Part shown: piece after piece, positions 1-64,000 of the stretch
How the letters are laid out: each line of letters opens with the position of its first letter
Position numbering within the stretch: position 1 is the stretch's first letter
NCBI GenBank assembly: GCA_963752915.1
Contig: CAVVZZ010000002.1
Coordinates: forward strand, 129,092 to 193,091
Length of the DNA: 64,000 nucleotides
Reading direction: 5' to 3'
Source: Ignavibacteriota bacterium
GTDB lineage: Bacteria > Bacteroidota > Ignavibacteria > UBA10030 > UBA6906
Made by a program: the position numbers and the translations under genes
The notes under the pieces: generated by a model
Told to the model about the DNA's origin: nothing
The model's database searches: none
What the model saw: the letters and a program-made list of their open reading frames with translations, nothing else

Positions 1-773
1 TCTCGTTCCGAGGAGATGGCGGTCTCGCGAGCTCGCTTCGCCATAAGCCCTTGGGGGTTTGTTCGAATTGCCTCCTTCTGGATGGAGTCAGCCCTGCCGG
101 TTTCGCCGACCTGACCGAGCCAGGACACCAGAGCGCTTTTTGCTTCATCGTCGCTGCTGAAGCGTTCGAAACAGGAATCGACAGCACCTTTGATGTCCGC
201 CTTCCTGTCTGATCCTCTGCTCGCTCTGAGCGTGATCGTCCACTCAGCCTGGTATGCCTTCCAGTTCGCGGGGTAGAGCGATTTTTCCTTCGCGATAGCG
301 GTCAGTCCGGCTTCGTAGTCCCGATCGTGAGTGAAATCCAGGATTCCGTTTCCCGCAAGGAAATTGCCGTAGGCGATGGAGGCATCCTGGAGGGGCTTGC
401 CGTCCGCGCCATAGACCATGGTTGTCCAGCAGCTGCCATTGTTATTGTCTTTCTGCTCCCCCGAACTGGCCAGGACGACGATCAACCGGGCATCCGTGTC
501 CTTGAGAAGGAAATTGCCCGACCATTCCGTCCCGTTCTTCGTGAGCGGAACAATGACGAGCGACGGAAGACCGCTGGCACGCATCAGCATAGCATCGGCC
601 TCAACATCGGATGCGGTTGCGAGCGCCGCTCCCGGCGCTGTGGTGTTATAGGTAATGGAAACACGGTCTCCGATTTTTGGCGACGCCGGCTCGATCGTGA
701 GAACCTGGGCCGACAATAGAGATGACAGGAGAACAAGAATCGAAGCGAGGAAAGATATCTTTCTTAGGATCAC
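1..773 (-). CDS. secreted hypothetical protein, N-terminal portion; the gene continues past the window start and is absent from the ORF track (GTG start, truncated)
   Basis: Minus-strand frame is open from the window edge up to GTG at 771-773, preceded by AGGAGG (779-784, 5-nt spacer). N-terminus VILRKISFLASILVLLSSLLSAQV looks like a signal peptide. GC-rich third codon positions. All plus-strand ORFs here (327..719, 418..651, 655..927) are short and Arg/Gly-rich. Confidence 0.45.
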   Translation of the reverse strand, partial: MILRKISFLASILVLLSSLLSAQVLTIEPASPKIGDRVSITYNTTAPGAALATASDVEADAMLMRASGLPSLVIVPLTKNGTEWSGNFLLKDTDARLIVVLASSGEQKDNNNGSCWTTMVYGADGKPLQDASIAYGNFLAGNGILDFTHDRDYEAGLTAIAKEKSLYPANWKAYQAEWTITLRASRGSDRKADIKGAVDSCFERFSSDDEAKSALVSWLGQVGETGRADSIQKEAIRTNPQGLMAKRARETAISSER

Positions 774-865
774 GACGGCCTCCTCTTTGGAATCAGAGAT
801 AGTGAACACGCACCGCTCTTTGAAGCATTACAACAACACAACCTTCAGCCAAGCGTCCGGTCGGT

Positions 866-2206
866 CTACTTTCCCGGCCTCGAAGACCTGGCATTCTCCG
901 CGTCCGCACCTGACTCGAGAATATTGAGTCGCTTTTTCGCGACCGCCACTCGTTCTTTATCTGCCTTACCGGATTGGGTGCCATTGAGGAACATCCTGTA
1001 ATACTTTTTGGCCTGATCAAATTGCCGCAGTTGATCACAACAGAAACCAAGGTAGAACGACAACGCCGGCTTCCGGGAGTTGAAGAGTAAGGCTTTGCGG
1101 TAGCTTTCCTTTGCGTTGGCGTAGTGGTCCCCTCCCAGTTGGAGGGCCCCGATCCGTTCGTATACGTTTCCGATTTCAGCGGGATCCATCACCGCGATGG
1201 CGCGACGCAGACAGGCGATCGCCTTCGCCATGGAGTCAATGCATGAGTAGCTGATCCCCATGTTGATAAAGATCCCCGGGTTCTCCGGTTCGAGGACTGC
1301 CGCTGCCTTGTACGCCGATATTGAAGAATCGTACAGCTTACGTTGAAAGTAGACTGATCCAAGATGGCCGAAGGCAAGAGCGTTTGCGGTGTCGGCAATC
1401 GTGGCCCTGCGGAAAAAATCTGCCGCGTCATCAAGGTCTTCCGTCTTCTCCCTGCACAGTCCTGCCTTGAACAGCACATCACTGTTCCATGGTTGCATCT
1501 TCGCAGCGATGCTAAACAGCCGGAAGGCGTCGTCGTAGGCCTTCTTGTCAAAATAGATCGAGCCGAGCTGCATCATGACAGGAACGTTCGACGGATTCAG
1601 GGCAAGGCTGGTGGCGAGCATCGTTCGCGCTGAATCGGTCTTCCCTATCTTCGTCAGCGCCGTCCCGGCCTGGGCGTAGAGACCGGCATTCCGCGGCGAT
1701 CCGGCGATCGCCCGGCTAAGAACCGGTAGCGCTTCAGTATAGCGACGCTCTTTCACGAGGATATTTCCGTATCCCTCCAGTGCAGCCGAAAGTGTTGAGT
1801 CCCGATTCAGAACTTGTCGGTAGAACTCTTCTGCTTCCCCCGTCCGACCCTGCCGGTCGAACACATCCGCCAGTTGCATGCGGACCCGAAGGGAGGACGT
1901 ATCGAGCGCCAGGGCGCGTCGCCACTCTCTCTCGGCAGCTTTCAGGTCTCCGAATGCGAATTGGACCGATGCAATATTGCTGTGCACTCCCGGTCGGGAT
2001 GTATCGTTCACGCTCTGAAATGCCGCAAGGGCATCCTGAAGCCGGCCTTCGCTGAAGGCCAGAACGCCGGCGGCAAAGAGACTATCCTCTCTCAAGCGAT
2101 CCGGCTGCTGGGCTGGAAGGATTTGGGCGAGGCAGGATCCCGAAAGGAGCGTTGCGACCAAGACGAAATGTATACGACGGCATGCGTTCTGTTGTTGCCT
2201 GACCAT
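866..2206 (-). CDS. TPR-repeat protein with signal peptide (track ORF 866..2419; start moved to the internal Met followed by a hydrophobic segment)
   Basis: Many tandem TPR-like 34-aa repeats (A..Y..A, LxP patterns). RRIHFVLVATLLSGSCLAQ hydrophobic N-terminus after Met72 of the track ORF. Confidence 0.65.
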   Translation of the reverse strand: MVRQQQNACRRIHFVLVATLLSGSCLAQILPAQQPDRLREDSLFAAGVLAFSEGRLQDALAAFQSVNDTSRPGVHSNIASVQFAFGDLKAAEREWRRALALDTSSLRVRMQLADVFDRQGRTGEAEEFYRQVLNRDSTLSAALEGYGNILVKERRYTEALPVLSRAIAGSPRNAGLYAQAGTALTKIGKTDSARTMLATSLALNPSNVPVMMQLGSIYFDKKAYDDAFRLFSIAAKMQPWNSDVLFKAGLCREKTEDLDDAADFFRRATIADTANALAFGHLGSVYFQRKLYDSSISAYKAAAVLEPENPGIFINMGISYSCIDSMAKAIACLRRAIAVMDPAEIGNVYERIGALQLGGDHYANAKESYRKALLFNSRKPALSFYLGFCCDQLRQFDQAKKYYRMFLNGTQSGKADKERVAVAKKRLNILESGADAENARSSRPGK

Positions 2207-2355
2207 GCGATGGACGATCGACACTGCAGGCGATGGCCAATTCCACAACGTGTTTCGTGCGTTCATCGGCGACCTCGGCTGGAAAGGAGCGGAACTGCGA
2301 GACCGAAGGATCATCACGAGTTCTTCCTTGAAACGACATGCCGGCGTCCTGAGCC

Positions 2356-2694
2356 TCAGATCTCCACGCTCTGCGTATGGCGGTCCCAGCTCAGAAGAAC
2401 ACGATACATTTCGACGCACTGCTGAAGGTCGGGTTCCGGAGAAAGATACAGTTCACCGAGGATCTCCCTGAATCGGAGAAGCTCCTTCCTCTTCCCCGAC
2501 CATTGCGGGTCATCGGCACAGAGGTCAAGGAGTTCGAATGCCCGCTCGAAGCACCCCTTGACGGGAGAAAAAACCCTCTTCCCCAAGAGGGATTTCGCCC
2601 GGGCGAATTCAGATCCGATCATAAGGATCTGCTGATGAATCGGAAACCGGATCCATCGCTCGTGCGTCAGATGTTTGTGGTGCCTTTCAGCCAT
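2356..2694 (-). CDS. hypothetical protein (about 112 aa), distal ORF of the hyp transcription unit
   Basis: ATG at 2694-2692 overlaps the stop of the upstream ORF (ATGGCTGA). Alpha-helical, no recognisable family. Confidence 0.35.
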   Translation of the reverse strand: MAERHHKHLTHERWIRFPIHQQILMIGSEFARAKSLLGKRVFSPVKGCFERAFELLDLCADDPQWSGKRKELLRFREILGELYLSPEPDLQQCVEMYRVLLSWDRHTQSVEI

Positions 2695-2696
2695 CG

Positions 2697-3056
2697 TCAG
2701 ATGCTCACCCAACTCCGGACAATTTCATCCACGGAACGTCGAATATCATCGGACGCAATCTCCATCCCGTTGTTATCAACACTCGGTCGAATGTTGATGA
2801 GAGAGATGTATTCGACGTGCGGCGGGACGGCCCACGGCCAAAGATTTCCTCCCCAGAGATCCGACTGTTGTGAGCCGGATTCCAGGAGGACCAGTTCGGC
2901 ATCAGCATGCATTTCCCCGCCGAGTGCGATCCTCCGCTGTGAAATGTCGACAACGAACTTGATCATTTCTGGAAAAGGATTGGCACGGAACGCATCGATC
3001 TCCACTCGTGCGAGTGGTTTCGTAGGAATGACGATTGGCACGCGCGTTTCGCTCAT
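2697..3056 (-). CDS. hypothetical protein (119 aa) immediately downstream of hypE
   Basis: Same strand, 17 nt after the hypE stop. GC-rich third positions. No family recognised. Confidence 0.4.
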   Translation of the reverse strand: MSETRVPIVIPTKPLARVEIDAFRANPFPEMIKFVVDISQRRIALGGEMHADAELVLLESGSQQSDLWGGNLWPWAVPPHVEYISLINIRPSVDNNGMEIASDDIRRSVDEIVRSWVSI

Positions 3057-3073
3057 GGCAATGGCCCCTCCGG

Positions 3074-4144
3074 TCAGCAGATTCGGGGGAGTTGTTCCCC
3101 TGAGAGCATATCGACCACCCTGCTTCCTCCAATGGTTGTCTTCATCACGACGGTACCTGCATGCTCGGCGACGACTTTGCCGATTGCTCTCGATTCCATT
3201 CCGGCGGGATGGCGACGCATAGCGGCAAGTACGCGGTCGGCGTGCGAAGCAGGAACAAATGCAAGCAGCTTACCCTCATTGGCAACATACAACGGATCGA
3301 ACCCGAGGATCTCACATGCTCCACGCACTTCATCGGGTATCGGGATGGAGGATTCGTCCAGGAGCATGCCGACCTTTGCAGCTTTCGCGATTTCATTTGT
3401 CGCGCTTGCCACACCGCCCCGCGTCGGGTCACGCAGGACATGGATATCGGGGCATGCCTCGAGCATTGCGGCCACAAGACTATGGAGCGGCATCGTATCA
3501 CTTTTGATCTGTGTTTCGAACTCCAACCCTTCACGGACCGACATGATCGCCATGCCGTGGACTCCGATCGGTCCGTTGACAAGGATCACGTCTCCGACAG
3601 CGGCCCGGTCGGGACGGATCGTCACCCCTTGTCTGACCGCGCCGATCCCGCTGGTGGTAATGAAGATCCCGTCCCCTTTGCCCCGGTCGACCACTTTGGT
3701 GTCACCGGTCACGAGAGACACTCCGGCCGCCTCTGCTGCACGCTGCATTGCCTGGACCACCCTCCAGAGATCGTCAAGCGGGAACCCTTCTTCAAGAATG
3801 AAGGCCGACGAGAGATACTGTGGGATCGCGCCGCACATTGCCAGGTCGTTAACTGTCCCATTGACCGCCAGTTCGCCGATGTTCCCGCCGGGAAAGACGA
3901 TCGGTTTCACTACATAGGAATCCGTCGTCATCGCCAGAGTTACCCCTCCGATTTCGACGATCGCTCCGTCGTGCTGTTTCGCAAGCTCAGGGTTGTTGAA
4001 CTGGGGCACGAACAACTTCTCGATCAACTGCTGTGTCAGTTTTCCTCCGCCCCCGTGGGCAAGAAGAATCTGCGGATAGTCGGAAATCGGGATCGGGCAT
4101 GCAGGCCCTTGGGCGAAGTCGTAGCGGGAAGAATCAGGATTCAC
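3074..4144 (-). CDS. hypE: hydrogenase expression/formation protein HypE (carbamoyl dehydratase)
   Basis: AIR-synthase-like fold motifs (ILLAHGGGG, GDTKVV, TTSGIG). Start taken at GTG 4144, which forms a GTGA overlap with the stop of the upstream MFS gene; the track ORF extends to 4285 with a non-homologous N-terminus. Confidence 0.85.
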   Translation of the reverse strand: MNPDSSRYDFAQGPACPIPISDYPQILLAHGGGGKLTQQLIEKLFVPQFNNPELAKQHDGAIVEIGGVTLAMTTDSYVVKPIVFPGGNIGELAVNGTVNDLAMCGAIPQYLSSAFILEEGFPLDDLWRVVQAMQRAAEAAGVSLVTGDTKVVDRGKGDGIFITTSGIGAVRQGVTIRPDRAAVGDVILVNGPIGVHGMAIMSVREGLEFETQIKSDTMPLHSLVAAMLEACPDIHVLRDPTRGGVASATNEIAKAAKVGMLLDESSIPIPDEVRGACEILGFDPLYVANEGKLLAFVPASHADRVLAAMRRHPAGMESRAIGKVVAEHAGTVVMKTTIGGSRVVDMLSGEQLPRIC

Positions 4145-5304
4145 GTTCGCGACTCTTGCGGTTGTTGAACGAAGACCAATAGCACGGTGGCCAGCGTCGT
4201 GAGGATGAGCGACACGAGCAACGGAAGTGATGGGGAGACCCTGTCCCAGAGGATCCCGGTAAGGAGTGACGACGGGAGCGCACACAATCCGACCACCATC
4301 TGGAACCCACCGAGGGTGCTTGCCCGAAGATCGGCCGGAGCGAGCTCCGCAACGAGGGCTTTTTGAACCGGCTCGAGAGCGGCCTTATGCGTCCCGTAGA
4401 GTACGAAGGCGACGATCACTGTCGCGACCGACCGTTCAAAAAGAAGAATCCCACACAACGCTCCCCATAAGGCAAAGGACATCGCCAGGACATTTCTCCG
4501 GCCGAGAGTGTCGGAGAGCCGACCGAACGGCAGGGAGAGCAACGAGGCCATCAACGTAAAGAGAAGATAGAGCAACGGGGTCAATGGTTGCGGCACTCCT
4601 CCCTCGACTGCGTACAGCATCAGAAAAGAATAGCTGAAGGCCGCAAGGGAAAACAAGGCATTGAGAACCAGGAACATGGTGAAGTTCCGGTCCAGGCGTT
4701 GGAACGAGAGCCCTTTGAAGATTGCGCCGCCGGCGACGGGCTTCTCTCGCACTCTCGCCATGACAAGGCCGACGGCAAACAATGAAGGAATCGCAGCAAG
4801 CATAAACAGCGTGCTGTAACCGAGGTGGAGAAATCCCATGCAGAACACGATGCCGAACACTGCGCCCAGATTGTCCATCGATCGTAGTAGACCGAAGTTT
4901 CTGCCCCGGTTGGCATTGGTGGAGGCATCGGCGACCATGGCATCCCGCGGCGAGCCCCGCATCTTGCCGGCACGATCGAGCGCCCGGCAGAGAATCAACT
5001 GAGGCCACGCGGCCGAAAGGGCATAGCCGACACGCGACACCGCTCCGAAGAGATACCCCAGCCAGATGAATATCTTTCGCCTCTTCAGCCTGTCGGAGAG
5101 ATAGCCCGAGAATGCCTGTGAGATCGAGACCAGCGCTTCGCCCAATCCGTCGATGAGCCCGAGGATCTCCTTGTTCGCTCCGAGCGACGACACGAAGAAC
5201 GGCCAGATCGGATAGATCGCGTCCGACCCGAAGTCATTCAGAAATGAGGCGGCCGCAAACGTCCGGACGGTGGACCGGGATTCCTTTTGAGACTCTTCTG
5301 CCAT
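4141..5304 (-). CDS. MFS-family transporter embedded in the hyp operon
   Basis: About 12 predicted hydrophobic segments. Duplicated MFS signature G(Y/R)LSDRLKRRK and GRLSDTLGRRN. Confidence 0.75.
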   Translation of the reverse strand: MAEESQKESRSTVRTFAAASFLNDFGSDAIYPIWPFFVSSLGANKEILGLIDGLGEALVSISQAFSGYLSDRLKRRKIFIWLGYLFGAVSRVGYALSAAWPQLILCRALDRAGKMRGSPRDAMVADASTNANRGRNFGLLRSMDNLGAVFGIVFCMGFLHLGYSTLFMLAAIPSLFAVGLVMARVREKPVAGGAIFKGLSFQRLDRNFTMFLVLNALFSLAAFSYSFLMLYAVEGGVPQPLTPLLYLLFTLMASLLSLPFGRLSDTLGRRNVLAMSFALWGALCGILLFERSVATVIVAFVLYGTHKAALEPVQKALVAELAPADLRASTLGGFQMVVGLCALPSSLLTGILWDRVSPSLPLLVSLILTTLATVLLVFVQQPQESRT

Positions 5305-5307
5305 GCG

Positions 5308-5778
5308 TTATGTCGGCACCACGGGGACACGCGGGAGCCGTCCCGTGAGCTTGCGGAAACCCCGGTGCCAGGAATGGGGAAAGACGTCCTTCGCGAGAAA
5401 CATCAGGAGGCACTCTCCGTGCGTCTCAGACATCTGGTGATCATGGCAGAACTGGATGGCCTCCTGCGACTCGGCGCCCTGCTGCATCCAGATGTTCGTG
5501 ATGCCGGAGGCAAACGCATCTTTCACCACCGATGCCGATTCTGCGGGCGGGACAACAACCACGATACCGTCCACCTTCCCTTTGAGATCGCTGACAGACC
5601 GCGCCATGGAGATTCCGTCGATTACTCCCCCCTGGCGATTCACCGGAATTGCAGTGTAGTGGTGCTTTGTGAGCTCGCGGTATACGCTTGCGCCAAATTC
5701 CTTGCCGCTCCGGGAGACGCCGACGACAGCCAGCCGTCGCAGTCCAAGGAACCGTGCGATGGTCTCACCCTTTTCCAT
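5308..5778 (-). CDS. CoA-binding domain protein (YccU/YneT-like)
   Basis: RLAVVGVSRSGKEFG Rossmann-like N-terminus and IWMQQG motif typical of the CoA_binding_2 family. 3-nt gap to MFS and 8 nt to hypD. Confidence 0.7.
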   Translation of the reverse strand: MEKGETIARFLGLRRLAVVGVSRSGKEFGASVYRELTKHHYTAIPVNRQGGVIDGISMARSVSDLKGKVDGIVVVVPPAESASVVKDAFASGITNIWMQQGAESQEAIQFCHDHQMSETHGECLLMFLAKDVFPHSWHRGFRKLTGRLPRVPVVPT

Positions 5779-5786
5779 GTTCTCAC

Positions 5787-6881
5787 CTATGTATTTTCAG
5801 TCTTGCGGAAATGATAGTATGCCGCGCATGCCCCTTCGGACGAAACCATTGGTGCACCGAGCGGACGCTCGGGAGTGCATTCCCGGCCGAAGGCAGGACA
5901 CTCATGCGGCTTCTTCCTGCCCTGAAGCACTTCTCCCGCAATGCACAGCGGAGATTCACGCGTCGTGATCCCTTCCACGGGAAAGATCTTCTCAGCATCA
6001 TAGAGCTCGTACCGGTCGCGAAGACGATAGCCGCTCATCGGAATCGTGCCAATGCCGCGCCATTTCCGGTCGACGATTTCAAAGACGTCCCGGATGATGT
6101 TCTTTGCCTGGGGGTTTCCCTCCGGCCGGACGACGCGGGCATATTCGTTTTCGACGATCGACTTCCCCTGCTCGAGCTGCGCCACCGTCATCGCAATGCC
6201 CTGAAGCAAGTCGAGGGGCTCAAATCCTGTGACGACAATCGGCACGTTGTAGGTTTTCGAAAGCGGATGGTACTCTCCGGTCCCCATGACGGCACAGACA
6301 TGGCCGGCAGCAAGAAATCCCTGCACCCGGTTGTCGGGTGAACCCAAGATTGCGCTCATCGCCGGGGGGACAAGGACATGGGAGACGAGCATCGAGAAAT
6401 TGTTCACACCGAGCCTGCTTGCCTGGACAACCGCCATCGCGTTCGGCGGCGCCGTTGTCTCGAATCCTACAGCAAAGAAGACGACTTTCTTATCCGGATG
6501 CTGCTGCGCGATCTTCACTGCATCGAGCGGGGAGTAGACCATCCGGACGTTCCCTCGTTCCGCCTTGACCGCAAGGAGGTCCTTGTCGGTCCCCGGCACC
6601 CGCATCATGTCACCGAACGATGTGAAGATGACATCGTCGCGGGAGGCAATCGCAATCGCCTTGTCGATCATCTCGAGAGGAGTAACGCAGACCGGACAAC
6701 CGGGTCCGTGAACGAGGGAAAGGGAGTCCGGGAGGAGTTCTTCAATGCCGTATTTGACGATCGTATGCGTTTGCCCACCGCAGATCTCCATGATCGTCCA
6801 TGGCCGGCTCGTGAGGGCGCGTATGTGCGCCGCCACCTTCTCGGCGTTTTCACGATCGCGATATTCGTCTACGTAGCGCAT
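5787..6881 (-). CDS. hypD: hydrogenase maturation factor HypD
   Basis: Conserved [13 protein letters not shown] and CxxHVC motifs, about 364 aa. Confidence 0.9.
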
Positions 6882-6888
6882 GCGGTCA

Positions 6889-6919
6889 GTTGACAGTTAA
6901 CAGTCGACAGTTGACAGTT
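6889..6919. repeat. 4.5 x 7-bp tandem repeat GTTGACA in the hypC-hypD intergenic region, containing two TTGACA hexamers and HpaI/SalI-like palindromes
   Basis: GTTGACA GTTAACA GTCGACA GTTGACA GTT. On the transcript (minus) it reads CUGUCAA-like heptads. Confidence 0.45.
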
Positions 6920-6939
6920 CGTTTATCCATTGTCCCATC

Positions 6940-6980
6940 GTCCCCAAGTCTCCCCCTCTCCGCTTCTCCCCTTCTCCTCC
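6940..6980 (-). promoter_or_regulatory. about 40-nt polypurine (GGA-rich) tract on the hyp transcript between hypC and hypD
   Basis: Minus-strand transcript reads GGAGGAGAAGGGGAGAAGCGGAGAGGGGGAGACUUGGGGAC: five GGA motifs, one pyrimidine in 32 nt. Confidence 0.35.
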
Positions 6981-7229
6981 TCACCCCTTCTCGTCGGCGT
7001 CGTCAAGCTCTCCCATCTCCCGGAGCAGGCTCAGCGTCTCCAGCGCTTCTTTCTCATCCACGGTATTGAGCGCAAATCCCACATGGACAATCACGTAGTC
7101 GCCTTCCTTCACTGCCGGCACCCATTCGAGGCATACCTCTTTCGTCACCCCGGCAAAACTAACCACCCCCATCATCGGTTCAACAGACCGATCGATCGAA
7201 AGAACTTTACCCGGAACGGCGAGGCACAT
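6981..7229 (-). CDS. hypC: hydrogenase assembly chaperone HypC
   Basis: 82 aa, starts MCLAVPGKV (essential Cys2), HupF/HypC family. Confidence 0.88.
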   Translation of the reverse strand: MCLAVPGKVLSIDRSVEPMMGVVSFAGVTKEVCLEWVPAVKEGDYVIVHVGFALNTVDEKEALETLSLLREMGELDDADEKG

Positions 7230-7258
7230 ATGGAGTATCCTTTATAAAGACCGACTGC

Positions 7259-9557
7259 CTATGGCTGAAGGACGAGCGCTGCATAGAGCTGGCCCAGCGA
7301 GATCCCTCCGTCATTCGGAGGCACGCGTTGATGCCAGTACGGTCGGAATCCATGGTCTCGGAGCATTGTGACCGAGAGCGTCGTCAGTAGGGCATTTTGA
7401 AAGCAGCCGCCGCTGAGGACCACGCGATCGAGGCCAACCTGCTGTGCGACGGCCACGATACCCCGGGCAAGCGCGGAATGAAACCCGTACGCGATCGCTG
7501 CGACCGGCGTTCCCCGCCTGACTGCCTCGAGCATTTGACGAACGCCCGGAATCCAGTCAAGCACGAGCGCCGGAGACGTCTCCGTTTCTTTCTCGGAAAT
7601 TGTTGCCAGGGGCAGGGACAATGTCAACGCCAGAGTCGACCGAAGATGCAAGCCACTCCAATTCCATCGCTGCCTGCCCTTCGAACGAAGCACGCTGACG
7701 GATACCCAGGAGCGAGGCAACGCCATCGAACAGACGGCCGGCGCTTGTGGTCCGCGTCGCATTGATCCTGCGTTCAATCGCCCGGTACACGAGGCGAAGT
7801 TCCTCTTTGCTCCATTCTGCGAAGCACGGAAGTTCTGCAATACCGGGATCATCTCTCCGGAAACATTCGTAGACCATTCCCGAGGCAGAGCGACGAGGCT
7901 CATGCACAGCCGCATCGCCACCTGGAAGAACAAACGGGCGCAGCATCGCTGCTCTCCGGGACCCCTGCGCACCAACCACGAGGAACTCGCCTCCCCAGAT
8001 CGTCCCATCATCCCCCCATCCGGTCCCATCCCAGGCAACCCCGAGGACATCACCCGTCAGGTTGTTCTCGGCCATACATGCGGCAATATGCGCGTGGTGA
8101 TGCTGGATCCTTCTCACCGGCAATCCCATCCCTGCGGCTTCCCCTGTTGAAATGTAGTCAGGATGCTTGTCAGCCACAACAGCACGGGGGACGAGTTGAT
8201 AGAGGCGGACAAAATCCTTGATTGTCGATCGGAACGAGGCAAGCGATTGTTCCGTCTCGAGGTCTCCGAGATGCTGGCTGATGAAAATCGAGTTTCGCCG
8301 GGCGACCGCGACCGTATTCTTCAAATGTCCCCCAACGGCAATCGCGTCTGGCAGCGGTTCTCCAACGCTGACAGGCAACGGGGCATATCCCCTTGAGCGC
8401 CGGAGCACCAGATCTCTGTCGAGCAATACCCGAACTACGGAATCATCGACATACCGGACGATAGGGCGGTTATGGACCAGGAACAGGTCCGCGATGCCGG
8501 CGAGCCGGACGAGTGCTTCACGCTCGTCGGTGCAAATCGGTTCATCCGTGAGGTTCCCGCTGGTCGCGACAACGGGACGGGCCACCTTCTTGAGGAGAAG
8601 GTGGTGAAGCGGAGTATACGGGAGCATGATGCCGAGGGTGGGATTCCCCGGAGCGACGTTCCCGGCAATGAAAGACAACGGAGCGGCGTCCTCTTTCTTT
8701 TTCAACAACACGATCGGTGATTCCGGGGACCGGAGAAGACGTTCTTCGAGCGGCGACACAACGCACACGCTTCCCGCGGTCCGGATGTCCGGCACCATGA
8801 TCGCAAGCGGTTTCTCTTCACGACGCTTCCGCGCACGCAACGTCGCAACGGCATGCTCGTTGGTTGCGTCAACCATCAAGTGAAAGCCGCCGAGCCCCTT
8901 GAGCGCGACGACCTTTCCAGCAAGCAGCGCATCGCTCGCGGCCTCCAGCGCACGGTCATGGTCGGCGACGATGGATCCGTCGGGATTCCACAACTCCACG
9001 TGAGGTCCGCACGTCGGACAGGCATTCGGTTGGGCATGAAACCTCCGGTCGCCGGGGTCCTCATACTCCTTCCTGCACTCATCGCACATGTGAAATTTGT
9101 CCATCGACGTGTTCGGGCGATCGTAGGGCAGGGACGTAATGATCGTAAATCGCGGTCCGCAATTCGTGCAATTCGTGAACGGGTACCCGAACCGCCGGTT
9201 GGCGGGGTCCATGATTTCGGCGAGACATTCAGGGCATGTCGCTATATCGGGCAGGACAAAGGTCGATACCTCTCCGCTCCCGTCACTCTCGCGGATGGAG
9301 AATGACGAATATCCGGCACCGTCGAGGTAGGAATACTCGAGACTCTGGATGGACGCTCTCGCCGGTTTCTCCGGCTCGATTCTGAGAAGAAAGTGTTCAA
9401 CCTCACGATCTTCCCCTTCCGCGTCAATCACCACGCCGGACGTCGCGTTCATAACCCACCCCGCGAGCCGATGTTCGCCCGCAAGCCGATAGATAAAGGG
9501 ACGAAACCCGACCCCCTGGACGGCGCCACGGATTTCGATATGCACGCGCTTCGGCAT
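7259..9557 (-). CDS. hypF: carbamoyltransferase HypF; reading frame interrupted by an apparent 1-bp frameshift near 7605-7640 (sequencing error or pseudogene)
   Basis: N-terminal acylphosphatase domain, two Zn-finger CxxC pairs, YrdC-like and Kae1-like domains in ORF 7557..9557. The conserved C-terminus (LDWIPG...AAIAYGFH...LSGGCFQN...VPPNDGGISLGQ) is in a different frame (ORF 7259..8053). Confidence 0.8.
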
Positions 9558-9587
9558 AGAGAGGAAGACGTCTGCTGATGGATGTCA

Positions 9588-9612
9588 CCATCATCCGTGT
9601 TCTGGATGATGG
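9588..9612 (-). promoter_or_regulatory. perfect 9-bp inverted repeat hairpin between hoxW and hypF
   Basis: CCATCATCC-N7-GGATGATGG, about 30 nt upstream of the hypF start. No U-tract. Confidence 0.3.
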
Positions 9613-9654
9613 GGCAGAGTAAGGATTTTCTCAGAGAGTTGCCACGGCAGGCGA

Positions 9655-10101
9655 CTAGACCGGCGTCCAGCCGTCCACCAATCGCCGCACGACGGTCACG
9701 CTTTGGTCGATCGCCGCCTGTGTTGCTGCCGACACGCGTTCGGTGAACGAGAAATCTGTCGCAGGAATTCCGACCAGGTAGACGTGTTCAGGGACTGTCC
9801 CGTAGAGGGAGTTGCAGAGAGCGAGGAGCTGGGAGGGAGAGAACAGATGCGAATCAACGGGCGGCACCGGGACGGTATTGCCGATCGACGTACAGACGAG
9901 TTCATCGGTTCCCGCTGCTGCGTCGAGGAAGATGACCAGATGACGATGCGACAGGGACTCGGCGATCTCCGGCTGAATATCATGAACGATGAGAACGTCG
10001 ACCTCCGGGATCGTCTCACGCACGCGTTGCGCAGCGACGACACCGGCGGCATCATCGCCCCGCAATGTATTGCCATAGCCAATCACCAGCGGCGGGATCA
10101 T
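9655..10101 (-). CDS. hoxW: hydrogenase maturation endopeptidase (HoxW/HybD family)
   Basis: [15 protein letters not shown] and later H residue, characteristic of [NiFe]-hydrogenase C-terminal processing proteases. 4-nt overlap with the hoxH end. Confidence 0.8.
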
Positions 10102-11525
10102 CGCACCCGTTCGTCCAACACGTGGTCTGCGCTATCGACCACCCGGACATGGAGCGGCATGCTTCCGATGGCGTGGGTGGAACAGGAAAGACAGGGATCA
10201 AAACACCGGATCCCCGCTTCAATCCGGTTCAGCAGGCCTTCGGTGATTTTTGCCCCGTCCAGGTATTGGATGGCAAGCTGTCGCACCGTGCGGTTCATTG
10301 CCAGATTGTTCTGCGCCGTGGCGATCAGAAGATTGACATGCTGGAGCACGCCGTCCTGATTCACCCAGTACTCGTGGAACAGCGTCCCGCGTGGCGCCTC
10401 GCTCGCCCCGATCCCGTGCTCGCGGTTGATCATGGCGCGCGACCGGACCTTCTTGCCGAGGAGAGCCGGATCATTCAGGAGCTGCTCGACTTTCTCGACT
10501 GCGAACAGGAGCTCGATCAGCCGGGCATAATGGTAGTAGAAGGAGTTGTTCACGACGCCCTCCTCCCCTGCCAGCATTTTGAAACGCTTGCGTTCTTCTT
10601 CCGCGAGGGGGGTTGGGATGTAATCGCAGATGTTCACCCGGGCAAGGGGACCGACCCTGTACATCCCCTTCGGATAGCCCATCGGCTTGTAATACGGGAA
10701 CTTGAGATACGACCACGACTCCGATGCTTCGCCGAAGTGTTGACTGTAGTCGGCGGGATCAATCTTGTCATTGAGGATATTCCCGCCACTGTCGGTGACG
10801 CGGAGTGCTCCGTCGTAGTATTCGAGAGCACCGTCCTTCGCCACGAGACCCATGAACAGTGAACGGAAATTCCCGAAGTTCGGGATGTCCTTTTCGAGTC
10901 GGGTATGGATTTCCTTCAGCCGGTCCAGCGCCAGGAGCGATGTTTCCTTTGCCTCGGGGATCCAGGCGAGCAGCGTGTCGCGTTTCGCCGCTTCAAAGGG
11001 CTCGCGCACTCCCCCGGCGACCGCCCAGGGAGTATGGATTTTCCTGCTCCCGAGAACTTCGATGATTTCCTGTCCGAATTTCCTCAGGCGGATTCCGCGA
11101 CGCGCAAATTCCTTGTCCTTCTCGATCAGGCCGAACACGTTGCGGAGAGCGGGATCGCTATCGAAGCCCAGGAGAAAATCAGGCGACGACAGATGGAAGA
11201 AACTCAGCGCATGGGACTGGATCCACTGTGCAAGGGTAATGATGCGGCGGAGGACCTCCGCCGTTTCGGGGATGCCGACCGCGAGGATTGCATCTCCCGC
11301 TTTCGCGGAGGTAATCAAATGACTTGTGGGACAGATTCCGCAGATCCGCGACGTGATCCCGCCCATCTCCCACATCAGGCGGCCTTCGCAAAACTTCTCA
11401 AAGCCACGGAACTCGTTCACATGAAACCGCGCATCTTCCACCGACCCGTCATCATTCATCCGGATGGTGATCTTTGCATGCCCTTCGATCCGTGTTACGG
11501 GCGCGATGGTGATTGTTCTCGACAT
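10098..11525 (-). CDS. hoxH: [NiFe] hydrogenase large subunit, bidirectional NAD(P)-linked type (HoxH)
   Basis: N-terminal [10 protein letters not shown] and C-terminal [12 protein letters not shown] (Ni-binding Cys pairs plus protease cleavage site). Strong similarity pattern to cyanobacterial HoxH; start at Met38 of the track ORF ([16 protein letters not shown]). Confidence 0.9.
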
Positions 11526-11568
11526 TCGATCCTCGAAAAGTGAACTGAGAAAGCCGCCGCTTCCACGG

Positions 11569-12105
11569 TTATCCGTACCGGAGATACACCGGGGAGAACG
11601 CGGGCATTCTTCCTTCCAGGAGTTCCTGGATGGCAAACCAGATGGTGTCGGCGGTGGGCGGACAGCCGTGAATGAAGGCGTCGACGGTGATGATCTCGTG
11701 GAGCGGGCGCGCGGTTGTCAGAAGCTCGGCGATCGTCGGATAGTCGCGCGGTACCTGCGGCGTCACGTCCGCGAGTTCCACATAGGCACGGTCAAGCACG
11801 ACGTCCCGGTCATAGGCATTCCGGAGCGCAGTGACGTTCCCGGAGACGGCGCAGTCTCCGAAGGAGACGACGAACCGGGAATTGCGCCGGACCTTCCTTG
11901 CCTCCTCCGCATTCTCATTGTTCGTGACCGCACCTTCCACCAACGTCACATCCACATCGCGCGGAAACTCCTTGATGTCCGCAAGCGGGGAGTAGACAAG
12001 GTCGATCTTCCCGGCGAGCTCGATCAGTCGCTCGTCCATGTCGAGAAACGACATATGGCACCCCGAACACCCGCCCAGCCAGACTGTTGCAACTCTCGGT
12101 TTCAT
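11569..12105 (-). CDS. hoxY: [NiFe] hydrogenase small subunit HoxY
   Basis: [17 protein letters not shown] motif of NuoB-like hydrogenase small subunits. Start at the internal Met ([10 protein letters not shown]). Confidence 0.85.
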
Positions 12106-12118
12106 CGGTTCGTGGCTC

Positions 12119-12850
12119 CTATTCGTCTTCATGGATGTTGATCCACTCGCGTTTCAGCCGCGCAGTGACAATGTATTTCAGAAAGTCCGTCTTCTTTTCC
12201 ATCTCTGCGACGTTCTCCCCCTTCGTGATCAGGGCTCCGGTGGGGCAGACGAGGACGCACTTGCCGCATGCCGTGCACGATTCGGACTCACCCCACGGCT
12301 GGTTCATATCGGCAATGATGGTGCAATGGATGCCGCGGTTCGCGATGTCCCACACGTGCGCGCCCTCCACCTCGTGACACACCCTGACGCAACGGTTGCA
12401 CAGGACGCACCGGTTGTGGTCCATGATGAAATCTTTGTGCGTGGCATCAACCGTCTTCCGCGGATACAAGTACGGGACCCGCGTGTGTGTCAGGCCGACC
12501 TCATAGGCCAGGTTCTGCAGCTCGCAGTGGTTGTTCACGATGCACACGGCGCACTGGTGGTTGCCTTCAGAGGCAAGGAACTCGATGATGGTCCGACGGT
12601 GCCGTTGCAGGCGCTCGGTATTGGTCCGGACGACCATCCCTTCCTGCGGCCGTGTTGTGCACGCCGGGAACAGCTTCGGGGATCCTTCGATTTCCACCAG
12701 GCAGAGCCTGCACGCGCCCACATCGGAAAGCCCGTCCAAATGGCAGAGCGTCGGAATCCGGATGCCGTGCTGAGTGGCAATTTCGAGAATGGACTCCTCG
12801 TCGTTCCCGCTGAGCTGTTCGCCATCGATTGTCAGAGTGAGAATTGCCAT
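12119..12850 (-). CDS. hoxU: diaphorase subunit HoxU (2Fe-2S plus 4Fe-4S, NuoG-like)
   Basis: N-terminal 2Fe-2S ferredoxin Cys pattern (CHLDGLSDVGACRLC) followed by CxxCxxC 4Fe-4S motifs. Confidence 0.85.
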   Translation of the reverse strand: MAILTLTIDGEQLSGNDEESILEIATQHGIRIPTLCHLDGLSDVGACRLCLVEIEGSPKLFPACTTRPQEGMVVRTNTERLQRHRRTIIEFLASEGNHQCAVCIVNNHCELQNLAYEVGLTHTRVPYLYPRKTVDATHKDFIMDHNRCVLCNRCVRVCHEVEGAHVWDIANRGIHCTIIADMNQPWGESESCTACGKCVLVCPTGALITKGENVAEMEKKTDFLKYIVTARLKREWINIHEDE

Positions 12851-12861
12851 GAGCGTCCCTG

Positions 12862-14511
12862 TTATGCGTGCTGTATTCCGGAATCCTTGCCGGACGGGAC
12901 GAACCCTTCCGACGGGATCAGGAGCTTTTCATATTCATGACGGAAAAACCGCAACGTGGATAGCACGGGGTTGGGAGCCGCCTGTCCGAGGCCGCAAAGA
13001 CTGGTCTCTTTTACCATCGTGCAGAGTTCCTCCAGCAGCGCGAGATCCTCTTTTGTCCCCTTTCCCGCGCTGATTTTGTCAAGCAGTTTGAAGATGTGGA
13101 CGGTCCCGACCCTGCACGGGATGCATTTCCCGCACGACTCATCCATGCAAAAGTCCATAAAGTATTTCGCGACGTCGACCATTCCCGACGTTGAATCCAT
13201 GACAATCATGCCGCCGCTTCCCATTATGGAGCCCACCGTCGCGAGCGATTCATAATCCACGGGGAGATCGAGATGTTCCCGGGGGATGCAACCACCGGAC
13301 GGACCTCCCGTCTGGGCGGCTTTGAATTCCGTCCCTTCCGGTGTCCCTCCGCCGATATCGAAGATGATCTTCCGCAGCGGGATGCCCATCGGGACTTCGA
13401 TGAGGCCGGTATTCCGGATGTTTCCTGCAAGCGCGAAGACTTTTGTGCCCGTGCTCTTCGGCGTCCCGATGGAGGAGAACCAGGCGCTCCCCTTCCTGAT
13501 GATCGGCGCGACGTTCGCGTAGGTCTCAACATTGTTGATGAGGGTTGGCTTGCCCCAGAGGCCGCGTTCGGATGGATACGGAGGCCGGGGACGCGGACGT
13601 CCGCGCTTGCCTTCGATCGACCTGAGCAATGCGGTCTCTTCGCCGCAGACAAATGCGCCTGCGCCGATGCGAAGATCGATCCGGAAGTTGAATTGCGATT
13701 CGAAGATCCTGTTGCCGAGAAGGCCGAGACGCTCCGCCTGTTTGATCGCCAGCCGGAGCCGGTCGATCGCCAGCGGATATTCCGCGCGCACATAGATGTA
13801 TCCCTGATTCGCGCCCACCGCGTATCCGGCGATCGCCATTCCTTCAAGAACACGATGCGGGTCCCCTTCGAGAACCGATCGGTCCATGAATGCGCCGGGA
13901 TCGCCTTCGTCGGCGTTGCACACGGCGTACTTCTGGTCGCCCTTGGCTTTCCGGACAATTCCCCATTTCAATCCGGTCGGATACCCGGCTCCGCCTCTGC
14001 CGCGAAGGCCGCTCTTGCGTACCTCCTCGATGACGTCCGGCGGCTGCATCTCGGTCACGACCTTTGCCAACGCCTCATAGCCGTCTGCAGCGATGTACTC
14101 TTCGATGCTTTCCGCATTGATCTTGCCGCAGTTCTCAAGGACGATCTTGTGCTGCGCCGCAAAGAACGGGGCATTGTTGTCAAGAAGATGATCGTCGATC
14201 TTCTTCCCTCGGACAAGATGGTCTTCGACGATCTTCCTGCCGGTCGCATCGTCGACCCGTTCGTACACGCTCCCGTCAGACGAAACCTTCACCAGGGGAC
14301 CTTCACCGCAAAGGCCCATGCAGCCGGTCCCCAGCACCTCGACCTCTTTTTCGAGGCCGTGTTCTGTCAACGCCTTCTTGATGGCGTCGCGGGCGGCGAG
14401 ACTGCCGCAGGAAACACATCCGGCGGCGGCGCAATAGAGTATGCGATCGCGAAACTTCTTTTGACGATTGCGCTCTTCCTCTGCAAGCTCACGCAGGTCT
14501 TCGACGGTCAT
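12862..14511 (-). CDS. hoxF: diaphorase flavoprotein subunit HoxF (NuoF-like, NAD(P)H/FMN-binding)
   Basis: [20 protein letters not shown] site, CGKCxPCR 4Fe-4S, N-terminal thioredoxin-like 2Fe-2S segment. ATGA overlap with the hoxE stop. Confidence 0.9.
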
Positions 14512-15065
14512 GCTGCCACCTCCGCTGGCTGTTCCTGCCATTTCTTGATCCGGTCGACTGCACTGTCAGCAGTCAGCTTTCCCGCGACGTTATTGTCGAC
14601 CACCGCAACCGGGGCAAGCCCGCACGACCCTACACAGCGGGCGGACATCAGCGATACCTTGTTGTCGGCGGTCGTCTCTCCGAGTTTACAGTTGCAGTAC
14701 TGTTCCACGGCTCTCTGAATCGCCTCCGCGCCTTTCACGTGGCATGCCGTCCCCGTGCAAAGCACAAATGTGTGCTCGCCCTTGGGCTTGAGCGCGAAAA
14801 AGTGATAGAACGTCGCCACCCCGTACACCCGGCTCAGGGGGAGTTTCAATGATCGGGCGACATAGATCAGGAGATCGTTTTCGAGGAATCCGAAAATCCC
14901 CTGCGCTGCATGGAGGACTTCGATCAGCGCGTCACCGCTGTTATGATGTTTCGTGATGGCGCGATCGAGCAGCTTGAATCGATTATCGCCGCTGGGATGC
15001 TGTAAAGGAGTATTCAATGGAGTGTTCGAATTGATGAGAGATCCGGTAACAGTTGCCGGGTGCAA
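14508..15065 (-). CDS. hoxE: diaphorase subunit HoxE (NuoE-like 2Fe-2S); start codon uncertain (TTG at 15065 or downstream)
   Basis: [12 protein letters not shown]...LIEVLH...[10 protein letters not shown]...CVGSCGLAP, matching the NuoE/HoxE family including the cyanobacterial-type N-terminal extension. Confidence 0.8.
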
Positions 15066-15310
15066 AGAAAGTCAGTGGATTAACCAATGTGCAATCGGCA
15101 TGCCACAGAAATTCGCAGATCCAGAGGACAATTGGCGGCAGGACTGGGTGAGCCTCGATCTCCTTTTCACAAATAGGAATTTTCGGCCGTTGCGAATGTC
15201 AGCAGTAACGACTCGGAAAGATCGTTGGGAGATCCAGTGTCTCGATGGAAGATGCTTGGAAGAGCAGCGGAAGCGTACGGCCGGGTCGACCGGCCAGAGC
15301 ATCACACGAC

Positions 15311-15976
15311 TCAGATCGCAGGGTTCGACGGCCGTGATTGCTGGACCAGCCATTGACACCATTCCTCCATCCCGGCGTTCGTCAGAGCGGAGGTCTCGAA
15401 GATCGTGAGATGGGGATTGATCGAGAGAGCGTTCTTCCGGAGAACCTCCGGTCGGGCATTGATATATGGAACGAGGTCGATCTTGTTGATGAGAAGCACG
15501 CCCGCATTCCGGAACATCGCGGGGTACTTCAAGGGCTTGTCATCCCCTTCGGTCGTGCTCGCGACCACGACCTTCACATTCTCGCCCAGGTCATAGTTCG
15601 CCGGGCAGACAAGGTTTCCGACGTTTTCGATCACGAGGAGATCAAGCTCGGAAAGCGGGATCGCTGCCAGTGCCTCGCGGACCAGGTTCGCTTCAAGGTG
15701 ACACCCCCCACGTGTTACGATTTGCACCGCAGGGATGCCGTAGCGTTCGATGCGCCGTGCATCGATGTCGGTTTGCACATCGCCCTCGACGACGGCAAGA
15801 CGGACCTGCCCCTTGAGAAGCTCGATCGTCTTCTCCAGGATGGTGGTCTTCCCTGCCCCCGGAGAGCTTACCATATTAATGACGTACACGCCGTTCTCCG
15901 TGAACAGCGTCCTGTTCCGGAGCGCGACTTCATCATTCTTCTCCAGGACTTTTCGTTCGATCGTAAGGACACTCAT
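15311..15976 (-). CDS. hypB: hydrogenase nickel-incorporation GTPase HypB
   Basis: P-loop SPGAGKTT, CH motif, ENVGNLVCP (G-domain with metal-binding Cys). Confidence 0.9.
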   Translation of the reverse strand: MSVLTIERKVLEKNDEVALRNRTLFTENGVYVINMVSSPGAGKTTILEKTIELLKGQVRLAVVEGDVQTDIDARRIERYGIPAVQIVTRGGCHLEANLVREALAAIPLSELDLLVIENVGNLVCPANYDLGENVKVVVASTTEGDDKPLKYPAMFRNAGVLLINKIDLVPYINARPEVLRKNALSINPHLTIFETSALTNAGMEEWCQWLVQQSRPSNPAI

Positions 15977-16347
15977 GTGACACCCTCTTCCGCATCGTCC
16001 AGTTCAACTTCAAGAACGCGCATTTCCGTGCCGCCCGTGATCTCCCCTTCAGTACTCCCGCAGTGCGGGCACAGCATCATGCCATCGGCCGGAGTGGAGG
16101 TGGCACCGCAGGACCGGCAGCGTATCGTAAATGGAACCGTTTCGATGGCGAGGCGGGCACGGGTGAATGGAGACTCCGCGACGATGGCTTCAAAACAAAA
16201 CTCCAACGAATCGGCCACGATCCCTGCCTGCACGCCGACGACGACCTTGACCGTCCGGACGAGCGACCGCTCTTTCTGCGGGACATACCGCTCGACGATG
16301 GAAAGAATATTCTCGGCAATGGAAAGCTCATGCACGGAATTGCTCAC
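15973..16347 (-). CDS. hypA: hydrogenase nickel-insertion protein HypA
   Basis: MHELS N-terminal motif and C-terminal CxxC...CxxC zinc site. ATGA overlap with hypB. Confidence 0.85.
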   Translation of the reverse strand: MSNSVHELSIAENILSIVERYVPQKERSLVRTVKVVVGVQAGIVADSLEFCFEAIVAESPFTRARLAIETVPFTIRCRSCGATSTPADGMMLCPHCGSTEGEITGGTEMRVLEVELDDAEEGVT

Positions 16348-16820
16348 CGTTCCTTTCCGTTCTCCTCCGGCGGCTGCCAGTCGATCCCATACCAGAGCAC
16401 GTACCCGTCGCCGGCGTTGTCTTCGTCAAGGCTGACGTAGGTGTCCCCGCTCAACCACTGCCAGAAATTGGATTCGGTGACCTTGCCTTCGCCGAAGCGA
16501 TCCGTCAGATAGGACAGCAACGATGTGGTATTGTCGCGCCCGCGCGTCATGATCACGATCCCGGAGAATGCACCGTTGTTGAACTCGAATTCGCAGTCCT
16601 CCAGATCCGCCTTCCCAAGACTGTCGACCCGCACCTTCACCTGATCCGCCCGTTCATCCAACTCCGATGGTGAGAACGAACCCGTGCGCTCTATGCGCAG
16701 ATACGGCGTTCCCCAGGGATATCCCGGGAAATCCGGTTTCGTTTGACTGCCGGCTGAGCACGTCAGACCCAGGACAACGATCAGAATCCGCGTAACCATG
16801 GAAGCTCGGGGAAACGCCAT
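16344..16820 (-). CDS. secreted/lipoprotein-like hypothetical protein, first gene of the hyp-hox transcription unit
   Basis: Signal-peptide-like N-terminus (ILIVVLGLTCSAGSQ). 4-nt overlap with the hypA start. No family recognised. Confidence 0.5.
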   Translation of the reverse strand: MAFPRASMVTRILIVVLGLTCSAGSQTKPDFPGYPWGTPYLRIERTGSFSPSELDERADQVKVRVDSLGKADLEDCEFEFNNGAFSGIVIMTRGRDNTTSLLSYLTDRFGEGKVTESNFWQWLSGDTYVSLDEDNAGDGYVLWYGIDWQPPEENGKER

Positions 16821-16902
16821 GGTACGGTGCCGCCTATCCGAACCGCAGGAATATTTTCATCTCCCTCTCGCGGAATTACCCGGAACAAGCACGTTGTTGA
16901 TC

Positions 16903-16954
16903 ATTGTAGGGAACCCCGTCCTGAATTGCAATTGGGCCAAAGCATCTCTATAAT
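16903..16954. promoter_or_regulatory. back-to-back divergent sigma70-type promoters sharing one palindromic -35 (AATTGCAATT): TTGCAA-N17-TATAAT toward glnD (+) and TTGCAA-N17-TACAAT toward the hyp/hox unit (-)
   Basis: Plus strand: TTGCAA 16926-16931, 17-nt spacer, TATAAT 16949-16954, about 33 nt before the glnD ATG. Minus strand: the same hexamer read in reverse, 17-nt spacer, TACAAT (plus ATTGTA 16903-16908). Confidence 0.55.
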
Positions 16955-16986
16955 TCCAACAGGCCAAAATTCCCATACCACTATCC

Positions 16987-19647
16987 ATGTCGACGACTGA
17001 CAAAGCTTCTGCAGCGTTCAAGTCGCATCTGGACGCTGCGCGCGACGAGAACATCAGGGCTTTCCGTGCCGACCGCGACGGCATCGCCCTCTGCACCTCC
17101 ATGACGCAGTCCATGGACCGGGCACTGGCTGAAGCGCATGCGCTTCTCCCCTCGTCCGACGGTGAGCGGATTGCGATTCTCGCGCTCGGGGGCTATGGAC
17201 GCAACGAGCTGTTCCCCCATTCCGACGTCGATGTCATGATTCTTGTCCCCGAAGGGGAGAAAGGTTCTGGCTCGGGGTCCGTCGCAAAGGAATTTCTCCA
17301 CCATCTCTGGAACGCGGGGCTCACTGTCGGGCACAGTGTCCGGACCATCGAGGAGGCGCTCATGCAGTACGGCGCCGCGATCGATGCCTGGATTTCGATG
17401 CTGGAATGCCGGCAGATCTGCGGGAACACGGCGCTCTACGACGGTCTTCGTGATGCGATTCGGAAGAAGATGCGCGCCTCCGATAAGCACTGGTTCATCG
17501 CTTCAACCCTCGAAGAAGCCAATGCACGGCATTCCCGCTACGGGAGCTCCGTGAAACTCCTGGAACCGAACGTCAAGAAGAGTGCTGGGGGCCTGCGCGA
17601 CCTGCAAACAGTCTACTGGTTGTACCGGGGATGCGAAGAGGGCTATCTGGACTTTCCGTCGCCCTCGAAACCGGCGACCGTGACGTTCTTGGACAGGCTG
17701 CACGAGGATGGGGTTCTGAATGACGATACACACCAGTCCGCTGTCGCCGCGCTCGCGTTTCTCTTTCGCGTCCGCGGGGCGATCCACAGCGATCGCGATA
17801 CGCCGAACGAAACCCTCGAGTATGCGCTCCAGCGAAGCGTTGCTGAACAACTCGGCTACAACGAGGAAGGCGGGCTGCGCTCCGTGGAAGTCTTTATGCG
17901 CGACTACTACCGTCACGCCCGTACCGTCCATAGCCTGTTCCACAGACTCGGGGGCAGGTTTCATGAACAGTTGCTCCCCCCTCGACGGATCTGGAACCGC
18001 GGCAAGAAAGCGGGCAGCGCCTTTCGTCTGCGGGAGGACAAACTCGTTCTCGACGATCCATCAACGCCGCTGGCCTCTGCCGACCAGGTGCTCGAAGCGT
18101 TCGAACTCGCCGCGGGAAACGGGGCTGAGATTGACACGATCCTGCGAAGCGCGATCGAACACGCCTCCACACTGATCACCCCGGAAACAGGCGCAACACA
18201 AACAGGCGCCGCAACGCTCAGGAAGATCTTTCTCTCTTCCCGGGTCGGCCTGACACTCCGGGCCATGAATGACACCGGCATTCTCGGACGACTCGTCCCG
18301 GAGTTCGGCGACCTCATCGCCTTCTTCCAGCACAACGTCTACCACTACTACACCGCGGACGAACACACGCTGATCGCGCTGGCGAATGCGGAGGCGCTCC
18401 GCGACTCCCAGGGATTTCTCCACGAAGTCTTCCGGACGCTGCGCCACCGGGAATTGCTCTATCTCGCGACCTTCCTCCACGACATTGCAAAACCACTCGG
18501 GGTCTCCGATCACGAGATTACCGGCGTGCCGATTGCGAAGAGCGTCGTGACACGCATGGGCTTCGCCGAGCTCGCCGACGATGTCGGATTTCTCGTCCGG
18601 CACCATCTGGCCATGGAACAGATCGCGTTCCGTCGGAACATCAACGACCCGGCGACGATCCGTGAGTTCGCGGGGAAGTTCGACAATCCGGCATTGCTGG
18701 AGTATCTCTACCTGCTGACGTTCGCGGACCTTTCCGCGGTCAACCCCAGCGTCTGGACCGAATGGAAAGCGCTGATGCTTCAGGAGCTGTATCAGCGGAC
18801 GTCGGAAGTCCTCCTTCGGAACCTGAAGGGGGAGGAAGTGGACCGGATGCACTCCGCGCGAAAGGAGGAAAAGAAGCTCGAGATTGTGCGGGAACTGCGT
18901 TCGGAATTCCCTGAAGCAAACATCATGAAACATCTGGACGGTATCCCGAATGCCGCGTACACCTCGGTGTTCTCCCCCGGCGAGATCGGCAGGCATCTCC
19001 GGCTTGGGACACTGCGCGAAGGGGTCGACCTCCACTTCGAACACGGCGAGGGATGGACCGAAGTGACGATCATCGCACCCGACGCTCCCGGCGCGCTTTC
19101 GAAATTCTGCGCGGTCCTCGCAGCCAACGACGCCTCCATCTTCACCGCCGATATCTTTACCCGGGACGATGGAATTATCTTCGACCGCTTTCGCGTCCAC
19201 GACATCTCTTCAGGAGGAGTGCTCACGCAGAAGAGCTGCACGAAGATTAAGGAAGACGTCCGGAACGTCCTGACCGGGGCACTCGAAATTGATCAGCTGT
19301 TCCTCGAGCATCATCGGAAATGGAAACGGCGGCCGAAAAAGCCGGAGAATCCAAATATCCGGACGGATGTCCAGTTCGAGGATTCGCCCTCGTTCACGAT
19401 CATCGACGTGTATGCCCCCGACCGGGTGGGGTTCCTGTACCGGGTGACCGAAGCGATATCGCGCGCCGGGCTGGATATCTTCTTCGCGAAAATTGCAACC
19501 CGGGTTGACGGTATCGTGGATGCCTTCTATGTCCGGGAGCGCGCCACCGGTCTTCCCGTCACCGATCCGACGAGAAAGAATGACGTCACGCGTGGGATCA
19601 TGTCCGCCCTGCAAAGCATGGCCCTCAGGGAATTGACGGGAGAATAA
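16987..19647 (+). CDS. glnD: [protein-PII] uridylyltransferase/uridylyl-removing enzyme GlnD
   Basis: N-terminal nucleotidyltransferase (GGYGRNELFPHSDVDV), HD domain (H..HD..K), two C-terminal ACT domains. 886 aa. Confidence 0.85.
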   Translation: MSTTDKASAAFKSHLDAARDENIRAFRADRDGIALCTSMTQSMDRALAEAHALLPSSDGERIAILALGGYGRNELFPHSDVDVMILVPEGEKGSGSGSVAKEFLHHLWNAGLTVGHSVRTIEEALMQYGAAIDAWISMLECRQICGNTALYDGLRDAIRKKMRASDKHWFIASTLEEANARHSRYGSSVKLLEPNVKKSAGGLRDLQTVYWLYRGCEEGYLDFPSPSKPATVTFLDRLHEDGVLNDDTHQSAVAALAFLFRVRGAIHSDRDTPNETLEYALQRSVAEQLGYNEEGGLRSVEVFMRDYYRHARTVHSLFHRLGGRFHEQLLPPRRIWNRGKKAGSAFRLREDKLVLDDPSTPLASADQVLEAFELAAGNGAEIDTILRSAIEHASTLITPETGATQTGAATLRKIFLSSRVGLTLRAMNDTGILGRLVPEFGDLIAFFQHNVYHYYTADEHTLIALANAEALRDSQGFLHEVFRTLRHRELLYLATFLHDIAKPLGVSDHEITGVPIAKSVVTRMGFAELADDVGFLVRHHLAMEQIAFRRNINDPATIREFAGKFDNPALLEYLYLLTFADLSAVNPSVWTEWKALMLQELYQRTSEVLLRNLKGEEVDRMHSARKEEKKLEIVRELRSEFPEANIMKHLDGIPNAAYTSVFSPGEIGRHLRLGTLREGVDLHFEHGEGWTEVTIIAPDAPGALSKFCAVLAANDASIFTADIFTRDDGIIFDRFRVHDISSGGVLTQKSCTKIKEDVRNVLTGALEIDQLFLEHHRKWKRRPKKPENPNIRTDVQFEDSPSFTIIDVYAPDRVGFLYRVTEAISRAGLDIFFAKIATRVDGIVDAFYVRERATGLPVTDPTRKNDVTRGIMSALQSMALRELTGE

Positions 19648-19650
19648 TTC

Positions 19651-20485
19651 ATGACCAGCGATCGCCCTCTCGTGACTCCCGACCAGCGCGTCAGGCCCAT
19701 CGGCGTGTTTGACAGCGGCATCGGGGGCCTGACGGTTGTCCGGGCCCTGAGTGAGCGGCTTCCCCATGAGAACATCGTCTACTTTGGAGACACGGCACGA
19801 GTTCCGTACGGCCCGAAATCTCCGGAGGTCGTGCGCGAATATGCCGCGGACGACGTCGCCCTGTTGCTGCGTTCACGAGATCAAGATGGTCGTTGTGGCC
19901 TGCAACACCGTTTCCGCGGTCGCTCTCGATGTTGTCCAGAGACATGCCCGCGTCCCGGTTGTCGGCGTTATCGTCCCCGGCGCCGAAGCAGCCGTGCGAG
20001 TGACGAAGAAGAAACGGATCGGTGTGATCGGGACGTATGCAACGATCAACAGCAATTCCTATACGAATGCCCTGCGTCAATTGGACCCGGACGTTGAAGT
20101 GTTTTCACAGCCCTGTCCGCTTTTCGTTCCCCTCGCGGAAGAAGGGTGGATGGACCATCCGGTGACGCAAATGATCGCCCGGGAATACCTTTTTCCGTTG
20201 ACACTTCACAAGATCGACACCCTCATCATGGGTTGCACGCACTACCCGGTGCTGCGTGAGGCGATCGCAGCCGTGGTTGGGCCGTCGGTCATGCTCGTCG
20301 ACTCAGGCGCTGCCACCGCCGAAGAAGTGGTCCGCACCCTCGAGGAGAAGAACCTGGTGAACCCAAGCAAACAACGCCCCAACCTTCAATTCTTTGTCAG
20401 CGATATTCCCGCAAAGTTCACCGAAGTCGGAGAACGCTTCCTCGGCCATACCCTTGGAAAGGTCAGGAAGATCGCGTTCGACTAG
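19651..20485 (+). CDS. murI: glutamate racemase MurI; apparent 1-bp insertion frameshift near 19870-19873
   Basis: N-terminal [13 protein letters not shown]...[11 protein letters not shown] in frame 1 (ORF 19651..20097). Remainder (VVACNTVSA...GCTHYP) in the +1 frame (ORF 19751..20485). Removing one base gives a contiguous [16 protein letters not shown]. Confidence 0.75.
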
Positions 20486-20612
20486 TGCCATTCCAACTAA
20501 TTTTACCGAATCCCGCAAGGCGGGATGAAGGTAAAATTACTGTTGGAATGAGCCTGCCCGCCGTCGAACGCCGTATGAGGCAGGCGGGCATCCCGACACG
20601 TTTCTTGTGTCG
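20486..20612 (+). promoter_or_regulatory. cluster of three stable stem-loops immediately after murI (candidate terminator array or structured RNA leader)
   Basis: Hairpin 1: CATTCCAAC/GTTGGAATG plus TAATTTTACC/GGTAAAATTA plus ATCCCGC-AAG-GCGGGAT (26 bp nested). Hairpin 2: GCCCGCC...GGCGGGC. Hairpin 3: ATCCCGACAC-GTTTCTT-GTGTCGGGAT. Confidence 0.4.
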
Positions 20613-20776
20613 GGATCCAGCAAATGATACTTGGATAGGCACGAGTCGCCCTGACTGTCCCCCCCCGTGGAAATTGCATCACCCCTCGGAAAAGAGCCTT
20701 CCCCGGAGTATTACTTATAGACGCCCTCCCGGCCAAGGTTCACCGCCATTCCTTTCCCACTTCCGGACGAGGAGCC

Positions 20777-21676
20777 ATGAGCATGGTTATCGATGCAACG
20801 GGCGTAGGCAAGACCTACTCCATCGGCCTGTTCCAACGGTCGTCGGTCGTCGCTCTGAGCAATGTTTCCTTTTCTTTACACCCGGGCGAGATCCTGGCTG
20901 TCGTGGGTCCCTCAGGGGCAGGGAAAACGACGCTGTTGAGAACGATCATGAATGATGTCCCGCCGTCGAGGGGCCTGATCCTTCGCTTTGGCAATGTGCT
21001 CGTCCCTCCAAACTGGGAATGCGTGACGGGATACTCGCCCGAAGCGATGACCGTCGGTGGCAGGATCACCGGACGCCACTTCTTGACATCTGCAGCCCGC
21101 GCGCATGGGAGGACTGAACGGTTGGTTGACAACGATGTCTTCACGGTCCTCGACGCCTTCGGTCTCGCCTCGGTGGCTGACACGCCGTGCTGGGCGTATT
21201 CCCAGGGGATCCGGGCACGTCTCTCTCTTGCACAAGCATTCGTTCATCGTCCTCGCCTCATTGCTCTGGATAATCCCACCCGGGGGCTGGATCTCTTTGG
21301 ACGGTGCAGGTTGAAACATATCCTGGAGGGCAGACGCGACGAAGGGTGTGCGATCCTCCTCACGTCGTGCGAATTCACGGATGTCGAATCCGTCGCCGAC
21401 AGGATCCTGGTTCTCCAGCACGGAATTGTCACGGCACAGGGAAAACCGCGAGACCTCTTCCCGGCGGACACAGCATTCACGGTTCAGGTGAATTGTGATC
21501 CTCTGCTCTCACCGGGATGGAAGTTCATGCGGAATGGTGAAGGGTGGTATTCCATGGTCGCCGGGAGACCGCAGCTTGAGTTGCTGCTTCGGGCGCTTAC
21601 GTGCCGGGGGATCACGTCCGCCGCTGTCGCGCCGGTACAGTGCGCAGCCCAAAGTCTGTTTTCCAATCATTCATAG
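20777..21676 (+). CDS. stand-alone ABC-type ATPase domain protein with degenerate catalytic motifs plus an about 80-aa C-terminal extension
   Basis: Walker A GPSGAGKTT is intact. Signature is YSQGI instead of LSGGQ. Walker B LIALDNP has the catalytic Glu replaced by Asn. H-loop is TSCE (His replaced by Cys). GGAG RBS 5 nt upstream. No permease gene adjacent. Confidence 0.7.
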   Translation: MSMVIDATGVGKTYSIGLFQRSSVVALSNVSFSLHPGEILAVVGPSGAGKTTLLRTIMNDVPPSRGLILRFGNVLVPPNWECVTGYSPEAMTVGGRITGRHFLTSAARAHGRTERLVDNDVFTVLDAFGLASVADTPCWAYSQGIRARLSLAQAFVHRPRLIALDNPTRGLDLFGRCRLKHILEGRRDEGCAILLTSCEFTDVESVADRILVLQHGIVTAQGKPRDLFPADTAFTVQVNCDPLLSPGWKFMRNGEGWYSMVAGRPQLELLLRALTCRGITSAAVAPVQCAAQSLFSNHS

Positions 21677-23389
21677 TTTCAGTGCGAGCACCACCACGCA
21701 CCTCGTTTCATACAAACTTCCGCCGTCCCCCTGCACCGCCCGGAACACGACGACATACATTCCGACAGGTGCACGGACACCGTCGTCTCTCCTCCCATCC
21801 CATATGAGCACCCCTTGCGAACTTCCTGGATCGTGGTCTGCCAGCCGACGGATGCGCCTTCCCCGGACATCATAGACGAACGCCGAGATTGCGGCAACAG
21901 GCAACGGAATCGTGTAACGAATGACCGCCACGTCGTCGACGCCGTCGTTGTCCGGAGAAAATGGGTTCGGGACACACTGCAGTCCCTGCCTCCTATTGGC
22001 TGACGCCGCAAATACGCTGTTTTGCCTTCCCGGAGTGCCGCCCTGCAGCGATGTGCTTGACGTCCAACTCCGGGGGTCCGTTGATGGCAAGAAAGGACCA
22101 ATCCGCTCGAGTGAACGGCCCGTAGTGCTGACAAGCGCGGGATTATGCCAGGCCGCGCGGTACGCAACACTATCGATCGTTGCTCCCGTGTGATCCGAAA
22201 TCACAATCATATCCTCATCGTTATTCAGCGACGGAAAGCCCGGGATTTGAACGACGGGACAACCAATCTGTCCGAATGCGGTGCGCATCCCGGAGGAATC
22301 GTCCGTGAGGATGCCGAGCCCTGACGGCGGTACGATGAGGGGAGTCTTTGAAACGAGATGTTTCGTTTCCCGGTCCGAGTCCGTGATCCTCCATTGGCCC
22401 AACGAGAGCGTATCGCCGCTCATGTTCTGGATCTCCACCCATTCCGGTTCGTGAGATTCAGGCGCGAACATGATCTCGTTGACAATCAGAGTGCCGGGAA
22501 GATACGAAATCTCCAGAGACAGAGTCGCCGAATCATTGGCCGCATTCTGGTCGCCAGGGCATGACGTTACGGCGATGAGTGTCCCACCAGGGGGACCGAA
22601 TGAAAGTGAGAATTCCACCCACAAGGAGTCAGAAGGAAGGAGCGGACCGGGAACAGTCATGGAATATATCTCTCGTGCTGGTCGGAGGATTGAATCAGCC
22701 TCCGTTCGCATGAGAATCGCGAGATTGATCCCGCTGACGTTGTCGAGACCGCTGTTCCGGATACGTGTCCTGACACGACGCAAGGACGGACCGGAGGACA
22801 ACCCCGGCTCGACGAAAACCGGGCCGCACGCAATGTCCAGTGCACATTCCCCGTTCACTTCGATGTCATCGATGCGGAATGTCCCGGTGGCCCCGCTGGT
22901 GGAAGGGATGATGCGCCATCGGAATCGGATCGGAGACTGCATTCGTACGGAGGCGGGAAGTGAAACGTCGTAGAATTCGTAGAGCGTGCTTCCGGAGAAT
23001 CGTATGGTGTCCCCCAGGACGGCAAACGTCGGATTGACATCGTCCGGCGCATACTCGAGAACCAGCGACGCGCCGAACGTGCTTGACCTTCGTGTCCAGA
23101 AGGAAATCGATGCCACAGCCTGGTGACTCCCGCCGATCGGGGGTGACAGAATCCATTGAGCGACTGTTGCATTCGTGCATTGGATCGCATTGGGCGCTGA
23201 ACGTGAGGAGGAACCTGTCGTAAAGAAATCCGTCTGTCCGCCGGTCCGGAACTGGGACGAGATCCATCCCGGCGGAAGCAAGGGCGGCGAAGAGCTATCG
23301 AACGATTCTCGGTAGATCCGCACATCACACTTTGTGCATGTGCTCTGGGCAATCAACCCGGCAACGATGAATGGAAGGATTCTCCCCAT
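21671..23389 (-). CDS. secreted lamin-tail-domain (LTD) protein with Por-secretion (T9SS) C-terminal sorting domain
   Basis: LTD-like segment NEIMFAPESHEPEWVEIQN. C-terminal NPFSPDNDGVDD...VYDVRGRRIRRL...WDGRRDDG...GMYVV matches the Por_Secre_tail/FlgD-Ig-like pattern. Signal peptide at the N-terminus. Confidence 0.7.
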   Translation of the reverse strand: MGRILPFIVAGLIAQSTCTKCDVRIYRESFDSSSPPLLPPGWISSQFRTGGQTDFFTTGSSSRSAPNAIQCTNATVAQWILSPPIGGSHQAVASISFWTRRSSTFGASLVLEYAPDDVNPTFAVLGDTIRFSGSTLYEFYDVSLPASVRMQSPIRFRWRIIPSTSGATGTFRIDDIEVNGECALDIACGPVFVEPGLSSGPSLRRVRTRIRNSGLDNVSGINLAILMRTEADSILRPAREIYSMTVPGPLLPSDSLWVEFSLSFGPPGGTLIAVTSCPGDQNAANDSATLSLEISYLPGTLIVNEIMFAPESHEPEWVEIQNMSGDTLSLGQWRITDSDRETKHLVSKTPLIVPPSGLGILTDDSSGMRTAFGQIGCPVVQIPGFPSLNNDEDMIVISDHTGATIDSVAYRAAWHNPALVSTTGRSLERIGPFLPSTDPRSWTSSTSLQGGTPGRQNSVFAASANRRQGLQCVPNPFSPDNDGVDDVAVIRYTIPLPVAAISAFVYDVRGRRIRRLADHDPGSSQGVLIWDGRRDDGVRAPVGMYVVVFRAVQGDGGSLYETRCVVVLALKL

Positions 23390-23463
23390 ATGGCCTCTTG
23401 GTATTTGAAGTTGTCTAGCTCCTATTAGTAATACTGTGGCGACACCTTTTTTCCGAAAGATCG

Positions 23464-23492
23464 TTGATTTTCTCGAAATGAATTCCTAAAAT
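23464..23492 (+). promoter_or_regulatory. sigma70-type promoter TTGATT-N17-TAAAAT upstream of the receiver-domain gene
   Basis: Exact 17-nt spacer. GGAGG RBS follows before ATG 23513. Confidence 0.45.
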
Positions 23493-23512
23493 CGTCATGG
23501 AGGCTTTGAATT

Positions 23513-23875
23513 ATGATGAAAAAGCGGATTCTCTGCGTCGATGACGATGCAGACCTAAGGCATATCGTTCGGCTTGCACTACAGCAGGAGGGATACGACG
23601 TCGCGGAGGCACAAAACGGGGAAGAGGCGATTCGTCAGCTCGGCGGCACCAAGTATGATCTCATCCTTCTTGACGTCGTCATGCCCGGCCCCTCAGGGAT
23701 GGATGTGCTCCGCTTTCTCAGCTCCAAAGGGAATCAGACTCCGATTGCGATGATCACGGGAAAGGCGGGCTTTACACTGGCAACGGAAAGCTATATGCTC
23801 GGGGCGGTCGAATACATCACAAAGCCGTTTACGACCGACTACCTTGTTGACACGGTTGCACGACTGGTCAGGTAA
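23513..23875 (+). CDS. single-domain response regulator (CheY-like receiver only)
   Basis: DDD acidic pocket, phospho-acceptor Asp in LILLDVVMP, conserved T and K (ITKPF). 120 aa, no output domain. Confidence 0.8.
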   Translation: MMKKRILCVDDDADLRHIVRLALQQEGYDVAEAQNGEEAIRQLGGTKYDLILLDVVMPGPSGMDVLRFLSSKGNQTPIAMITGKAGFTLATESYMLGAVEYITKPFTTDYLVDTVARLVR

Positions 23876-23889
23876 GCGCGGGGGAAGGA

Positions 23890-23917
23890 TTCAGGTCTCA
23901 GGCTTCAGGTGTCAGGA
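23890..23917 (+). repeat. 4 x 7-bp tandem repeat TCAGGNN just after the receiver gene stop
   Basis: TCAGGTC TCAGGCT TCAGGTG TCAGGAA at exact 7-bp period. Confidence 0.4.
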
Positions 23918-24015
23918 ATTGCCAAAGTCGAGTTCTCGCATCGTTCTCCGGTTCTAGAGTCCCTTCTTCTTCTTCATCTGAACAGACTATCTCTCCCAAT
24001 ATATCTGGAGTTCAC

Positions 24016-24930
24016 ATGCACCGCGTGATTACGATTCTTGCCGGTCTGCTTGCGATCGCTTCGTCGATTGCCTGCGCACAGAACGGCATTTCCCCGGAAC
24101 TTGATGCTGCGATACACTACGAATTCGACTACGCGGTGGTGCCGAACGTGGTCTATTCAACCGCGAGCGGCTACGAATGCAAACTCGACGCGTACATCCA
24201 TAATGGTGATGCGTCACCGGTGGCAATCGTGATTCACGGTGGCGGATGGGTCGCGGGCACGAAGGAGGATCGAACGCTTGAGTGCGTACCGTTCATGGCG
24301 ATGGGATTCTCCGTCGTCAACGTGGAATACCGCCTCGCCCGGGTCGCCTTCGCGCCCGCGGCGGTCGAAGACTGCCGCCTTGCTCTCTTGTGGGTCTTCA
24401 GAAATGCGGGGAAGTACCACTTTGACACAAGCCGAGTCGTTGTGACGGGAGGATCTGCCGGCGGACATCTTGCCCTCATGACGGGGTTACTCGAACCCGG
24501 CGACGGCTTCGACGCGTCGAAGGAATGGGAGGCGAGCATTCCCAGCGTGCATGTCGCCGCGATCATCAACTGGTTCGGCATCACGGATGTGAACGATCTC
24601 CTTGCCGGGCCAAACCGGCAGGATTACGCAGTCTCCTGGCTGGGCTCGCTTCCGGACAGGGATGGCGTTGCGAAACGGGTGTCTCCGCTCACCTACGTCA
24701 GAAGATCCTCTCCCCCGGTGTTCACGGTCCATGGCGATCGGGACCAGCTTGTCCCCTATCAGCAGGCGCTCAATTTGCAGAAGGCGCTTGATAAGGCCGG
24801 CGTGGACAACACATTGATCACCATTCCCGGCGGCCGGCACGGGGGATTCAGCGACGCCGACTACGTCCGCTGCTTCAATGCAATGGAGATTTTTCTCAGG
24901 AGGCATGGAATTCTTCCGGCAGGCAAGTAG
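24016..24930 (+). CDS. secreted alpha/beta-hydrolase (esterase/lipase, HGGG family)
   Basis: Signal peptide, oxyanion-hole HGGGW, nucleophile elbow GGSAGG, C-terminal His region. Acetyl-esterase/HSL-like fold. Confidence 0.75.
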   Translation: MHRVITILAGLLAIASSIACAQNGISPELDAAIHYEFDYAVVPNVVYSTASGYECKLDAYIHNGDASPVAIVIHGGGWVAGTKEDRTLECVPFMAMGFSVVNVEYRLARVAFAPAAVEDCRLALLWVFRNAGKYHFDTSRVVVTGGSAGGHLALMTGLLEPGDGFDASKEWEASIPSVHVAAIINWFGITDVNDLLAGPNRQDYAVSWLGSLPDRDGVAKRVSPLTYVRRSSPPVFTVHGDRDQLVPYQQALNLQKALDKAGVDNTLITIPGGRHGGFSDADYVRCFNAMEIFLRRHGILPAGK

Positions 24931-25015
24931 CCGATTTGCGACGAGATCTATCGGAGGTACGGCAGAAGGAAGTAAGAAGAACGATGGTGCTTTGGGTGAG
25001 AGGCGAAATGAAAAC

Positions 25016-25049
25016 GGCGACCGGTATTCCGGCCGCCGCTTTTGTATTC
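25016..25049. terminator. bidirectional intrinsic terminator between convergent esterase and ahcY genes
   Basis: GGCGACCGG-TATT-CCGGCCGCC hairpin followed by GCTTTTGTATT on plus. The complement gives hairpin plus GTTTTCATTT on minus. Confidence 0.55.
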
Positions 25050-25064
25050 ACGATGAGTCCCGGA

Positions 25065-26345
25065 TCAGGTACCTGCGCTATAGTCGTTCATATAGAGCTC
25101 CTGCTCTTTCGAAAGCTTGTCGATCTTGATTTCCTGCGTCGACAGCTTCACGAGAGCGATCTCCTGGTCCTGCTCCGGCGGGATGTCGTGGACCGTCTTC
25201 TCCAGCGTCTTTCCCTTTCTATGAAGCTCGACGATGCGCAATTGGGACATAAACTGGTTCGCGAACGACATATCCATCACTTCGGAGGGATGCCCTTCCG
25301 CCGCGGCGAGGTTCACCAGCCGCCCCTGGGCAAGAATGTAGATCTTCCGCCCGTCCTTCATGGTGTACTCTTCGTTGTTCGGCCGTATCTCGCGTTTGGC
25401 TTTTGTCAATCCCGCCAGGTCGACAAGATTCACTTCGCAATCGTAGTGGCCGGTATTGCACACGATCGCGCCGTTCTTCATCGACTGGAAATGCTTCTTC
25501 GTGACAATGTCCTTCACGCCGGTCGCAGTGATGAAGATATCGCCGACCTTTGCCGCTTCGTCCATTTTCATCACGCGGAAGCCTTCGAGGGTCGCCTTGA
25601 GGGCGGCGGTCGGTTTGACTTCCGTCACGATGACGTTGGCGCCAAGCCCTTTGGCGCGCATCGCAACACCCTTTCCGCAGTGGCCGAACCCTGCGACCAC
25701 GACGTTCTTGCCCGCGAACAGGACGCTCGTCGCGCGAAGAATGCCGTCGAGTGTTGACTGACCGGTGCCGTAGACATTGTCGAAATCCCACTTCGTCTCG
25801 GCGTCGTTGACCGCAATGACGGGATACTTGAGTTCCCCATCAGCCGCCATGGCGCGAAGGCGATGCACGCCCGTGGTGGTTTCTTCCGTCCCGCCGATGA
25901 CGAATTTTCTGGCGAGATCCTGGTACTTCTTGTGGATGGTGAAGATCAGATCGGCGCCGTCGTCGAGCGTGAGGTTCGGGTTGATGGCGATGGTCTGATC
26001 GATGCACCAGTAGAATTCTTCGACGCTGAGGCCATGCCAGGCGAAGATCGAGACGCCGTCCTTCGCGAGTGCCGCAGCGACAGCATCATTCGTCGACAAC
26101 GGATTGCACCCGCTCCAGCTCACCTGGGCTCCCGCGGCGACAAACGTCCGCACAAGCACGGCGGTCTCCTTCGTCACGTGCAGGCATCCCGCGATCCGGT
26201 ACCCCTTGAAGGGTTTCGTCTTTGCATACTTCTCACGCAATGCCATCAACACCGGCATCCGCGATTCCGCCCATTCAATGAGCTTCTCGCCTTCCTCTGC
26301 AAGTCCGAGGTTGGCAACCTTGTAGCTTCCGCGTTTCGAATCCAT
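25065..26345 (-). CDS. ahcY: adenosylhomocysteinase
   Basis: 426 aa, NAD-binding GxGxxG region, highly conserved SAHH motifs (CNPLSTND, HxxD). Confidence 0.95.
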   Translation of the reverse strand: MDSKRGSYKVANLGLAEEGEKLIEWAESRMPVLMALREKYAKTKPFKGYRIAGCLHVTKETAVLVRTFVAAGAQVSWSGCNPLSTNDAVAAALAKDGVSIFAWHGLSVEEFYWCIDQTIAINPNLTLDDGADLIFTIHKKYQDLARKFVIGGTEETTTGVHRLRAMAADGELKYPVIAVNDAETKWDFDNVYGTGQSTLDGILRATSVLFAGKNVVVAGFGHCGKGVAMRAKGLGANVIVTEVKPTAALKATLEGFRVMKMDEAAKVGDIFITATGVKDIVTKKHFQSMKNGAIVCNTGHYDCEVNLVDLAGLTKAKREIRPNNEEYTMKDGRKIYILAQGRLVNLAAAEGHPSEVMDMSFANQFMSQLRIVELHRKGKTLEKTVHDIPPEQDQEIALVKLSTQEIKIDKLSKEQELYMNDYSAGT

Positions 26346-26382
26346 GGGTTCCTGATAAGTGAGTTGACTTTTTCGGCAACGA

Positions 26383-27525
26383 CTACCGCACTCCGCGCAG
26401 GAGAGTGTCGACGAGGTCGAGTTTCTCCCACGTGAACTCTTTTTCCTTCCTTCCGAAGTGGCCGTAGGCGGCCGTCTTGCGGTAGATGGGACGGAGAAGA
26501 TCGAGCCGTTTGATAATCCCCCGGGGCGTCATATCGACGTCCTTCATGATGATCTTCTCGATCTCCATGTCGGGGATTCGCCCCGTGCCGAGGGTATTGA
26601 CATTGATGGAAATCGGTTCGGCGATGCCGATCGCGTAGGACACCTGGATCAGGCATTCCTCGGCAAGGCCGGCGGCAACGACATTTTTCGCCAGGTGACG
26701 CGCGGCGTAGGCAGCGCTCCGGTCCACCTTCGATGGATCCTTGCCGGAGAATGCACCGCCCCCGTGCGGCGCCCTGCCGCCGTAGGTATCGACAATGATT
26801 TTCCGCCCGGTCAGACCGGTGTCACCGTGCGGTCCCCCGATTTCAAACCTTCCGGTGGGATTGACGAAGATGATTGTCTTCTTATCAACGTATTCCTTCG
26901 GGATCGCTTCTGCTATGACGTGGCGCACAACGTCCGCGTAGATCTTTTTCTGGGAAACGTCGGAATCATGCTGGGTCGACACCACGACGGTGTGCACGCG
27001 GGTCGCGCGGCGCTGGTTGTATTCGATCGTCACCTGCGACTTCGCGTCGGGGCGGAGGTACGGCATCAGTTTCGGCTGTTTCTTCCGGATGTCCGCCAGC
27101 CGCTTCACGAGGCGGTGCGCGAACACGATCGGCATCGGCATGAACTCGGGCGTTTCGTTCGTCGCGTATCCGAACATCATCCCCTGGTCACCCGCTCCTC
27201 CCGTGTCCACCCCCATCGCGATGTCGCGCGACTGCGAATGGATGGCGGAAATGACCGAGCACGAATCCGCGTCGAACCGGTACTCGGCTTTCGTGTAGCC
27301 GATATCACGGATGACTTGACGCACGATGTCCTGGACTTCAATGTAGGCAGACGTCGTAATCTCACCGCCGACCAGGGCAAGCCCCGTGGTCACAAAGGAT
27401 TCGCACGCAACCCGACCATGTTTGTCCTTCGTGAGAATGGCATCAAGAATGGCGTCGGATATTTGATCACAGACCTTGTCGGGATGGCCTTCAGACACTG
27501 ATTCCGATGTGAAAAGATACGACAT
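26383..27525 (-). CDS. metK: S-adenosylmethionine synthetase
   Basis: [14 protein letters not shown]-terminal motif, [15 protein letters not shown]. 380 aa. Confidence 0.95.
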
Positions 27526-27572
27526 GGGCGACCTCGCAGGAAAAAGATTCAGAGAGAATGGATTGCGGCGGA

Positions 27573-28550
27573 TCAGTCCGTCTCGATTTCGGATGACCCC
27601 CCAACATTAAGACGCTTGAAGCTGCCGGTGACGACGGAATCGTTCCCGATGATCGAGTTGTCGAGAAGAACGCGGCTGACCCGTGCGCCCTGGCTGATAA
27701 TGGAGTTCCTGACCACCGCTTCGGAAATCTCGGCGTGATCGCCGACGGAAGCAAACGGTCCGATGACACAGTTCGAGAGCACGGCGGATGGAGCAATATA
27801 CACTGGCTGATTTACGACGACGCCCGGGACGTCGGGTGTGGAGTGTGCCTGAGAGAGCAGCGCCCGATTGGTCGCCAGTAGGGTCTCGGGTTTCCCGCAG
27901 TCGTACCACCCTTCGACGGGAAACGTCTTCATCTTCTCCCCCCGGGAGATCATTAACTGCAGGGCGTCCGTAAGCTGATACTCCCCTTTCGTCCGGATGT
28001 CTTTCCCGACGATCTCTTCCAGGCATTGGGTCAGCAAGGCCGGGTGCCGGATAAAATAGAGCCCGACAACGGCAAGGCGGCTGATCGGCTGTTCGGGTTT
28101 CTCGATGAGCTGGGTGATATAGCCGTTCTCGACAACCGCCACGCCGAACCTCCGCGGATCATTCACCACTTTCACGCCGAGGGAAGACACGGGCGCGGCA
28201 AGCACTTCCGCCAGGGAGACATCGAAGATCGTGTCGCCAAGAATGATGAGGATCGGGTCGTTCGAGAATGTGTGGCGGGAGAGGTAGATCGCATGACCGA
28301 GTCCCATGCGATCTTCTTGTTCGACGAAATCAAACTGGAGTTCCGGATAGGTCCGGGTGAGGTAGTCGAAAATCTTGTCCCCCATGTGCCCAACAACCAC
28401 CGTCGCCTCGAGGATCCCTTCGGCACGTATCTTGTCGATAATGTGCCCCAGGATCGGTTTGCCAGCAACCGTGAGGAGAACCTTGGGGAGCGTAAAGGTG
28501 TGAGGACGAAGCCGCGAGCCGACGCCGGCGACCGGGATGATTGCGCGCAT
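27573..28550 (-). CDS. sugar-phosphate nucleotidyltransferase with C-terminal hexapeptide-repeat (left-handed beta-helix) domain
   Basis: N-terminal [14 protein letters not shown] (G-x-G-t-R motif of the NTP_transferase family). C-terminal [LIV]G-x4 hexapeptide repeats. Confidence 0.7.
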
Positions 28551-28596
28551 GCACCTTACGAAGATGAGGGGAAGATATTATTCCAAAACTTTAAAA

Positions 28597-28625
28597 ATTT
28601 TACGCAAGAATTGTACCAAAAGCAA
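28597..28625 (-). promoter_or_regulatory. sigma70-type promoter TTGCTT-N17-TAAAAT for the nucleotidyltransferase-metK-ahcY unit
   Basis: Read on the minus strand. Exact 17-nt spacer, about 45 nt before the start codon at 28550. Confidence 0.45.
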
Positions 28626-28638
28626 GAAGTTTGCGATT

Positions 28639-28667
28639 TTGCATCTCGACGCCATTCTGTCTATATT
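28639..28667 (+). promoter_or_regulatory. sigma70-type promoter TTGCAT-N17-TATATT upstream of idi-2
   Basis: Exact 17-nt spacer, 30 nt before ATG 28698. Back-to-back with the minus-strand promoter. Confidence 0.5.
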
Positions 28668-28697
28668 CCTTCGTTATTGATCCAACCTAGCCACTCC

Positions 28698-29756
28698 ATG
28701 GCACCCAAGAAGCCGACCCGCAATACAACAACGACATCAAGAAAACAACAACACGTCGACCTTGTCCTTCAGAAGGATGTGCGATTCAAGTCGAAAACCA
28801 CGGGTCTAGAGAGGTTTTCGTTCATCCACAATGCACTTCCGGAGATCGCCTTCTCGGAAATCGATACCTCTGTTGAGTTTCTCGGCAAGCCCCTGCGCAT
28901 ACCGCTCATGATTTCATCGATGACCGGGGGATATAAAGGGGCGAGAGAGATCAACCGCGGTCTTGCAACCGTGTGCGCCGAGCGCGGAATGGCGATGGGC
29001 GTGGGAAGCCAGCGACAGGCACTGGAGGATCGCCGGTTTCATCCGACATTCAGCGTCGTCCGCGAGGTCTCTGACACGATCCCGATTATCGCAAACGTCG
29101 GTGCTGCTCAGGTCGGCAGGTTCAAGACGCCGGACGAGGTGCAATTGCTTCTCGATCTTGTTCGGGCAGACGCGCTTGCCGTTCATCTTAATCCTCTCCA
29201 GGAGCTTCTGCAGCCCGAGGGCGAACCGGATTTCCGTGGCGTGCTGCGAGGAATAGAAATGCTCGTGAAGTCCATCCCAGTCCCCCTGATCGTCAAAGAG
29301 ATTGGTGCCGGCATATCCCGGGACGTCGCAAAACGATTGCTGGACGTGGGCGTCCGGTACATTGATATTGCCGGTGCTGGAGGAACAAGCTGGGCAGGCG
29401 TTGAAACCCTCCGGTCGAAGGAGAAACAATTTGCAGGACGGTTCTGGGATTGGGGGATCCCGACAGCGACCGCCATTCGGCAGGTGGCCGGCTTGCGCAA
29501 CGAAGGGCTCACCTTTACGCTGATCGGCTCGGGGGGAGTAGCGTCGGGCCGATCCATCGCCGTCGCAATCGCACTCGGCGCAGACCTTGCTGCATCGGCA
29601 CGCCCGATTCTTCAAGCGCTGGTGCGCGGCGGAACAGCCGCCGCAAAGATGCTGATCGCTGATTGGGAGAAGGAGCTCCGGTCGATCATGTTCCTCACCG
29701 GCGCGGGGACGATTCGCCAGCTTCAGAGCGTCCCCCTGCAGGAATATTCTCCATGA
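28698..29756 (+). CDS. fni: isopentenyl-diphosphate delta-isomerase, type 2 (FMN-dependent)
   Basis: TIM-barrel IDI-2 motifs (MISSMTGG, GVGSQR, IDIAGAGGTSWA). Start at Met225 of the track ORF 28026..29756, whose first 224 codons have no protein-like content. Confidence 0.85.
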   Translation: MAPKKPTRNTTTTSRKQQHVDLVLQKDVRFKSKTTGLERFSFIHNALPEIAFSEIDTSVEFLGKPLRIPLMISSMTGGYKGAREINRGLATVCAERGMAMGVGSQRQALEDRRFHPTFSVVREVSDTIPIIANVGAAQVGRFKTPDEVQLLLDLVRADALAVHLNPLQELLQPEGEPDFRGVLRGIEMLVKSIPVPLIVKEIGAGISRDVAKRLLDVGVRYIDIAGAGGTSWAGVETLRSKEKQFAGRFWDWGIPTATAIRQVAGLRNEGLTFTLIGSGGVASGRSIAVAIALGADLAASARPILQALVRGGTAAAKMLIADWEKELRSIMFLTGAGTIRQLQSVPLQEYSP

Positions 29757-30736
29757 CCGACCGGACGAATTCCCGCCACGCCGAGAAGCTCCGAACGATG
29801 ATCGACCGGCGCGTCCGTGCCCTTGCCCTGAACGGCAATTCTTCCACCCTTCGTGACGCTTGCGGCCATGTCCTCTCAGGCGGCGGAAAGCGGATCAGGG
29901 GGATGCTTGTCCTGCTTTCCTGTCAGGCCGTCGGCGGCAGCGCACGCCAGGCGCTGGATGCGGGGGTGGCGATTGAAACCATGCATGACTTCACGCTTGT
30001 CCATGATGATATCATGGACAATGCGGATTCACGCCGGGGGCGACCGACAGTCCACAAGCAATGGGACGCAAACACGGCGATCATCACCGGCGATGTTCTG
30101 CTTGGACTGGCCTATCGAAGCCTCGCCCGCACGGCGACGAAGCCCCGCGCGCAGCTTGTGGAGGTCTTTACGGAAGGGTTGATCGCTGTCTGTGACGGTC
30201 AGGCCCTCGACATGGAACTTGCCGGGAGAACAGATGTCTCACTCCCCGAATACTTTTCGATGATCGAAAAGAAGACGGGATCCCTGATCGCCACCGCGGC
30301 GGAGATGGGCGGGCTGATCGGAGGGGGATCGCCGAACGAGGTCCGGTCGCTCCGCAAGTTCGGACACTATCTCGGCCGGGCATTTCAGCTTCAGGACGAC
30401 CTGCTCGACCTGGTGGCGGATGAACAACGGCTCGGAAAGCCGATCGGGGGGGATATCGTCGAAGGAAAGAAAACGTTTCTCCTTATTTCCGCCGCGGAAC
30501 GTGCCCGGGGAAACGACAGAGACCTGATTGAGCGTGTCATGCAGCGGAAGGCGCAGCGGGAATCAATCCCCGCGGTCAAGGAGCTCTTTGACCGGTACGG
30601 TATCCTTGAGGAGGCGGGGCGGAGAATCCTCCACGATACAAAGACCGCGTCCCGGGCTCTTGAGACACTTCGAAGGTCCCCGGCCGTTGCCGTCCTCCGG
30701 TGGCTGGCCGGCGCTCTCGTCCATCGAGCATCGTGA
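29753..30736 (+). CDS. polyprenyl diphosphate synthase (geranylgeranyl/farnesyl-PP synthase family)
   Basis: First and second Asp-rich motifs DDIMD and DDLLD. ATGA overlap with the idi stop. Confidence 0.85.
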   Translation: MTDRTNSRHAEKLRTMIDRRVRALALNGNSSTLRDACGHVLSGGGKRIRGMLVLLSCQAVGGSARQALDAGVAIETMHDFTLVHDDIMDNADSRRGRPTVHKQWDANTAIITGDVLLGLAYRSLARTATKPRAQLVEVFTEGLIAVCDGQALDMELAGRTDVSLPEYFSMIEKKTGSLIATAAEMGGLIGGGSPNEVRSLRKFGHYLGRAFQLQDDLLDLVADEQRLGKPIGGDIVEGKKTFLLISAAERARGNDRDLIERVMQRKAQRESIPAVKELFDRYGILEEAGRRILHDTKTASRALETLRRSPAVAVLRWLAGALVHRAS

Positions 30737-30739
30737 GGG

Positions 30740-31009
30740 GTGATGATCGAACGCTCCGTAACAATCAAGAATCGTACAGGTCTTCATACACGTCCGGCGG
30801 CCATGTTGGTGAAGGTCGCAGCCAGGTTCCAGTCCGATTGTTTTATCCGCAAGGATTCATTTGAAATCAACGGCAAGAGCATCATCGGCGTGATGACCCT
30901 TGCAGCGGAACAGGGGTCCACGCTGACGTTCCGTTTTGAAGGGGTGGATGAGGCGGAGGCCGCCGATGCTGTCATCGCACTCGTTGAACGAGGTTTCGAT
31001 GAAGAGTGA
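30740..31009 (+). CDS. ptsH: phosphocarrier protein HPr
   Basis: 89 aa, active-site GLHTRPA (His15) and regulatory Ser region (GKSIIGVM). Confidence 0.85.
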   Translation: MMIERSVTIKNRTGLHTRPAAMLVKVAARFQSDCFIRKDSFEINGKSIIGVMTLAAEQGSTLTFRFEGVDEAEAADAVIALVERGFDEE

Positions 31010-32777
31010 TGATCCCATTATAATAGAGCACAAACCGTCCGGTGAAATCACGTTCCGGGGTATCGGCGCCGCTCCCGGCATTGCCGTCGGGCCCGCGTAC
31101 CTGTACAGCAAGGCGATTCCCCACGTCGAGATGAGAGCGATCAGTGCCGAAGAAGTGGATTCCGAGCTTGACCGGCTGAAGAGCGCGGTCGCACGGTCGG
31201 AAAAGGAACTGCAGAAAATCCTCGCCTTCGCCGAGCTGAAGCTCGGCGCGCAGAACGCGAAGATCTTCGAAGCCCAGATCATGATCCTCGGCGACAGCAT
31301 CCTGATGGGAAGCATCGAGGAGCGCATTCGCCAGGAGCTCCGCAACGCGGAATTCGTCGTCTTCGACGAGATCGGGAAATACAAAAAGCTGATGCTCGCC
31401 GCCCCCGATGAGTACATGCACGAACGCGCGCATGACGTCGAAGACGTGATGAACCGGATTGTCCGGAACATCCAGGACCAGAAGCTCTTTTCGAAGCTCG
31501 AAGGGGAGACGATTGTCGTCGCGGAGAACCTCACCCCTGCCGACACCGTGATCTTCAGCCGCAACCAGATCCTGGGCTATGCCACTGACCTGGGCGGTGT
31601 GACGTCCCATGCCGCGATCATCTCCCGCTCGCTCAAGCTTCCCGCCGTCGTGGGCCTGCGCCTCGTGACACGCCATGTCCAGACCGGCGATATCCTCGCG
31701 ATCGATGGCTATTCCGGCATCGTCGTCCTGAAGCCCGAACAGGAAACGCTGGACGCGCTTCAGCGGAAAGCCGAGCGGTTCCGGCTGTTCGAAGAACAAC
31801 TTGTCGATATCGCGCGCCTCGAAGCGGAAACCCCCGACCACCGGAAGATCGAGCTCTCGTCGAACATCGAGTTCCCCGAAGAAGTGGAATTCGCGATCGA
31901 AAAAGGGTCGGCCGGCATTGGTCTGTACCGGACGGAGAGCCAGCTTCTGGCAAAGGGAACGTACCCCACCGAGGAGGAACAGTACGAGGTCTATAAGTCG
32001 GTAGCGGAGAGCATCTATCCGCAGCCGGTGATCTTTCGGACATTCGACATCGGCGGAGACAAGGTCCTGCCGGACTCCACACGGGAGCAAAATCCGTTTC
32101 TCGGATGGCGCGGCATCCGTGTCATGCTTGACCGCCCGGAGCTGTTCCTGACGCAGCTCCGCGCGATTCTCCGCGCAAGCGTTCGGAGGAACGTGCGCAT
32201 CATGTTCCCCATGGTCTCGAAGACGCGCGAGGTGCACTCCTCCCGCGCCCTTCTCGAACACGCAAAGGAAGAACTGCGTGCGCGCGGGCTTCCGTTCGAC
32301 GAGAAGATGAAAATCGGCGTCATGATCGAAGTCCCTTCCGCGGCAATCATTGCCGACGTTCTCGCCTCCGAGGTGGATTTTCTCAGCATCGGGACAAACG
32401 ATTTGATCCAGTACCTTCTCGCTGTCGACAGGGACAACAGCTCGGTGTCCGAACTCTACCAGCAGTTCAATCCCGCAGTCATCCGCACGCTGAAAATGAT
32501 CATCGACGCCGGGCACAAGAAGCACGTCTGGATCGGGATGTGCGGCGAGATGGCTTCCGATCCGATCGCGACGGTGTTGCTGCTGGGGCTCGGCATCGAT
32601 GAGCTGAGTGTGAACCCGGCGTCGCTTCCCGAAATCAAAAAGATCATCCGTTCCGTGAAGTTCCGGGATGCAAAACACGTCGCGGACAAGATCATTGCGT
32701 TTTCGACGGAAGAAGAAATCAAAGAGTACCTGGCATCCATCGTCAAGAACAAGGTTCCGGAAATTCCACTCGAATAG
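30999..32777 (+). CDS. ptsI: phosphoenolpyruvate-protein phosphotransferase (PTS enzyme I)
   Basis: HPr-binding N domain, phosphohistidine domain (GGVTSHAAIISR), PEP-utilising C domain (CGEMA). Start overlaps the HPr end. Confidence 0.9.
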   Translation: MKSDDPIIIEHKPSGEITFRGIGAAPGIAVGPAYLYSKAIPHVEMRAISAEEVDSELDRLKSAVARSEKELQKILAFAELKLGAQNAKIFEAQIMILGDSILMGSIEERIRQELRNAEFVVFDEIGKYKKLMLAAPDEYMHERAHDVEDVMNRIVRNIQDQKLFSKLEGETIVVAENLTPADTVIFSRNQILGYATDLGGVTSHAAIISRSLKLPAVVGLRLVTRHVQTGDILAIDGYSGIVVLKPEQETLDALQRKAERFRLFEEQLVDIARLEAETPDHRKIELSSNIEFPEEVEFAIEKGSAGIGLYRTESQLLAKGTYPTEEEQYEVYKSVAESIYPQPVIFRTFDIGGDKVLPDSTREQNPFLGWRGIRVMLDRPELFLTQLRAILRASVRRNVRIMFPMVSKTREVHSSRALLEHAKEELRARGLPFDEKMKIGVMIEVPSAAIIADVLASEVDFLSIGTNDLIQYLLAVDRDNSSVSELYQQFNPAVIRTLKMIIDAGHKKHVWIGMCGEMASDPIATVLLLGLGIDELSVNPASLPEIKKIIRSVKFRDAKHVADKIIAFSTEEEIKEYLASIVKNKVPEIPLE

Positions 32778-32789
32778 GCGGAGAAGACA

Positions 32790-33839
32790 ATGACTCGCGA
32801 GCAACTCCAGAGCACCGATCCATCGAACATGTTCGACCTGATCAGAGCGTTTCCGGATCAGGCGGAAGAGGCCACGCGCATCGGCTATCAGGCCGGGGCG
32901 CGGGTCAACGTCACAGGGGTCCGCAATATCGTGCTGTGCGGACTGGGTGGATCGGCCATCGGCGGAGATTTCCTCAAGAGCTACCTGGCGGGAGACCTCA
33001 CGGTCCCCTTCAGCGTGAACCGGCATTACACCCTTCCGGCCTTCGTCGGGCCGTCGTCGCTTGTCATCATCTCCAGCTATTCGGGGAACACGGAGGAAAC
33101 CACAACTGCGCACAAGGAAGCGATCCGCCGCAAGGCGAAGATCCTCTGCATCTCCTCCAACGGCATCACGGAAAAGGTTGCGAAGGCGAAGAAGACCCCG
33201 TTCATCAAAATCCCCGGAGGCCTTCCTCCGAGGGCGGCGCTCGCCTACTCCTTCTTCCCCCTGCTGATCACTCTCGGGAAAGCGGGACTGATCAAAGACC
33301 GCAAGCGTGACATCCAGGAGACCATTGCGCTTCTGCGGGCGAAAGGACCGGCATACACCGACCTCACTCCGGAAGCAAACCCCGCCCTCGCCCTCGCAGA
33401 GCAGCTTCACGGCCGGCTCGGGGTGTTCTACTCCTCCACCGAACGGTTCGACGCTGTCAATACGCGGTGGCGCGGCCAGATGGCGGAGAACGCAAAGACG
33501 TTGACGTTCGGCAATGTCCTCCCGGAAATGAACCACAATGAGCTCGTCGGCTGGAGGGTTCTCACCGACCTGATGCGGGAAACACAGGTTGTTTTTCTCC
33601 GGGACAAGGATGACCACCGCAGGGTCCAGAAACGGATGGACGTTACCATCGGGGTCCTGCGACGATACACCGACCGGATCCGCGAAGTCCGCAGCGAAGG
33701 GCGGTCACTGCTGGCGCGGATGTTCTCACTGGTTCACCTCGGGGATTGGACAAGCTATTACCTTGCGATCCTCAACGGGATCGATCCGACGCCGGTGGAA
33801 GTCATCGACTATTTGAAGAGCGAATTGGGAAAGGTATGA
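32790..33839 (+). CDS. bifunctional phosphoglucose/phosphomannose isomerase (SIS-domain, archaeal-type PGI/PMI)
   Basis: SIS domain with GLGGSAIGGD, SYSGNTEET. About 350 aa, typical of the PGI/PMI family. Confidence 0.75.
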   Translation: MTREQLQSTDPSNMFDLIRAFPDQAEEATRIGYQAGARVNVTGVRNIVLCGLGGSAIGGDFLKSYLAGDLTVPFSVNRHYTLPAFVGPSSLVIISSYSGNTEETTTAHKEAIRRKAKILCISSNGITEKVAKAKKTPFIKIPGGLPPRAALAYSFFPLLITLGKAGLIKDRKRDIQETIALLRAKGPAYTDLTPEANPALALAEQLHGRLGVFYSSTERFDAVNTRWRGQMAENAKTLTFGNVLPEMNHNELVGWRVLTDLMRETQVVFLRDKDDHRRVQKRMDVTIGVLRRYTDRIREVRSEGRSLLARMFSLVHLGDWTSYYLAILNGIDPTPVEVIDYLKSELGKV

Positions 33840-33843
33840 GGAG

Positions 33844-33945
33844 ATGAGACTCAGCAAGGAACAACGGATCGCCGTCGTCGTCGCCGTTTTCGCGCTCGCG
33901 CTGATTTTGCTTGTCACCGTGTTCAGAAACGGCACGTCCTGGTAA
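33844..33945 (+). CDS. candidate small membrane peptide (33 aa, below the ORF-track size cutoff)
   Basis: GGAG then ATG 4 nt after the PGI/PMI stop. MRLSKEQRIAVVVAVFALALILLVTVFRNGTSW contains one TM helix. GC-rich third positions. Confidence 0.3.
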   Translation: MRLSKEQRIAVVVAVFALALILLVTVFRNGTSW

Positions 33946-34055
33946 CGGGAAATTCCGGCGGTGCGCTGCGGCCAGGAGCCACCGCCCGTGTTGCAAGTCC
34001 TGAAGATTGATACTATCTTCGAGAGATCCCTCATGAGTATCAGCGGTCTTCGACT

Positions 34056-36893
34056 GTGCAGGAGAATGTGAGCATGAAGTCCAGGACTCTGACCCTTCTT
34101 GTGCTGCTCCTGATCCCCGCGGCGGCATTTCCCCAGTTTTACTTCTTCGGGCGGAACAAAGTCCAGTACACGGACTTTGAGTGGCATGTCCTGAAGACGA
34201 AGCACTTCGACATCTACTACTATCCCGAAATGAAGGACCTTGCCGAATACGGCGCGTCCTTCGCCGAGGACAGCTATACCATCCTCGAGCAGAAATTCAA
34301 TCACTCCGTCAATTCCCGCATCCCGCTGATCTTCTACAGCTCCCACCTTCACTTTGAACAGACGAACACGACGGCCGGATTTATTCCGGAGGGCGTCGGA
34401 GGGTTCTTCGAGTTCCTCAAGGGGAGGGTCGTGATCCCCGCTGACGGGTCGATTGCGCAATTCCGGCATGTGATCCGTCACGAACTTGTGCACGTCTTTA
34501 CCACCAGCAAGATTTACCGCGTCCTTTCCGAGCACAGGAAGGCTAGCGACCGCTTCCCACCCTTGTGGTTCACCGAAGGCCTTGCGGAGTATTGGTCGTC
34601 GGACTGGGACGCCCAGGGGGAGATGGTGATGCGCGATGCCGTCCTTAACGGGACGGTCGCCGGCCTTGACGATATGGATCGGATCTACGGGTCCTTCCAG
34701 ATGTACAAGGAAGGACAGAACGCGCTGCAGTTCCTCTCCGAGCGGTTCGGAGAAGAGAAAATCCTGGGCCTCATGGAGAACTTCTGGAAGGAAAGTTCCT
34801 TCAGCGATGATTTCAAAATCACCATCGGGAAGGACTATAAGGAGTTCGATGAGGAATGGCTGTATTCCCTGCGCAAGAAGTACTATCCCCTGCTCGCCAA
34901 CGAGGACGTCCCGAGCCGCGCTTCCCGGGCGATCGCGAAGGAAGGGTTCAATTCGAAGCCTGTCGTCATGGAAATGGATTCGCTCCGCGAGGTGCTCTTC
35001 ATCGCAAACAGGACCGGCTACACCGGGATCTACGAGAAGAGCCTCTCGTCGAAGAACCCGGACGATGACGGCACGCAGATCATTGAGGGGGAACGAAGCG
35101 ATGAATTCGAATCGTTCCATCTTCTCCGCGGCAGGATTGACGTCACATCGACAGGAGTCCTCGCCTTTACGACGAAGTCCGGGGAGAACGATGTCCTCTA
35201 TCTGTACGATGTGCGGGAGGAAAAGGTCCTGCAGTCGTTCCGATGGCCCGACGTGGTCAGCATAGGATCGGTATCGTGGGCGCCGGACGGCAAGCGCCTG
35301 GCATTCTCGGCAATCGACAAGGGAGGAAAGAGCGACCTCTATATTCTGAACACCGCGAACGGCGACACTACTCGACTGACCAACGACTTCTACGACGATC
35401 GCGATCCTGCCTGGTCACCCGACGGCAACGTCATCGCCTTCAGCTCCGATCGGACGCCGGACGGCATTCGCGGTGCGTATAATCTCTTTCTGTACACGAT
35501 CGCAACCGGCTCCATCGACTACCTGACGTACGGCCCTTCCAGTGATGCATCCCCGGCCTGGTCGAAGGATGGTGCGCTCCTGGCGTTCACGTCCGACCTC
35601 GGCGGAGTGCAGAACGTCTGGGCGATCGATATGCGGCAGGATCTCGCGCGGCCGATGCGGACAATGAAGCAGATCACACGATTTACCACATCCGCTTTCG
35701 ATCCCGCCTGGGACTCGTCGGGCGACCTCGTCTTCTCGACGTTCGAAAAATACAGTTTCCAGATCCGTTCCCTCCGGAACGTCCGGAGTGCATTCGATAC
35801 CATGTCCACATCGCGGACCATCGACCTTGCGTCGCGCGAAGAACCATGGCGGCCAAAACGTATCGCAGGCTTGTCCTCGCTCCAGCGGCTCCGCTATGCC
35901 GGGGAGTACAGTCTCGACGTCGCGCAAAGCGCGATCTCGACGGACCCCGTCTTCGGAACGACGGGCGGCGCCATTCTTTCCCTCAGCGATATTCTCGGGA
36001 ACGAGGAGTACTACTTCCTGCTCTATAATACGGCACAAACACAATCAGAACTGCTTTCAAGCTTCAATGTCGCTATTTCGAGAGTGTCCCTGGGGCAACG
36101 GACAAACTACGCGTACGGAGTCTTCCGTTTTGCGGGACGGCGCTATGATATCACGGACAAAGACGAGTTCTTCTATGAGCGGGTGTTCGGCGGCTACTTC
36201 ACCTTGAGCTATCCTCTGACAAAATTCGAGCGGATCGAGGCGACAACCAGCCTGAGCAACTCTTCAAAACTCGCCGACATTGCGATCGCAGAGAGGAAAG
36301 CGCTCCTCCTGTCCAATTCGTTGTCGTTCGTCCACGACAACACCCTGTGGGGACCCACCGGCCCCCTCGACGGAAGCAGGTTCAATCTGACACTTGCCTT
36401 CACCTCCGATATTCAGTACTCGAATGTGGACTATGTGACCGTCATCGCCGACTACAGGAACTACATCCGGCTGGCGACCAGGAGCGCGTTCGCGACGCGC
36501 CTCTGGCTCTTCTACAATCACGGGAAGGAGTCCCGTCAGTTTGTGATGGGGGGGAGCTGGGACCTCAGAGGGTACCCATTGTGGAGTCTCCACGGCGAGA
36601 AGCTCTGGCTCATCAGCAATGAACTGCGTTTCCCCTTTTTGGACCAGCTTGCCTTCCGGTTTCCTTTTGGCGGCATCGGATTCTGGGGAATCCGTGGTGC
36701 GCTGTTCTTTGATACCGGTGCGGTATGGGACACGGACTACACGCAGACCCTGGGAAGCATGGGCGGCGGCGTCCGGCTGAACCTCGGAGGCCTTCTGGTG
36801 CTCAGGTTCGACGTCGGTAAGCGCATCGAGAACAACTTCACGACGATCGAACACGACTGGTTTACGCAGTTCTTTTTCGGGTGGGACTTTTGA
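34056..36893 (+). CDS. signal peptide + peptidase-MA-like (HExxH...EG) domain + TolB-like beta-propeller + Omp85-family (bacterial surface antigen) C-terminal beta-barrel ending in Phe
   Basis: HELVHV then FTEGLAEYW about 22 aa later (gluzincin-like). Repeated SPDG/PAWSxDG propeller blades. C-terminal SWDLRGYP, FFDTGAVW, GGGVRLNLGGLLVLRFDVG and terminal ...FFFGWDF typical of Omp85 barrels. Confidence 0.75.
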   Translation: MQENVSMKSRTLTLLVLLLIPAAAFPQFYFFGRNKVQYTDFEWHVLKTKHFDIYYYPEMKDLAEYGASFAEDSYTILEQKFNHSVNSRIPLIFYSSHLHFEQTNTTAGFIPEGVGGFFEFLKGRVVIPADGSIAQFRHVIRHELVHVFTTSKIYRVLSEHRKASDRFPPLWFTEGLAEYWSSDWDAQGEMVMRDAVLNGTVAGLDDMDRIYGSFQMYKEGQNALQFLSERFGEEKILGLMENFWKESSFSDDFKITIGKDYKEFDEEWLYSLRKKYYPLLANEDVPSRASRAIAKEGFNSKPVVMEMDSLREVLFIANRTGYTGIYEKSLSSKNPDDDGTQIIEGERSDEFESFHLLRGRIDVTSTGVLAFTTKSGENDVLYLYDVREEKVLQSFRWPDVVSIGSVSWAPDGKRLAFSAIDKGGKSDLYILNTANGDTTRLTNDFYDDRDPAWSPDGNVIAFSSDRTPDGIRGAYNLFLYTIATGSIDYLTYGPSSDASPAWSKDGALLAFTSDLGGVQNVWAIDMRQDLARPMRTMKQITRFTTSAFDPAWDSSGDLVFSTFEKYSFQIRSLRNVRSAFDTMSTSRTIDLASREEPWRPKRIAGLSSLQRLRYAGEYSLDVAQSAISTDPVFGTTGGAILSLSDILGNEEYYFLLYNTAQTQSELLSSFNVAISRVSLGQRTNYAYGVFRFAGRRYDITDKDEFFYERVFGGYFTLSYPLTKFERIEATTSLSNSSKLADIAIAERKALLLSNSLSFVHDNTLWGPTGPLDGSRFNLTLAFTSDIQYSNVDYVTVIADYRNYIRLATRSAFATRLWLFYNHGKESRQFVMGGSWDLRGYPLWSLHGEKLWLISNELRFPFLDQLAFRFPFGGIGFWGIRGALFFDTGAVWDTDYTQTLGSMGGGVRLNLGGLLVLRFDVGKRIENNFTTIEHDWFTQFFFGWDF

Positions 36894-36894
36894 A

Positions 36895-38061
36895 ATGCAT
36901 CATTTTTCTGCATACCGCCTACTCCTTACTGCCTACACCCTGCCGTGTTTGCTTCTGATCGGCTGCGGTGGATTGCGCATTGAGCGGACCATCATCGTTC
37001 GTCCGGGAGACATCCTGTGCTACGGCGGAAACGATGCACGTACTGCCGATTATCCGGCACCGATCGCAGATTCACTCGTCGAAAACTGGGAGAAGGACCT
37101 GTCCGCAGGGACAGGAAGCGGATCACCTTTAGTGCTCGACAGCATGGTCGTCGGAGGGACGCTGCGTGGCGACCTTTACGCCATCAACATCCGAACGGGG
37201 AAGATGATCGGGTCGGTCAAGCTCAACGATGCCGTTCCCGGATCGCCGGTCATCGACGGGAACGTCATCGTCCTTCCGATGAGCGGCGGTAACGTATCGA
37301 TCGCGGCATACAATCTCAACGACGGTCGAACAGTCTGGCGCAAGACCTATGATGATGTGGAGATGTCTCCGCTATTGATTAAAAAGCGGGTCTACTTCGG
37401 CACGATCGCGGGAACCGTCTACTGTGTTGAGCGTATATCGGGAGATCCGGTATGGAAGTTCGAGCTTCCGGAGAACCGGCGGTTCAACGGATTCCACTCC
37501 CTCCCCTCGGCAAACGATTCCCTGTTGTACTTTGGCTGTGACGACGGTGATCTCTACGCGCTGAAGATCTCAAACGGCTCGCTATGCTGGAAATCCCCGA
37601 CGGACGGGCCGATCGGCGGCGGTACTGCCATTGCGGCCGGGAGTGTGATTGCGACGACGATCTCCGGAAGCCTCTACGCATTCGACCCGGAGACGGGAAA
37701 GATCCGGTGGAAGCGTTCGACAGGAGCTCCGATCTACTCCCCACCGGCAGTGCGTGGTGACACGGTGGTTGTCGGCGGGATCGACGGCTACGTGCGAGCG
37801 TTCGACGCGACAAACGGCACAGAGTTCTGGAGGACGAATCTCGACGGCCCGGTGAATGCGGGCGCTGCAATCGCGGGGGGAAAAGTCTTCATCGGGACAT
37901 TGAAAAAGAAATTCTTCGGTCTGCGACTCTCAGACGGCGGCATCGTATTCGCCAAAGAGCTGGATGGGAGGATCAAGTCTCCCGCAGTGGTCGGGTATGA
38001 CAAAGTCCTCGTGACCACCGATGAGTTCACGCTCTTTTGCTTCGGGAGGGCGCGGCAATGA
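36895..38061 (+). CDS. PQQ-like beta-propeller lipoprotein (BamB-like)
   Basis: LLIGCGG lipobox-like signal. Repeated GxLYAxxxxxGKxxWK PQQ-propeller blades. Start 2 nt after the preceding stop. Confidence 0.75.
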   Translation: MHHFSAYRLLLTAYTLPCLLLIGCGGLRIERTIIVRPGDILCYGGNDARTADYPAPIADSLVENWEKDLSAGTGSGSPLVLDSMVVGGTLRGDLYAINIRTGKMIGSVKLNDAVPGSPVIDGNVIVLPMSGGNVSIAAYNLNDGRTVWRKTYDDVEMSPLLIKKRVYFGTIAGTVYCVERISGDPVWKFELPENRRFNGFHSLPSANDSLLYFGCDDGDLYALKISNGSLCWKSPTDGPIGGGTAIAAGSVIATTISGSLYAFDPETGKIRWKRSTGAPIYSPPAVRGDTVVVGGIDGYVRAFDATNGTEFWRTNLDGPVNAGAAIAGGKVFIGTLKKKFFGLRLSDGGIVFAKELDGRIKSPAVVGYDKVLVTTDEFTLFCFGRARQ

Positions 38062-38840
38062 AGGTCCTATCGCTCAGCATCGCGATGGTGATCGTGAGTT
38101 CTCTGGCCGGGGCGGGGACGATGGGCCCCGATTCTTCTCGGGCCGGTGTGACCGTCCGAACCCCGGGCGACAGTGCCTTCGTGGTCATCGATTCAATTCT
38201 GACGGGCTACGCGCCATTCACGGTCGATACTCTTCTGCCGGGCAGGCATGTGGTGCGTCTGCTGGCACTTCCTGTCACACGGTGGTCAGCGCGCCCGATC
38301 GCGGATACCTTCGACATATCGGCGGGAGAACACCGGAATCTTGCGTACGACCTTCCGCTTACGGTCAGGGTGTCCTCCATGCCCTCGGGGGCAACGGCCT
38401 GGCTCGGCAAATCCCTTTTGGGCGTCACCCCCTTCCTGATGCCGTCTGGAAGTCTGTATCCCGGCGACTCACTTGTTCTCAAGGCGGAGGGATACGAACA
38501 GTCTGCGGTGATTACTCCGGACACACTCGGGCGTGACATCATGGTACCCATGAACCGGTCATGGCAAGCCCAACCGCAGCAGTCCGAATTCCCAGGACTT
38601 GAAAAGAACGGGGATCGGCCGCCTTTTCACCTGATTGGGCCCATTGCGGGGACGGTCATTGCCGGAACCATCGCCGCCTACTGCAAGATCCACGCGGACA
38701 ATGTGAACGATCAGTACCTGACAACCGGAGATGGCGCGCTTCTGCGGGAGGTGCGGCACTACGACGTGATCTCCGCAATTACGCTGGTGGTTGCTGAAAC
38801 AGGGATGGCACTGCTCGCCTATTACCTCCTCAGCCCGTGA
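38058..38840 (+). CDS. PEGA-domain protein with N-terminal signal and C-terminal membrane anchor
   Basis: Two PEGA-like beta-sandwich segments (VxIDSxLxGYAPFxVDxLxPGRHVV...; VSSMPSGATAWLGKSLLGVTPF...PGDSLVLKAEGYE). ATGA overlap with the previous gene (start at the internal Met of track ORF 38037..38840). Confidence 0.65.
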   Translation: MKVLSLSIAMVIVSSLAGAGTMGPDSSRAGVTVRTPGDSAFVVIDSILTGYAPFTVDTLLPGRHVVRLLALPVTRWSARPIADTFDISAGEHRNLAYDLPLTVRVSSMPSGATAWLGKSLLGVTPFLMPSGSLYPGDSLVLKAEGYEQSAVITPDTLGRDIMVPMNRSWQAQPQQSEFPGLEKNGDRPPFHLIGPIAGTVIAGTIAAYCKIHADNVNDQYLTTGDGALLREVRHYDVISAITLVVAETGMALLAYYLLSP

Positions 38841-38868
38841 TAGAATTCTGTGGCAATGCATGATTTCC

Positions 38869-38897
38869 TTGACTTTGTAGAATACACCCCCTATATT
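38869..38897 (+). promoter_or_regulatory. sigma70-type promoter TTGACT-N17-TATATT upstream of the crp/fnr-family regulator
   Basis: Exact 17-nt spacer, about 46 nt before ATG 38944. Confidence 0.5.
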
Positions 38898-38943
38898 TTC
38901 CGGAACGTGTGCGTCTGACCGTACGATCGTTCATCCCCAACAA

Positions 38944-39654
38944 ATGACTGACGGCATACTCCCTGCGACCGTAAAGGAGGACGTTGAATTTCTCAAGAAC
39001 GTCCCTATCCTCAGCGACCTAGAGTCGGTTGATCTTGAGACAATTGCCAGGGTCGGGATGAGGAAAAAGTACAAGAAGGGAAGCATCATCCTTCTTGAAG
39101 AGGAGGCGGGCGCCGCGCTTTTTGTGATTGTGACCGGCAAGGTCAAGATTGTGAGGATGGATGATGACGGGCGGGAGGTGATCCTGTCGATCCTTGGAGA
39201 GAGCGACTTCTTCGGTGAAATGGCCATTCTGGACGGCCTCGCACGTTCCGCGAGCGTAGTCGCCATCACGAAGTCCGAACTCTTCATGATCCACCGGAGG
39301 GATTTTCTCAAGCTGCTTCACGATTTTCCATCGGTGGCTATTGCCCTCCTCAAGGAACTGACCAACCGCCTGCGCAAGGCAGATGCGCAGATCAAGAGCT
39401 TATCGTTAAAGGACGCTTCCGGTCGCGTTGCCAACGTGGTGCTCCAGCTGGCGGATGAGATCGGCCGGATCCGCAAGGGCCGGGTGGAGATTGATGAGCT
39501 TCCCCTTCAGCAGGATCTTGCCAACATGGCGGGGACTTCCCGCGAGACGATTTCGAGAATGATTCATGCCTTCATCAAAGAAGGTCATCTCGACATCGAA
39601 CGCGGCAAGCTCATCATTAACGACTACGAAAAATTTAAGACGCGCTATCTCTGA
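38944..39654 (+). CDS. Crp/Fnr-family transcriptional regulator (cNMP-binding plus HTH)
   Basis: cNMP-binding beta-roll (GESDFFGEMAILDG...RSASVVA) and C-terminal HTH (RETISRMIHAFIKEG). Confidence 0.85.
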   Translation: MTDGILPATVKEDVEFLKNVPILSDLESVDLETIARVGMRKKYKKGSIILLEEEAGAALFVIVTGKVKIVRMDDDGREVILSILGESDFFGEMAILDGLARSASVVAITKSELFMIHRRDFLKLLHDFPSVAIALLKELTNRLRKADAQIKSLSLKDASGRVANVVLQLADEIGRIRKGRVEIDELPLQQDLANMAGTSRETISRMIHAFIKEGHLDIERGKLIINDYEKFKTRYL

Positions 39655-39696
39655 GTTGCGCGCCTCTGTTCTTTCCAACGAGTCAGCCGGCGTCGA

Positions 39697-40518
39697 ATGG
39701 ACGGCAAAGCCGATCTACATCTTCACACTACGTTTTCCGACGGCGCTCTCACTCCCCACGATCTCCTGGTACACGCAGCTCGAGCCGGGCTGACAATCAT
39801 CAGTATCACGGATCACGATAACACGGGGGCTCTGCACGAGGCGGTCGAATTCGGCGCCACGTTAGGCATCGAAGTCATCTCGGGAGTGGAGCTCAGCACG
39901 ACGGTCGACGCACAGGATATCCATCTCCTCGGGTATTTCGTTGATACGGGGAATGCAACCCTGCAGGAGCACCTGGCGGTTTTCCGGGCCGAACGGAAGC
40001 GCCGGGCCGAACGCATTGTTCAGAAGCTGCACCAGTTGAAGCTTCCGCTCCCCTTCGAGGCGGTGCTCGCGCGGGCGGGGACGGCATCGATCGGACGGCC
40101 GCACATCGCGGCGGCGCTCGTCGATGAGGGCCTTGTCGATAATTACCAGGCGGCGTTCGCACGGTACCTGGGTTTCGGGAAACCGGCGTACGAACGCAAG
40201 TATCAGGTCCCCCCTCGTGAAGCAATCAGGATGGTTGCTGATGCGGGAGGGTTGTCGTTTGTTGCACACCCGGGCAATGCGATTGACGAACGGGTGATGC
40301 TTGCTCTCATCAAAGAAGGCGTTGACGGCATCGAGGTGGTGCATCCGTCGCACAGCGGTGAACGTGAGGGATACTACCGCGGAATCGCAGAAGAATACTT
40401 TCTTCTCACAAGCGGCGGATCCGATTTCCACGGAGGGAAACGCAATGACCTCGATGTTCTCGGCAGGTATTCTATTCCTGCGGACGTGGTGGAAATGATG
40501 CGCCGCCGTCTGCGGTGA
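39697..40518 (+). CDS. PHP-domain metal-dependent phosphoesterase
   Basis: [19 protein letters not shown]... histidinol-phosphatase-like motifs. Confidence 0.8.
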
Positions 40519-41039
40519 TCAGAACTTCCTTCATAACAGGAACACGACTCGTGCGCACAATTCAGGGAGTGCTCTCGGCCGGAGGATTACGCTTCGGCAT
40601 CGTAGTCAGCAGATTCAACATGCTGGTGACAGAGCGGTTGCTTGATGGAGCCGTCGACTGCCTGCTTCGCCATGGCGCGACGGAGGATTCCCTGACGACG
40701 GTCTATTGTCCCGGCGCATTCGAGATCCCCCAGGTCGCCAACCTGATGGCTCGCAGCGGGAAGTTCGATGCCATACTTTGCCTGGGGTGTGTGATCCGCG
40801 GCGAGACTCCGCATTTCGATTACATTGCGGCGGAGGTTGCAAAAGGGATCGGCCAGATTGCATTGACCACATCGGTCCCGACGGCTTTCGGCGTCTTGAC
40901 AACAGAGACCCTGGAGCAGGCTCTGGAACGCGCGGGGGCAAAGGCCGGAAACAAAGGGTGGGATGCGGCGATGACGGCGATTGAACTGGTACAACTCGGT
41001 CGCCAACTTCAGGGAGGGCCTGCTGAAAAGCGGTCGTGA
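40515..41039 (+). CDS. ribH: 6,7-dimethyl-8-ribityllumazine synthase
   Basis: [33 protein letters not shown] motifs. GTGA overlap with PHP (start codon could alternatively be slightly downstream). Confidence 0.85.
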
Positions 41040-41073
41040 TCATCAGGCCATGGAGAGAGGATATCGAGGTCAT

Positions 41074-43347
41074 ATGAAAGCAGGGTGGTGGGTGTTGGCG
41101 GGTGTGATGTGCGCCGTTTCGTGCTCGTCTCCGGCACAGGGAGTCGGCACATGGCGGAATTTTACCTCGATGAAAAATGTGACCTCCGTCGCCCGTGCCG
41201 GTTCTGACTTCTGGGCGTCAACTTCCGGCGGACTCTTTCGCTGGTCTCCCGGAAACAACTCCTTCCTGCGCATCACCAGCGCCGACGGCCTGCAAAGCGT
41301 CGTGCTTACCGCAGTCGCCGTGGACTCCGACGGCAATGTCTGGAGCGGGTCCAGCAACGGCTTTCTCCACGTCTATCAGCCTTCAACGGGTTCCCTTCGC
41401 GTCATCTCCGATCTCGCCAATACCAACCAGGTCACCAAGCAAATCAATCAATTGACGGTATACGGAGATACGGTTGTCGTCTGTACCGAATTCGGGCTGA
41501 GTTTCTTCCGGCGTTCCAAGTTTGAGTTCGGCGATACCTTTTCCCGGTTCGGGTCCATACCGACCGGAACACGTGTCGCGGCAATCAATGCCGTTATCTC
41601 CAACGGCCGTGTCTGGGTCGGCATCACCGATCACCAGACCCTGAATCGGATCGCGTCGGCACCGCTCGACGGATCGAACCTGCTCGTCCCGGACGCCTGG
41701 ACGCTCGATGTCCCTGGATCGGGAGCGGGAAATCCGGCCGCCCTTGCAGCATTCAATGGCAACGTCTATGCAGGGACGTCTGACGGACTGTATGTGCATA
41801 CGACATCCGGATGGAGCGCGATCTCTTCCTTTAGCGGTCAATCCATCACCGCTCTCACGGTATCTGGAGGACAACTGCTTGTCGGAACCACCGGGAGTCA
41901 ACTGTTCTCAGTTGCCTCGGATGGGTCCTCGGCGGCCTTTGGACCAGCGCTTCCATACCCCCCCGCAGCCCTTGAGTCCGGATCGGGGACGACGCCGAAC
42001 CCTGTCGTGGGAACTTCGGGCGGGGGGATCTACTCCTACGGGACGTCAGTTTGGACGGCTCACCTCCCGAACGGCCCGAACTCAAACGAGTTTACCAGTG
42101 TCGTCGTGGATCCGAACGGAATCGTCTGGGGAGCCACAGGACCCAATCACGGTACCGGCATCAACCGGTTTGACGGGTCGACGTGGATGGCGTTCACGAA
42201 ATCCAACAGCGTGCTCCCCGAAGATCAATACTACAAAATCTCCGTATCGTGCAACGGCTCCGTCTGGGCGAGCTCATGGGGATGGGGAATGGCGGAGTTT
42301 CCCGGCGGGGGGACAACCATTGATTCTTCCCATATCTTCAATGCGAATGTGGGGATGGTGGGCATTTCGGGTCACACCGACTACATCGTCGGAAGCAACG
42401 TTGTCTGCGATGAAAATGGGAATACGTGGGTGTCGATCTACGGAGCCCTGGACAAGAATATCCTTGCCGTGCGGACGCCGAACGGAGTCTGGCACCATCT
42501 CCCGATTTTCTACGGCGGCGTGAAGATCAGCAACCTCGTGGAATATGCCGTGGACCGGGTCCTGGCCGTCGATGGGCTCGACAATCTGTGGGCGGTCTCG
42601 CGCGACCCCGCGTACCGCGGCGTCCTCTGCCTGCAGAATGGCGGGGTGCTGGATAGCACTTCGAACATCCTTCTGACCAGCACCAGCGGGCTCCCAAGTG
42701 ATGCGGTCACGACGGTGGTTGTGGACCAGGATAATACGGTATGGATCGGTACCGATCGCGGCATTGCAATCGTCCTCGATCCTTCGAACCCGAGCTCGTC
42801 GATTGCAGCATACAAGCCGCTTCTCGGAGAAAGCATCAATACCATTGCCATTGATCCGTTGAACCAGAAGTGGGTTGGAACTCCGGAAGGGGTGGTCGTG
42901 CTCTCTCCCGACGGCACGCAAGTCCTGACGTCCTACACCGTGGAAACGACGCAAGGAAAGCTGATCGACAACAACATTCAAAGCATTGCCGTCGACCCAA
43001 AAACCGGCGCGGTCTATTTCGCTTCGCTCTCTGGACTGGCGAGCCTGTTTACCACGGGAGCCGCTCCTGCGCAGTCCGACGCAGGTTTCAAGATTTATCC
43101 GAATCCTTTCCGCCTACCGCCGACATCGTCGTTGACCATCGACGGTCTTTTGGCGAATTCAAAGATCAAGATCCTGGCGACCAACGGAAACCTCATTCGG
43201 GACCTCACGACGGACGGGGGAAGGATCGGTTCGTGGGACGGTCGGGACAATCAGGGGAATTACGTGGCTTCGGGCGTGTATTTCATTATCGGGTATACCG
43301 ATGATGGGAACACCGTGCGGGGCAAAGTGGCGGTATTGCGGCGATAG
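41074..43347 (+). CDS. secreted beta-propeller repeat protein (two-component-regulator-propeller-like) with T9SS C-terminal sorting domain
   Basis: Signal peptide MKAGWWVLAGVMCAVSCSSPAQG. Many GxxxGG[LI] propeller repeats. C-terminal KIYPNPF...WDGRDNQGNYVASGVYFI...KVAVLR (Por_Secre_tail-like). Confidence 0.7.
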   Translation: MKAGWWVLAGVMCAVSCSSPAQGVGTWRNFTSMKNVTSVARAGSDFWASTSGGLFRWSPGNNSFLRITSADGLQSVVLTAVAVDSDGNVWSGSSNGFLHVYQPSTGSLRVISDLANTNQVTKQINQLTVYGDTVVVCTEFGLSFFRRSKFEFGDTFSRFGSIPTGTRVAAINAVISNGRVWVGITDHQTLNRIASAPLDGSNLLVPDAWTLDVPGSGAGNPAALAAFNGNVYAGTSDGLYVHTTSGWSAISSFSGQSITALTVSGGQLLVGTTGSQLFSVASDGSSAAFGPALPYPPAALESGSGTTPNPVVGTSGGGIYSYGTSVWTAHLPNGPNSNEFTSVVVDPNGIVWGATGPNHGTGINRFDGSTWMAFTKSNSVLPEDQYYKISVSCNGSVWASSWGWGMAEFPGGGTTIDSSHIFNANVGMVGISGHTDYIVGSNVVCDENGNTWVSIYGALDKNILAVRTPNGVWHHLPIFYGGVKISNLVEYAVDRVLAVDGLDNLWAVSRDPAYRGVLCLQNGGVLDSTSNILLTSTSGLPSDAVTTVVVDQDNTVWIGTDRGIAIVLDPSNPSSSIAAYKPLLGESINTIAIDPLNQKWVGTPEGVVVLSPDGTQVLTSYTVETTQGKLIDNNIQSIAVDPKTGAVYFASLSGLASLFTTGAAPAQSDAGFKIYPNPFRLPPTSSLTIDGLLANSKIKILATNGNLIRDLTTDGGRIGSWDGRDNQGNYVASGVYFIIGYTDDGNTVRGKVAVLRR

Positions 43348-43446
43348 CTGACAGCACAGACGAGTGTGTCCCGGGAGACCGGACCGGGACCTGCGACAGC
43401 AACAATCCATCGGTCATAACCACTTCGTTGCAAGATGTAAGGAGGC

Positions 43447-43737
43447 GTGGATTTGGAAAACAACGGCTACAAAGATGAGATCTTCACGAAACGGGTGAGA
43501 GCGGGAAAGCGCACTTACTTCTTCGATGTGAAGGCAACAAAATCCGAGAAGGATTTTTATATCACCATCACCGAGAGCAAACGCATCGGCGACGATGAGT
43601 ATGAAAAACACAAGATCTTTCTGTACAAGGAAGATTTTGAAAAATTCCGTGAAGCGCTCGACGAGACCGTCGAACATGTTCAGACGCAACTTCTGGAGCA
43701 CGGAGAACAGGCCGTCGTTGCGAAAACAGAGGCCTGA
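43447..43737 (+). CDS. PUR-alpha-like nucleic-acid-binding protein (DUF3276 family); low-GC gene
   Basis: KRTYFFDVKATKSEKDFYITITESKR is the hallmark of Bacteroidetes DUF3276/PUR-like proteins. GTG start 4 nt after AAGGAGG. GC roughly 47% versus about 62% locally. Confidence 0.7.
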   Translation: MDLENNGYKDEIFTKRVRAGKRTYFFDVKATKSEKDFYITITESKRIGDDEYEKHKIFLYKEDFEKFREALDETVEHVQTQLLEHGEQAVVAKTEA

Positions 43738-44063
43738 TCGTCAGAGAATCATCTTCGCCTCATCAAGCTCCCGTGCCGTAAACTGAACCGCTCCCCGGCG
43801 GTTCGAACGATGTACGGCATGTCGACCGAATTCCCTCTTCGACGTTTCCGCTTGGGAATATTGGTACTTTCGGAGACTCGGGTGACATCCACTCCCGCCG
43901 CTGTTACTCCCCTCGGCGAGGCTCGTGTTTGCGACGTCACGACACCAAGTCGTGGCGCGGGCCTATCTTTCTCGCGCCCTATCCGTGTCAGGAGCCGGCC
44001 GTCCCGCCATCGCACGGGTGTGCCGGACCTGTGCGAGTTGCTTCTTTTCAGCCTCGAGGATTC

Positions 44064-45794
44064 ATGAGCTGGTTCTATGCGACAAGCAGAACGGCCCACC
44101 CATCTCCAAACGAGAACTCTCCTCCCTACGAGGAACCTCTTCGGACAATCTCGTTCTCGCGTTTCTCCATTGCCGTAGGGGGAAACCCGGACACGTCGTT
44201 TCTTGATCACAATCCGGACACTAATTCCGGTTGGGCCGTCGTTGGCGTCGGACTATCGCAATCGGATTCGGGGGGGAGTATTCTCTCTGGATCCGATTGG
44301 AAGCGGTTGCTCACAAGGGAATCGTTCGATCCAACTGCCTTGGATGGCCATTTTGCCGTTGTACGGTGGAATGGTGATCGGGTGGAGTGCTTCACTGATC
44401 AACTGGGCCTACGAACGATCTACTTCAGCGCTACTGAACAGGGATTGGTCATCTGCACGCGTATCGACTGGCTCTGCCACGCTGCCGGTCACCGAGAGCC
44501 GGATTTCAAGGCTCTGGGAAGTCGGTGGATGATGTTTCACCAGTTGTCCTATGAGTCATGCGTTCACGGGATCGAACGACTTGGCCCCGGCGGACATACC
44601 CTGTTCAGACTCGGCAGCGTTATCCGGGCCACAAGTACTCCGTGGGTGCCGACATTTGAGCCTGATTCCAGTGACCACGCTGTAGAGCTCCTCAAGGGGT
44701 ATCTGGCGTCTGCGTCAGCGTATCGGAATGCACCGTCTCTGGGCCTGTCGGGCGGCCTTGATTCGCGTCTCCTTCTTTCCCTGGCAACGAGCATGTCACT
44801 CGACAGATTGGGGATCCACACGTTTGGCCCCGACGATGACCCGGATGTTCAATTGGCCGGTCGAATGACTTCTGCATTGGGAATTCCCTTTCTTCATTTG
44901 AATGACCCCCTTCCGGATGCAGATACGTGCCTCAAGGGAATATTCTCGTTCGTGTCTCAGACGCTTCTCGTAGAACCGGTCTCGTCCTACACCAAGCTTC
45001 GCTACTACGGGAAACTTCGCGCGTCGGGGCACATGCTCATTGACGGCGGATTCGGAGAAATTGCCCGGCGGCAATACATGAATCGTGTGGTCAAACTCGG
45101 ACAATCTGCACTTCGAAAACGCGATTCCTCCCGGCTCTACCAGCTCATGCGTTCACCACGAGCCGATATTTTTTCTGCTGAGGCGACTCACCAGCTCGAA
45201 GCTGGTGCGCGAAGCAGCCTCAACAAGGCCCTCGACGAAATGCCGGCTGTTGAGAAGATCGGCGTTGAGAACTTCGTGGATCTGCTTGCGGTGAGAACAA
45301 GAGTACCCAATTACGGTGGGCCAGAACAAGGCCGGCTTGACTCGGAAATCCTGAATTTCATGCCTCTTGTTCAGCCTTCCTTTCTGCGAGCGATTTTTGG
45401 AGTGAACCCGAAGGTGCGATCGAATGCAGGTCTGTACTGCGACATCATTCGGAAAGCAAATCCGTTGCTGGCCCAATTCCCTCTCGCGAAGGGCGGGCAC
45501 ACCCATAGATTCGGCCTTTCGACGAATCTGACATGGCTTTCAGTCAGAGTGAAATCGAAGATCGCAAGAGGATTCTCGGATCCTATGCCAAATCTTCTTC
45601 TCGAGCATATCAAAGATTTCGTAACAGACATCGCCCATTCGCATGATGTCTTATCTGATCCGATGTACGATCAAAAAAAAGTTGTCGAATCCGTTGACAA
45701 ATACTATGCCGGAGACCACAGTCTGAGAGGCGTCGTTGACTGGTGGCTCACTTTCGAGCTATGGAAACGGTCGCTCCAACCGTGTAAATCCTGA
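44064..45794 (+). CDS. asparagine-synthetase-family protein lacking the N-terminal catalytic Cys (AsnB-like amidotransferase/ATP-pyrophosphatase homolog)
   Basis: PP-loop LSGGLDSRLL, AsnB-like N-domain remnants (DGHFAVVRWNGDR...LGLRTIYF) but no Cys2 after the initiator Met. GAGG RBS before ATG 44064; track ORF 43929..45794 has a Pro/Arg-rich improbable N-extension. Confidence 0.7.
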   Translation: MSWFYATSRTAHPSPNENSPPYEEPLRTISFSRFSIAVGGNPDTSFLDHNPDTNSGWAVVGVGLSQSDSGGSILSGSDWKRLLTRESFDPTALDGHFAVVRWNGDRVECFTDQLGLRTIYFSATEQGLVICTRIDWLCHAAGHREPDFKALGSRWMMFHQLSYESCVHGIERLGPGGHTLFRLGSVIRATSTPWVPTFEPDSSDHAVELLKGYLASASAYRNAPSLGLSGGLDSRLLLSLATSMSLDRLGIHTFGPDDDPDVQLAGRMTSALGIPFLHLNDPLPDADTCLKGIFSFVSQTLLVEPVSSYTKLRYYGKLRASGHMLIDGGFGEIARRQYMNRVVKLGQSALRKRDSSRLYQLMRSPRADIFSAEATHQLEAGARSSLNKALDEMPAVEKIGVENFVDLLAVRTRVPNYGGPEQGRLDSEILNFMPLVQPSFLRAIFGVNPKVRSNAGLYCDIIRKANPLLAQFPLAKGGHTHRFGLSTNLTWLSVRVKSKIARGFSDPMPNLLLEHIKDFVTDIAHSHDVLSDPMYDQKKVVESVDKYYAGDHSLRGVVDWWLTFELWKRSLQPCKS

Positions 45795-45899
45795 GACCTT
45801 CTCCTCTGGACCGGCTTCTCAGCCACCGGAGGTGTGCCTTCAACTTCCTATATTGCATGGGGTTTCAGCTTGATGCCCGTCTCCTGAGCCTCCCTTTGG

Positions 45900-45928
45900 T
45901 TGACTATCACGGAATTGCTAGTTATATT
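45900..45928 (+). promoter_or_regulatory. sigma70-type promoter TTGACT-N17-TATATT upstream of the yceD-rpmF-plsX-fab operon
   Basis: Exact 17-nt spacer, about 64 nt before ATG 45993. Same hexamers as the crp promoter. Confidence 0.5.
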
Positions 45929-45992
45929 GAAATGCTTTGCCCTGCTCGGCAGGGGGCTGTCGATTTGAGTGTGATCGTCCTGGAATGACCTG

Positions 45993-46508
45993 ATGAAAAT
46001 TCCGGTCGCGGGGTTGCCGGAAGGTGTCAACGAGTTTGCGTTTGATTCTCCTGCAGCAGCATTGGGTCTGGATGAGGCATTCAGGGAGATCCGCGTAACG
46101 CTCAGCGCCGAGAAGTCGGATCGGGAGATCCATCTTCAGGGACGCATCGAAACCGCGTTCGAAGGTGTGTGTGATCGCTGTCTGAAACAGATCATCACTC
46201 CCCTATCGCCGACCTTCGTCGTGCATTACGTGTTTACCGAGACTGACGCCGGCCGGTACGATCCGGCAGAAACACAGATTCTTGCACCCGGCACGGTCGC
46301 GGTCGACATCACCGATGACGTCCGCCAGGTCGTCCAGCTGACGGTTCCGCTGAAGCTTCTGTGTTCGGAAGAGTGCAAGGGTTTGTGCCCGCAATGCGGG
46401 AAGGATTTGAATGAAGGGCCGTGCGATTGCAGGCCAGTACCGATCGACCCGCGTTGGGACGCCCTGCGGGGTCTTCGGGCAAATGAACAGGGCGTTCAGG
46501 AAGAGTAG
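45993..46508 (+). CDS. yceD: YceD/DUF177 family protein (large-subunit ribosomal RNA accumulation protein)
   Basis: C-terminal CxxC...CPxCG zinc-ribbon-like motif. Conserved position upstream of rpmF. Confidence 0.8.
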   Translation: MKIPVAGLPEGVNEFAFDSPAAALGLDEAFREIRVTLSAEKSDREIHLQGRIETAFEGVCDRCLKQIITPLSPTFVVHYVFTETDAGRYDPAETQILAPGTVAVDITDDVRQVVQLTVPLKLLCSEECKGLCPQCGKDLNEGPCDCRPVPIDPRWDALRGLRANEQGVQEE

Positions 46509-46525
46509 CAAGGAGCACCGACCGT

Positions 46526-46708
46526 ATGCCGAATCCAAAACGCCGACATTCGAAGACCCGCGGACGGAAGCGCCGCACCCATTACAAGGCGACTGCCGCG
46601 GCAATTTCGGAATGCCCAAATTGCCATACACAGAAGCTCCCTCACCGCGCCTGCCCGAATTGTGGCTACTACAACGGACGGACTATCACAGTTCCCAAGA
46701 AAGCCTGA
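46526..46708 (+). CDS. rpmF: 50S ribosomal protein L32
   Basis: MPNPKRRHSKTRGRKRR N-terminus and CPNCH...CPNCGYY zinc ribbon. 60 aa. Confidence 0.92.
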   Translation: MPNPKRRHSKTRGRKRRTHYKATAAAISECPNCHTQKLPHRACPNCGYYNGRTITVPKKA

Positions 46709-46753
46709 ACCGGAGGGCCTCCCACCCACGGCCCCCTGCTCCTCCCCGGCTGC

Positions 46754-47836
46754 TTGGATTCGTGGACTCCTCCCGGAACCTCGTTGAATCAGACCACCTC
46801 CAACATACATATCGCCATTGACGCGATGGGCGGCGATTATGCTCCTGCCTGTGTCATCGAAGGCACGGCAGACGCCCTCCATGAACGTCCCGGCCGGTTC
46901 TCCGCCGTGCTCGTCGGACGTGAGGAAATGATTCGCGAAGAGATCCGGAAACTCCCCGATGCCGGTCGCCAAACCCTTAGTGATGTACAGCGCTGTACCA
47001 TCGTTCATGCGGCCGACATCATCGAAATGCACGACAGTCCGACCGCTGCCGTGAAATCCAAGAAGGATTCGTCCATCGGCGTCGGGCTGACCCTGCAGCG
47101 GACGAACCAGGCCCAGGCATTTGTGAGCGCAGGCAACACCGGCGCCGTCCTCTCGGCATCGACGCTGATCCTCGGCCGACTCGAGAACGTGGGCCGCCCG
47201 ACGATCGGCGCAATGATCCCCACGGCAAAACGCCCATGCCTCCTGGTCGACGCAGGCGCGAATGTCGACTGCAAACCGCGTCACCTTTTTGAATTTGCCG
47301 TCATGGGAGCGATGTACGTCAAGGCAATGCTCGGCGAAGAGAATCCGAAAGTGGGATTGCTCAACATCGGCGAGGAAGACTCCAAGGGCAACGAGGCGGT
47401 GCAGGCCGCGTACCGGCTGCTCGCCGGGAGCCCGTTGAACTTCAAGGGGAATATCGAGGGAAGGGACGCCCTCAAAGGGGACGTTGACGTCATCGTGTGC
47501 GATGGGTTCGTCGGAAATATCCTTCTAAAATTCGGCGAAAGCATCCCGTCATTTTTCAAATCGAAATTTGCCGAGCTTGCCGGCAAGAGCCTGAAGAACA
47601 AGGCTATCGCGGGGCTCGCAAGAAACAGCCTCCGTTCCATCATGAAAGAGCTTGACTATCAAGAGCACGGCGGGGTCCCGATCCTTGGCGTCAACGGGGT
47701 CTCGATCATCGGCCACGGACGCTCAACACCGAAGGCAATCAAGAATATGATCTTCCGTGCAGAGGAAATGGCGACGCGGATGGTCCACCGGCAAATCGAA
47801 GAGTCCCTTGCACGCTTCCAGCCGAACGCTGGATAA
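46754..47836 (+). CDS. plsX: phosphate acyltransferase PlsX
   Basis: IAIDAMGGDYAP, SAGNTGA, GFVGNI motifs. About 16-aa N-terminal extension, so the start may be downstream. Confidence 0.9.
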   Translation: MDSWTPPGTSLNQTTSNIHIAIDAMGGDYAPACVIEGTADALHERPGRFSAVLVGREEMIREEIRKLPDAGRQTLSDVQRCTIVHAADIIEMHDSPTAAVKSKKDSSIGVGLTLQRTNQAQAFVSAGNTGAVLSASTLILGRLENVGRPTIGAMIPTAKRPCLLVDAGANVDCKPRHLFEFAVMGAMYVKAMLGEENPKVGLLNIGEEDSKGNEAVQAAYRLLAGSPLNFKGNIEGRDALKGDVDVIVCDGFVGNILLKFGESIPSFFKSKFAELAGKSLKNKAIAGLARNSLRSIMKELDYQEHGGVPILGVNGVSIIGHGRSTPKAIKNMIFRAEEMATRMVHRQIEESLARFQPNAG

Positions 47837-47874
47837 CATTGTGATGAATCCCCCCCTCGAAAAAGGAGCTGTCA

Positions 47875-48885
47875 ATGAGTAAGCTACGGGCCACAATCAC
47901 TGCAGTCGGTCACTACGTCCCGGACAAAATTCTGAGCAACGCCGATCTGGAAAAAATCGTCGACACCAATGATGAGTGGATTCGGACGCGGACAGGAATT
48001 TCCGAACGCCGCGTGTTGGAACACGGCGGGAGCTCGGACATGGCCGCGTTTGCCATCCAGGCAATGCTGAAGAACCGCGGCATTTCTGCCGAGGAGATCG
48101 ATCTGATCATCTGCGCCACCATCTCTCCGGATATGTTCTTCCCGTCAACCGCATGTCTCATCCAGGAGAAGATCGGCGCGAAGAATGCCTGGGGGTTCGA
48201 CCTTTCCGGTGCATGCTCCGGGTTCATCTACGGGATCGCCACGGCAGCGCAGTTTATTGAAGCAGGCACCTACAAGAAAGTGGTCCTCGTCGGATCTGAC
48301 AAGATGACCTCGATTACGGACTATACCGACAGAAATAATTGTATTCTCTTTGGCGACGCCGCTGCCGCCGTCCTGATTGAACCGTCGGACGATCCGTCCG
48401 CGGGCATTCTTGATTACCTCATGTACTCTGACGGCTCCGGCGGAAAGTTCCTAAATATGAAGGCGGGTGGAAGCCTTATGCCCGCGACACACGAGACGGT
48501 CGACAAGCGGCTGCACTACATCTACCAGGACGGCAAAGCGGTGTTCAAAGTCGCCGTTGTGAAAATGGCGGAAGTCTCGGAAGAGATCATCGCAAAGAAC
48601 CATCTGACGGGCAAGGACATCGACTGGCTCGTTCCGCATCAGGCAAATCTCCGCATTATTGATGCGACCGCCGACAGGATGGGGTTGGAGAAAAGCAAAG
48701 TGATGATCAATATCGAACGATACGGAAATACCACGGCGGCAACGATCCCCCTCTGCCTTTCGGAGTGGTGGCAACGCGGACTACTGAAAAAGGGACACCG
48801 GCTCGTCTTTGCAAGCTTCGGCGCAGGGTACACCTGGGGCTCTGTCCTCGTGAAGTGGACCCTCGACGGCTGCCAGAAGAACTGA
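47875..48885 (+). CDS. fabH: 3-oxoacyl-ACP synthase III
   Basis: Active-site Cys (DLSGACSGF), HQAN and GNTTAA motifs. 336 aa. Confidence 0.92.
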   Translation: MSKLRATITAVGHYVPDKILSNADLEKIVDTNDEWIRTRTGISERRVLEHGGSSDMAAFAIQAMLKNRGISAEEIDLIICATISPDMFFPSTACLIQEKIGAKNAWGFDLSGACSGFIYGIATAAQFIEAGTYKKVVLVGSDKMTSITDYTDRNNCILFGDAAAAVLIEPSDDPSAGILDYLMYSDGSGGKFLNMKAGGSLMPATHETVDKRLHYIYQDGKAVFKVAVVKMAEVSEEIIAKNHLTGKDIDWLVPHQANLRIIDATADRMGLEKSKVMINIERYGNTTAATIPLCLSEWWQRGLLKKGHRLVFASFGAGYTWGSVLVKWTLDGCQKN

Positions 48886-48886
48886 C

Positions 48887-49807
48887 ATGGCAAAAACAGC
48901 ATGGGTGTTCCCCGGACAGGGCTCGCAATACGTGGGCATGGCCTCGGATGTCGTGATGTCGAATCCGGAAGCAAAAGCCCTGGTCCTGCATGCGGACCAG
49001 CTTCTTGGAGTTCCGCTCAGCGCGGTGATGTTCTCGGGCCCCGAGGATGAGCTCCGGCAGACGAAGAACACGCAGCCGGCAATATTCCTGCACAGCATGA
49101 CCCTCGTAACCCTGATGGGAGAGGGTCGGCCGGACATGGTGGCGGGCCATTCCCTCGGAGAATATACGGCGCTGGTGGTCGCCGGCGCAATGGCATTTGA
49201 CGACGGGCTGAAACTCGTCCGCCTCCGCGGCGAACTCATGCACAGGGCGGGGGAGATCGCACACGGGACCATGGCTGCCGTCATCGGTCTCGACCCGACG
49301 GCTGTCCGGGAACTCTGCAAGGATGCATCGGTAGCCGGAGTCGTCCAGCCTGCAAATTTCAACTCACCCGGGCAGATCGTGATCTCGGGAAGCGTTGAGG
49401 GTGTCCGCGCGGCAATGGCCCTAGCCAAAACGCGTGGTGCGAAGATGGTAAAGGAGCTTGTCGTCAGCGGCGCATTTCACTCACCGCTGATGCAGTCAGC
49501 GAAAGATGGACTGCTGCAGGCTCTGGAACGCGTTGCGATCAGCGATGCACGGATCCCGGTGTATGCCAACGTCTCGGCTGAGCCGGTCGTTGAGCGGCAG
49601 AACATCCGGCGGCTCTTGCTCGAGCAACTGACGTTACCGGTGCGTTGGGAAGAACTCGTGGTGAACATGCGACGCGACGGCGCGGAACGATTTGTCGAAA
49701 TCGGGCCCGGAAAAGTGCTGCAGGGATTGATCAAGAGGATCGACCCGGCGGCGGCGACGTGCGGGATTGACAAGGTCAGTGACATTGCGGGGTTTGACGC
49801 ACAGTGA
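48887..49807 (+). CDS. fabD: malonyl-CoA:ACP transacylase
   Basis: FPGQGSQ and GHSLGE active-site motifs. Confidence 0.92.
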   Translation: MAKTAWVFPGQGSQYVGMASDVVMSNPEAKALVLHADQLLGVPLSAVMFSGPEDELRQTKNTQPAIFLHSMTLVTLMGEGRPDMVAGHSLGEYTALVVAGAMAFDDGLKLVRLRGELMHRAGEIAHGTMAAVIGLDPTAVRELCKDASVAGVVQPANFNSPGQIVISGSVEGVRAAMALAKTRGAKMVKELVVSGAFHSPLMQSAKDGLLQALERVAISDARIPVYANVSAEPVVERQNIRRLLLEQLTLPVRWEELVVNMRRDGAERFVEIGPGKVLQGLIKRIDPAAATCGIDKVSDIAGFDAQ

Positions 49808-50421
49808 CTCTCGAACAGGCACCCTTGATCGTAAAGGGATATACGATTTCTCCCGATTTGTTCCGGAAAGGGTTCCCCGCCGGCGGCGGCCCGTGCTCCT
49901 GTGTGTCACGATGCTGCGAGGGCGGCGTCTACGTGGATCTCAAGGAACGCGAACGCATTCTCGACGTGAAGGAGCAAATCAAGGGCCAGATGGATTGGTC
50001 CCAGACCAAGGATGAATCCCGGTGGTTTGAGACTGAGGAGATGGTCCACACGGACTTCCCCTCCGGGAAATGTGTCGGAACGCAGGAGATCAACGAAAAA
50101 TGTGCGTTTCTCGACAGCCAGGGACGATGCTCCATTCAACTCGCATCGATTGCATCGGGCGATCATAAGTGGGCGCTCAAGCCGCTGTACTGCATTCTGT
50201 TCCCGATCGAGATCACCGATAACGTCATCGGTTTCGACGATCTCCTCCAGGAGGAATCCTCCTGCTGTTCGATCAAAGGTGAATTCGCGACACCGTTGTT
50301 CCGTGCATGTAAGGAGGAACTCGTCCACATCCTCGGTCCGGATGGCTATGCGTTGATCGAGGAACATTACGCGGTCACCCAACAATCGCGGGCATTGCAG
50401 CAATCGGAAGGCAGGTCATGA
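49804..50421 (+). CDS. Cys-rich protein of unknown function (resembles DUF3109) translationally coupled between fabD and fabG
   Basis: GTGA overlap with the fabD stop and ATGA overlap with the fabG start. Twelve Cys in patterns CSC...CC, C...C, CC. No FAS-II family match. Confidence 0.6.
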   Translation: MTLEQAPLIVKGYTISPDLFRKGFPAGGGPCSCVSRCCEGGVYVDLKERERILDVKEQIKGQMDWSQTKDESRWFETEEMVHTDFPSGKCVGTQEINEKCAFLDSQGRCSIQLASIASGDHKWALKPLYCILFPIEITDNVIGFDDLLQEESSCCSIKGEFATPLFRACKEELVHILGPDGYALIEEHYAVTQQSRALQQSEGRS

Positions 50422-51167
50422 ACGGACAACTCGCAGGCAAAGTGGCCCTCGTTACCGGCGGAACGCGCGGTATCGGTCGCGCCATTGTGGAGGCCCTCGC
50501 AGCCGCCGGCGCTGCAGTCGGGTTTACCTATAAGAGTTCGTCCCAGGCGGCTGACGAACTCGTCTCATCGCTCAAGGCGAACGGGAGCACAGTCATGGGG
50601 TTTCAGTCCGACGCTTCTTCACCCACGGAGGCGGCGGCAGTCGTCGACCTGGCCATCAAGGCTCTCGGCAGGATCGATATCCTTGTGAACAACGCGGGGA
50701 TCACGAAAGACGGCCTGCTCATGAGGATGAGCGAAGAAGACTGGGACAGGGTGATTACCACGAACCTCAAGAGTGTTTTTGCGATGACGAAGGCGGTTTG
50801 CCGACCGATGATGGGGCAGCGGGCAGGAAAGATCATCAATATCTCGTCCATTGTTGGATTGACGGGAAACGCGGGGCAGGCGAACTATGCGGCGTCGAAA
50901 GCGGGGATCCTCGGATTTACGAAGTCGGTTGCAAAAGAACTAGCTTCTCGCAATATTCAGGTGAACGCTGTTGCCCCGGGGTATGTCGACACAGACATGA
51001 CCCGGGCCCTCACCGCCGAGCAAACAAAAGCCCTCATCGATTTGATACCTCTGAAGCGGACGGCCAAGCCGTCGGATATTGCAGGAACGGTTGTCTTTTT
51101 GGCATCCCCGGCCGCGGACTATGTGACCGGGCAGGTGCTCGCCGTGGACGGTGGCTTGAGCATGTAA
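50418..51167 (+). CDS. fabG: 3-oxoacyl-ACP reductase
   Basis: TGGTRGIGRAI, NAG, S-Y-K catalytic triad (SSIVG...YAASK). Confidence 0.92.
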   Translation: MNGQLAGKVALVTGGTRGIGRAIVEALAAAGAAVGFTYKSSSQAADELVSSLKANGSTVMGFQSDASSPTEAAAVVDLAIKALGRIDILVNNAGITKDGLLMRMSEEDWDRVITTNLKSVFAMTKAVCRPMMGQRAGKIINISSIVGLTGNAGQANYAASKAGILGFTKSVAKELASRNIQVNAVAPGYVDTDMTRALTAEQTKALIDLIPLKRTAKPSDIAGTVVFLASPAADYVTGQVLAVDGGLSM

Positions 51168-51223
51168 TCGAAACATCATTTATCACGATAGTTCAACATC
51201 ACACATAACCAGGAGGCCGCGTC

Positions 51224-51463
51224 ATGGCTGACATTGAAGCAAAGGTCAAAGAGATCATTATTAACAAGCTCGGCGTCGACGAAGCCCAAATTACTCCTGA
51301 GGCGTCATTCACCAACGACCTCGGTGCTGATTCGCTCGATATCGTGGAGCTCGTGATGGATTTTGAAAAAGCGTTCAATTTCAGCATTCCGGACGAAGAC
51401 TACGAGAACATTAAGACGGTTGGTGAGGCAGTGAAGTACATCTCGGCGAAGAAACCCGCCTGA
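51224..51463 (+). CDS. acpP: acyl carrier protein
   Basis: [12 protein letters not shown] phosphopantetheine attachment motif. AGGAGG RBS. Confidence 0.95.
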
Positions 51464-51483
51464 CGATCCTCCATTCACAGAGG

Positions 51484-51522
51484 GTTCCCCGTCCGGGTCC
51501 TCCCCCGGCCCGAACGGGGAAC
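51484..51522 (+). promoter_or_regulatory. GC-rich hairpin between acpP and fabF (partial terminator/attenuator candidate)
   Basis: GTTCCCCG-TCCGGGTCCTCCCCCGGCCCGAA-CGGGGAAC. 8-bp outer stem with inner CCGGG/CCCGG stem. Confidence 0.45.
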
Positions 51523-51552
51523 TGATCCATCCTTACGATCAAGGCAGGAATC

Positions 51553-52800
51553 ATGAACGGTAAACGCAGAGTTGTGGTCACCGGGATGGGCGCGTTGACG
51601 CCCATCGGTCTCTCCATCGCCGAATACTGGAAGAATCTCGAAGCCGGCGTGAGCGGGGCGGCACCCATTACGTACTTTGACACGACATCCTTTGATACAA
51701 AATTCGCCTGCGAGCTGAAGAACTTCAAAGCGACGGACTATCTCGACAGGAAGGGGGCCCAGCGCATGGACCCGTTTACGCAGTACTCCGTCATTGCAAG
51801 CGATGAGGCTGTCAAGGATGCGGGATTGTCCGTCGCAGACGATGACCCCGATCGCTATGGCGTGATCTACGGCTCAGGGATCGGCGGGATGACGACCTAT
51901 GACACACAATTCCGCAACCTGATGGAGGGGGGACCGCGCCGCATCAGTCCGTTCTTTATTCCCATGCTGATCCCGGATATCGCATCGGGACAGATCTCGA
52001 TCCGACACGGGTTCAAGGGACCCAATTATGCGACGGTGTCGGCATGCGCGACCGCGTCGCATGCGATCGGCGATGCATACCGCACGATCCAATACGGCGA
52101 TGCCGATGTGATGGTCTGCGGCGGCGCCGAGGCGCCCATTACCCAGATGGGACTCGGCGGGTTTAATTCGATGAGGGCCCTGTCTACGCGGAACGATGCT
52201 CCGGAACGGGCGAGCAGACCGTTTGACTTGAACCGCGATGGATTTGTGATGGGCGAGGGCTCCGGCACGCTTATCCTTGAAGAACTGGAACACGCACGGA
52301 AGCGCAATGCGCATATCTATGCCGAGATCATCGGCTGCGGGTTTACCGCCGATGCGCACCACATCACGGCGCCGCCGGAAGGCGGAGAAGGAGCCGTGCG
52401 CTCGATGCGCCGCGCTCTCAACGACGGCGGAATTCGCCCCGAGGATGTCGACTACGTCAACGTCCACGGAACATCGACGCCCCCCGGGGATATCAGTGAA
52501 ACAAAGGCCCTGAAGTCGGCCTTCGGTGCTCACGCACGCACAATGAGCGTGAGTTCCACAAAGTCGATGACCGGTCATCTGCTCGGAGCTGCCGGCGCCG
52601 TCGAGGCGATTGCGGCAATTCTCGCCGTCGTCCATGATACCATCCCACCCACCATCAACCAGGAGACTCCCGATCCGGAATGCGACCTGAACTATACGCC
52701 GAATGTCGCCGCCCGGCATCCGGTCCGGTATGCTCTCAGCAATACGTTTGGATTCGGCGGGCACAACGCATCGCTTCTCTTTAAAAAATACGCGGAGTAA
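51553..52800 (+). CDS. fabF: 3-oxoacyl-ACP synthase II
   Basis: Active-site Cys (SACATASHA), HxTxxGD ([15 protein letters not shown]), GHLLGAAG motifs. Confidence 0.95.
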
Positions 52801-52813
52801 TCGGAGCCTCTTC

Positions 52814-53599
52814 ATGTGGAGAGTGCTCAGGAATCTTCGTCGGATCATCTTTCCGTCCCGGGACACCAGACCCGGGACGGGAGTCGAATCGCTGCTGACC
52901 GCTTCCGTCCTTCGCCGCCTCGAAACCGCTTTGGGCTTCACGATTCACAATCCCTCGTTCTTCGCTGAGGCGCTCGTTCATCGTTCGTACCTGCAGAAGC
53001 TCCCTCCCGGCACACATTCGAATGAACGATTGGAATTCCTGGGGGACGCCGTCCTCAGCCTGATTGTCGCCGAATTTCTCCACGGACGGTTCCCGAACGC
53101 CGAAGAGGGGGAACTAACCAAAACACGTTCCCGGTTGGTAAATCGCAAGGCTCTGGCAGCGTACGGCAAGGCTCTCCAGATCTCTGAATTCATCCTCCTG
53201 AGCCCGAGCGCCGCGCAGTCCGTGGACAAAGGAAGCGACGCAATCGTGGCAGACACTGTCGAAGCGATCATCGCTGCGACATACCTGGATGCGGGATTTG
53301 CGGCTGCACGGCAGTTCGTTCTCCGTTTGGTCACGGATGCCCTGACCCACCGGGCGATCGTGATCACCGACGATAATTACAAGAGCCTGCTCCTGGAGTA
53401 TGCTCAGTCGCGCGGCCTCGGCATCCCGCGGTATGTGATCGTGAATGAAGAAGGACCTGACCATGAGCGGATCTTCACGATCGATGTCCTCCTGGGCAAC
53501 GCCCGCTTCGGCGGCGGCACGGGAAAAAACAAAAAGAATGCAGAGCAGGCCGCCGCCGCTGAGGCTCTTCAGCATTTGACCCGCCCTGCAAAACACTAG
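52814..53599 (+). CDS. rnc: ribonuclease III
   Basis: RNase III signature ERLEFLGDAVL and C-terminal dsRBD. Start at the internal Met of the track ORF. Confidence 0.85.
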   Translation: MWRVLRNLRRIIFPSRDTRPGTGVESLLTASVLRRLETALGFTIHNPSFFAEALVHRSYLQKLPPGTHSNERLEFLGDAVLSLIVAEFLHGRFPNAEEGELTKTRSRLVNRKALAAYGKALQISEFILLSPSAAQSVDKGSDAIVADTVEAIIAATYLDAGFAAARQFVLRLVTDALTHRAIVITDDNYKSLLLEYAQSRGLGIPRYVIVNEEGPDHERIFTIDVLLGNARFGGGTGKNKKNAEQAAAAEALQHLTRPAKH

Positions 53600-53645
53600 C
53601 CCTCGATCGGCGAGGCCAACACAAAAGCGCAGCGGAACCGAGAGC

Positions 53646-54060
53646 GTGACCATGGCGATCATCACAGATCATGACGAGATCAAGGAGATTCTCCGCACCG
53701 CGCAGACGATTGCAGTGGTGGGACTGTCAGACAGGCCCGAGCGGGACAGTTTCCGGGTAGCCCGGTATCTCCAGTCGCAAAACTACCGGATCATCCCCGT
53801 TAACCCGCTTATTCCATCAGCGATCGGGCTTGCATGCGCGCCCGATCTCGAGAGCATCAGGGAGCCGGTCGACATTGTCGATGTGTTCCGGCGCTCTGAA
53901 TTCGTTCCTGCAATCGTCGAATCGGCGATTCGCATTCACGCCCGGACCGTCTGGTTACAGGTAGGCATTGTTCACCAGCGAAGCAGCGGCCCGCGCCGAC
54001 GCCGCCGGGCTGAATGTTGTGATGGACCGATGCATCATGGTGGAACACCGATTCCCTTGA
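53646..54060 (+). CDS. CoA-binding domain protein (YccU-like paralog); apparent 1-bp insertion frameshift near 53976-53980
   Basis: IAVVGLSDRPERDSF...VWLQVGI in frame. Conserved C-terminus [26 protein letters not shown] is in the +1 frame, ending at TGA 54058-54060 just before the next ATG. Confidence 0.6.
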
Positions 54061-54061
54061 C

Positions 54062-55405
54062 ATGCCGATCATGCCTCTCCTCCCGCGGTTCATTCTGATC
54101 ACGCTGTTCCTCCTTGTTCTCGGCGGGACCGTTGCGGCATGGTCCCAGGCGTCCCGGCAGAGCAGCGATGCTCCCCTCGGTATTATTGACACGGTGATCG
54201 TCGGCGGAAACACCAAAACGCATGCGTATGTCATCCTTGATGAAATGACGCTGCACAAGGGCGACACGGCGACGTTCAATGCCATGGAGTATGACAAGAA
54301 CCGCATTTACGGGCTGGGGCTGTTCACGCGCGTGGATATCGCCTACGATTCCCTCCAGGGGACGCGGTTCCTGTTCGTTGACGTCAATGAACGATGGTAT
54401 CTGATCCCGTACCCCATCTTCGGCTTTCGTGACGGCGACGTCAAGCGGCCGTTCGGCGGGGCGGGGTTCCTTCACAATAACGTCGGGGGACGAAACCAAA
54501 AACTCTATACCTCGGTGGTGTTCGGGAGCGATCCGTCCGCGGCGGTGTCGTTCAGCGATCCGCTCATCGACCGTGTCAACCATCTCTATTTCTCCGGGGG
54601 ACTGTCGTTCAGCCGGGTGCGGAACAAGACCGAGGTCGATGTCCAGACGACCGGACCGTTCGACGAATTGCACTACGACATGAACGGAACACTGGGCAAA
54701 CGATTCACGCTCTCACAAACGGCCGGTTTCAATCTCGGATATCATATTATCCACGTCTCCTCCTGGTCGCCGGGGAGGACTGTGTCCAATGATGGAACCG
54801 ACCGTTTCATCTATGCCACCGCCTCCTACGGCTTTGATTCCCGTGATTTGTATGAGTATGCCAGTCGGGGCGACTATCTCGGCGTCAGTTTCACCAAATA
54901 CGGTTTCGGGGAAGGGACGTTCAACATCAGCCGCCTGTTTGCGGACATGCGCGCATATCGCGAACTCCCTCTGGGACTCATCATCGCGTCGCGTCTCTTC
55001 GGGAACCTGACGTGGGGAGGAGAGGTTCCGACGTATGCCCATGTGTTCTTCGGTTACGGAGATCGCCTGCGAGGATGGTTCAATACGGTGATCGAGGGAG
55101 AAGATAACGTGGGGTATACCCTTGAGCTCCGCCGTTACATTTTTCCCCCGACGTATTTTCGGATCGGATTCGTCCCGCTTCCCCAGGAGTTCTCCATCTG
55201 GCGTTTCGGCATCGCCGCCGCCCTGTTCGCCAATACAGGGACCTCATGGTATCGGGGCGACCGGCTGAATTGGAATTCGTTGTACTCCGGCTACGGCGGA
55301 GGACTGCATTTCTTGCTCCCGTACAGCGTCATCATCCGGGTCGAATACGCATGGAACCAGTTCCACCACGGCGAGTTCATTCTCGACCTGCGCGGATCGA
55401 TCTGA
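54062..55405 (+). CDS. Omp85-family outer-membrane beta-barrel protein with a single POTRA-like domain
   Basis: Signal peptide, one POTRA-like segment, barrel motifs (GGGLHFLLPYSVIIRVEYAW) and C-terminal aromatic-rich end. 447 aa, much shorter than BamA. Confidence 0.7.
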   Translation: MPIMPLLPRFILITLFLLVLGGTVAAWSQASRQSSDAPLGIIDTVIVGGNTKTHAYVILDEMTLHKGDTATFNAMEYDKNRIYGLGLFTRVDIAYDSLQGTRFLFVDVNERWYLIPYPIFGFRDGDVKRPFGGAGFLHNNVGGRNQKLYTSVVFGSDPSAAVSFSDPLIDRVNHLYFSGGLSFSRVRNKTEVDVQTTGPFDELHYDMNGTLGKRFTLSQTAGFNLGYHIIHVSSWSPGRTVSNDGTDRFIYATASYGFDSRDLYEYASRGDYLGVSFTKYGFGEGTFNISRLFADMRAYRELPLGLIIASRLFGNLTWGGEVPTYAHVFFGYGDRLRGWFNTVIEGEDNVGYTLELRRYIFPPTYFRIGFVPLPQEFSIWRFGIAAALFANTGTSWYRGDRLNWNSLYSGYGGGLHFLLPYSVIIRVEYAWNQFHHGEFILDLRGSI

Positions 55406-55415
55406 TTTACTCCTG

Positions 55416-56153
55416 ATGCTTATGCTCGACGACGTTTTCTACGCCCCTCCCCGGGACATTCACGGCGACCGCATCGTCCTCGATGATGACGAACGCCGCC
55501 ATCTGATCACCGTAACCCGTCACGATGTCGGCGATACGATCACCGTCGTCGACGGACTGGGGACCGCCTATGCGTGCGTGATTCAGGAGATCGACAAGAA
55601 GAACGTCGTTTGCGCTGTTCGATCGCATGCGACAACGGCACTGCATCCGCGCATTGTATTGGGCTTCGGGCTCTTGCGGAATCCTTCGCGCATAGACTCT
55701 CTTGTCGAGAAGGCGACCGAACTCGGCGTTTCCAGGTTCGTCCCCGTCCTGACCGAACGCGTCCTCCACCACCGCATCAAAGCCGACCGTTGGGAGAAGA
55801 TCGCCCTTGCCGCGATGAAGCAATCAGGCCGGTCGCACTTGCCGACAATTGCTTCTCTCACCCCGCTCAACGAGTTCTTCAACGCAACACCGGCGAGTGC
55901 ACTCGCCATCATCCCGCACGAAAAAGGAAGTTACCCACCGCTGACGCAGGTGAGGGCAACACAGGACTTCGATGAGATTGCGATTTGCGTGGGGCCGGAA
56001 GGCGGGTTTACCGATGAGGAGATTGATCTTGCGGTGAAACACGGGTACCAGCCCGTAAGTCTCGGGGAGTATCGTCTACGAGCAGAAACGGCGGCGATTG
56101 CTGCGGTGGCGAATTGCAGCTTGGGAAGGCTCAGAGTAGGACGTAGGGAGTAA
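55416..56153 (+). CDS. rsmE: 16S rRNA (uracil1498-N3)-methyltransferase
   Basis: PUA-like N-domain, SPOUT C-domain with GPEGG motif. Confidence 0.85.
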   Translation: MLMLDDVFYAPPRDIHGDRIVLDDDERRHLITVTRHDVGDTITVVDGLGTAYACVIQEIDKKNVVCAVRSHATTALHPRIVLGFGLLRNPSRIDSLVEKATELGVSRFVPVLTERVLHHRIKADRWEKIALAAMKQSGRSHLPTIASLTPLNEFFNATPASALAIIPHEKGSYPPLTQVRATQDFDEIAICVGPEGGFTDEEIDLAVKHGYQPVSLGEYRLRAETAAIAAVANCSLGRLRVGRRE

Positions 56154-56163
56154 GACGTAGGAC
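56136..56163 (+). repeat. 4 x 7-bp tandem repeat GTAGGAC spanning the rsmE stop codon
   Basis: GTAGGAC GTAGGGA GTAAGAC GTAGGAC at exact period 7. Confidence 0.35.
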
Positions 56164-56238
56164 GAGAGCGGTTGCATTCATCCCAACGGCTTCGCGTATT
56201 TCGTTCCTGTACAGTCGGCCCCACTCCCCCTCCCCTTC

Positions 56239-56910
56239 TCACTCCTTGCGCATCTTCTCCTCGACAATCGACTGCACTTCCTCAAGCATCATCCGGCTCG
56301 TGCTGAGGAGAGAGCCGACCTCATCCACTTTCCATCCCACGAATTCCTGGTCGTTCAGACTATTGAGGTTGATCTTGACGTTGAGGGCCGCGCCTTCGCA
56401 GGCCGCGTGCAGCATGTGCGCGCAGACGCCGGCATCGCTGATGGACTTCACATTTCCCTTCGAGGCCACTTCCTGCGCGAGCGCGAGCGCATCGATGCAA
56501 TGTTTCATCACCTCCAGGGGAATCAGGGTGGCCTCTTTTGTGGCTTCGGCGATCGCTGCTGATCGGAGTGCTTTTTGCGGGTCGGTGTCTTTCGGCAACG
56601 CATAGGCTTCGACCACTTTTTGAAACGCGAGCGTGTCCTTTTCGATCAGGCGGGTGAAGATTTCGCGCAGCGGCTCTGCTTCACTCAGGACCTTTTTCAT
56701 GTCCTGTTCCACTTCGGCATATTTCTTCTTGCCGATGGTGAGGTTACAGACCATCGAGGCAAGTGCCGTTCCGAGAGCCCCGGAGAGTGCCGCAACGGAC
56801 CCTCCCCCGGGAGCAGGCGATGAAGATGCGACGTCGTTCAGGAAGGACGTGATGGTCGTTTTTGTCAGCATAGGGTTCCCTGCGCAAAAGATGAGGTTCG
56901 AATTCTCCAC
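56239..56910 (-). CDS. formiminotetrahydrofolate cyclodeaminase-family protein (FtcD C-domain-like)
   Basis: All-alpha cyclodeaminase pattern (GGGSVAALSGALGTALASMV). The start may be the internal Met at about 56871. Confidence 0.7.
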   Translation of the reverse strand: MENSNLIFCAGNPMLTKTTITSFLNDVASSSPAPGGGSVAALSGALGTALASMVCNLTIGKKKYAEVEQDMKKVLSEAEPLREIFTRLIEKDTLAFQKVVEAYALPKDTDPQKALRSAAIAEATKEATLIPLEVMKHCIDALALAQEVASKGNVKSISDAGVCAHMLHAACEGAALNVKINLNSLNDQEFVGWKVDEVGSLLSTSRMMLEEVQSIVEEKMRKE

Positions 56911-56931
56911 CCGCTCTCGGGTGAACCATCG

Positions 56932-57951
56932 TCAACACTGATACTCGATGACCTTTTTCTGTACGTCAAACGGCTCCAGATCGTCCAGCCCCAGGTGCGC
57001 GATCGCTTCCCGGATAAGAGTTTCCTCGTTGGATTCCTTCGGCGCGTAATACTTGCCGGCAAGAACAAGCGCCTCGATGGGCGTCAAGCCGACGATTTCG
57101 CTCCCGGTCACTTCGATCCCGAGCTGCGTCGCTTCTTTCTTCACCTCTTCGAACGCGGCATGAAGCGATGTCACATGAAAATTCGTCAGGTTCATGGACA
57201 CCTGGGCGATGTTGTGGCTCTCCAGCGACACCCCCATGGCCTTTACGGATTTCAACGTCCCGGGGAGAACGACTTTTTTACCATCGGGGGCCACGACCGG
57301 ATTTCCTTTTTCATCCTTCTTCACGCGTCCGCTCTCCCTGATCCGCGCGGCGATTTCTGACGCCGCCTTCACATCGTCGGAGGAAAGATTGACGTTATAG
57401 GCGATCAAAAACATTCTTGCGCCGGTGATGACCGCGCCGCTTTTCGCATCGAATGCCGCGGGCCCGAAATCCGGCTGCCAGTCCGCTAATTTGAGCTTTT
57501 CCTCCAGCCCTTCATACTCCCCTTTTCTGACATTTGCGAGGTTCTTCCTCTCGGGCCGGGTTGCGGCTTCTTCGTATAGATAGACGGGGAGATGCAGATC
57601 ATCGCCGACCCGTTGTCCGAACGTGCGGGAGAGCGCAGCACATTGAACCATGCTCATCCCACCGACAGGAACGAACGGCACCACGTCCGTCGCGCCAAGA
57701 CGGGGGTGTTCTCCCTTGTGCCCGCGCATGTCGATTAATTCCGTCGCAGCGCGCGTGCCTTCAAACGCCCCTTCAACCACCGCATCGGGAGTGCCGATGA
57801 ACGTCACGACTGTGCGATTGTAATCCGCGTTCGGCTCCGCGCTGATAAATTTTACTCCGGCGACACGCGAGATAGCACCGGCAATGGCGTTGATCGTCTT
57901 GATATCCCGCCCTTCGCTGAAATTCGGCACGCATTCTACGATTCTCTTCAT
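56932..57951 (-). CDS. ftcD: glutamate formimidoyltransferase
   Basis: MKRIVECVPNFSEGR N-terminus is the hallmark of the formiminotransferase domain. Confidence 0.85.
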   Translation of the reverse strand: MKRIVECVPNFSEGRDIKTINAIAGAISRVAGVKFISAEPNADYNRTVVTFIGTPDAVVEGAFEGTRAATELIDMRGHKGEHPRLGATDVVPFVPVGGMSMVQCAALSRTFGQRVGDDLHLPVYLYEEAATRPERKNLANVRKGEYEGLEEKLKLADWQPDFGPAAFDAKSGAVITGARMFLIAYNVNLSSDDVKAASEIAARIRESGRVKKDEKGNPVVAPDGKKVVLPGTLKSVKAMGVSLESHNIAQVSMNLTNFHVTSLHAAFEEVKKEATQLGIEVTGSEIVGLTPIEALVLAGKYYAPKESNEETLIREAIAHLGLDDLEPFDVQKKVIEYQC

Positions 57952-57957
57952 GAGTGT

Positions 57958-59202
57958 TCAGAGTTCCAGAATAGTTCCGTTTTTGATGATCGTCCGGATG
58001 TGGTTCGTCCCGAAATGATAGGAAAGAAACCTGTAATCCGGGATCGCTGCAAGGACAATATCTGCATGCTTTCCGATTTCAATACTGCCGTGGGTGTCCG
58101 AACGATCGAGGGCTGCAGCCGCGTTCAGCGTGGCCGCAGTAATGCATTCTTCCGGTGTCATCCGCATGTGGGTGCACGCGATGGTCATCATCAATGGCAT
58201 GGAATAGCTCATGCACGAGCCGGGATTGAAATCGGAGGCCAGAGCGACAGGGACACCGGCGTCGATCAACTTCCTGGCCGGAGCGTATCCATGATTGAGA
58301 AAGAACGAAACCCCCGGAAGGAGAACAGCGACGGTTCCTGCGGCAGCAAGAGACCGGACCCCATCCTCGGAGATCTTCTCGAGATGGTCCACCGATGTTG
58401 CTCCCATCCGGGCGCCCAGTTCAGCACCGCCGAGACTGGTAAGTTCCTCAGCGTGGATCTTTCCCTTCAACCCGTGGGTCGCAGCGGCGGCCAGGACACG
58501 TTCTGTCTGCGCAAGATCGTAGTATCCGCGCTCACAAAACACATCGCAGTACTGAGCAAGGTGCTTCGCAGCGACGTATGGGAGCATCGTATCGACAATG
58601 AGCGAGACGTAGCTGTCAGGTTCCGCGCTGTACTCCGGCGGAACCGCGTGAGCACCGAGGAAGGTTGCGACAATGTCGGGAAGTTCCTCGTCTGCCAACT
58701 CCCGGATCGCTTCCAGCATCATGATCTCGGCGTCCACGGTGAGCCCGTACCCGGACTTGATCTCGATCGTTGTCGTGCCCTGCCGCAGCATTTCTGTCAG
58801 GTGCCGCCGGGCCGACTTTTTCAGATCCCGCTTCGTCGCCGCCCGTACGGAACGGATCGTATTGAGAATTCCTCCACCCTGTTCGGCGATCTGCTGGTAG
58901 GTCAGGCCGTCACACCGCATGGCAAACTCCCGCTCCCTGCTCCCTGCAAAAACCGTATGCGTGTGCGGATCGACAAAGCCCGGCAGAGCCACTATCCCGC
59001 TCCCATCCAACACCGACATTTCATCCCCGAGGGGGCGGTTGAAATCTTCAGTGCGGCCGACCCAGGCAATTTTTCCCTCCTGACAGAGAACGGCTCCGTC
59101 TTCGATTACTCCGAGATCCCGCATCTCCGGGCCGCATTTCGTCCTTTGGCCCTTTGCCGCGACCGTGACGAGTTGTCGGATGTTCCGTATGAAAAGATTC
59201 AT
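57958..59202 (-). CDS. hutI: imidazolonepropionase
   Basis: Amidohydrolase metal site GFVDPHTHTVFAGSR, later HAE and DFNPGS motifs. Confidence 0.9.
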   Translation of the reverse strand: MNLFIRNIRQLVTVAAKGQRTKCGPEMRDLGVIEDGAVLCQEGKIAWVGRTEDFNRPLGDEMSVLDGSGIVALPGFVDPHTHTVFAGSREREFAMRCDGLTYQQIAEQGGGILNTIRSVRAATKRDLKKSARRHLTEMLRQGTTTIEIKSGYGLTVDAEIMMLEAIRELADEELPDIVATFLGAHAVPPEYSAEPDSYVSLIVDTMLPYVAAKHLAQYCDVFCERGYYDLAQTERVLAAAATHGLKGKIHAEELTSLGGAELGARMGATSVDHLEKISEDGVRSLAAAGTVAVLLPGVSFFLNHGYAPARKLIDAGVPVALASDFNPGSCMSYSMPLMMTIACTHMRMTPEECITAATLNAAAALDRSDTHGSIEIGKHADIVLAAIPDYRFLSYHFGTNHIRTIIKNGTILEL

Positions 59203-59280
59203 GGAGATTGAAGAGGGTGGACGGAGGGCGATGGGTCAAGATACAAAAACCCTTGAACTTTCGCAAAGATCCCAGTGTCC

Positions 59281-60441
59281 TCAGCGTTGACGAGCTCTCA
59301 CATAGGCGAGGATCCGACCCGAAAGCTGGGGGGATTCCGAGCCGAGGCGTTGCGCTTGTTCATATTTCAGGAAGAAGTCCGAAGGCCCGCGGGCGATTGT
59401 TTCAGCGAGAGCCTGACTCCCCAGCGTCCGATCGATTTCGCGCGCGATCACCATACCGGTGATGGACCCATAGCTTTCCCAATAGCCGGACGTATTTGCC
59501 AATTGGAGAATCTGGGCTGCGCGACCTGGCGATGTTGCCGGGTTGAGGAGTTCTTCCGCGCGCCGATTGAAATCCTCCACGGCCCTTCGTGTGCGATCAG
59601 CCCAGTCGAGGACGAGCCGGCCCCGTGTCCGTTGAAGGAGGGACAAATAGTAGGCGATCCCCTCGTTCTGTGTGAGGTCCAGGAGCTCGTCGAGCGGGCC
59701 TCTGGGAGATGCATAATACGCTCGCCACACCGGCGAATCGTCTTTGTAAGCACCGAATGCCGCATGGAAGACCTCATGGGCCACGACACTCATGAGACCG
59801 AGGAAGCGGGCATCGACGGATTCACCATAGTGAACGGCCTTCGCAAGGTTCACAACAATCGTCAACTCCCCGCTCCCTTCCCCCACAAATTCCGGCACGT
59901 CATGGTGCCAAACGATGCGGCGGACGAACGCGTCGATGTTCTGGGGACCAAACGACACAAAGTAGACCGGGACGCGTGCGGTCAGCCGTGCATCCGACGG
60001 GAACAACTGCTTCACGGTCGCGATCACCTTCTCTCCGAAGTTGCGCTTCTTGACGACATCGAGCAGCTCCCGCATTGCGGCCCCATTCTTCCGCGCATCC
60101 TCCATCTGGAAGGGATCATCGCCGAGCGATTGATTGAACTTCACCGATTCCAGGGCGGAGTCCAGAGACCCCATGCTCAGCGACCTTCCCGCCAGCAGCG
60201 CCGTTGTCGCGAGGGCAACACGGCTCCCTTTCAGTTCTGAAATCACTGCGGGCGTCCCGCCCAGTCCGTTGTACAGGTCGATCGTCTGGTCGGCTGATGC
60301 GAAGTTGAGGTCAAGGAAGAGATTGAAGTGTTCGAATCCCTGGGCGGATCCCTGCTGCAGAATACCGGGGAGCAGTGCACCGACGAACAATGCGACTCTC
60401 GCGCACGAGCGGGGGCCGATGCTGATCCTCCGGCGCCTCAT
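59281..60441 (-). CDS. secreted putative zinc metallopeptidase (HExxH...NEGIA, peptidase-MA-like) of unknown specificity
   Basis: Signal peptide. VAHEVFHAAFG followed by NEGIAYY, the same HExxH-(~20)-EG[IL]A arrangement as the N-domain of the 945-aa fusion protein. Confidence 0.5.
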   Translation of the reverse strand: MRRRRISIGPRSCARVALFVGALLPGILQQGSAQGFEHFNLFLDLNFASADQTIDLYNGLGGTPAVISELKGSRVALATTALLAGRSLSMGSLDSALESVKFNQSLGDDPFQMEDARKNGAAMRELLDVVKKRNFGEKVIATVKQLFPSDARLTARVPVYFVSFGPQNIDAFVRRIVWHHDVPEFVGEGSGELTIVVNLAKAVHYGESVDARFLGLMSVVAHEVFHAAFGAYKDDSPVWRAYYASPRGPLDELLDLTQNEGIAYYLSLLQRTRGRLVLDWADRTRRAVEDFNRRAEELLNPATSPGRAAQILQLANTSGYWESYGSITGMVIAREIDRTLGSQALAETIARGPSDFFLKYEQAQRLGSESPQLSGRILAYVRARQR

Positions 60442-61679
60442 GGCATGAAGAGAAATGGAACATGCAGCACCGACAGGATTCCAAACCGGATCGCCGTCTC
60501 TCTCCTCGCCTGCGGGACAAACCAGGCAAAGTACCCGGCCTTCACGACGGTATTGCTCATCATCGAGAGGATAATCGCCTTCGACGCAACCCCGCCGAGC
60601 GCATCCGGATTTCGTACGATCGACAGCATGAACGGAGCGATGTCGGTCACCCCGACGAGTGACGCAAGGGTCATGAGCCCGGCACTTCCAGCGAAGTCCG
60701 TCACGATCGACGTCACGATGGACATGAGGACAAACAGGCCGGCGAACACCAGCGACGGCGTAATCTCAAACGGGTTTTCGAGTCCGGGAATGTCACGATA
60801 GTCCAACGACTTCGGATCGCTCCGGGTGCGGAATGACACCGCGAGTCCGATCACTGCCAGCGCACAAAGCTTCCACCAGATCAGCGAGACAAATATCGGA
60901 CTGACCAACGCGATCAACACCAGACTCCGGAGATACATGACGCTGCTCGCAAGGAGAGAAGCCTGCAGCGCATCGCCTGCCACCTCCGGCGACCGTCGCG
61001 CCATCCTGCCCCCCGCGAGGGTCACCGCGGTGCTGGACACGGTCCCGCCGAGAAGTCCGGAGAGCCACAGCCCAACCTTCGGGCCGAACCGCTTGATCAT
61101 GATGTATCCGAAGAACCCGATCGTCGACACCAGGATGACGATCTTCCAGATGCTGGCGGGATTCAGATGGAACCGGGTATACTCCTGGTCGGGGAGGGCC
61201 GGGAGAATAATCAACGTCACAAGAAGGAATTTGACCGTGGCCAGGATGTCCACGCGATCCAGGTCGGTCACGAGTTTTTCCAGCCTCGCTTTTTCCGACA
61301 GCAGCATCGTGTTAACGATGCCGAGCGCCATGGGAATCCAGATATCCACGAGAAGCGCAAGCGCACCGACGACGAACGTCAGCAGTGCGGAAGCCTCGCT
61401 GGTCGAGCCGTATCGCTCGTTTCTCGTTTTCGCATAATACGCAATGCCCGTAAGAATGGTGATCGACAGCAGACCGACGGGAAGGACGGCGGTTGCGCCG
61501 ATTTTGTAGAGCCATGCGCAGCCGAAGCCATACAGGCTGATGATCGGATGTGTCCGGACCCCCCCGAAGACGAGCTTTTGGTGCTCGATCTTTGTGCTCT
61601 CCCGCTCCAATCCGACCAGAAATCCGAGGGCAAGGGCGACCCCCAGGCGCATTTCGAACGTCCATTCGAAGCCGGTCAT
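60438..61679 (-). CDS. MgtC/SapB-family membrane protein with C-terminal DUF4010-like domain
   Basis: N-terminal MgtC-like LALGFLVGLERE. About 10 TM helices. 4-nt overlaps with neighbours. Confidence 0.7.
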   Translation of the reverse strand: MTGFEWTFEMRLGVALALGFLVGLERESTKIEHQKLVFGGVRTHPIISLYGFGCAWLYKIGATAVLPVGLLSITILTGIAYYAKTRNERYGSTSEASALLTFVVGALALLVDIWIPMALGIVNTMLLSEKARLEKLVTDLDRVDILATVKFLLVTLIILPALPDQEYTRFHLNPASIWKIVILVSTIGFFGYIMIKRFGPKVGLWLSGLLGGTVSSTAVTLAGGRMARRSPEVAGDALQASLLASSVMYLRSLVLIALVSPIFVSLIWWKLCALAVIGLAVSFRTRSDPKSLDYRDIPGLENPFEITPSLVFAGLFVLMSIVTSIVTDFAGSAGLMTLASLVGVTDIAPFMLSIVRNPDALGGVASKAIILSMMSNTVVKAGYFAWFVPQARRETAIRFGILSVLHVPFLFMP

Positions 61680-62308
61680 GACACAAGCGCCTGTTCGTGC
61701 ATCAGCATGCGGATCTTTGCCACGACCATATCGATGGCGACAATGTTCTGAGAGCCGCGGGGGATGATAATGTCGGCCCAGTGCTTGCTCGGCTCGACAA
61801 ATTCAAGGTGCATCGGTTTTACGGTGTGCATATACTGGTCCATCACGGACTCCACCGATCTCCCGCGCTCAAGGATATCCCGGCGAATCCTCCGGATCAG
61901 CCGTTCGTCGGCATCCGTGTCGACGAAAATCTTGATGTCCATGAGGTCGCGCAGCTCCTTATCGACAAAGATCAGGATGCCGTCAACGATGATGATATCG
62001 CGCGGTTCAACACGACGTCGCGCGTCGAGCCGGCGATGCGTGGTAAAATTGTAGATCGGCTCCTCGATCGCCCGCCGCTCCTTCAGTTCTTTCAGATTGT
62101 GAATCAACAATTCTGTTTCGAGCGAATCCGGATGATCAAAATTGACCTCCGCCGCGGCCGTCCCGCCGAATGTGCTCAGGTCCTTGTAGTACGAATCGTG
62201 CTGAAGAACGGCCACCTGGGAACTGTCCAGACGCTCAAGAATTTTGTTCGTCACCGAAGTTTTTCCGGAGCCCGTTCCCCCGGCGATGCCTATGATGAGA
62301 GAATCCAT
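61676..62308 (-). CDS. udk: uridine kinase
   Basis: P-loop [24 protein letters not shown] motifs. Start at the internal Met (track ORF 61676..62638 has an improbable 110-aa extension). Confidence 0.85.
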
Positions 62309-62543
62309 AGTGTCCGCAGAAATTTTTTGTGCAGTAAGGTACACGAGAAATGTGCGGAAAGCAACAGCTCTTCGGCGCGTCACCGCGTGCACGAGGCGGG
62401 AACGCGTGCCGCGGAACCAGCGTTGTGTGCCGGGATGTTTTAAGAGCGGAATACGATGCGCAAGGTGGCAAAACATTCCTGACCGTTTTTCGTATATTGT
62501 ACGGCGGCATATCCCATGGAATCTGAACGGAGTTGACTCGTCA

Positions 62544-63407
62544 ATGAACACAATGAAGTCTGTCTTCCTGATGGCGCTTCTCACCGTCCTCGTCGTCCTG
62601 GTCGGGAACTGGGTCGGCGGACGGAACGGAATGTACATCGCATTCCTGTTCGCAATGGTGATGAACTTCGGCAGCTACTGGTTCAGCGCCAAGATCGTGC
62701 TGGGCATGTACCACGCGCAGGAAGTGACCCGCGATCAGCTTCCCTGGCTGTTCGACATGATCCAGGACCTCACCGGAAGAGCCGGTCTGCCGATGCCGAA
62801 GGTGTACGTCATTCCGCAGGAACAACCGAACGCTTTTGCCACGGGCCGCGACCCCAACCACGCGGCGGTCGCCGTCACCGAGGGCATCATGCGGACGCTC
62901 AGCAAGGAGGAACTCCGCGGCGTCCTCAGCCACGAACTTGCCCATGTTCAACACCACGACATTCTCATCGGGACGATCGCGGCAACAATGGCTGGAGCGA
63001 TCAGCATGCTGGCAAACATGGCACAGTGGGCGATGATCTTCGGAGGGGGCGGACGTTCGAACGACCGCGACGGCGGCAGTCCTCTCGGCGGACTTGTCAT
63101 GATTATCGTCGCGCCCATTGCGGCGTTGCTGATTCAGATGGCAATTTCGCGGTCACGCGAATTTGCGGCGGATGAAGGGGGTGCAAAAATCTCCGGGGAT
63201 CCGCTGGCCCTCGCGAGCGCCCTGAAGAAACTCGAGGCAAAAACCGAAACGATTTCCATGGACGCCTCTCCTGCCACTGCACATATGTTTATCGTGAACC
63301 CGCTCAGACCCGGCGGATTGATGTCCCTCTTCAGTACGCATCCTCCAATGGAGGAACGGATCGGCAGGTTGGAAGCGATGGCCTACGGCCGCCCGGCGGG
63401 AGCCTGA
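62544..63407 (+). CDS. htpX: zinc metalloprotease HtpX (M48 family)
   Basis: Two N-terminal TM helices, HELAHV zinc motif, later E residue. Start at the internal Met (MNTMKSVFL). Confidence 0.9.
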
Positions 63408-63426
63408 TGGATATTCCGGAGCTACG

Positions 63427-63771
63427 ATGAGTCGGGGAGTGATTCTCGGAGTGTTCCTTGCCGTCATTCTCGCGACGATGGCCATCATCCTCCTGGTGAG
63501 TCAGAAGGACGCCGTCGTTGGCGACAACGCTCACAACATCCTCGGGATCGTTGAATCTTCTCTGATGAAACAGTACGTCGATCCTGCCAAACAGGATTCC
63601 CTCCACCACGAATTCCTCGCAATCCACGAGAAGGTCCGCCAGGGAGAGGCAGACTCCGCGGGTCTTCGAAGACTTGTCCGCAAATTCTATGAGTACTATG
63701 GAGACGGCAGGATCGATTCGCTGGAAGCGAAGGTTCTGGCGAGAAATGTGGAGGACCTGGCAAACAGGTAA
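63427..63771 (+). CDS. membrane-anchored hypothetical protein
   Basis: N-terminal TM helix (VILGVFLAVILATMAIILLV) then soluble helical domain. No family recognised. Confidence 0.4.
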   Translation: MSRGVILGVFLAVILATMAIILLVSQKDAVVGDNAHNILGIVESSLMKQYVDPAKQDSLHHEFLAIHEKVRQGEADSAGLRRLVRKFYEYYGDGRIDSLEAKVLARNVEDLANR

Positions 63772-64000
63772 CGTTTTCGCCGCGCGGCAAGTGATGCGCG
63801 CTGCCGCGTCTTCAATGTCGTTTCGTGTTCCCCTTCTGCTTCTGCCCTCCACGGAGTTTCTTTTCCCACCGCCCTAACGCTTTGCGCACTTCGGCCGGCG
63901 CCGTCGACCCCGCAGACTTTTTGGCGCGGATGCTTGCCCGGGGATCGATCAGCTCCAAGGCGGAAGAATTGAACAAGGTTGAAAACCCCTGGAGATCCGG

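Follow-up and report, generated by a model that had tools for sequence, protein, structure and literature searches.

The 64,000-nucleotide stretch of DNA analysed here (the window) is from a lineage of uncultured Bacteroidota that has Ignavibacteria and Chlorobi among its relatives, and contains a 14.5-kb Hox/Hyp block on the minus strand. Judged by its sequence, this locus is a standard group 3d, NAD-coupled bidirectional [NiFe] hydrogenase together with its maturation machinery, and the one unusual feature of an otherwise ordinary cluster is that an MFS gene, and in some relatives also a CoA-binding gene, is kept beside hypE. All genes named in the original prediction were found on the minus strand, essentially where it had placed them and with strong family support (Pfam/NCBIfam). 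Read along that strand, the genes and features are ordered as follows.

16344..16820, minus strand: small secreted protein, 158 aa, with a signal peptide; leads the hypAB unit
15973..16347, minus strand: hypA, Ni metallochaperone (PF01155, 3.8e-29)
15311..15976, minus strand: hypB, GTPase (PF02492 cobW, 4e-21; CH and ENVGNLVC motifs)
Starting at 15179, minus strand: conserved upstream box TTCCTATTTGTGAAAA, accompanying the hoxE promoter element
15090..15105, minus strand: predicted sigma-54-type -24/-12 promoter element TGGCATGCCGATTGCA, within the hypB–hoxE gap ahead of hoxE
14508..15065, minus strand: hoxE (PF01257, 8.5e-44)
12862..14541, minus strand: hoxF, NAD/FMN-binding diaphorase subunit (Complex1_51K, 5e-46; NADH_4Fe-4S, 3e-34)
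12119..12850, minus strand: hoxU, FeS subunit (Fer2_4, NADH-G_4Fe-4S_3)
11569..12132, minus strand: hoxY, hydrogenase small subunit (Oxidored_q6, 5e-29)
10098..11525, minus strand: hoxH, group 3d [NiFe] large subunit, 475 aa (NiFeSe_Hases)
9655..10101, minus strand: hoxW, C-terminal maturation endopeptidase (TIGR00072, 4e-20)
7259..9557, minus strand: hypF, frameshifted (ORFs 9557..7557 and 8053..7259, with the Pfam domains divided between them)
6981..7229, minus strand: hypC (PF01455, 2.5e-26; N-terminal MC)
5787..6881, minus strand: hypD (PF01924, 2.3e-153; CPVC and GFETT motifs)
5308..5778, minus strand: YccU/PF0725-like CoA-binding protein, 156 aa (CoA_binding_2, 1.3e-22)
4141..5304, minus strand: MFS transporter, 387 aa (MFS_1, 1.1e-40)
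3074..4144, minus strand: hypE, 356 aa from GTG 4144 (TIGR02124, 3.6e-140; C-terminal PRIC)
2697..3056, minus strand: DUF5674 protein (PF18924, 7.6e-27)
2356..2712, minus strand: orf118, conserved ORF of 118 aa, no family

The L1 and L2 (DPCLSCSTH) motifs of HoxH are intact, as is a 24-aa C-terminal tail for HoxW, and the protein is 87-93% identical to those of relatives, which bear the PF27537 HoxH domain. HypA has two CxxC motifs; the most likely true start of its gene is GTG 16335 (GTG CAT GAG), which would give the canonical Met-His-Glu N-terminus. For hoxE a start at TTG 15017 is likely (HoxE measures 169-171 aa in relatives), and the lengths in relatives likewise point to 14511 and 12105 as the likely starts of hoxF and hoxY, respectively.

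The small flanking genes are only partly as originally described. The leading gene, thought to encode a lipoprotein, does have a signal peptide that is conserved among its homologues, but the cysteine is absent from all seven of these (7/7), and its product is more likely a secreted protein processed by signal peptidase I. Its family, an orphan one, comprises only 8 clusters at 90% identity and 210 representatives in a profile search; the protein has no Pfam or NCBIfam match, and its AF2 model (pLDDT 66) found no fold match in the PDB; the arrangement secreted protein–hypA–hypB also exists in two related loci (L174, L175). The two ORFs trailing hypE had both been called unknown, and this holds for orf118 but not for the DUF5674 gene. 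The latter shows 66% identity to its counterparts in L009 and L002 but does not follow hypE in L089 or L176, whereas orf118 (dN 0.26, dS saturated) shares 69% identity with its L009 counterpart and has lost most of its length in L002.

The maturation set had been considered complete. Indeed, all six genes of HypABCDEF are present, but hypF is not a single ORF, being split by one extra base (+1 nt) near 7627, which was located by tblastn and blastn against intact relatives, including the closest one; the first frame (9557..7557) gives 666 aa and the other carries on to 7259. Therefore, ‘complete’ is valid only if the shift is an assembly error. Should it instead be real, the cluster would represent a maturation system recently inactivated in this strain, a possibility that we regard as doubtful but deserving of attention: the surplus base does put HypF in two frames, there is no long homopolymer at the site, and the partial deletion of orf118 in L002 indicates that local gene decay occurs in the lineage. 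However, the two halves of HypF are otherwise intact (both zinc fingers present, about 70% identity to relatives, no second lesion), and the catalytic motifs are kept in all other hyp and hox genes. Intact HypF of 765-779 aa was found in five of the five relatives checked (gene calls in L002, L089, L174 and L176; tblastn in L009), and the related contigs are, judging from their record names, long-read MAG assemblies, in which single-base indels are common.

The genes had also been thought to form a single unit, joined throughout by 4-nt overlaps or short gaps. They do share one strand, but three wider gaps exist, namely hypB–hoxE (245 nt), hoxW–hypF (97 nt) and hypC–hypD (99 nt). The first of these contains the predicted sigma-54-type element, which is the single match in the 64 kb (0.04 expected), has a GG/GC core that is invariant in four relatives, and recurs at the equivalent place in L002, L009, L089, L174 and L175. 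From this conserved promoter we infer at least two transcription units instead of one. The first would comprise the secreted protein, hypA and hypB, read from a 166-nt region shared with the divergent glnD; the second would start at the sigma-54 promoter and extend through hoxEFUYH, hoxW, hypF, hypC, hypD, the CoA-binding gene, the MFS gene, hypE and the DUF5674 gene to orf118, no promoter-like element having been found in its short internal gaps.

The order of the cluster is matched in L002, L009, L089 and L174, and the arrangement hypD–CoA-binding–MFS–hypE recurs in the first three of these, so the inserted genes do occur in the hyp clusters of relatives. Neither gene was found at hypE in 80 other hypE loci (0/80), and in most other lineages hypD and hypE are directly adjacent, as is canonical. 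In other Bacteroidota, proteins of HypX architecture (Formyl_trans + ECH; L125, L126 and L139) or a TonB-dependent receptor lie between the two, and because these are genuine maturation or uptake genes, the hypD|hypE junction is not neutral ground. In Ignavibacteria, ackA–pta follow hypE.

Of the two inserted genes, the MFS gene is the more widely retained. Its predicted GTGA overlap with hypE was confirmed and is also seen in relatives, and the gene is under strong purifying selection (dN/dS = 0.05). The MFS→hypE pair is found across Ignavibacteria, Chlorobiaceae and other Bacteroidota MAGs, in four upstream contexts (hypD, MlaEFD, a DUF418 protein or a nitroreductase); it follows hypD without the CoA-binding gene in L176/L177, and is retained in L003, L010, L014, L025 and L178, loci in which hypE stands apart from the rest of the hyp genes. 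That a pair outlasts several rearrangements over class-level divergence is a classic signature of functional coupling, and to call the MFS gene a mere passenger may understate the case. The CoA-binding gene, in contrast, is limited to a narrow sub-lineage. Its hyp-linked products form a tight subfamily (P0121-P0127) under strong purifying selection (dN/dS = 0.16), and a second, canonical paralogue with 26% identity to the hyp-linked copy is encoded at 53646-54098 in the window; the presence of a distinct, conserved paralogue beside the canonical one suggests specialisation.

On balance, it is probable that this is a standard group 3d Hox/Hyp locus whose inserted genes are embedded in the operon and co-expressed with the hydrogenase machinery, their role being unproven. 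In this bacterial group the MFS gene would have been fixed in the operon at the position immediately upstream of hypE, and MFS and HypE would therefore be made together; the CoA-binding gene would be a later arrival at this junction, restricted to one sub-lineage. Such co-expression could mean either that a general transporter is expressed conditionally, when H2 is being metabolised, or that the genes have a helper role that is not essential, and is the most likely reading, ahead of a nickel importer with a dedicated function or a maturation factor that is obligatory. Thus, of the original proposal that the two genes are accessories of hydrogenase maturation, their embedding and conservation in the hyp clusters of relatives stand, while a dedicated function is weakened.

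Specifically, it had been suggested that the MFS protein is the missing importer of nickel (or of another metal or substrate) and the CoA-binding protein an accessory maturation factor. The conserved position of both genes inside the hyp block and the translational coupling to hypE agree with this, as do the TonB-dependent receptor in the equivalent slot of other Bacteroidota and the fact that no NiCoT or HupE/UreJ family member was seen among the scanned ORFs of the window; MFS-type nickel transporters (NreB/NrsD) exist. Nevertheless, the suggestion is improbable. Members of the MFS family share 50-60% identity across CPR, DPANN, Bathyarchaeia, Aminicenantes and Syntrophales, where their gene neighbourhoods are unrelated to hyp, and CPR and DPANN lineages usually lack hyp genes. 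Copies linked to hypE differ from 76 unlinked ones at only three positions, all conservative, and no metal motif or His-rich tail was found in them (1-5 His each). Among the listed NCBIfam and PDB matches there is no Ni-transporter family, the best named ones being weak drug-efflux families; the partner gene is hypE, of cyanide-ligand chemistry, and not the nickel-handling hypA or hypB; and neither inserted gene occurs in the 80 other loci. The MFS protein is thus an ordinary orthologue, without specialisation, within a transporter family that is highly conserved, very widespread and associated with anaerobes.

More remote still is a role of the CoA-binding protein, possibly with MFS and HypE, in making the CO ligand anaerobically from formyl-CoA or another CoA thioester. 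HypX is the formyl-THF/CoA-dependent CO synthase of aerobic maturation (PMC12134894, PMC6802093), and where CO comes from under anaerobic conditions is, according to a 2025 review that discusses formyl-CoA as a candidate, the most pressing question still open (PMC12134894). The occurrence of HypX at the hypD|hypE junction of aerobic Bacteroidota (the three loci above) means that the CoA-binding protein could, speculatively, bear on that source, and its status as a paralogue in its own right, in which C111, C123, H135 and H138 are conserved, as well as the ackA–pta genes of Ignavibacteria, would fit; but positional analogy is weak evidence, the Cys/His features are shared with relatives that are not hyp-linked, the protein is a binding fold without a catalytic domain, and its gene is missing both from L176, where the cluster is otherwise identical, and from 80/80 other hypE loci. 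Co-expression of the inserted genes with the hydrogenase machinery remains the preferred reading.

Compared with known systems, the locus resembles HoxEFUYH, HoxW and HypABCDEF as in Synechocystis PCC 6803 in its subunit set and domain architectures, and shares with group 3d Hox systems the HoxH L1/L2 motifs, the HoxW-cleaved C-terminal tail and the full Hyp complement. It differs from the Synechocystis type in being a single 14.5-kb block with hypAB in front, in its Bacteroidota host, in the extra genes (secreted protein, CoA-binding, MFS, DUF5674 and orf118), and in a hypF that is frameshifted in this assembly. The soluble hydrogenase operon of Cupriavidus necator is sigma-54/HoxA-dependent, and here too an NAD-linked group 3d hydrogenase follows a (predicted) -24/-12 promoter, although the 64-kb window showed no activator gene of the NtrC family. 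Like HoxN/NiCoT, HupE/UreJ, NikABCDE and NreB/NrsD, the MFS protein is a membrane transporter encoded within a hydrogenase maturation cluster, but it has no sequence relationship to NiCoT/HupE, lacks a His-rich segment and belongs to a pan-phylum family of unassigned substrate. The CoA-binding protein has CoA use and the hypD|hypE position in common with HypX of other Bacteroidota loci, but is a YccU-like binding domain of 156 aa without a formyltransferase or crotonase domain. Its membership among YccU, PF0725 (1y81), PH1109 and TT1466 is clear in sequence (Pfam 1e-22; profile match to PDB 1y81, 1.4e-29), and it is distinguished from such stand-alone proteins by its divergence as a paralogue, by conserved His residues in a C-terminal extension and by its place inside a hyp operon.

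On the minus strand, the genes of the hydrogenase locus follow one another without interruption between 16820 and 2356, as delimited by a six-frame ORF listing together with Pfam/NCBIfam scans.

Genes of the hydrogenase cluster, with the domain or scan that identifies each
16344-16820, minus strand, secreted protein, 158 aa, without a family
15973-16347, minus strand, hypA, Pfam/NCBIfam scan
15311-15976, minus strand, hypB, Pfam/NCBIfam scan
14508-15065, minus strand, hoxE, 2Fe-2S_thioredx
12862-14541, minus strand, hoxF, Complex1_51K and NADH_4Fe-4S
12119-12850, minus strand, hoxU, Fer2_4 and NADH-G_4Fe-4S_3
11569-12132, minus strand, hoxY, Pfam/NCBIfam scan
10098-11525, minus strand, hoxH, Pfam/NCBIfam scan and motifs
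9655-10101, minus strand, hoxW, Pfam/NCBIfam scan
7259-9557, minus strand, hypF, frameshifted
6981-7229, minus strand, hypC, Pfam/NCBIfam scan and motif
5787-6881, minus strand, hypD, Pfam/NCBIfam scan and motif
5308-5778, minus strand, CoA_binding_2 protein, PF13380
4141-5304, minus strand, MFS transporter, PF07690
3074-4144, minus strand, hypE, Pfam/NCBIfam scan and motif
2697-3056, minus strand, DUF5674 protein, Pfam
2356-2712, minus strand, orf118 (118 aa), without a family

Signature motifs were found in HoxH, HypA, HypB, HypC, HypD, HypE and HypF. More specifically, HoxH carries an N-terminal RxCGxCxxxH-type motif at residue 60; its C-terminal DPCxxCxxH motif reads DPCLSCSTH (residue 443), and the 24 aa beyond it form a tail, as is expected of a cleavable extension. 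The diaphorase genes hoxE, hoxF and hoxU (homologues of NuoE, NuoF and NuoG) adjoin hoxY and hoxH, and the HoxH proteins of close relatives, which are 87-93% identical to that of the window, match the HoxH-specific Pfam model PF27537; together these mark the enzyme as a group 3d NAD-linked bidirectional [NiFe] hydrogenase (HoxEFUYH). The ORFs at 15072-15362 and 16857-17114 were rejected as genes, as they have no family and overlap the promoter region or glnD, and an Rfam scan of the whole window gave zero matches. The nearest public relatives are MAGs annotated as uncultured Bacteroidota, and the literature search returned nothing on the hox genes of this lineage. The newness lies in the comparative side, the hydrogenase and the Hyp proteins being textbook material: in Ignavibacteria, in Chlorobiaceae and in other Bacteroidota MAGs the MFS gene has kept its place at hypE despite several rearrangements, and one sub-lineage has gained an apparently dedicated CoA-binding paralogue at the hypD|hypE junction.

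The original prediction describes the cluster largely correctly, but needs correction on hypF, on the single unit, on the lipoprotein and on the start of hypA. Of its complete HypABCDEF set, HypA to HypE are intact with their motifs, and HypF has all its domains but a reading frame broken near 7627, so that the set would be complete only if the break is an assembly error. Specifically, part of the HypF_C_2 Pfam domain lies in a 666-aa ORF and part in a 264-aa ORF of another frame; aligned to intact relatives, both as protein and as nucleotides, the gene shows a single extra base in the region 7620-7635 (minus strand), within a poorly conserved linker. The protein is intact in all five relatives checked, being unbroken in L002, L089, L174 and L176 (765-779 aa) and matched across its length in L009 (L-numbers denote loci from relatives or metagenome contigs). 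The extra base is either an assembly indel or the mark of a very recent pseudogene.

The order hoxEFUYHW–hypFCD–CoA-binding–MFS–hypE is identical in three relatives (L009, L002 and L089, with MFS proteins 83%, 75% and 70% identical to the window copy), and the gene order of the closest relative, L174, agrees from the secreted-protein gene up to hypD, where the fetched locus ends. At 67% MFS identity (L176/L177) the arrangement is hypD–MFS–hypE without the CoA-binding gene, which is therefore the younger insertion of the two. At 58-61% identity the MFS gene is found directly upstream of hypE, even though hypE then lies away from the other hyp genes. The distant loci comprise MlaE–MlaF–MlaD–MFS–hypE followed by ackA–pta in L178 (Ignavibacteria, 7423-14374), MlaEFD–MFS–methyltransferase–hypE in L003 (7375-13674), DUF418–MFS–hypE in L010, nitroreductase–MFS–hypE in L014 (a Chlorobiaceae MAG) and MFS–hypE in L025 (a short Ignavibacteriales contig), and their HypE proteins end in a C-terminal PRIC. 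In the Ignavibacteria-type MlaEFD loci (L178, L003), where hypE is isolated, mlaD and the MFS gene share 4 nt, and this MlaEFD–MFS adjacency is confined to one Ignavibacteria-like subclade. The MFS–hypE pair has outlived at least four different upstream contexts. In the reverse test, neither the MFS nor the CoA-binding gene occurred in any of 80 metagenome hypE loci (48-64% identity), in which hypD is usually followed directly by hypE. The literature search returned nothing on MFS genes in hyp clusters.

The transporter itself matches the MFS_1 profile (PF07690, 1.1e-40) in two stretches covering both six-helix halves, its hydropathy peaks fit a polytopic protein, and its dN/dS against L009 is 0.05. 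At least 2757 clusters match the family at E<1e-10, and 586 genome loci were confirmed, with members 50-60% identical across Aminicenantes, Syntrophales, Omnitrophota, Patescibacteria, Woesearchaeota, Micrarchaeota, Bathyarchaeia and Thermoplasmatota. Such identity between bacteria and archaea is unusual conservation, and the family is also present in reduced CPR/DPANN genomes (loci L009-L088). About 70 family loci have no hyp or hox gene within 10 kb, and a universal gene partner was rejected, since neighbourhoods are lineage-specific. A specialised subfamily of hypE-linked copies was likewise rejected, as comparison with 76 unlinked copies gave only three diagnostic positions, all conservative; a neighbour-joining tree, built without support values, places the hypE-linked copies in two clades that are not sisters. 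The protein, as judged from these comparisons, belongs to a pan-phylum family and shows no specialisation.

The proposal that the MFS protein supplies nickel finds no backing in these data. Neither the Pfam matches nor the listed NCBIfam matches (best 25 of 26) include a NiCoT, HupE-UreJ or NreB-type family, and the top NCBIfam and PDB hits are to drug-efflux families, at weak scores. The window protein has two histidines and its hypE-linked orthologues one to five, and the linked copies contain no metal-binding or His-rich segment; membership of a nickel-transporter family was rejected on both counts. The interpretation of the inserted genes is partly supported: they are conserved operon parts in this lineage, with an unspecialised MFS protein and no sign of a nickel transporter.

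The second inserted gene clearly encodes a YccU/PF0725-type, putatively CoA-binding protein (CoA_binding_2, Rossmann-type; a PF0725/PH1109 homologue), with a PF13380 match at 1.3e-22 and PDB profile matches to 1y81 (1.4e-29) and 2d59 (6.6e-24). Its subfamily has conserved C111, C123, H135 and H138, its dN/dS against L009 is 0.16, and distant members occur in unrelated contexts, beside acetyltransferases. The window also contains a canonical YccU-like CoA_binding_2 gene at 53646-54098 (plus strand), and, with an identity of only 26% between the two, the hyp-linked copy is an additional and apparently specialised gene.

The cluster is not the one tight unit that had been described, as a 245-nt spacer separates hypB from hoxE and carries a conserved predicted sigma-54 promoter. 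The criterion was TGGCAC-N5-TTGCW (-24 GG, -12 GC), conserved ahead of an operon; the element TGGCATGCCGATTGCA at 15105-15090 (minus strand) has one mismatch to this -24/-12 consensus, is the sole such site in the 64-kb window (0.04 expected), and is conserved in location and core in five relatives, alongside a conserved upstream box, TTCCyAnTTGTGAAAA, at 15164-15179 (minus strand). No further sigma-54 elements were found in the other intergenic gaps, and neither a Sigma54_activat domain among the window ORFs scanned nor an activator gene in the window was seen. From this predicted promoter follows a testable prediction on how Hox expression is regulated in the phylum. Elsewhere, the hypC–hypD spacer (6887-6919, 6949-6992) contains about five tandem TCAACTG-type heptamers and a purine-rich 8/16-nt repeat; relatives carry different heptamer arrays there (L174:19763-19980; L009:8296-8421), and these arrays are similar in appearance to the short tandem repeats of cyanobacteria.

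At the 5′ end, L174 and L175 share the block secreted-protein–hypA–hypB–hoxEFUYHW, which there too is divergent from glnD. The secreted protein had been called a lipoprotein, a reading not supported for want of a conserved lipobox and invariant cysteine: the signal-peptide cysteine is found in the window sequence only and is absent from that region in seven of seven homologues, most of which have an Ala-x-Ala-Gln-like stretch at the corresponding position. The family, with some 210 representatives among 1.8 billion proteins, is marked by an invariant EDCEFEF and by FWQWL, a motif rich in Trp; no Pfam family was found for the 158-aa window protein or its distant relatives, and no PDB fold match for the protein. 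The gene is closely coupled to hypA, with a 4-nt overlap or 8 nt between them depending on the hypA start. The longest hypA ORF begins at GTG 16347, but a second in-frame GTG at 16335 (minus strand) is most likely the start, because it restores the canonical nickel-binding Met-His-Glu N-terminus, which matters for HypA.

At the opposite end, only L002 and L009 have the DUF5674 gene after hypE. The adjacent orf118 is complete in L009; in L002 most of it has been deleted, and its final 24 codons are joined to the DUF5674 gene. Against L009 both have a dN of 0.26-0.28 with saturated dS, and they are therefore real genes. PDB profile searches with either protein gave no matches, a single-sequence AF2 model of DUF5674 was unusable (pLDDT 43), and the literature search returned nothing on this domain. 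A terminator-like hairpin with a T-run lies at 2574-2591 (minus strand), within the orf118 coding region.

In metagenome contigs of other Bacteroidota, genes with HypX architecture lie between hypD and hypE in L125 (5187-6953), L126 and L139 (395-2194), and a TonB-dependent receptor gene occupies the same place in L128 (4666-6981), L133 and L155; the junction is therefore a recurrent insertion site for accessory genes. HypX produces CO via formyl-CoA, and according to a 2025 review (PMC12134894) no question in the field is more pressing than where the CO ligand comes from under anaerobic conditions, formyl-CoA being one candidate. A long shot, which we regard as very improbable but of high value, is that the CoA-binding paralogue, the MFS protein and hypE would form an undescribed anaerobic supply route for the CO ligand of the [NiFe] cofactor, starting from a CoA thioester or C1 precursor, with the MFS–hypE pair marking an imported or exported intermediate. 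What justifies raising it is the survival of the MFS–hypE pair, the accessory genes at the junction and the CoA-binding paralogue, all of them positional analogies only. If either gene aids maturation, the locus gives a handle on metal or ligand supply, including the anaerobic CO-ligand origin; if neither contributes, it is a clean case of operon hitch-hiking. The supply route would make this three-gene module a positional and functional counterpart of the HypX found at hypD|hypE in aerobic Bacteroidota. HypX identity of the window's CoA-binding protein itself was rejected: HypX is defined by an N-terminal formyltransferase domain and a C-terminal enoyl-CoA hydratase-like domain, the architecture seen in L125 and L139, whereas the window protein consists of a CoA_binding_2 domain alone.

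Follow-up and report, generated by a model that had tools for sequence, protein, structure and literature searches.

A single extra base in the hypF gene of an Ignavibacteriota metagenome-assembled genome is very probably a consensus error

The hypF gene of an Ignavibacteriota metagenome-assembled genome (MAG) is broken near its 3' end by one extra T. We conclude, with high confidence, that this T arose as a consensus error in a MAG that was unpolished and probably built from long reads, and that the real gene is ordinary and intact. The gene lies in a stretch of 64,000 nucleotides, referred to in full as the window, that also encodes a hydrogenase cluster. An earlier sequence-only reading of this DNA had left open whether the break was a 1-bp error or a genuine inactivating frameshift. 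An independently assembled contig (L114) and the genome-wide pattern of +1 breaks strongly support the former, while the latter found no support.

Results

Minus-strand hypF (9557..7259) switches frame and is covered by two overlapping ORFs, 9557..7557 (666 aa) and 8053..7259 (264 aa), designated frames A and B (Table 1). Pfam matches in frame A are to PF00708, PF07503, PF01300, PF17788 and PF22521 (positions 1–129 of 241), corresponding in order to acylphosphatase, two HypF zinc fingers, YrdC/Sua5, the Kae1-like HypF_C and the first half of HypF_C_2. The final ~23 codons of this frame ahead of its stop at 7557 are out-of-frame read-through. Frame B supplies the second half of HypF_C_2, ending in ...NDGGISLGQ... 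before a stop codon at 7259–7261, and its match to TIGR00143 positions 649–740 corresponds to residues 54–141 of the frame-B piece 7699..7262. The break splits HypF_C_2, whose profile matches stop at position 129 and resume at 143 of 241; the domain matches bracket the break from about 7576 to 7641. The sequence-only reading had placed the N-terminal domains in one frame and the C-terminal part in another, with a switch at 7560–7640 between ...ASSVDSG and ...SLPLATISEK and an intact length of ~760 aa. The Pfam and TIGR00143 matches agree with this layout; the switch, at 7626/7627, falls within that interval, and the mended gene has ~765 codons counted from the ATG at 9557.

As a HypF family member the gene is unremarkable. 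Acylphosphatase, two zf-HYPF, YrdC/Sua5, HypF_C and HypF_C_2 domains occur in the expected order, and the TIGR00143 equivalog cut-off of 466 bits is exceeded by frame A alone (735 bits) and by the intact version on L114, which matches positions 1–740 of 741 in one stretch (801 bits). Genes for HypC, HypD and HypE and a [NiFe] hydrogenase are found in genomic association. Escherichia coli HypF, the point of comparison for TIGR00143, has the same domains in the same order, and here hypC, hypD and a hox-type hydrogenase adjoin the gene. Apart from the extra T, which puts the final ~120 residues out of frame in the window, it does not differ from E. coli HypF.

Table 1. Features of the window and of its genome (G000) that bear on the hypF frame break. 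Coordinates are window positions unless preceded by a contig label.
Feature	Position	Strand	Evidence or remark
hypE-like gene, intact	3074..4285	-	AIRS and AIRS_C domains
hypD, intact	5787..6881	-	PF01924, 511 bits
hypC, intact	6981..7229	-	PF01455; exact product also on L114
hypF 3' part, frame B	7259..7625	-	PF22521 143-241/241; TIGR00143 649-740/741
hypF 5' part, frame A	7557..9557	-	TIGR00143 1-628/741, 735 bits
TT dinucleotide holding the extra T, +1 shift	7626..7627	-	Sole indel versus L114; DNA alignment with congeners
Small gene between hoxH and hypF	9655..10101	-	Maturation endopeptidase by position only; no Pfam match; L117 (1,296 bases) 100% identical
hoxE-F-U-Y-H-like genes	10098..15065	-	Domain content; frames all open
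hypB, intact	15311-15976	-	PF02492; L116 without indel
hypA, intact	16003-16332	-	PF01155, 100.9 bits at C2:145094-145423
murI +1 frame break	19866..19874	+	TIGR00067 1-56 and 60-249 in two frames
Extra A, non-coding, 5 nt upstream of CoA-binding gene start	53641	+	Absent from L115
Extra G breaking CoA_binding_2 gene (53646-54060)	53978	+	Absent from L115
Other [NiFe] large-subunit genes, open	G000 C2:451766-453013, C2:471859-473148, C11:183157-184296
Amidase gene, four breaks	G000 C11:582815-584501
nadA, three or four +1 breaks	G000 C11:602643-603630
glnS, three or four +1 breaks	G000 C11:606553-608274
valS, three or four +1 breaks	G000 C13:723706-726610

Across 30 related genomes searched, hypF was uninterrupted wherever a contig spanned the whole gene. 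Eleven of these loci were fetched, three from the same genus (70–83% protein identity) and eight from more distant relatives, and their stop-to-stop lengths ranged from 767 to 921 codons. When aligned as DNA with the three same-genus orthologs, the window was longer by exactly one base, the alignment gap falling at GGCGTTGACA versus GGCGCC-ACG (about 7625–7628), within the hypF linker where conservation is lowest. The comparison with orthologous hypF sequences that the sequence-only reading had called for thus gave single frames throughout and placed the extra base at the same spot. The portion of hypF in frame B is 70% identical to the ortholog of the closest congener (G002) with zero stops, which argues against a genuine frameshift.

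Two readings would preserve a functional HypF from the sequence as written. Programmed +1 ribosomal frameshifting or transcriptional slippage would give a full-length product, and both the direction of the shift and the good conservation of the two hypF halves are compatible with it. Yet a single frame is found in all 11 relatives examined, the site is not conserved among orthologs and lies in the linker just described, no common motif unites the other +1 sites in the genome, and the shift is missing from L114, which is 99.9% identical. We regard recoding as extremely improbable. A naturally split HypF, in which two polypeptides assemble, is equally hard to credit: beyond the existence of two ORFs nothing speaks for it, the break lies in the middle of a domain, and the only listed start of frame B, a GTG at 8053, precedes the break by about 430 bases. 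No relative is split at this point, and the single frame on L114 contradicts the idea.

The extra base is absent from an independent assembly. Searching for the exact 82-aa HypC product led to L114, a Logan contig of 2,607 bases assembled from the public run ERR12035932. Over window positions 6979–9586, 2604 of 2607 aligned bases were identical, with three substitutions, and the only indel was the extra T of the window, which reads GGCG-TT-GACA where L114 reads GGCG-T-GACA. On L114, hypF is one frame of 774 codons, 765 of them from the ATG equivalent to 9557. The earlier reading had named one base more or fewer, restoring a single ORF, as the observation that would identify an error; L114 supplies one base fewer, as an assembled contig rather than a read pile-up. 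The suggestion that a homopolymer might explain the break fared less well: a single T is indeed doubled to TT, but most other insertions in the genome lie outside homopolymers.

Further Logan contigs gave a consistent result. L115 (run ERR12035936) matched window positions 53413–55615 at 2199 of 2201 bases and lacked two window bases, those at 53978 and 53641. L116 (1,925 bases, hypB-hoxE-hoxF) and L117 (1,296 bases, hoxH-hoxW), which were picked independently of frameshifts, showed four substitutions with zero indels and 100% identity, respectively. In all, 8,029 bases were compared across the four contigs and three indels were seen, every one an extra base in the window. The Logan contigs differ from the window by 0–4 substitutions each and are taken to represent the same organism as the MAG, although the substitutions in L114 and L116 mean that they may derive from a sister strain. 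Exact-product look-ups with the 666-aa frame-A product, HypD, GlnD and the 299-aa ORF that follows murI returned no record, and JGI metagenome contigs, scanned for the exact pattern across the hypF site with a variable gap, gave no match.

The substitutions between the window and the ERR12035932 contigs number seven (7436, 7448, 7570, 15078, 15287, 15386 and 15716) and are either strain microdiversity or consensus substitution errors.

These few substitutions mean that more than one strain may exist, which gives some room to a genuine inactivating 1-bp insertion in hypF of the MAG strain, which would have no [NiFe] maturation while a sister strain, represented by the Logan contigs, remained intact. 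We consider this very unlikely. A related proposal holds the TT allele to be genuine in one strain, a maturation-null variant living beside the wild type that lost the use of all four [NiFe] hydrogenases through a single base; it is likewise very unlikely. Across 2.3 kb of hypF neither a stop nor a second lesion was found, and L114 bears an intact allele with 99.9% identity.

The genome as a whole shows the same type of lesion in excess. G000, the genome of the window, is a MAG of 15 contigs and 5.2 Mb. G002 ORFs without stops and 150 aa or longer, taken from 360 kb of that genome, served as tblastn queries against the whole of G000. At 50 unique sites, a G002 ORF from this 360 kb continued in a different G000 frame. 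Under strict criteria, with minima of 70% identity and 40 aa for each of the two flanks, 29 breaks were retained, and 28 of the 29 were +1, i.e., one extra base. In the reverse comparison, G000 ORFs were searched against G002 with the same strict filter and mirror images of G000 breaks were removed; such images arise where a G000 ORF runs on out of frame and its tail matches the identical wrong frame in G002. About three sites remained in this control genome. The likely G002 breaks (C13:84836, 85035 and 99723) indicate a genome with roughly ten times fewer than G000 that is nevertheless not error-free.

Nucleotide alignment of all 29 strict sites revealed arbitrary contexts, such as CAGC[T]GACGG and AACGG[C]GATCC; the inserted bases were mostly outside homopolymer runs, and the many +1 sites had no common motif. 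Nonsense codons were nearly lacking. Shadow ORFs and 5' leaders inflate a raw count of internal stops, and the count was therefore restricted to non-overlapping longest ORFs. Stop codons in the high-scoring segment pairs lay almost wholly in 5' leaders or at extreme 3' ends, leaving at most one gene-body stop in about 85,000 aligned codons; it lay in an amidase gene with four breaks. An insertion bias of 28:1 with hardly any nonsense mutations is a technical pattern rather than one of mutational decay, and it speaks against a genuine hypF frameshift.

Broken genes include valS (4 breaks), glnS (3), nadA (4), accC, relA/spoT and mutL. Neither valS nor glnS has a second copy in G000, so the lesion strikes essential single-copy genes. 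Four frameshifts in the only valS would be impossible in a living cell, and the breaks can therefore not all be real. The hypF lesion is of the same type as 28 of the 29 strict breaks, including those in single-copy valS, glnS and murI, which further weakens the case for a genuine frameshift.

Breaks were locally clustered, with about 15 in C11:583–609 kb, which suggests low-coverage stretches of the assembly. The +1 break in mutL (C11:501866–501903) raised the prospect of a mutator origin for the indels. We rejected it, since the break in mutL is an artefact like the others and individual essential genes are broken several times over.

Two further lesions within the window had been likened to that of hypF, and both were found. 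The genome's only glutamate racemase gene, murI, is split at ~19866–19874, with TIGR00067 matches at C2:148790–148957 and C2:148965–149534. The CoA_binding_2 gene is split at 53978, and L115 carries it as an intact gene of 135 aa. The extra A at 53641 shows that insertions reach beyond coding sequence.

The hydrogenase cluster is otherwise intact, as had been claimed. Its minus-strand order is hypA, hypB, hoxE-, hoxF-, hoxU-, hoxY- and hoxH-like genes, a small gene, hypF, hypC and hypD, followed by genes for a CoA-binding protein and an MFS transporter and then by hypE. Every frame except that of hypF is open, including hypA through hypE and the hox genes. The hypE-like gene probably starts downstream of its listed GTG. 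The hox genes encode 2Fe-2S thioredoxin-like, NuoF-like, NuoG-like, small-subunit and large-subunit domains, a content that suggests a putative NAD-linked bidirectional [NiFe] hydrogenase. There is one hypF in G000 and there are four [NiFe] large-subunit genes, all with open frames. Real loss of hypF would consequently silence all four enzymes while the remainder was maintained, which is biologically unlikely. The four hydrogenase operons, together with the open frames of all other hyp genes, again count against a genuine frameshift.

The insertion of a CoA_binding_2 gene (5308–5778) and an MFS transporter gene (4141–5304), both on the minus strand, between hypD and hypE is unusual for a hyp operon. 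The CoA_binding_2 gene at 53646–54060 is a second paralog.

Discussion

False pseudogenes are a known outcome of indel errors in the consensus of assemblies that are unpolished or made from long reads, and the hypF break falls in this well-known class. Our favored explanation is that many spurious single-base insertions entered the consensus of a contiguous MAG, presumably as long-read consensus was built without short-read polishing. One of them, at 7626/7627, would shift hypF by +1, and a gene of 765 codons would thereby look like an ORF of 666 codons plus an out-of-frame tail. The organism would be expected to mature its hydrogenases normally. The near-identical L114 without the indel, and the removal of two more extra bases by L115, fit this explanation.

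In several respects G000 resembles other assemblies with indel errors: it has hundreds of single-base breaks, essential genes are struck repeatedly, independent contigs lack the extra bases, and it is highly contiguous for a MAG. Typical nanopore consensus errors are errors in homopolymer length, often deletions. Unlike these, the errors of G000 are almost solely insertions and mostly outside homopolymers. This error profile is mildly unusual, and it concerns the method of sequencing or assembly only, not biology.

A genuine hypF pseudogene could resemble the sequence as written, since one frameshift close to the 3' end would deprive the protein of the C-terminal half of HypF_C_2, its second Kae1-like subdomain. 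The present case differs from genuine pseudogenes in that the cluster shows no other decay, an intact allele is at hand and indispensable genes carry identical lesions.

The value of the hypF finding is in quality control only. G000 should not be annotated as devoid of HypF, and hence of hydrogenase maturation, nor of MurI, ValS, GlnS, MutL and others. Extrapolation from about 30–50 breaks per 360–390 kb predicts roughly 400–700 broken coding frames in 5.2 Mb, and metabolic reconstructions and pseudogene counts may be distorted by split genes. Frameshifts, pseudogenes, split genes or recoding reported from G000 should be presumed artefacts unless reads show otherwise. The contamination estimate of G000 (4.21%, with completeness of 100%) may likewise be inflated by marker genes split by insertions.

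Follow-up and report, generated by a model that had tools for sequence, protein, structure and literature searches.

The window, by which we mean the whole 64-kb stretch of DNA that was analysed, carries a 166-bp intergenic region (16821-16986) from which genes lead away on both sides, sp158, hypA, hypB and the hox genes on the minus strand to the left, and glnD and murI on the plus strand to the right (Table 1). The region holds a perfect palindrome, AATTGCAATT, that occurs once in the window, and its core hexamer TTGCAA, being its own reverse complement, can be read in either direction as a -35 element. Read rightward, it forms TTGCAA-N17-TATAAT (10 of 12 consensus matches), and read leftward TTGCAA-N17-TACAAT (9 of 12). 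A consensus scan of positions 16000-18000 returned two promoter-like sites, both of them at the palindrome. The two -10 elements stand 40 bp apart, and the starts, which would lie near 16961 on the plus strand and 16896 on the minus strand, are predicted to be about 65 bp apart. With opposite strands, outward firing, non-overlapping predicted transcripts and a divergent gene on each flank, the arrangement is that of a back-to-back divergent pair.

The original prediction described the length of the intergenic region, the self-complementary hexamer and the two 17-nt spacers as they are found here. Its distances were close: from TATAAT to the glnD ATG, which is the first in-frame start, we counted 32 nt, where about 33 nt had been given, and the figure of about 75 nt for the leftward gene agrees with the distance from the predicted start site (~76 nt) and not with that from TACAAT to the ATG (82 nt).

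Table 1. Features in and around the glnD-sp158 intergenic region (positions in the window)
Feature	Position	Strand	Basis or remark
Conserved block ~60-105 nt upstream of the predicted sigma-54 promoter	15163..15210	-	conservation
Predicted sigma-54 -24/-12 promoter upstream of hoxE, perfect	15090..15105	-	conserved in L001-L004
hypB	15311..15976	-	
hypA	15973..16347	-	
sp158, 158-aa protein with N-terminal signal peptide, first leftward gene	16344..16820	-	lineage-restricted
Predicted leftward transcription start	16895..16898	-	A residues 5-8 nt past the -10; inferred from sequence
Conserved block spanning both promoters	16902..16954	.	52 core columns, 16903-16954
Leftward promoter, putative -10 TACAAT	16903..16908	-	N17 after the -35; consensus scan
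Palindrome, 10 bp, perfect	16924..16933	.	invariant in 7/7 lineages
Putative common -35 hexamer TTGCAA, equal to its own reverse complement	16926..16931	.	would be used by both promoters
glnD promoter, putative -10 TATAAT	16949..16954	+	N17 after the -35; consensus scan
Predicted glnD transcription start	16958..16961	+	A residues 4-7 nt past the -10; inferred from sequence
glnD, [protein-PII] uridylyltransferase	16987..19647	+	TIGR01693, 574 bits (cut-off 519); Pfam GlnD_UR_UTase, HD, two ACT
murI, glutamate racemase	19651..20485	+	starts 3 nt after glnD

Genes on either side of the intergenic region

The first gene to the left had been taken for one of the Hyp proteins, and its product is in fact a signal-peptide protein without a family match in Pfam or NCBIfam. 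A search of 5.8 billion proteins returned 8 homologues of sp158, every one from this clade. Its AlphaFold model is moderate (pLDDT 66), with residues 57-148 modelled reasonably, and a Foldseek comparison of the model with the PDB gave no match at E <= 0.001. A C-terminal motif, SLDED..GDGYVLWYG..WQ, is invariant, and sp158 always stands first, ahead of hypA-hypB; the protein may have a periplasmic role tied to nickel or hydrogenase. At two related loci, L007 and L010 (~5330-5735, minus strand), sp158 is replaced by a small winged-helix (MarR-like) regulator gene between hypA and glnD. Since the stop of sp158 overlaps the start of hypA by 4 nt, and hypA in turn overlaps hypB, sp158-hypA-hypB looks like one unit; hypA and hypB are genes for nickel insertion.

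After hypB comes a gap of 245 nt, and then hoxE, hoxF, hoxU, hoxY, hoxH, the gene for a maturation protease, and hypF. Upstream of hoxE, the predicted sigma-54 promoter TGGCATGCCGATTGCA is the sole exact match to TGGCAY-N5-TTGCW in the window, and the conserved block further upstream (..TGATGAgttTTGCAACG..N..aTTCCcAttTGTGAAAAG) could be a candidate site for an activator (enhancer-binding protein) or for IHF. Judging from these sequence elements, hoxEFUYH, the bidirectional NiFe hydrogenase operon, is probably sigma-54-dependent in this clade, and its promoter is presumably activator-dependent. Because hox has this promoter of its own, the leftward promoter at the palindrome would directly serve sp158-hypA-hypB, and not the whole hydrogenase unit. 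The single hyp/hox unit of the original prediction thus has to be divided, as a conserved and perfect sigma-54 promoter separates hypB from hoxE. A sigma-54 reading (TGGCAC-N5-TTGCA, or GG-N10-GC) was also tried for the TTGCAA of the palindrome and was rejected, as neither strand of 16821-16986 contains TGG-N9-TGC, and neither has a GG 10 nt upstream.

To the right, the TIGR01693 and Pfam matches bear out the identity of glnD that had been assigned from the translation, and murI, separated from it by so short a distance, is probably co-transcribed. In the window, a 1-nt insertion near 19872 breaks murI into two frames (CTGCGTTCACGAG, where L001 and L002, whose murI is unbroken and codes for 279 aa, have CTGCG-TCACGAG). 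Either the assembly is wrong at this point, or a gene that is normally essential has become a pseudogene. An Rfam scan of 16300-17300 yielded nothing at the gathering score, the best hit being a chance match to PVT1_3, a lncRNA family (18.6 bits, where the cut-off is 45), and the predicted fold of the glnD leader is not unusual (z = -0.13).

Promoter type of the lineage and conservation of the palindrome

Promoters of the Bacteroidia type have TTTG at -33 and TAnnTTTG at -7. As this consensus is unusual, the use of classical promoters in the present lineage was checked independently of annotation, by counting matches to TTG[AC]hh-N(k)-TATwwT, with k from 10 to 25, at unique non-glnD sites over related loci totalling 1.37 Mb (L001-L150). 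A greedy ORF map of the window, in which the hypA/hypB/sp158 region was called wrongly, was left out of the statistics. The resulting spacer spectrum contains 52 sites at k = 17, against 5-12 at each other k. The N17 sites are located 1-90 nt upstream of long ORFs, and the lineage consensus derived from them is TTGAnn / TATATT; TTGCAA also occurs as the -35 element of an unrelated N17 promoter in L020. The sharp peak at N17 indicates that promoters in this lineage are of the classical -35/-10 kind, the spacer being held strictly at 17 nt. The organisms are filed under or beside Bacteroidota; they differ from the Bacteroidia in this sharp N17 TTGnnn/TATwwT signal, and TAnnTTTG occurs on neither strand of 16821-16986.

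Two further features of promoters in these genomes came to light. An ATG placed 5-8 nt past the -10 element, a spacing that suggests leaderless mRNAs, is found in many genes, among them sp158 (in L028 and L149) and glnD (in several genomes). In addition, the glnD promoters of the wider family (L005-L077) have a spacer conserved far above that of other promoters, TTGAAT-CTCC-N6-CAATCGG-TATATT (e.g., L005, 5911-5939), and in L077 (3434 and 5928) a second gene, a 732-aa ORF, has the same spacer pattern as the glnD promoter. The conserved spacer may be a candidate regulator site.

The conservation of the palindrome was compared in seven independent lineages, a small sample consisting of the window, L002, L001, L003, L004, L147 and L149, in all of which sp158 directly adjoins glnD. 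The nearest genomes are MAGs of uncultured 'Ignavibacteriota/Bacteroidota', whose GlnD proteins are 87% (L002), 80% (L001), 67% (L003) and 60% (L004) identical to that of the window, and among the seven lineages identity over the first 450 GlnD residues drops to 51-54%; an exact-sequence look-up of the GlnD of the window found no match on record. Loss of the palindrome from near relatives that share the gene order, which the original prediction had named as evidence against itself, was looked for in these seven lineages, and the palindrome was kept throughout. Every lineage with sp158 directly beside glnD carries it, both N17 spacers are likewise kept in 7/7, and in L149 the palindrome is extended to 12 bp (GAATTGCAATTC). 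Over the 52-bp core a mean of 5.9/7 sequences are identical per column, compared with 3.3-3.9/7 in the 30-nt flanks, and the spacer middles have diverged as the flanks have.

Both -10 elements begin with TA in all seven lineages, and the final T is present in 7/7 on the left and 6/7 on the right. The left -10 occurs as TACAAT, TACCAT or TACACT, all weaker than the lineage consensus TATATT, and the right -10 as TATAAT, TATTAT, TATACT or TATATA, the last of these, which is without the final T, in L149. There are two exceptions outside the seven, namely L082, a variant of the L001 species from a metagenome, in which the left -10 is TTCCAT and the key A at position 2 is lost, and L148, a truncated contig with GACAAT as left -10. 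Depending on the lineage, the start of sp158 lies between ~5 nt (L149, in which the leftward transcript is probably leaderless) and 82 nt from the left -10, and such variability fits a promoter and not a leader-RNA element. Conservation also runs 3-5 nt past the hexamer on either side (CTGAA-TTGCAA-TTG), for which a -35 element alone does not account, so that a bound protein is possible.

In outgroups, whose GlnD is 40-45% identical over those 450 residues, the glnD promoter is TTGAAT-N17-TATATT. Those with hyp/hox synteny have a second, leftward-facing promoter with its own -35 (TTGCAC or TTGCGC, N17, TATATT), which precedes a small inserted membrane-protein gene, and in them sp158 has a separate N17 promoter of its own. 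The two -35 hexamers, TTGCAC and TTGAAT, are 3 nt apart in L033 and L072 (GTGCAA-TCA-TTGAAT), and the distance is ~36 nt in L028 and L032. Since they are separate in these genomes, at either distance, the common hexamer marks the point of closest packing in a continuum. The back-to-back partner of the glnD promoter varies between lineages and includes unrelated genes in the outgroups, which argues against a dedicated glnD-hydrogenase switch.

Elsewhere in the lineage, -35 hexamers abut (CGGCAA|TTGGAA) or are 1 nt apart (ATGCAA-A-TTGAAT), with real divergent genes alongside. Tight pairs of this kind, with -35s abutting or 1-3 nt apart and a junction of the form ..CAA|TTG.., were seen in L008 (11179-11185), L069 (11383-11395), L013 (10224-10231) and L033 (1656-1670). 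The genes that face away from each other at these pairs are a radical-SAM-like and an epimerase-like gene, a deformylase-like and a methyltransferase-like gene, and glnD and the small membrane-protein gene. Once orthologues are collapsed, tight back-to-back pairs (offsets 0-10) amount to ~5 loci, and the excess seen before collapsing is partly made up of orthologous copies; the pairs are recurrent, and they are not statistically enriched.

Probable and less likely readings of the palindrome

The alternative that survives best, though unlikely, is that the glnD promoter alone works, and that the left block (ATTGTAgggAAC) together with the flanks of the palindrome is a regulator-binding or upstream element of glnD centred at about -50 to -60, sp158-hypAB being transcribed weakly or from elsewhere. 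The right promoter is indeed the nearer of the two to the consensus, the left -10 is the more variable and is broken in L082, and the unusually conserved glnD spacers of the wider family hint at extra protein contacts. However, in 7/7 lineages the spacer between the hexamer and a left TAnnnT is exactly 17 nt long, no further promoter-like site lies between the left block and sp158, and the outgroups have an unmistakable leftward TTGCAC-N17-TATATT at the equivalent position. The left block, moreover, is not A/T-rich, unlike an UP element.

Also unlikely, and next in order, is that AATTGCAATT acts chiefly as an operator for a dimeric transcription factor, which would sit on the -35 region and switch both units, the promoter role being secondary or coexisting. 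This would account for the perfect 10-bp dyad, for its extension to 12 bp in L149, and for the invariance that reaches past the hexamer to CTGAATTGCAATTG in 6/7 lineages. Yet any promoter pair with a common -35 necessarily forms such a dyad, and TTGCAA serves as -35 at the unrelated N17 promoter of L020 as well. Near-copies with at most 2 mismatches number 27 in the window against 19 +/- 4 expected, which is not above chance and so gives no evidence of a regulon, and those other than the palindrome itself are all coding; 80 genome loci contain one extra copy, in L048. No regulator gene is conserved beside the locus.

The compact arrangement might, thirdly, be an architecture under selection, a reading that we consider improbable. 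Common or tightly packed -35s, which several unrelated loci show at offsets 0, 6, 7 and 9, would then force polymerases to bind one at a time or would couple the firing of the two promoters through supercoiling, so that expression of GlnD and of the nickel-insertion/secreted-protein unit would be reciprocal or would have linked noise, and a dimeric factor on the palindrome could set the direction. Weakest of all, and very improbable indeed, is a functionless chance resemblance in A/T-richer intergenic DNA: although the 25 promoter-like matches in the whole window do not exceed the 21.7 +/- 4.6 expected from first-order Markov simulations, which means that a lone consensus match says little, a divergent pair with an identical -35 hexamer arose in 0/300 simulated windows (-35 overlap of any kind in 2% of them), and the retention of the block in seven lineages despite diverging flanks effectively refutes chance.

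The locus quite probably contains, as its sequence and conservation suggest, two primary-sigma promoters placed back to back, with one palindromic TTGCAA acting as the -35 of both. This reading, which is in essence that of the original prediction, remains the best one, given that seven lineages conserve it and that promoters of this type are employed in the lineage.

Comparison with known divergent promoters and regulatory meaning

Back-to-back and overlapping divergent promoters were reportedly arranged in classes by Beck and Warren in 1988. Among sigma-70 promoters, ilvY/ilvC and fepA/fes have been named as back-to-back/overlapping divergent examples (PMC5175336). The present pair resembles these in its opposite strands, short intergenic region and interpenetrating upstream regions, by which polymerase exclusion or supercoiling effects become possible. 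It differs from them in that the overlap is one whole palindromic -35 with equal 17-nt spacers, and in that a near-symmetric 52-bp unit is conserved across an uncultured Ignavibacteria-like clade. Bidirectional promoters, as described by Warman et al. (Grainger), have a common -10 element and start sites 7-25 bp apart, with a mode of 18 bp (bioRxiv 10.1101/2020.01.31.928960; PMC12825309). As in those promoters, the symmetry of an element allows polymerase to bind in either orientation, one binding event excluding the other. In contrast to them, it is the -35 that is common here, with the -10s 40 bp and the predicted starts ~65 bp apart, and the pair therefore falls outside their definition. 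Phrase searches of the literature for shared or overlapping -35 elements, which are a weak instrument, found no description of a fully shared -35, and a literature search found no paper on Ignavibacteria promoters.

If two promoters do share the hexamer, the rightward one would drive glnD and probably murI, and the leftward one would drive sp158-hypA-hypB, with possible read-through into hox. The footprint of sigma-70 polymerase extends roughly from -55 to +20. It is a reasonable inference that two holoenzymes are sterically excluded from occupying the hexamer at once, since both sigma region 4 domains would need the major groove of the same 6 bp, and since each footprint would cover the -35 and the spacer of the other promoter. 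As for its origin, the pair most likely descends from back-to-back promoters whose -35s were still separate, as they are in the outgroups, and which then became compacted, and a dedicated switch between H2 and nitrogen metabolism is less likely than this.

Cross-talk between the two promoters, if there is any, would take the form of competition at high occupancy, or of mutual stimulation via transcription-driven negative supercoiling. In bidirectional promoters with a shared -10, basal activity is too low for polymerases to compete, and competition appears only once one direction is strongly activated (PMC12825309), and back-to-back promoters can also stimulate each other via transcription-driven supercoiling (PMC5175336). 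Regulatory coupling of H2 metabolism and nitrogen sensing, which the original prediction had raised, is a speculation that the outgroup data do not favour. The arrangement is a compact form of a familiar divergent-promoter organisation, and it establishes neither a new mechanism nor a link between H2 and nitrogen.

The locus offers a clean and conserved natural case of two putative promoters on one -35 hexamer, and its 52 bp could be adopted as a minimal bidirectional part, or used to weigh competition between polymerases against coupling by supercoiling. More broadly, the sequence evidence indicates that Ignavibacteria-like members of the Bacteroidota use classical TTGnnn-N17-TATwwT promoters, and not those of the Bacteroidia type, which helps the annotation of promoters in uncultured genomes.

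Follow-up and report, generated by a model that had tools for sequence, protein, structure and literature searches.

The locus described here, in an Ignavibacteriota bacterium MAG, raises the question of what a protein does that carries a metallopeptidase-like domain, a β-propeller and an Omp85 barrel in a single chain, and what the two genes behind it contribute. Within the analyzed window, a 64-kb stretch of DNA, the three open reading frames (genes 1, 2 and 3) lie where the first-pass annotation had placed them (Table 1). In that annotation gene 1 was read from the GTG at 34056 as a protein of 945 residues; the reading frame and its stop are retained, but the best start is the ATG at 34074, since the homologues comprise 939–942 residues and begin at that methionine, which leaves 939 residues. 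From this ATG the N-terminus reads MKSRTLTLLVLLLIPAAAFP followed by Q. The family consensus at this point is A-x-A-Q with a conserved glutamine, in front of which the signal peptide is probably cleaved. The signal peptide is followed by a gluzincin domain, a six-bladed TolB-type propeller, a linker and a 16-strand Omp85 barrel, the protein ending in FFFGWDF. Profile domain calls and the AlphaFold2 model (pLDDT 88.8, pTM 0.88) agree on this domain order, as read at first pass.

Table 1. Features of the three-gene locus and its downstream neighbour; positions are those of the window.
Feature	Position	Strand	Basis
Gene 1: peptidase, propeller and Omp85 barrel fusion, 939 aa	34074..36893	+	ORF list, homologues
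Gene 1 signal peptide MKSRTLTLLVLLLIPAAAFP	34074..34133	+	hydrophobic segment and family consensus
Gluzincin (clan MA) metallopeptidase domain, residues ~30-283, mostly helical	34161..34922	+	Peptidase_MA_2, PDB profile, secondary structure
HELVH zinc-binding/catalytic motif, H136 E137 H140	34479..34493	+	sequence, conservation
WFTEGLAEY, with W165, E168, G169	34566..34592	+	sequence, conservation, ColG alignment
Six-bladed PD40/TolB-type β-propeller, residues 285-584	34926..35825	+	
Propeller-barrel linker, 27 residues, without POTRA	35826..35906	+	secondary structure of model
16-strand Omp85 barrel, residues 612-939, ending FFFGWDF	35907..36890	+	
VMGGSWDLRGYPL, equivalent of BamA loop-6 (V)RG(F/Y)	36543..36581	+	BamA alignment, conservation
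RGALFFDTGAVWD, equivalent of BamA strand-13 FxDxG	36693..36731	+	BamA alignment, conservation
Gene 2: PQQ_2 (BamB-like) β-propeller lipoprotein, 388 aa, lipobox LLIG-C24	36895..38061	+	
Gene 3: PEGA protein, 260 aa, signal peptide and C-terminal hydrophobic anchor	38058..38840	+	
Sigma-70-like site TTGACT-17-TATATT, upstream of Crp/Fnr gene	38869..38897	+	10/12 matches
Crp/Fnr-family regulator, neighbour	38944..39654	+	cNMP_binding E 1.5e-24, HTH_Crp_2 E 1.5e-13

The HExxH motif and downstream glutamate that define gluzincins are both present in the N-terminal domain. Peptidase_MA_2 scores 31.9–32.0 bits on gene 1, marginally under the Pfam gathering cut-off of 32.4, and it is matched in 46 of 51 diverse relatives (E <= 0.01, best E 1.3e-15). 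A profile of the peptidase domain gave overall weak matches in the PDB (E 0.007–0.07), in which the motifs are in register with those of Vibrio collagenase (E 0.0066), ColG (E 0.023) and the M1 glutamyl aminopeptidase 4kx7 (E 0.0078). In M9 collagenases and Peptidase_MA_2 proteins, as in gene 1, the HExxH motif is followed 28 residues on by the glutamate of a WFxEGxAE motif (ColG), and WFTEGLAEY of gene 1 lines up with WFDEGTAEFF of ColG; E168, 28 residues past H140, is the predicted third zinc ligand. Unlike gene 1, however, the M9 collagenases are secreted and possess neither propeller nor barrel. Across 66 sequences with 30–91% identity, H136, E137, H140, W165, E168 and G169 are invariant, whereas the mean column identity is only 36%. 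As these catalytic zinc-site residues are the most strictly conserved ones outside the barrel, proteolysis appears to be central and not accessory to the protein.

The propeller is matched by PD40 (E 1.5e-20 on gene 1; present in 51/51 members), and its top structural match is TolB, which likewise has six blades. Against the TolB equivalog TIGR02800 gene 1 reaches 105 bits versus a cut-off of 343, with the propeller part alone matching, and the NCBIfam PD40-OmpA envelope-integrity family is matched weakly (E 0.1). Precomputed propeller matches for the family are Tricorn_N, Tricorn_2nd and DPPIV_N, and Foldseek matched gene 1 to 1k32, the tricorn protease. The latter combines propeller and protease by the same logic as gene 1 but is a cytosolic serine protease, and the likeness of gene 1 to tricorn and to the collagenases lies at the level of single domains and is weak for the peptidase.

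The C-terminal region is an Omp85 barrel, as had been proposed, with 16 modelled strands and a PF01103 score of 45.9 bits versus a gathering cut-off of 24; PF01103 is matched (E <= 0.01) in 39 of 51 relatives. Of a barrel with a preceding POTRA, as envisaged at first pass, only the barrel was found: a search of 51 members gave zero POTRA matches, and just the 27-residue linker is seen in the gene 1 model. Patatin (PF01734) was matched neither in gene 1 nor in its 51 relatives. With BamA the barrel shares, besides its strand number, the loop-6 motif (V)RG(F/Y) and the β-13 motif FxDxG. In loop 6, GGSWDLRGY of gene 1 is aligned with GGSSTVRGF of BamA, and G826, G827 and R832 are invariant; in strand 13, RGALFFDTGAVWD (ALFFDTG) is aligned with RTSFFWDMGTVW of BamA, and D880 is invariant. 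The strict keeping of both motifs suggests that the barrel is perhaps more than an anchor. A second Omp85 protein, with a POTRA domain, is encoded elsewhere in the window.

This architecture has been described before. Heinz and Lithgow (2014, Front Microbiol 5:370; PMC4104836) defined a "WD40-like Omp85" subfamily, in which a PD40/TolB-like propeller lies N-terminal to a PF01103 barrel without POTRA, and whose members come from the FCB group, Myxococcota and further phyla. Their Table S3 has a column "best aminopeptidase hit" for these proteins, the best matches in the supplement including an M1 aminopeptidase and tricorn-factor F3 (PMC4104836), and 4kxd of that list is the same protein as our match 4kx7. 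The Omp85 superfamily admits subfamilies without POTRA, and Sam50 is functional without its POTRA domain (PMC4104836). Gene 1 has all the traits of the subfamily (PD40 N-terminal to the barrel, TolB as best structure, an aminopeptidase-like N-terminus) and shows no structural difference from it. It is a further member of the WD40-like Omp85 proteins, a membership assigned by architecture, which is identical to that of the subfamily's original members (among them H1XQ58, D0MEQ5 and B3QRX6). The view that a distinct, newly seen variant is present must therefore be given up, as the architecture was already catalogued in 2014, including the peptidase-like match, and the family is widespread. That the family is uncharacterised holds true, in that we found no functional study of it in the literature and Hanson et al. 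(2024) list it among the conserved, uncharacterised Omp85 groups (PMC11116518). What goes beyond the text of Heinz and Lithgow is the peptidase itself, the invariance of its catalytic site, and the linked PQQ_2 and PEGA genes.

Gene 2 is matched by PQQ_2 with E 2.3e-41, and its best natural PDB match is BamB of P. aeruginosa (E 2.9e-24), while it stays under the cut-off of the NCBIfam BamB equivalog TIGR03300 (238.4 versus 285.2 bits). A lipobox is found in at least 53 of 71 gene 2 orthologues, and the sequence behind it (CGGLRI/CSGLRL) lacks an acidic run of the type known as a surface-export signal in Bacteroidota. In gene 3 the PEGA domain (~38361-38501) reaches 33.3 bits with PF08308 versus a cut-off of 20.8, and the C-terminal hydrophobic anchor (~38760-38834) is present in 54 of 55 orthologues. 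The tight arrangement noted at first pass is confirmed: the TGA of gene 1 ends at 36893 and the ATG of gene 2 is at 36895, leaving a gap of 1 nt, and the TGA of gene 2 (38059-38061) overlaps the ATG of gene 3 (38058-38060) as ATGA. The consensus promoter that had been assigned to the Crp/Fnr gene does exist as a site, but it is weak evidence, because the region holds 4 such sites versus 2.5 expected by chance; it likely marks the end of the three-gene unit.

Gene 2 adjoins gene 1 in all 65 of 65 Ignavibacteriota/Kryptonia loci, and gene 3 is adjacent in 49 of 58. The genes on either side vary more, with PGI present in 42/61 loci and Crp within 3 kb downstream in only 37/54. Among 12 distant representatives, 5 have a PQQ_2 gene directly after the gene 1 homologue, each in an unrelated context and at 36–45% identity; in 4 of these 5 a gene 3 homologue with a conserved C-terminal region comes next, and the fifth contig stops inside the following gene. 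The other 7 of the 12 lack the partner genes, which are thus not essential to the core function of the family, and many members stand alone amid unrelated metabolic genes. The synteny sought at first pass is accordingly conserved in the Ignavibacteriota lineage and in part of the distant loci, so that the association of genes 2 and 3 with gene 1 is real but partial. Identity among orthologues is 55–91% for gene 1, 27–82% for gene 2 and 23–70% for gene 3, and such faster divergence of genes 2 and 3 would be unusual for obligate subunits. Neither peptide-transport genes nor a Pal or OmpA gene were linked in any sampled locus.

As to the role of gene 1, we hold with moderate confidence that it is an active zinc metallopeptidase anchored by its barrel on the periplasmic side of the outer membrane, which would act in complex with the products of genes 2 and 3 in the processing or removal of envelope proteins. 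The gene 1 product would be exported by Sec, and its barrel inserted into the outer membrane in a BAM-dependent manner, the gluzincin domain and propeller then hanging into the periplasm on the short linker. Omp85 proteins of known structure have the stretch that precedes strand 1 in the periplasm. The topology of PlpD, the gene 2 lipobox without acidic run and the gene 3 anchor all favour the periplasmic orientation. Propellers gate substrate access in the tricorn, prolyl-oligopeptidase and DPP-IV families, and by analogy the propeller of gene 1 most likely recruits substrates or narrows their way to the HExxH site, which would confine cleavage to unfolded chains or peptides. In the Ignavibacteriota lineage genes 1–3 would be co-translated, and their products probably form one envelope complex, in which gene 2 would provide a periplasm-facing lipoprotein propeller and gene 3 a PEGA protein held by its C-terminal hydrophobic anchor. 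The most likely job of this complex would be to process or remove envelope proteins at the outer membrane, much as BepA acts at BAM. BepA is a periplasmic zinc metalloprotease that serves OMP quality control at an Omp85 machine, as is proposed here for gene 1. The analogy is functional, as the two showed no relationship in sequence: BepA, an M48 protease with TPR repeats, is soluble and docks onto BAM, whereas in gene 1 a clan-MA domain of M9/M1-like type is joined covalently to a barrel of its own.

The solitary members amid metabolic genes, the tricorn- and DPPIV-type propeller matches and the M1 aminopeptidase and tricorn-factor F3 matches of the supplement (PMC4104836) could also be read as signs of nutrient processing, in which an outer-membrane-tethered, propeller-gated periplasmic oligopeptidase trims imported peptides and the barrel is only an anchor. 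We consider this rather unlikely, as a plain anchor needs no invariant L6 and β-13 motifs, the recurrent partner is BamB-like and not a transporter, and the sampled loci are free of linked peptide-transport genes. The BamB-like neighbour would fit a specialized insertase, a role suggested by Heinz and Lithgow themselves and in line with the function of Sam50 without POTRA (PMC4104836): a BamA-BamB-like fusion with the propeller in place of POTRA would fold a subset of OMPs, and the peptidase would be accessory. As in the BamA-BamB pair, the barrel gene is adjoined by a gene for a PQQ-type propeller lipoprotein, but E. coli BamB binds the POTRA domains of BamA, and this known docking site is absent from gene 1; gene 2 stays under the BamB equivalog cut-off. 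A paper on the Bacteroidota BAM nowhere mentions BamB. As moreover a separate POTRA-bearing Omp85 is encoded in the same window, and the strictest conservation outside the barrel is found at the catalytic zinc site, we think that the insertase is unlikely to be realized.

The first-pass annotation had drawn a parallel to type Vd secretion, by which the barrel would translocate both N-terminal domains to the cell surface. Indeed, in PlpD and FplA, too, a 16-strand Omp85 barrel is preceded by an enzyme domain on the same chain, and a linker of 27 residues would probably suffice to span the barrel. However, these two proteins carry a patatin lipase where gene 1 has a gluzincin domain and propeller, PlpD is a homodimer, and it possesses one POTRA, gene 1 none. 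Among enzyme-Omp85 fusions PlpD alone has been tested to date, and its enzyme domain lies in the periplasm (PMC11116518), so that the prototype of the self-exporting passenger no longer supports export; the topology of PlpD and FplA is probably the same as that of gene 1. As TolB-type propellers are periplasmic, as the products of genes 2 and 3 look periplasmic, and as the conserved L6 lock motifs plug BamA-type barrels, self-export is very improbable. Hardly any credence is given to an envelope tether, in which the propeller would bind a Pal/OmpA-type protein and link the outer membrane to the cell wall while the peptidase fold is merely structural: TolB is the closest structure of the propeller and there is the weak PD40-OmpA match, but gene 1 falls far short of the TolB equivalog cut-off, the sampled loci lack a linked Pal or OmpA gene, and the invariant catalytic residues favour enzyme activity.

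The processing or removal of envelope proteins by a barrel-anchored peptidase comes close to the alternative already named at first pass, an outer-membrane proteolytic quality-control module, which is plausible. A bolder version, which we regard as distinctly unlikely, is that a BamA-like lateral seam of the barrel grips stalled or misfolded β-barrels and feeds them to the propeller-gated protease, while genes 2 and 3 couple it to the envelope. If true, this would be a dedicated outer-membrane "extract-and-degrade" machine and a new functional class of Omp85 proteins beyond insertion and translocation.

The fusion protein encoded by gene 1, which combines a peptidase, a propeller and an Omp85 barrel, has an architecture that is already catalogued as WD40-like Omp85. 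In 2014, Heinz & Lithgow recognized ten subfamilies within the Omp85/TpsB superfamily, of which the "WD40-like" one carries PD40 repeats before PF01103, has TolB as closest structure and lacks POTRA domains (PMC4104836). It is recorded from Caldithrix, Rhodothermus, Chloroherpeton, Cloacimonas, Sorangium and Myxococcus, and the cluster has a "best aminopeptidase hit" column that includes tricorn factor F3 and aminopeptidase A (PMC4104836, Table S3). These authors proposed that WD40-like Omp85 resembles a BamA-BamB fusion (PMC4104836), and the subfamily was still counted as not well characterised by Hanson et al. 2024 (PMC11116518). The fusion is therefore not the distinct new variant for which it had been taken in the first-pass annotation. 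In the literature we found only the 2014 catalogue and works citing it, and no functional study of the gene 1 family. In an exhaustive search (E <= 1e-30) the family comprises 1,815 clusters at 50% identity from several phyla, with full-length members reaching down to 30% identity.

Pfam searches of gene 1 detect PD40 with an E-value of 1.5e-20, Omp85 PF01103 with 45.9 bits against a cut-off of 24, and Peptidase_MA_2 with 31.9 bits, slightly below its cut-off of 32.4, and the TolB and BamA models of NCBIfam give sub-threshold, partial matches. An AlphaFold2 model calculated from an alignment of 66 sequences of 30-91% identity reached a pLDDT of 88.8 and a pTM of 0.88, and Foldseek concurs with it (TolB 2.8e-12, BamA barrels 5e-10); a model from 23 close homologues, with a pLDDT of 52 and helices wrongly placed in the barrel, was discarded. 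A barrel-only profile of the family matches BamA sequences at about 1e-5 and aligns the BamA loop-6 motif GGSSTVRGF with GGSxxLRGY, and the strand-13 motif FFWDMGTVW with RGALFxDAGxxW. The predicted strands, the PF01103 score and these aligned motifs confirm the Omp85 barrel that had been recognized earlier. The POTRA domain that might have been expected to precede it was not detected in a domain search of 51 diverse family members, and the modeled linker is too short to house one. Identity with TolB was ruled out by a score far below the cut-off, and identity with canonical BamA by the lack of POTRA domains. A further strictly conserved motif, Q-x3-F-G-x-N-K-V-Q-Y...W, lies at the mature N-terminus, where model confidence is below that of the rest of the protein; its residues G26, N28, K29 and W37 are invariant across the family at 30-91% identity, and it may be a plug, a docking strand or a maturation signal.

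The 66 aligned gene 1 sequences have a mean column identity of 36% and only about 27 invariant columns, which include H136, E137, H140, W165, E168 and G169 and thus the motifs HExxH and WFxEG, with a spacing of 28 residues from H140 to E168. Among PDB sequences, a profile of the N-terminal domain weakly matches Vibrio collagenase (0.0066), M1 glutamyl aminopeptidase (0.0078) and ColG (0.023), with both motifs in register in these alignments. Peptidase_MA_2 is matched by 46 and Peptidase_M9 by 12 of 51 gene 1 relatives. Because the propeller and the barrel dominated the fold searches with the full-length protein, the peptidase fold is a prediction from sequence. We conclude that the N-terminal domain is a predicted gluzincin that appears to be under selection for catalysis.

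The ORF list and the reading of the junctions bear out the described arrangement, in which three genes on the same strand precede a Crp/Fnr gene. As gene 1 homologues have 939-942 residues and begin at the methionine encoded at 34074, this ATG is preferred over the listed GTG, and residues are numbered from it. A single base separates the gene 1 TGA from the gene 2 ATG, and the spacing of the two genes is at most about 20 nt in 51 of 64 loci, an approximate figure as start codons were chosen heuristically. The gene 2 TGA overlaps the ATG at 38058 as ATGA, giving gene 3 a length of 260 aa. The consensus promoter assigned to the Crp/Fnr gene is present as a TTGACT-17-TATATT site, but a scan found four sites of this kind against 2.5 expected, and its promoter role is thus only suggestive.

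Features of the window and of related loci (window positions unless a locus or residues are named)
Feature	Location	Strand	Source or remark
Gene 1 ORF	34056..36893	+	ORF list, 945 aa from GTG
Gene 1 signal peptide	N-terminus		AlphaFold2 model
Gene 1 conserved motif	residues 21-37 (34134..34184)		
Gene 1 mostly helical domain	residues ~30-283		AlphaFold2 model
Gene 1 propeller	residues 285-584		AlphaFold2 model
Gene 1 linker	27 residues		AlphaFold2 model
Gene 1 barrel	residues 612 to 937		AlphaFold2 model, 16 long strands
Gene 2	36895..38061	+	ORF list, 388 aa
Gene 3 ORF as listed	38037..38840	+	ORF list
TTGACT-17-TATATT site	38869-38897		5' of Crp/Fnr gene
Crp/Fnr gene	38944..39654	+	ORF list; 3' of the three co-directional genes
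Small ORF	33844..33945	+	33 aa
Propeller-repeat gene	40981..43347	+	788 aa
Second Omp85-family gene	54062..55405	+	447 aa
Hydrogenase-related cluster	7557..14541	-	upstream
Crp/Fnr gene, distant locus L085	3543-4223		directly upstream of gene 1 homologue
Fourth-gene propeller, distant locus L086	9626-10900		
Fourth-gene propeller, distant locus L087	6435-7595		
Fourth-gene propeller, distant locus L088	9862-11127		

Gene 2 encodes a PQQ/BamB-like propeller lipoprotein and gene 3 a PEGA protein, and their linkage to gene 1 was followed within and beyond the clade of the organism. The own-clade set comprises 80 loci with gene 1 identities of 55-91%, all in genomes of Ignavibacteriota and Kryptonia. 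In this set a neighbourhood of about 13 kb is collinear throughout, which makes synteny alone uninformative here, and linkage rates and distant representatives were compared instead. Gene 2 adjoins gene 1 in 65/65 own-clade loci, and gene 3 is adjacent in 49/58; PGI is found upstream of gene 1 in 42/61, and Crp within 3 kb of it in 37/54. On the contigs of 12 distant representatives drawn from the 1,815 clusters, a PQQ_2 gene lies directly 3' of gene 1 in five (P0127, P0129, P0137, P0146 and P0156; 36-45% identity), each pair in completely different surroundings. A relative of gene 3 comes next in four of these five; it is known by its conserved C-terminal anchor, which is still recognizable where the PEGA part is short. 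The remaining seven (P0121, P0150, P0164, P0170, P0185, P0188 and P0194) have neither neighbour. In a rough neighbour-joining tree the partner-bearing members are placed in two clades, and the deepest branches are without partners. We thus take the module to be real, but confined to part of the gene 1 family. Across the 80 own-clade loci, identities range over 27-82% for gene 2 and 23-70% for gene 3 against 55-91% for gene 1, so that within one set of genomes the partners have changed much more quickly than gene 1.

Three distant lineages possess a fourth co-directional gene after the PEGA position, which encodes a six-bladed propeller of the NHL/Vgb-lyase type; these propellers share 25-27% mutual identity, two of the three have lipoprotein-like N-termini, and the clade of the window has no equivalent at that position.

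With the BamB equivalog model, gene 2 reaches 238 bits, below the cut-off of 285. Among natural proteins in the PDB, its best matches are BamB proteins (2.9e-24), which are outscored by designed PQQ-repeat propellers. In E. coli, BamB binds the POTRA domains, which are missing from gene 1. Judged from these matches, gene 2 is better called BamB-like than BamB. For gene 3, no sequence match was found in the PDB.

Several other genes in the window and in related loci deserve mention. The second Omp85-family gene has one POTRA, scoring 29.6 bits, and its barrel matches positions 324-719 of the BamA model (E 5.6e-14); the product resembles a short BamA/TamA-like paralogue, and the organism thus has an Omp85 besides the fusion protein. 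The small ORF MRLSKEQRIAVVVAVFALALILLVTVFRNGTSW, with a GGAG just 5', encodes a single hydrophobic helix and is 42-94% identical across 15 related loci; it stays by PGI even in loci in which PGI and gene 1 lie apart, and hence goes with PGI, not with the module. The Crp/Fnr protein has changed far less than its neighbours, being 100% identical in the own-clade locus L001, where gene 1 has 91% and gene 3 70% identity. The Crp/Fnr gene next to gene 1 in L085, in an unrelated context, could be a hint of regulation or a coincidence. The 788-aa product carries propeller repeats of the two-component-regulator type, weakly matches a PorZ-like propeller at its N-terminus and CHU_C/FlgD-Ig at its C-terminus, and may on these grounds be a substrate or component of type IX secretion; in most Ignavibacteriota loci its gene and the module are collinear. 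The hydrogenase-related cluster is unrelated to the module; it contains the maturation protein HypF, an ORF resembling a [NiFe]-hydrogenase large subunit, and a NuoF-like flavoprotein.

The first-pass annotation had suggested that the fusion exports its own enzyme in a type Vd-like manner, by analogy with the patatin-like PlpD. As PlpD, the sole enzyme-Omp85 fusion tested, does not export its enzyme domain (PMC11116518), self-export is now the least likely reading. The gene 2 product has a lipobox without an acidic stretch after the cysteine, and the C-terminal hydrophobic anchor of gene 3 is conserved. In Omp85 proteins, the stretch preceding strand 1 is periplasmic. Because of this rule, the conserved L6 lock motifs, the lipobox and the anchor, we favour, by inference, a periplasmic position of the N-terminal domains of gene 1. 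The earlier observation was accurate and its interpretation half right. Of its proposals the one of outer-membrane quality control persists; this reading is the best available, and we would give it about an even chance.

The roles on record for Omp85 proteins are those of insertases (BamA, TamA, Sam50) and translocators (TpsB, Toc75), and to our knowledge no part of the superfamily is understood less well than the subfamilies with enzymes in place of POTRA. For one such subfamily, the PlpD result has overturned the assumed topology (PMC11116518). The present analysis adds the invariance of the active site, the retention of BamA motifs, a confident model that confirms the absence of POTRA, and the recurrent partner genes. 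With an invariant catalytic site, kept BamA barrel motifs and two partner genes in at least two clades, testable hypotheses are now possible, and these bear on proteolysis on the periplasmic side of the outer membrane, in phyla with a BAM unlike the E. coli model.
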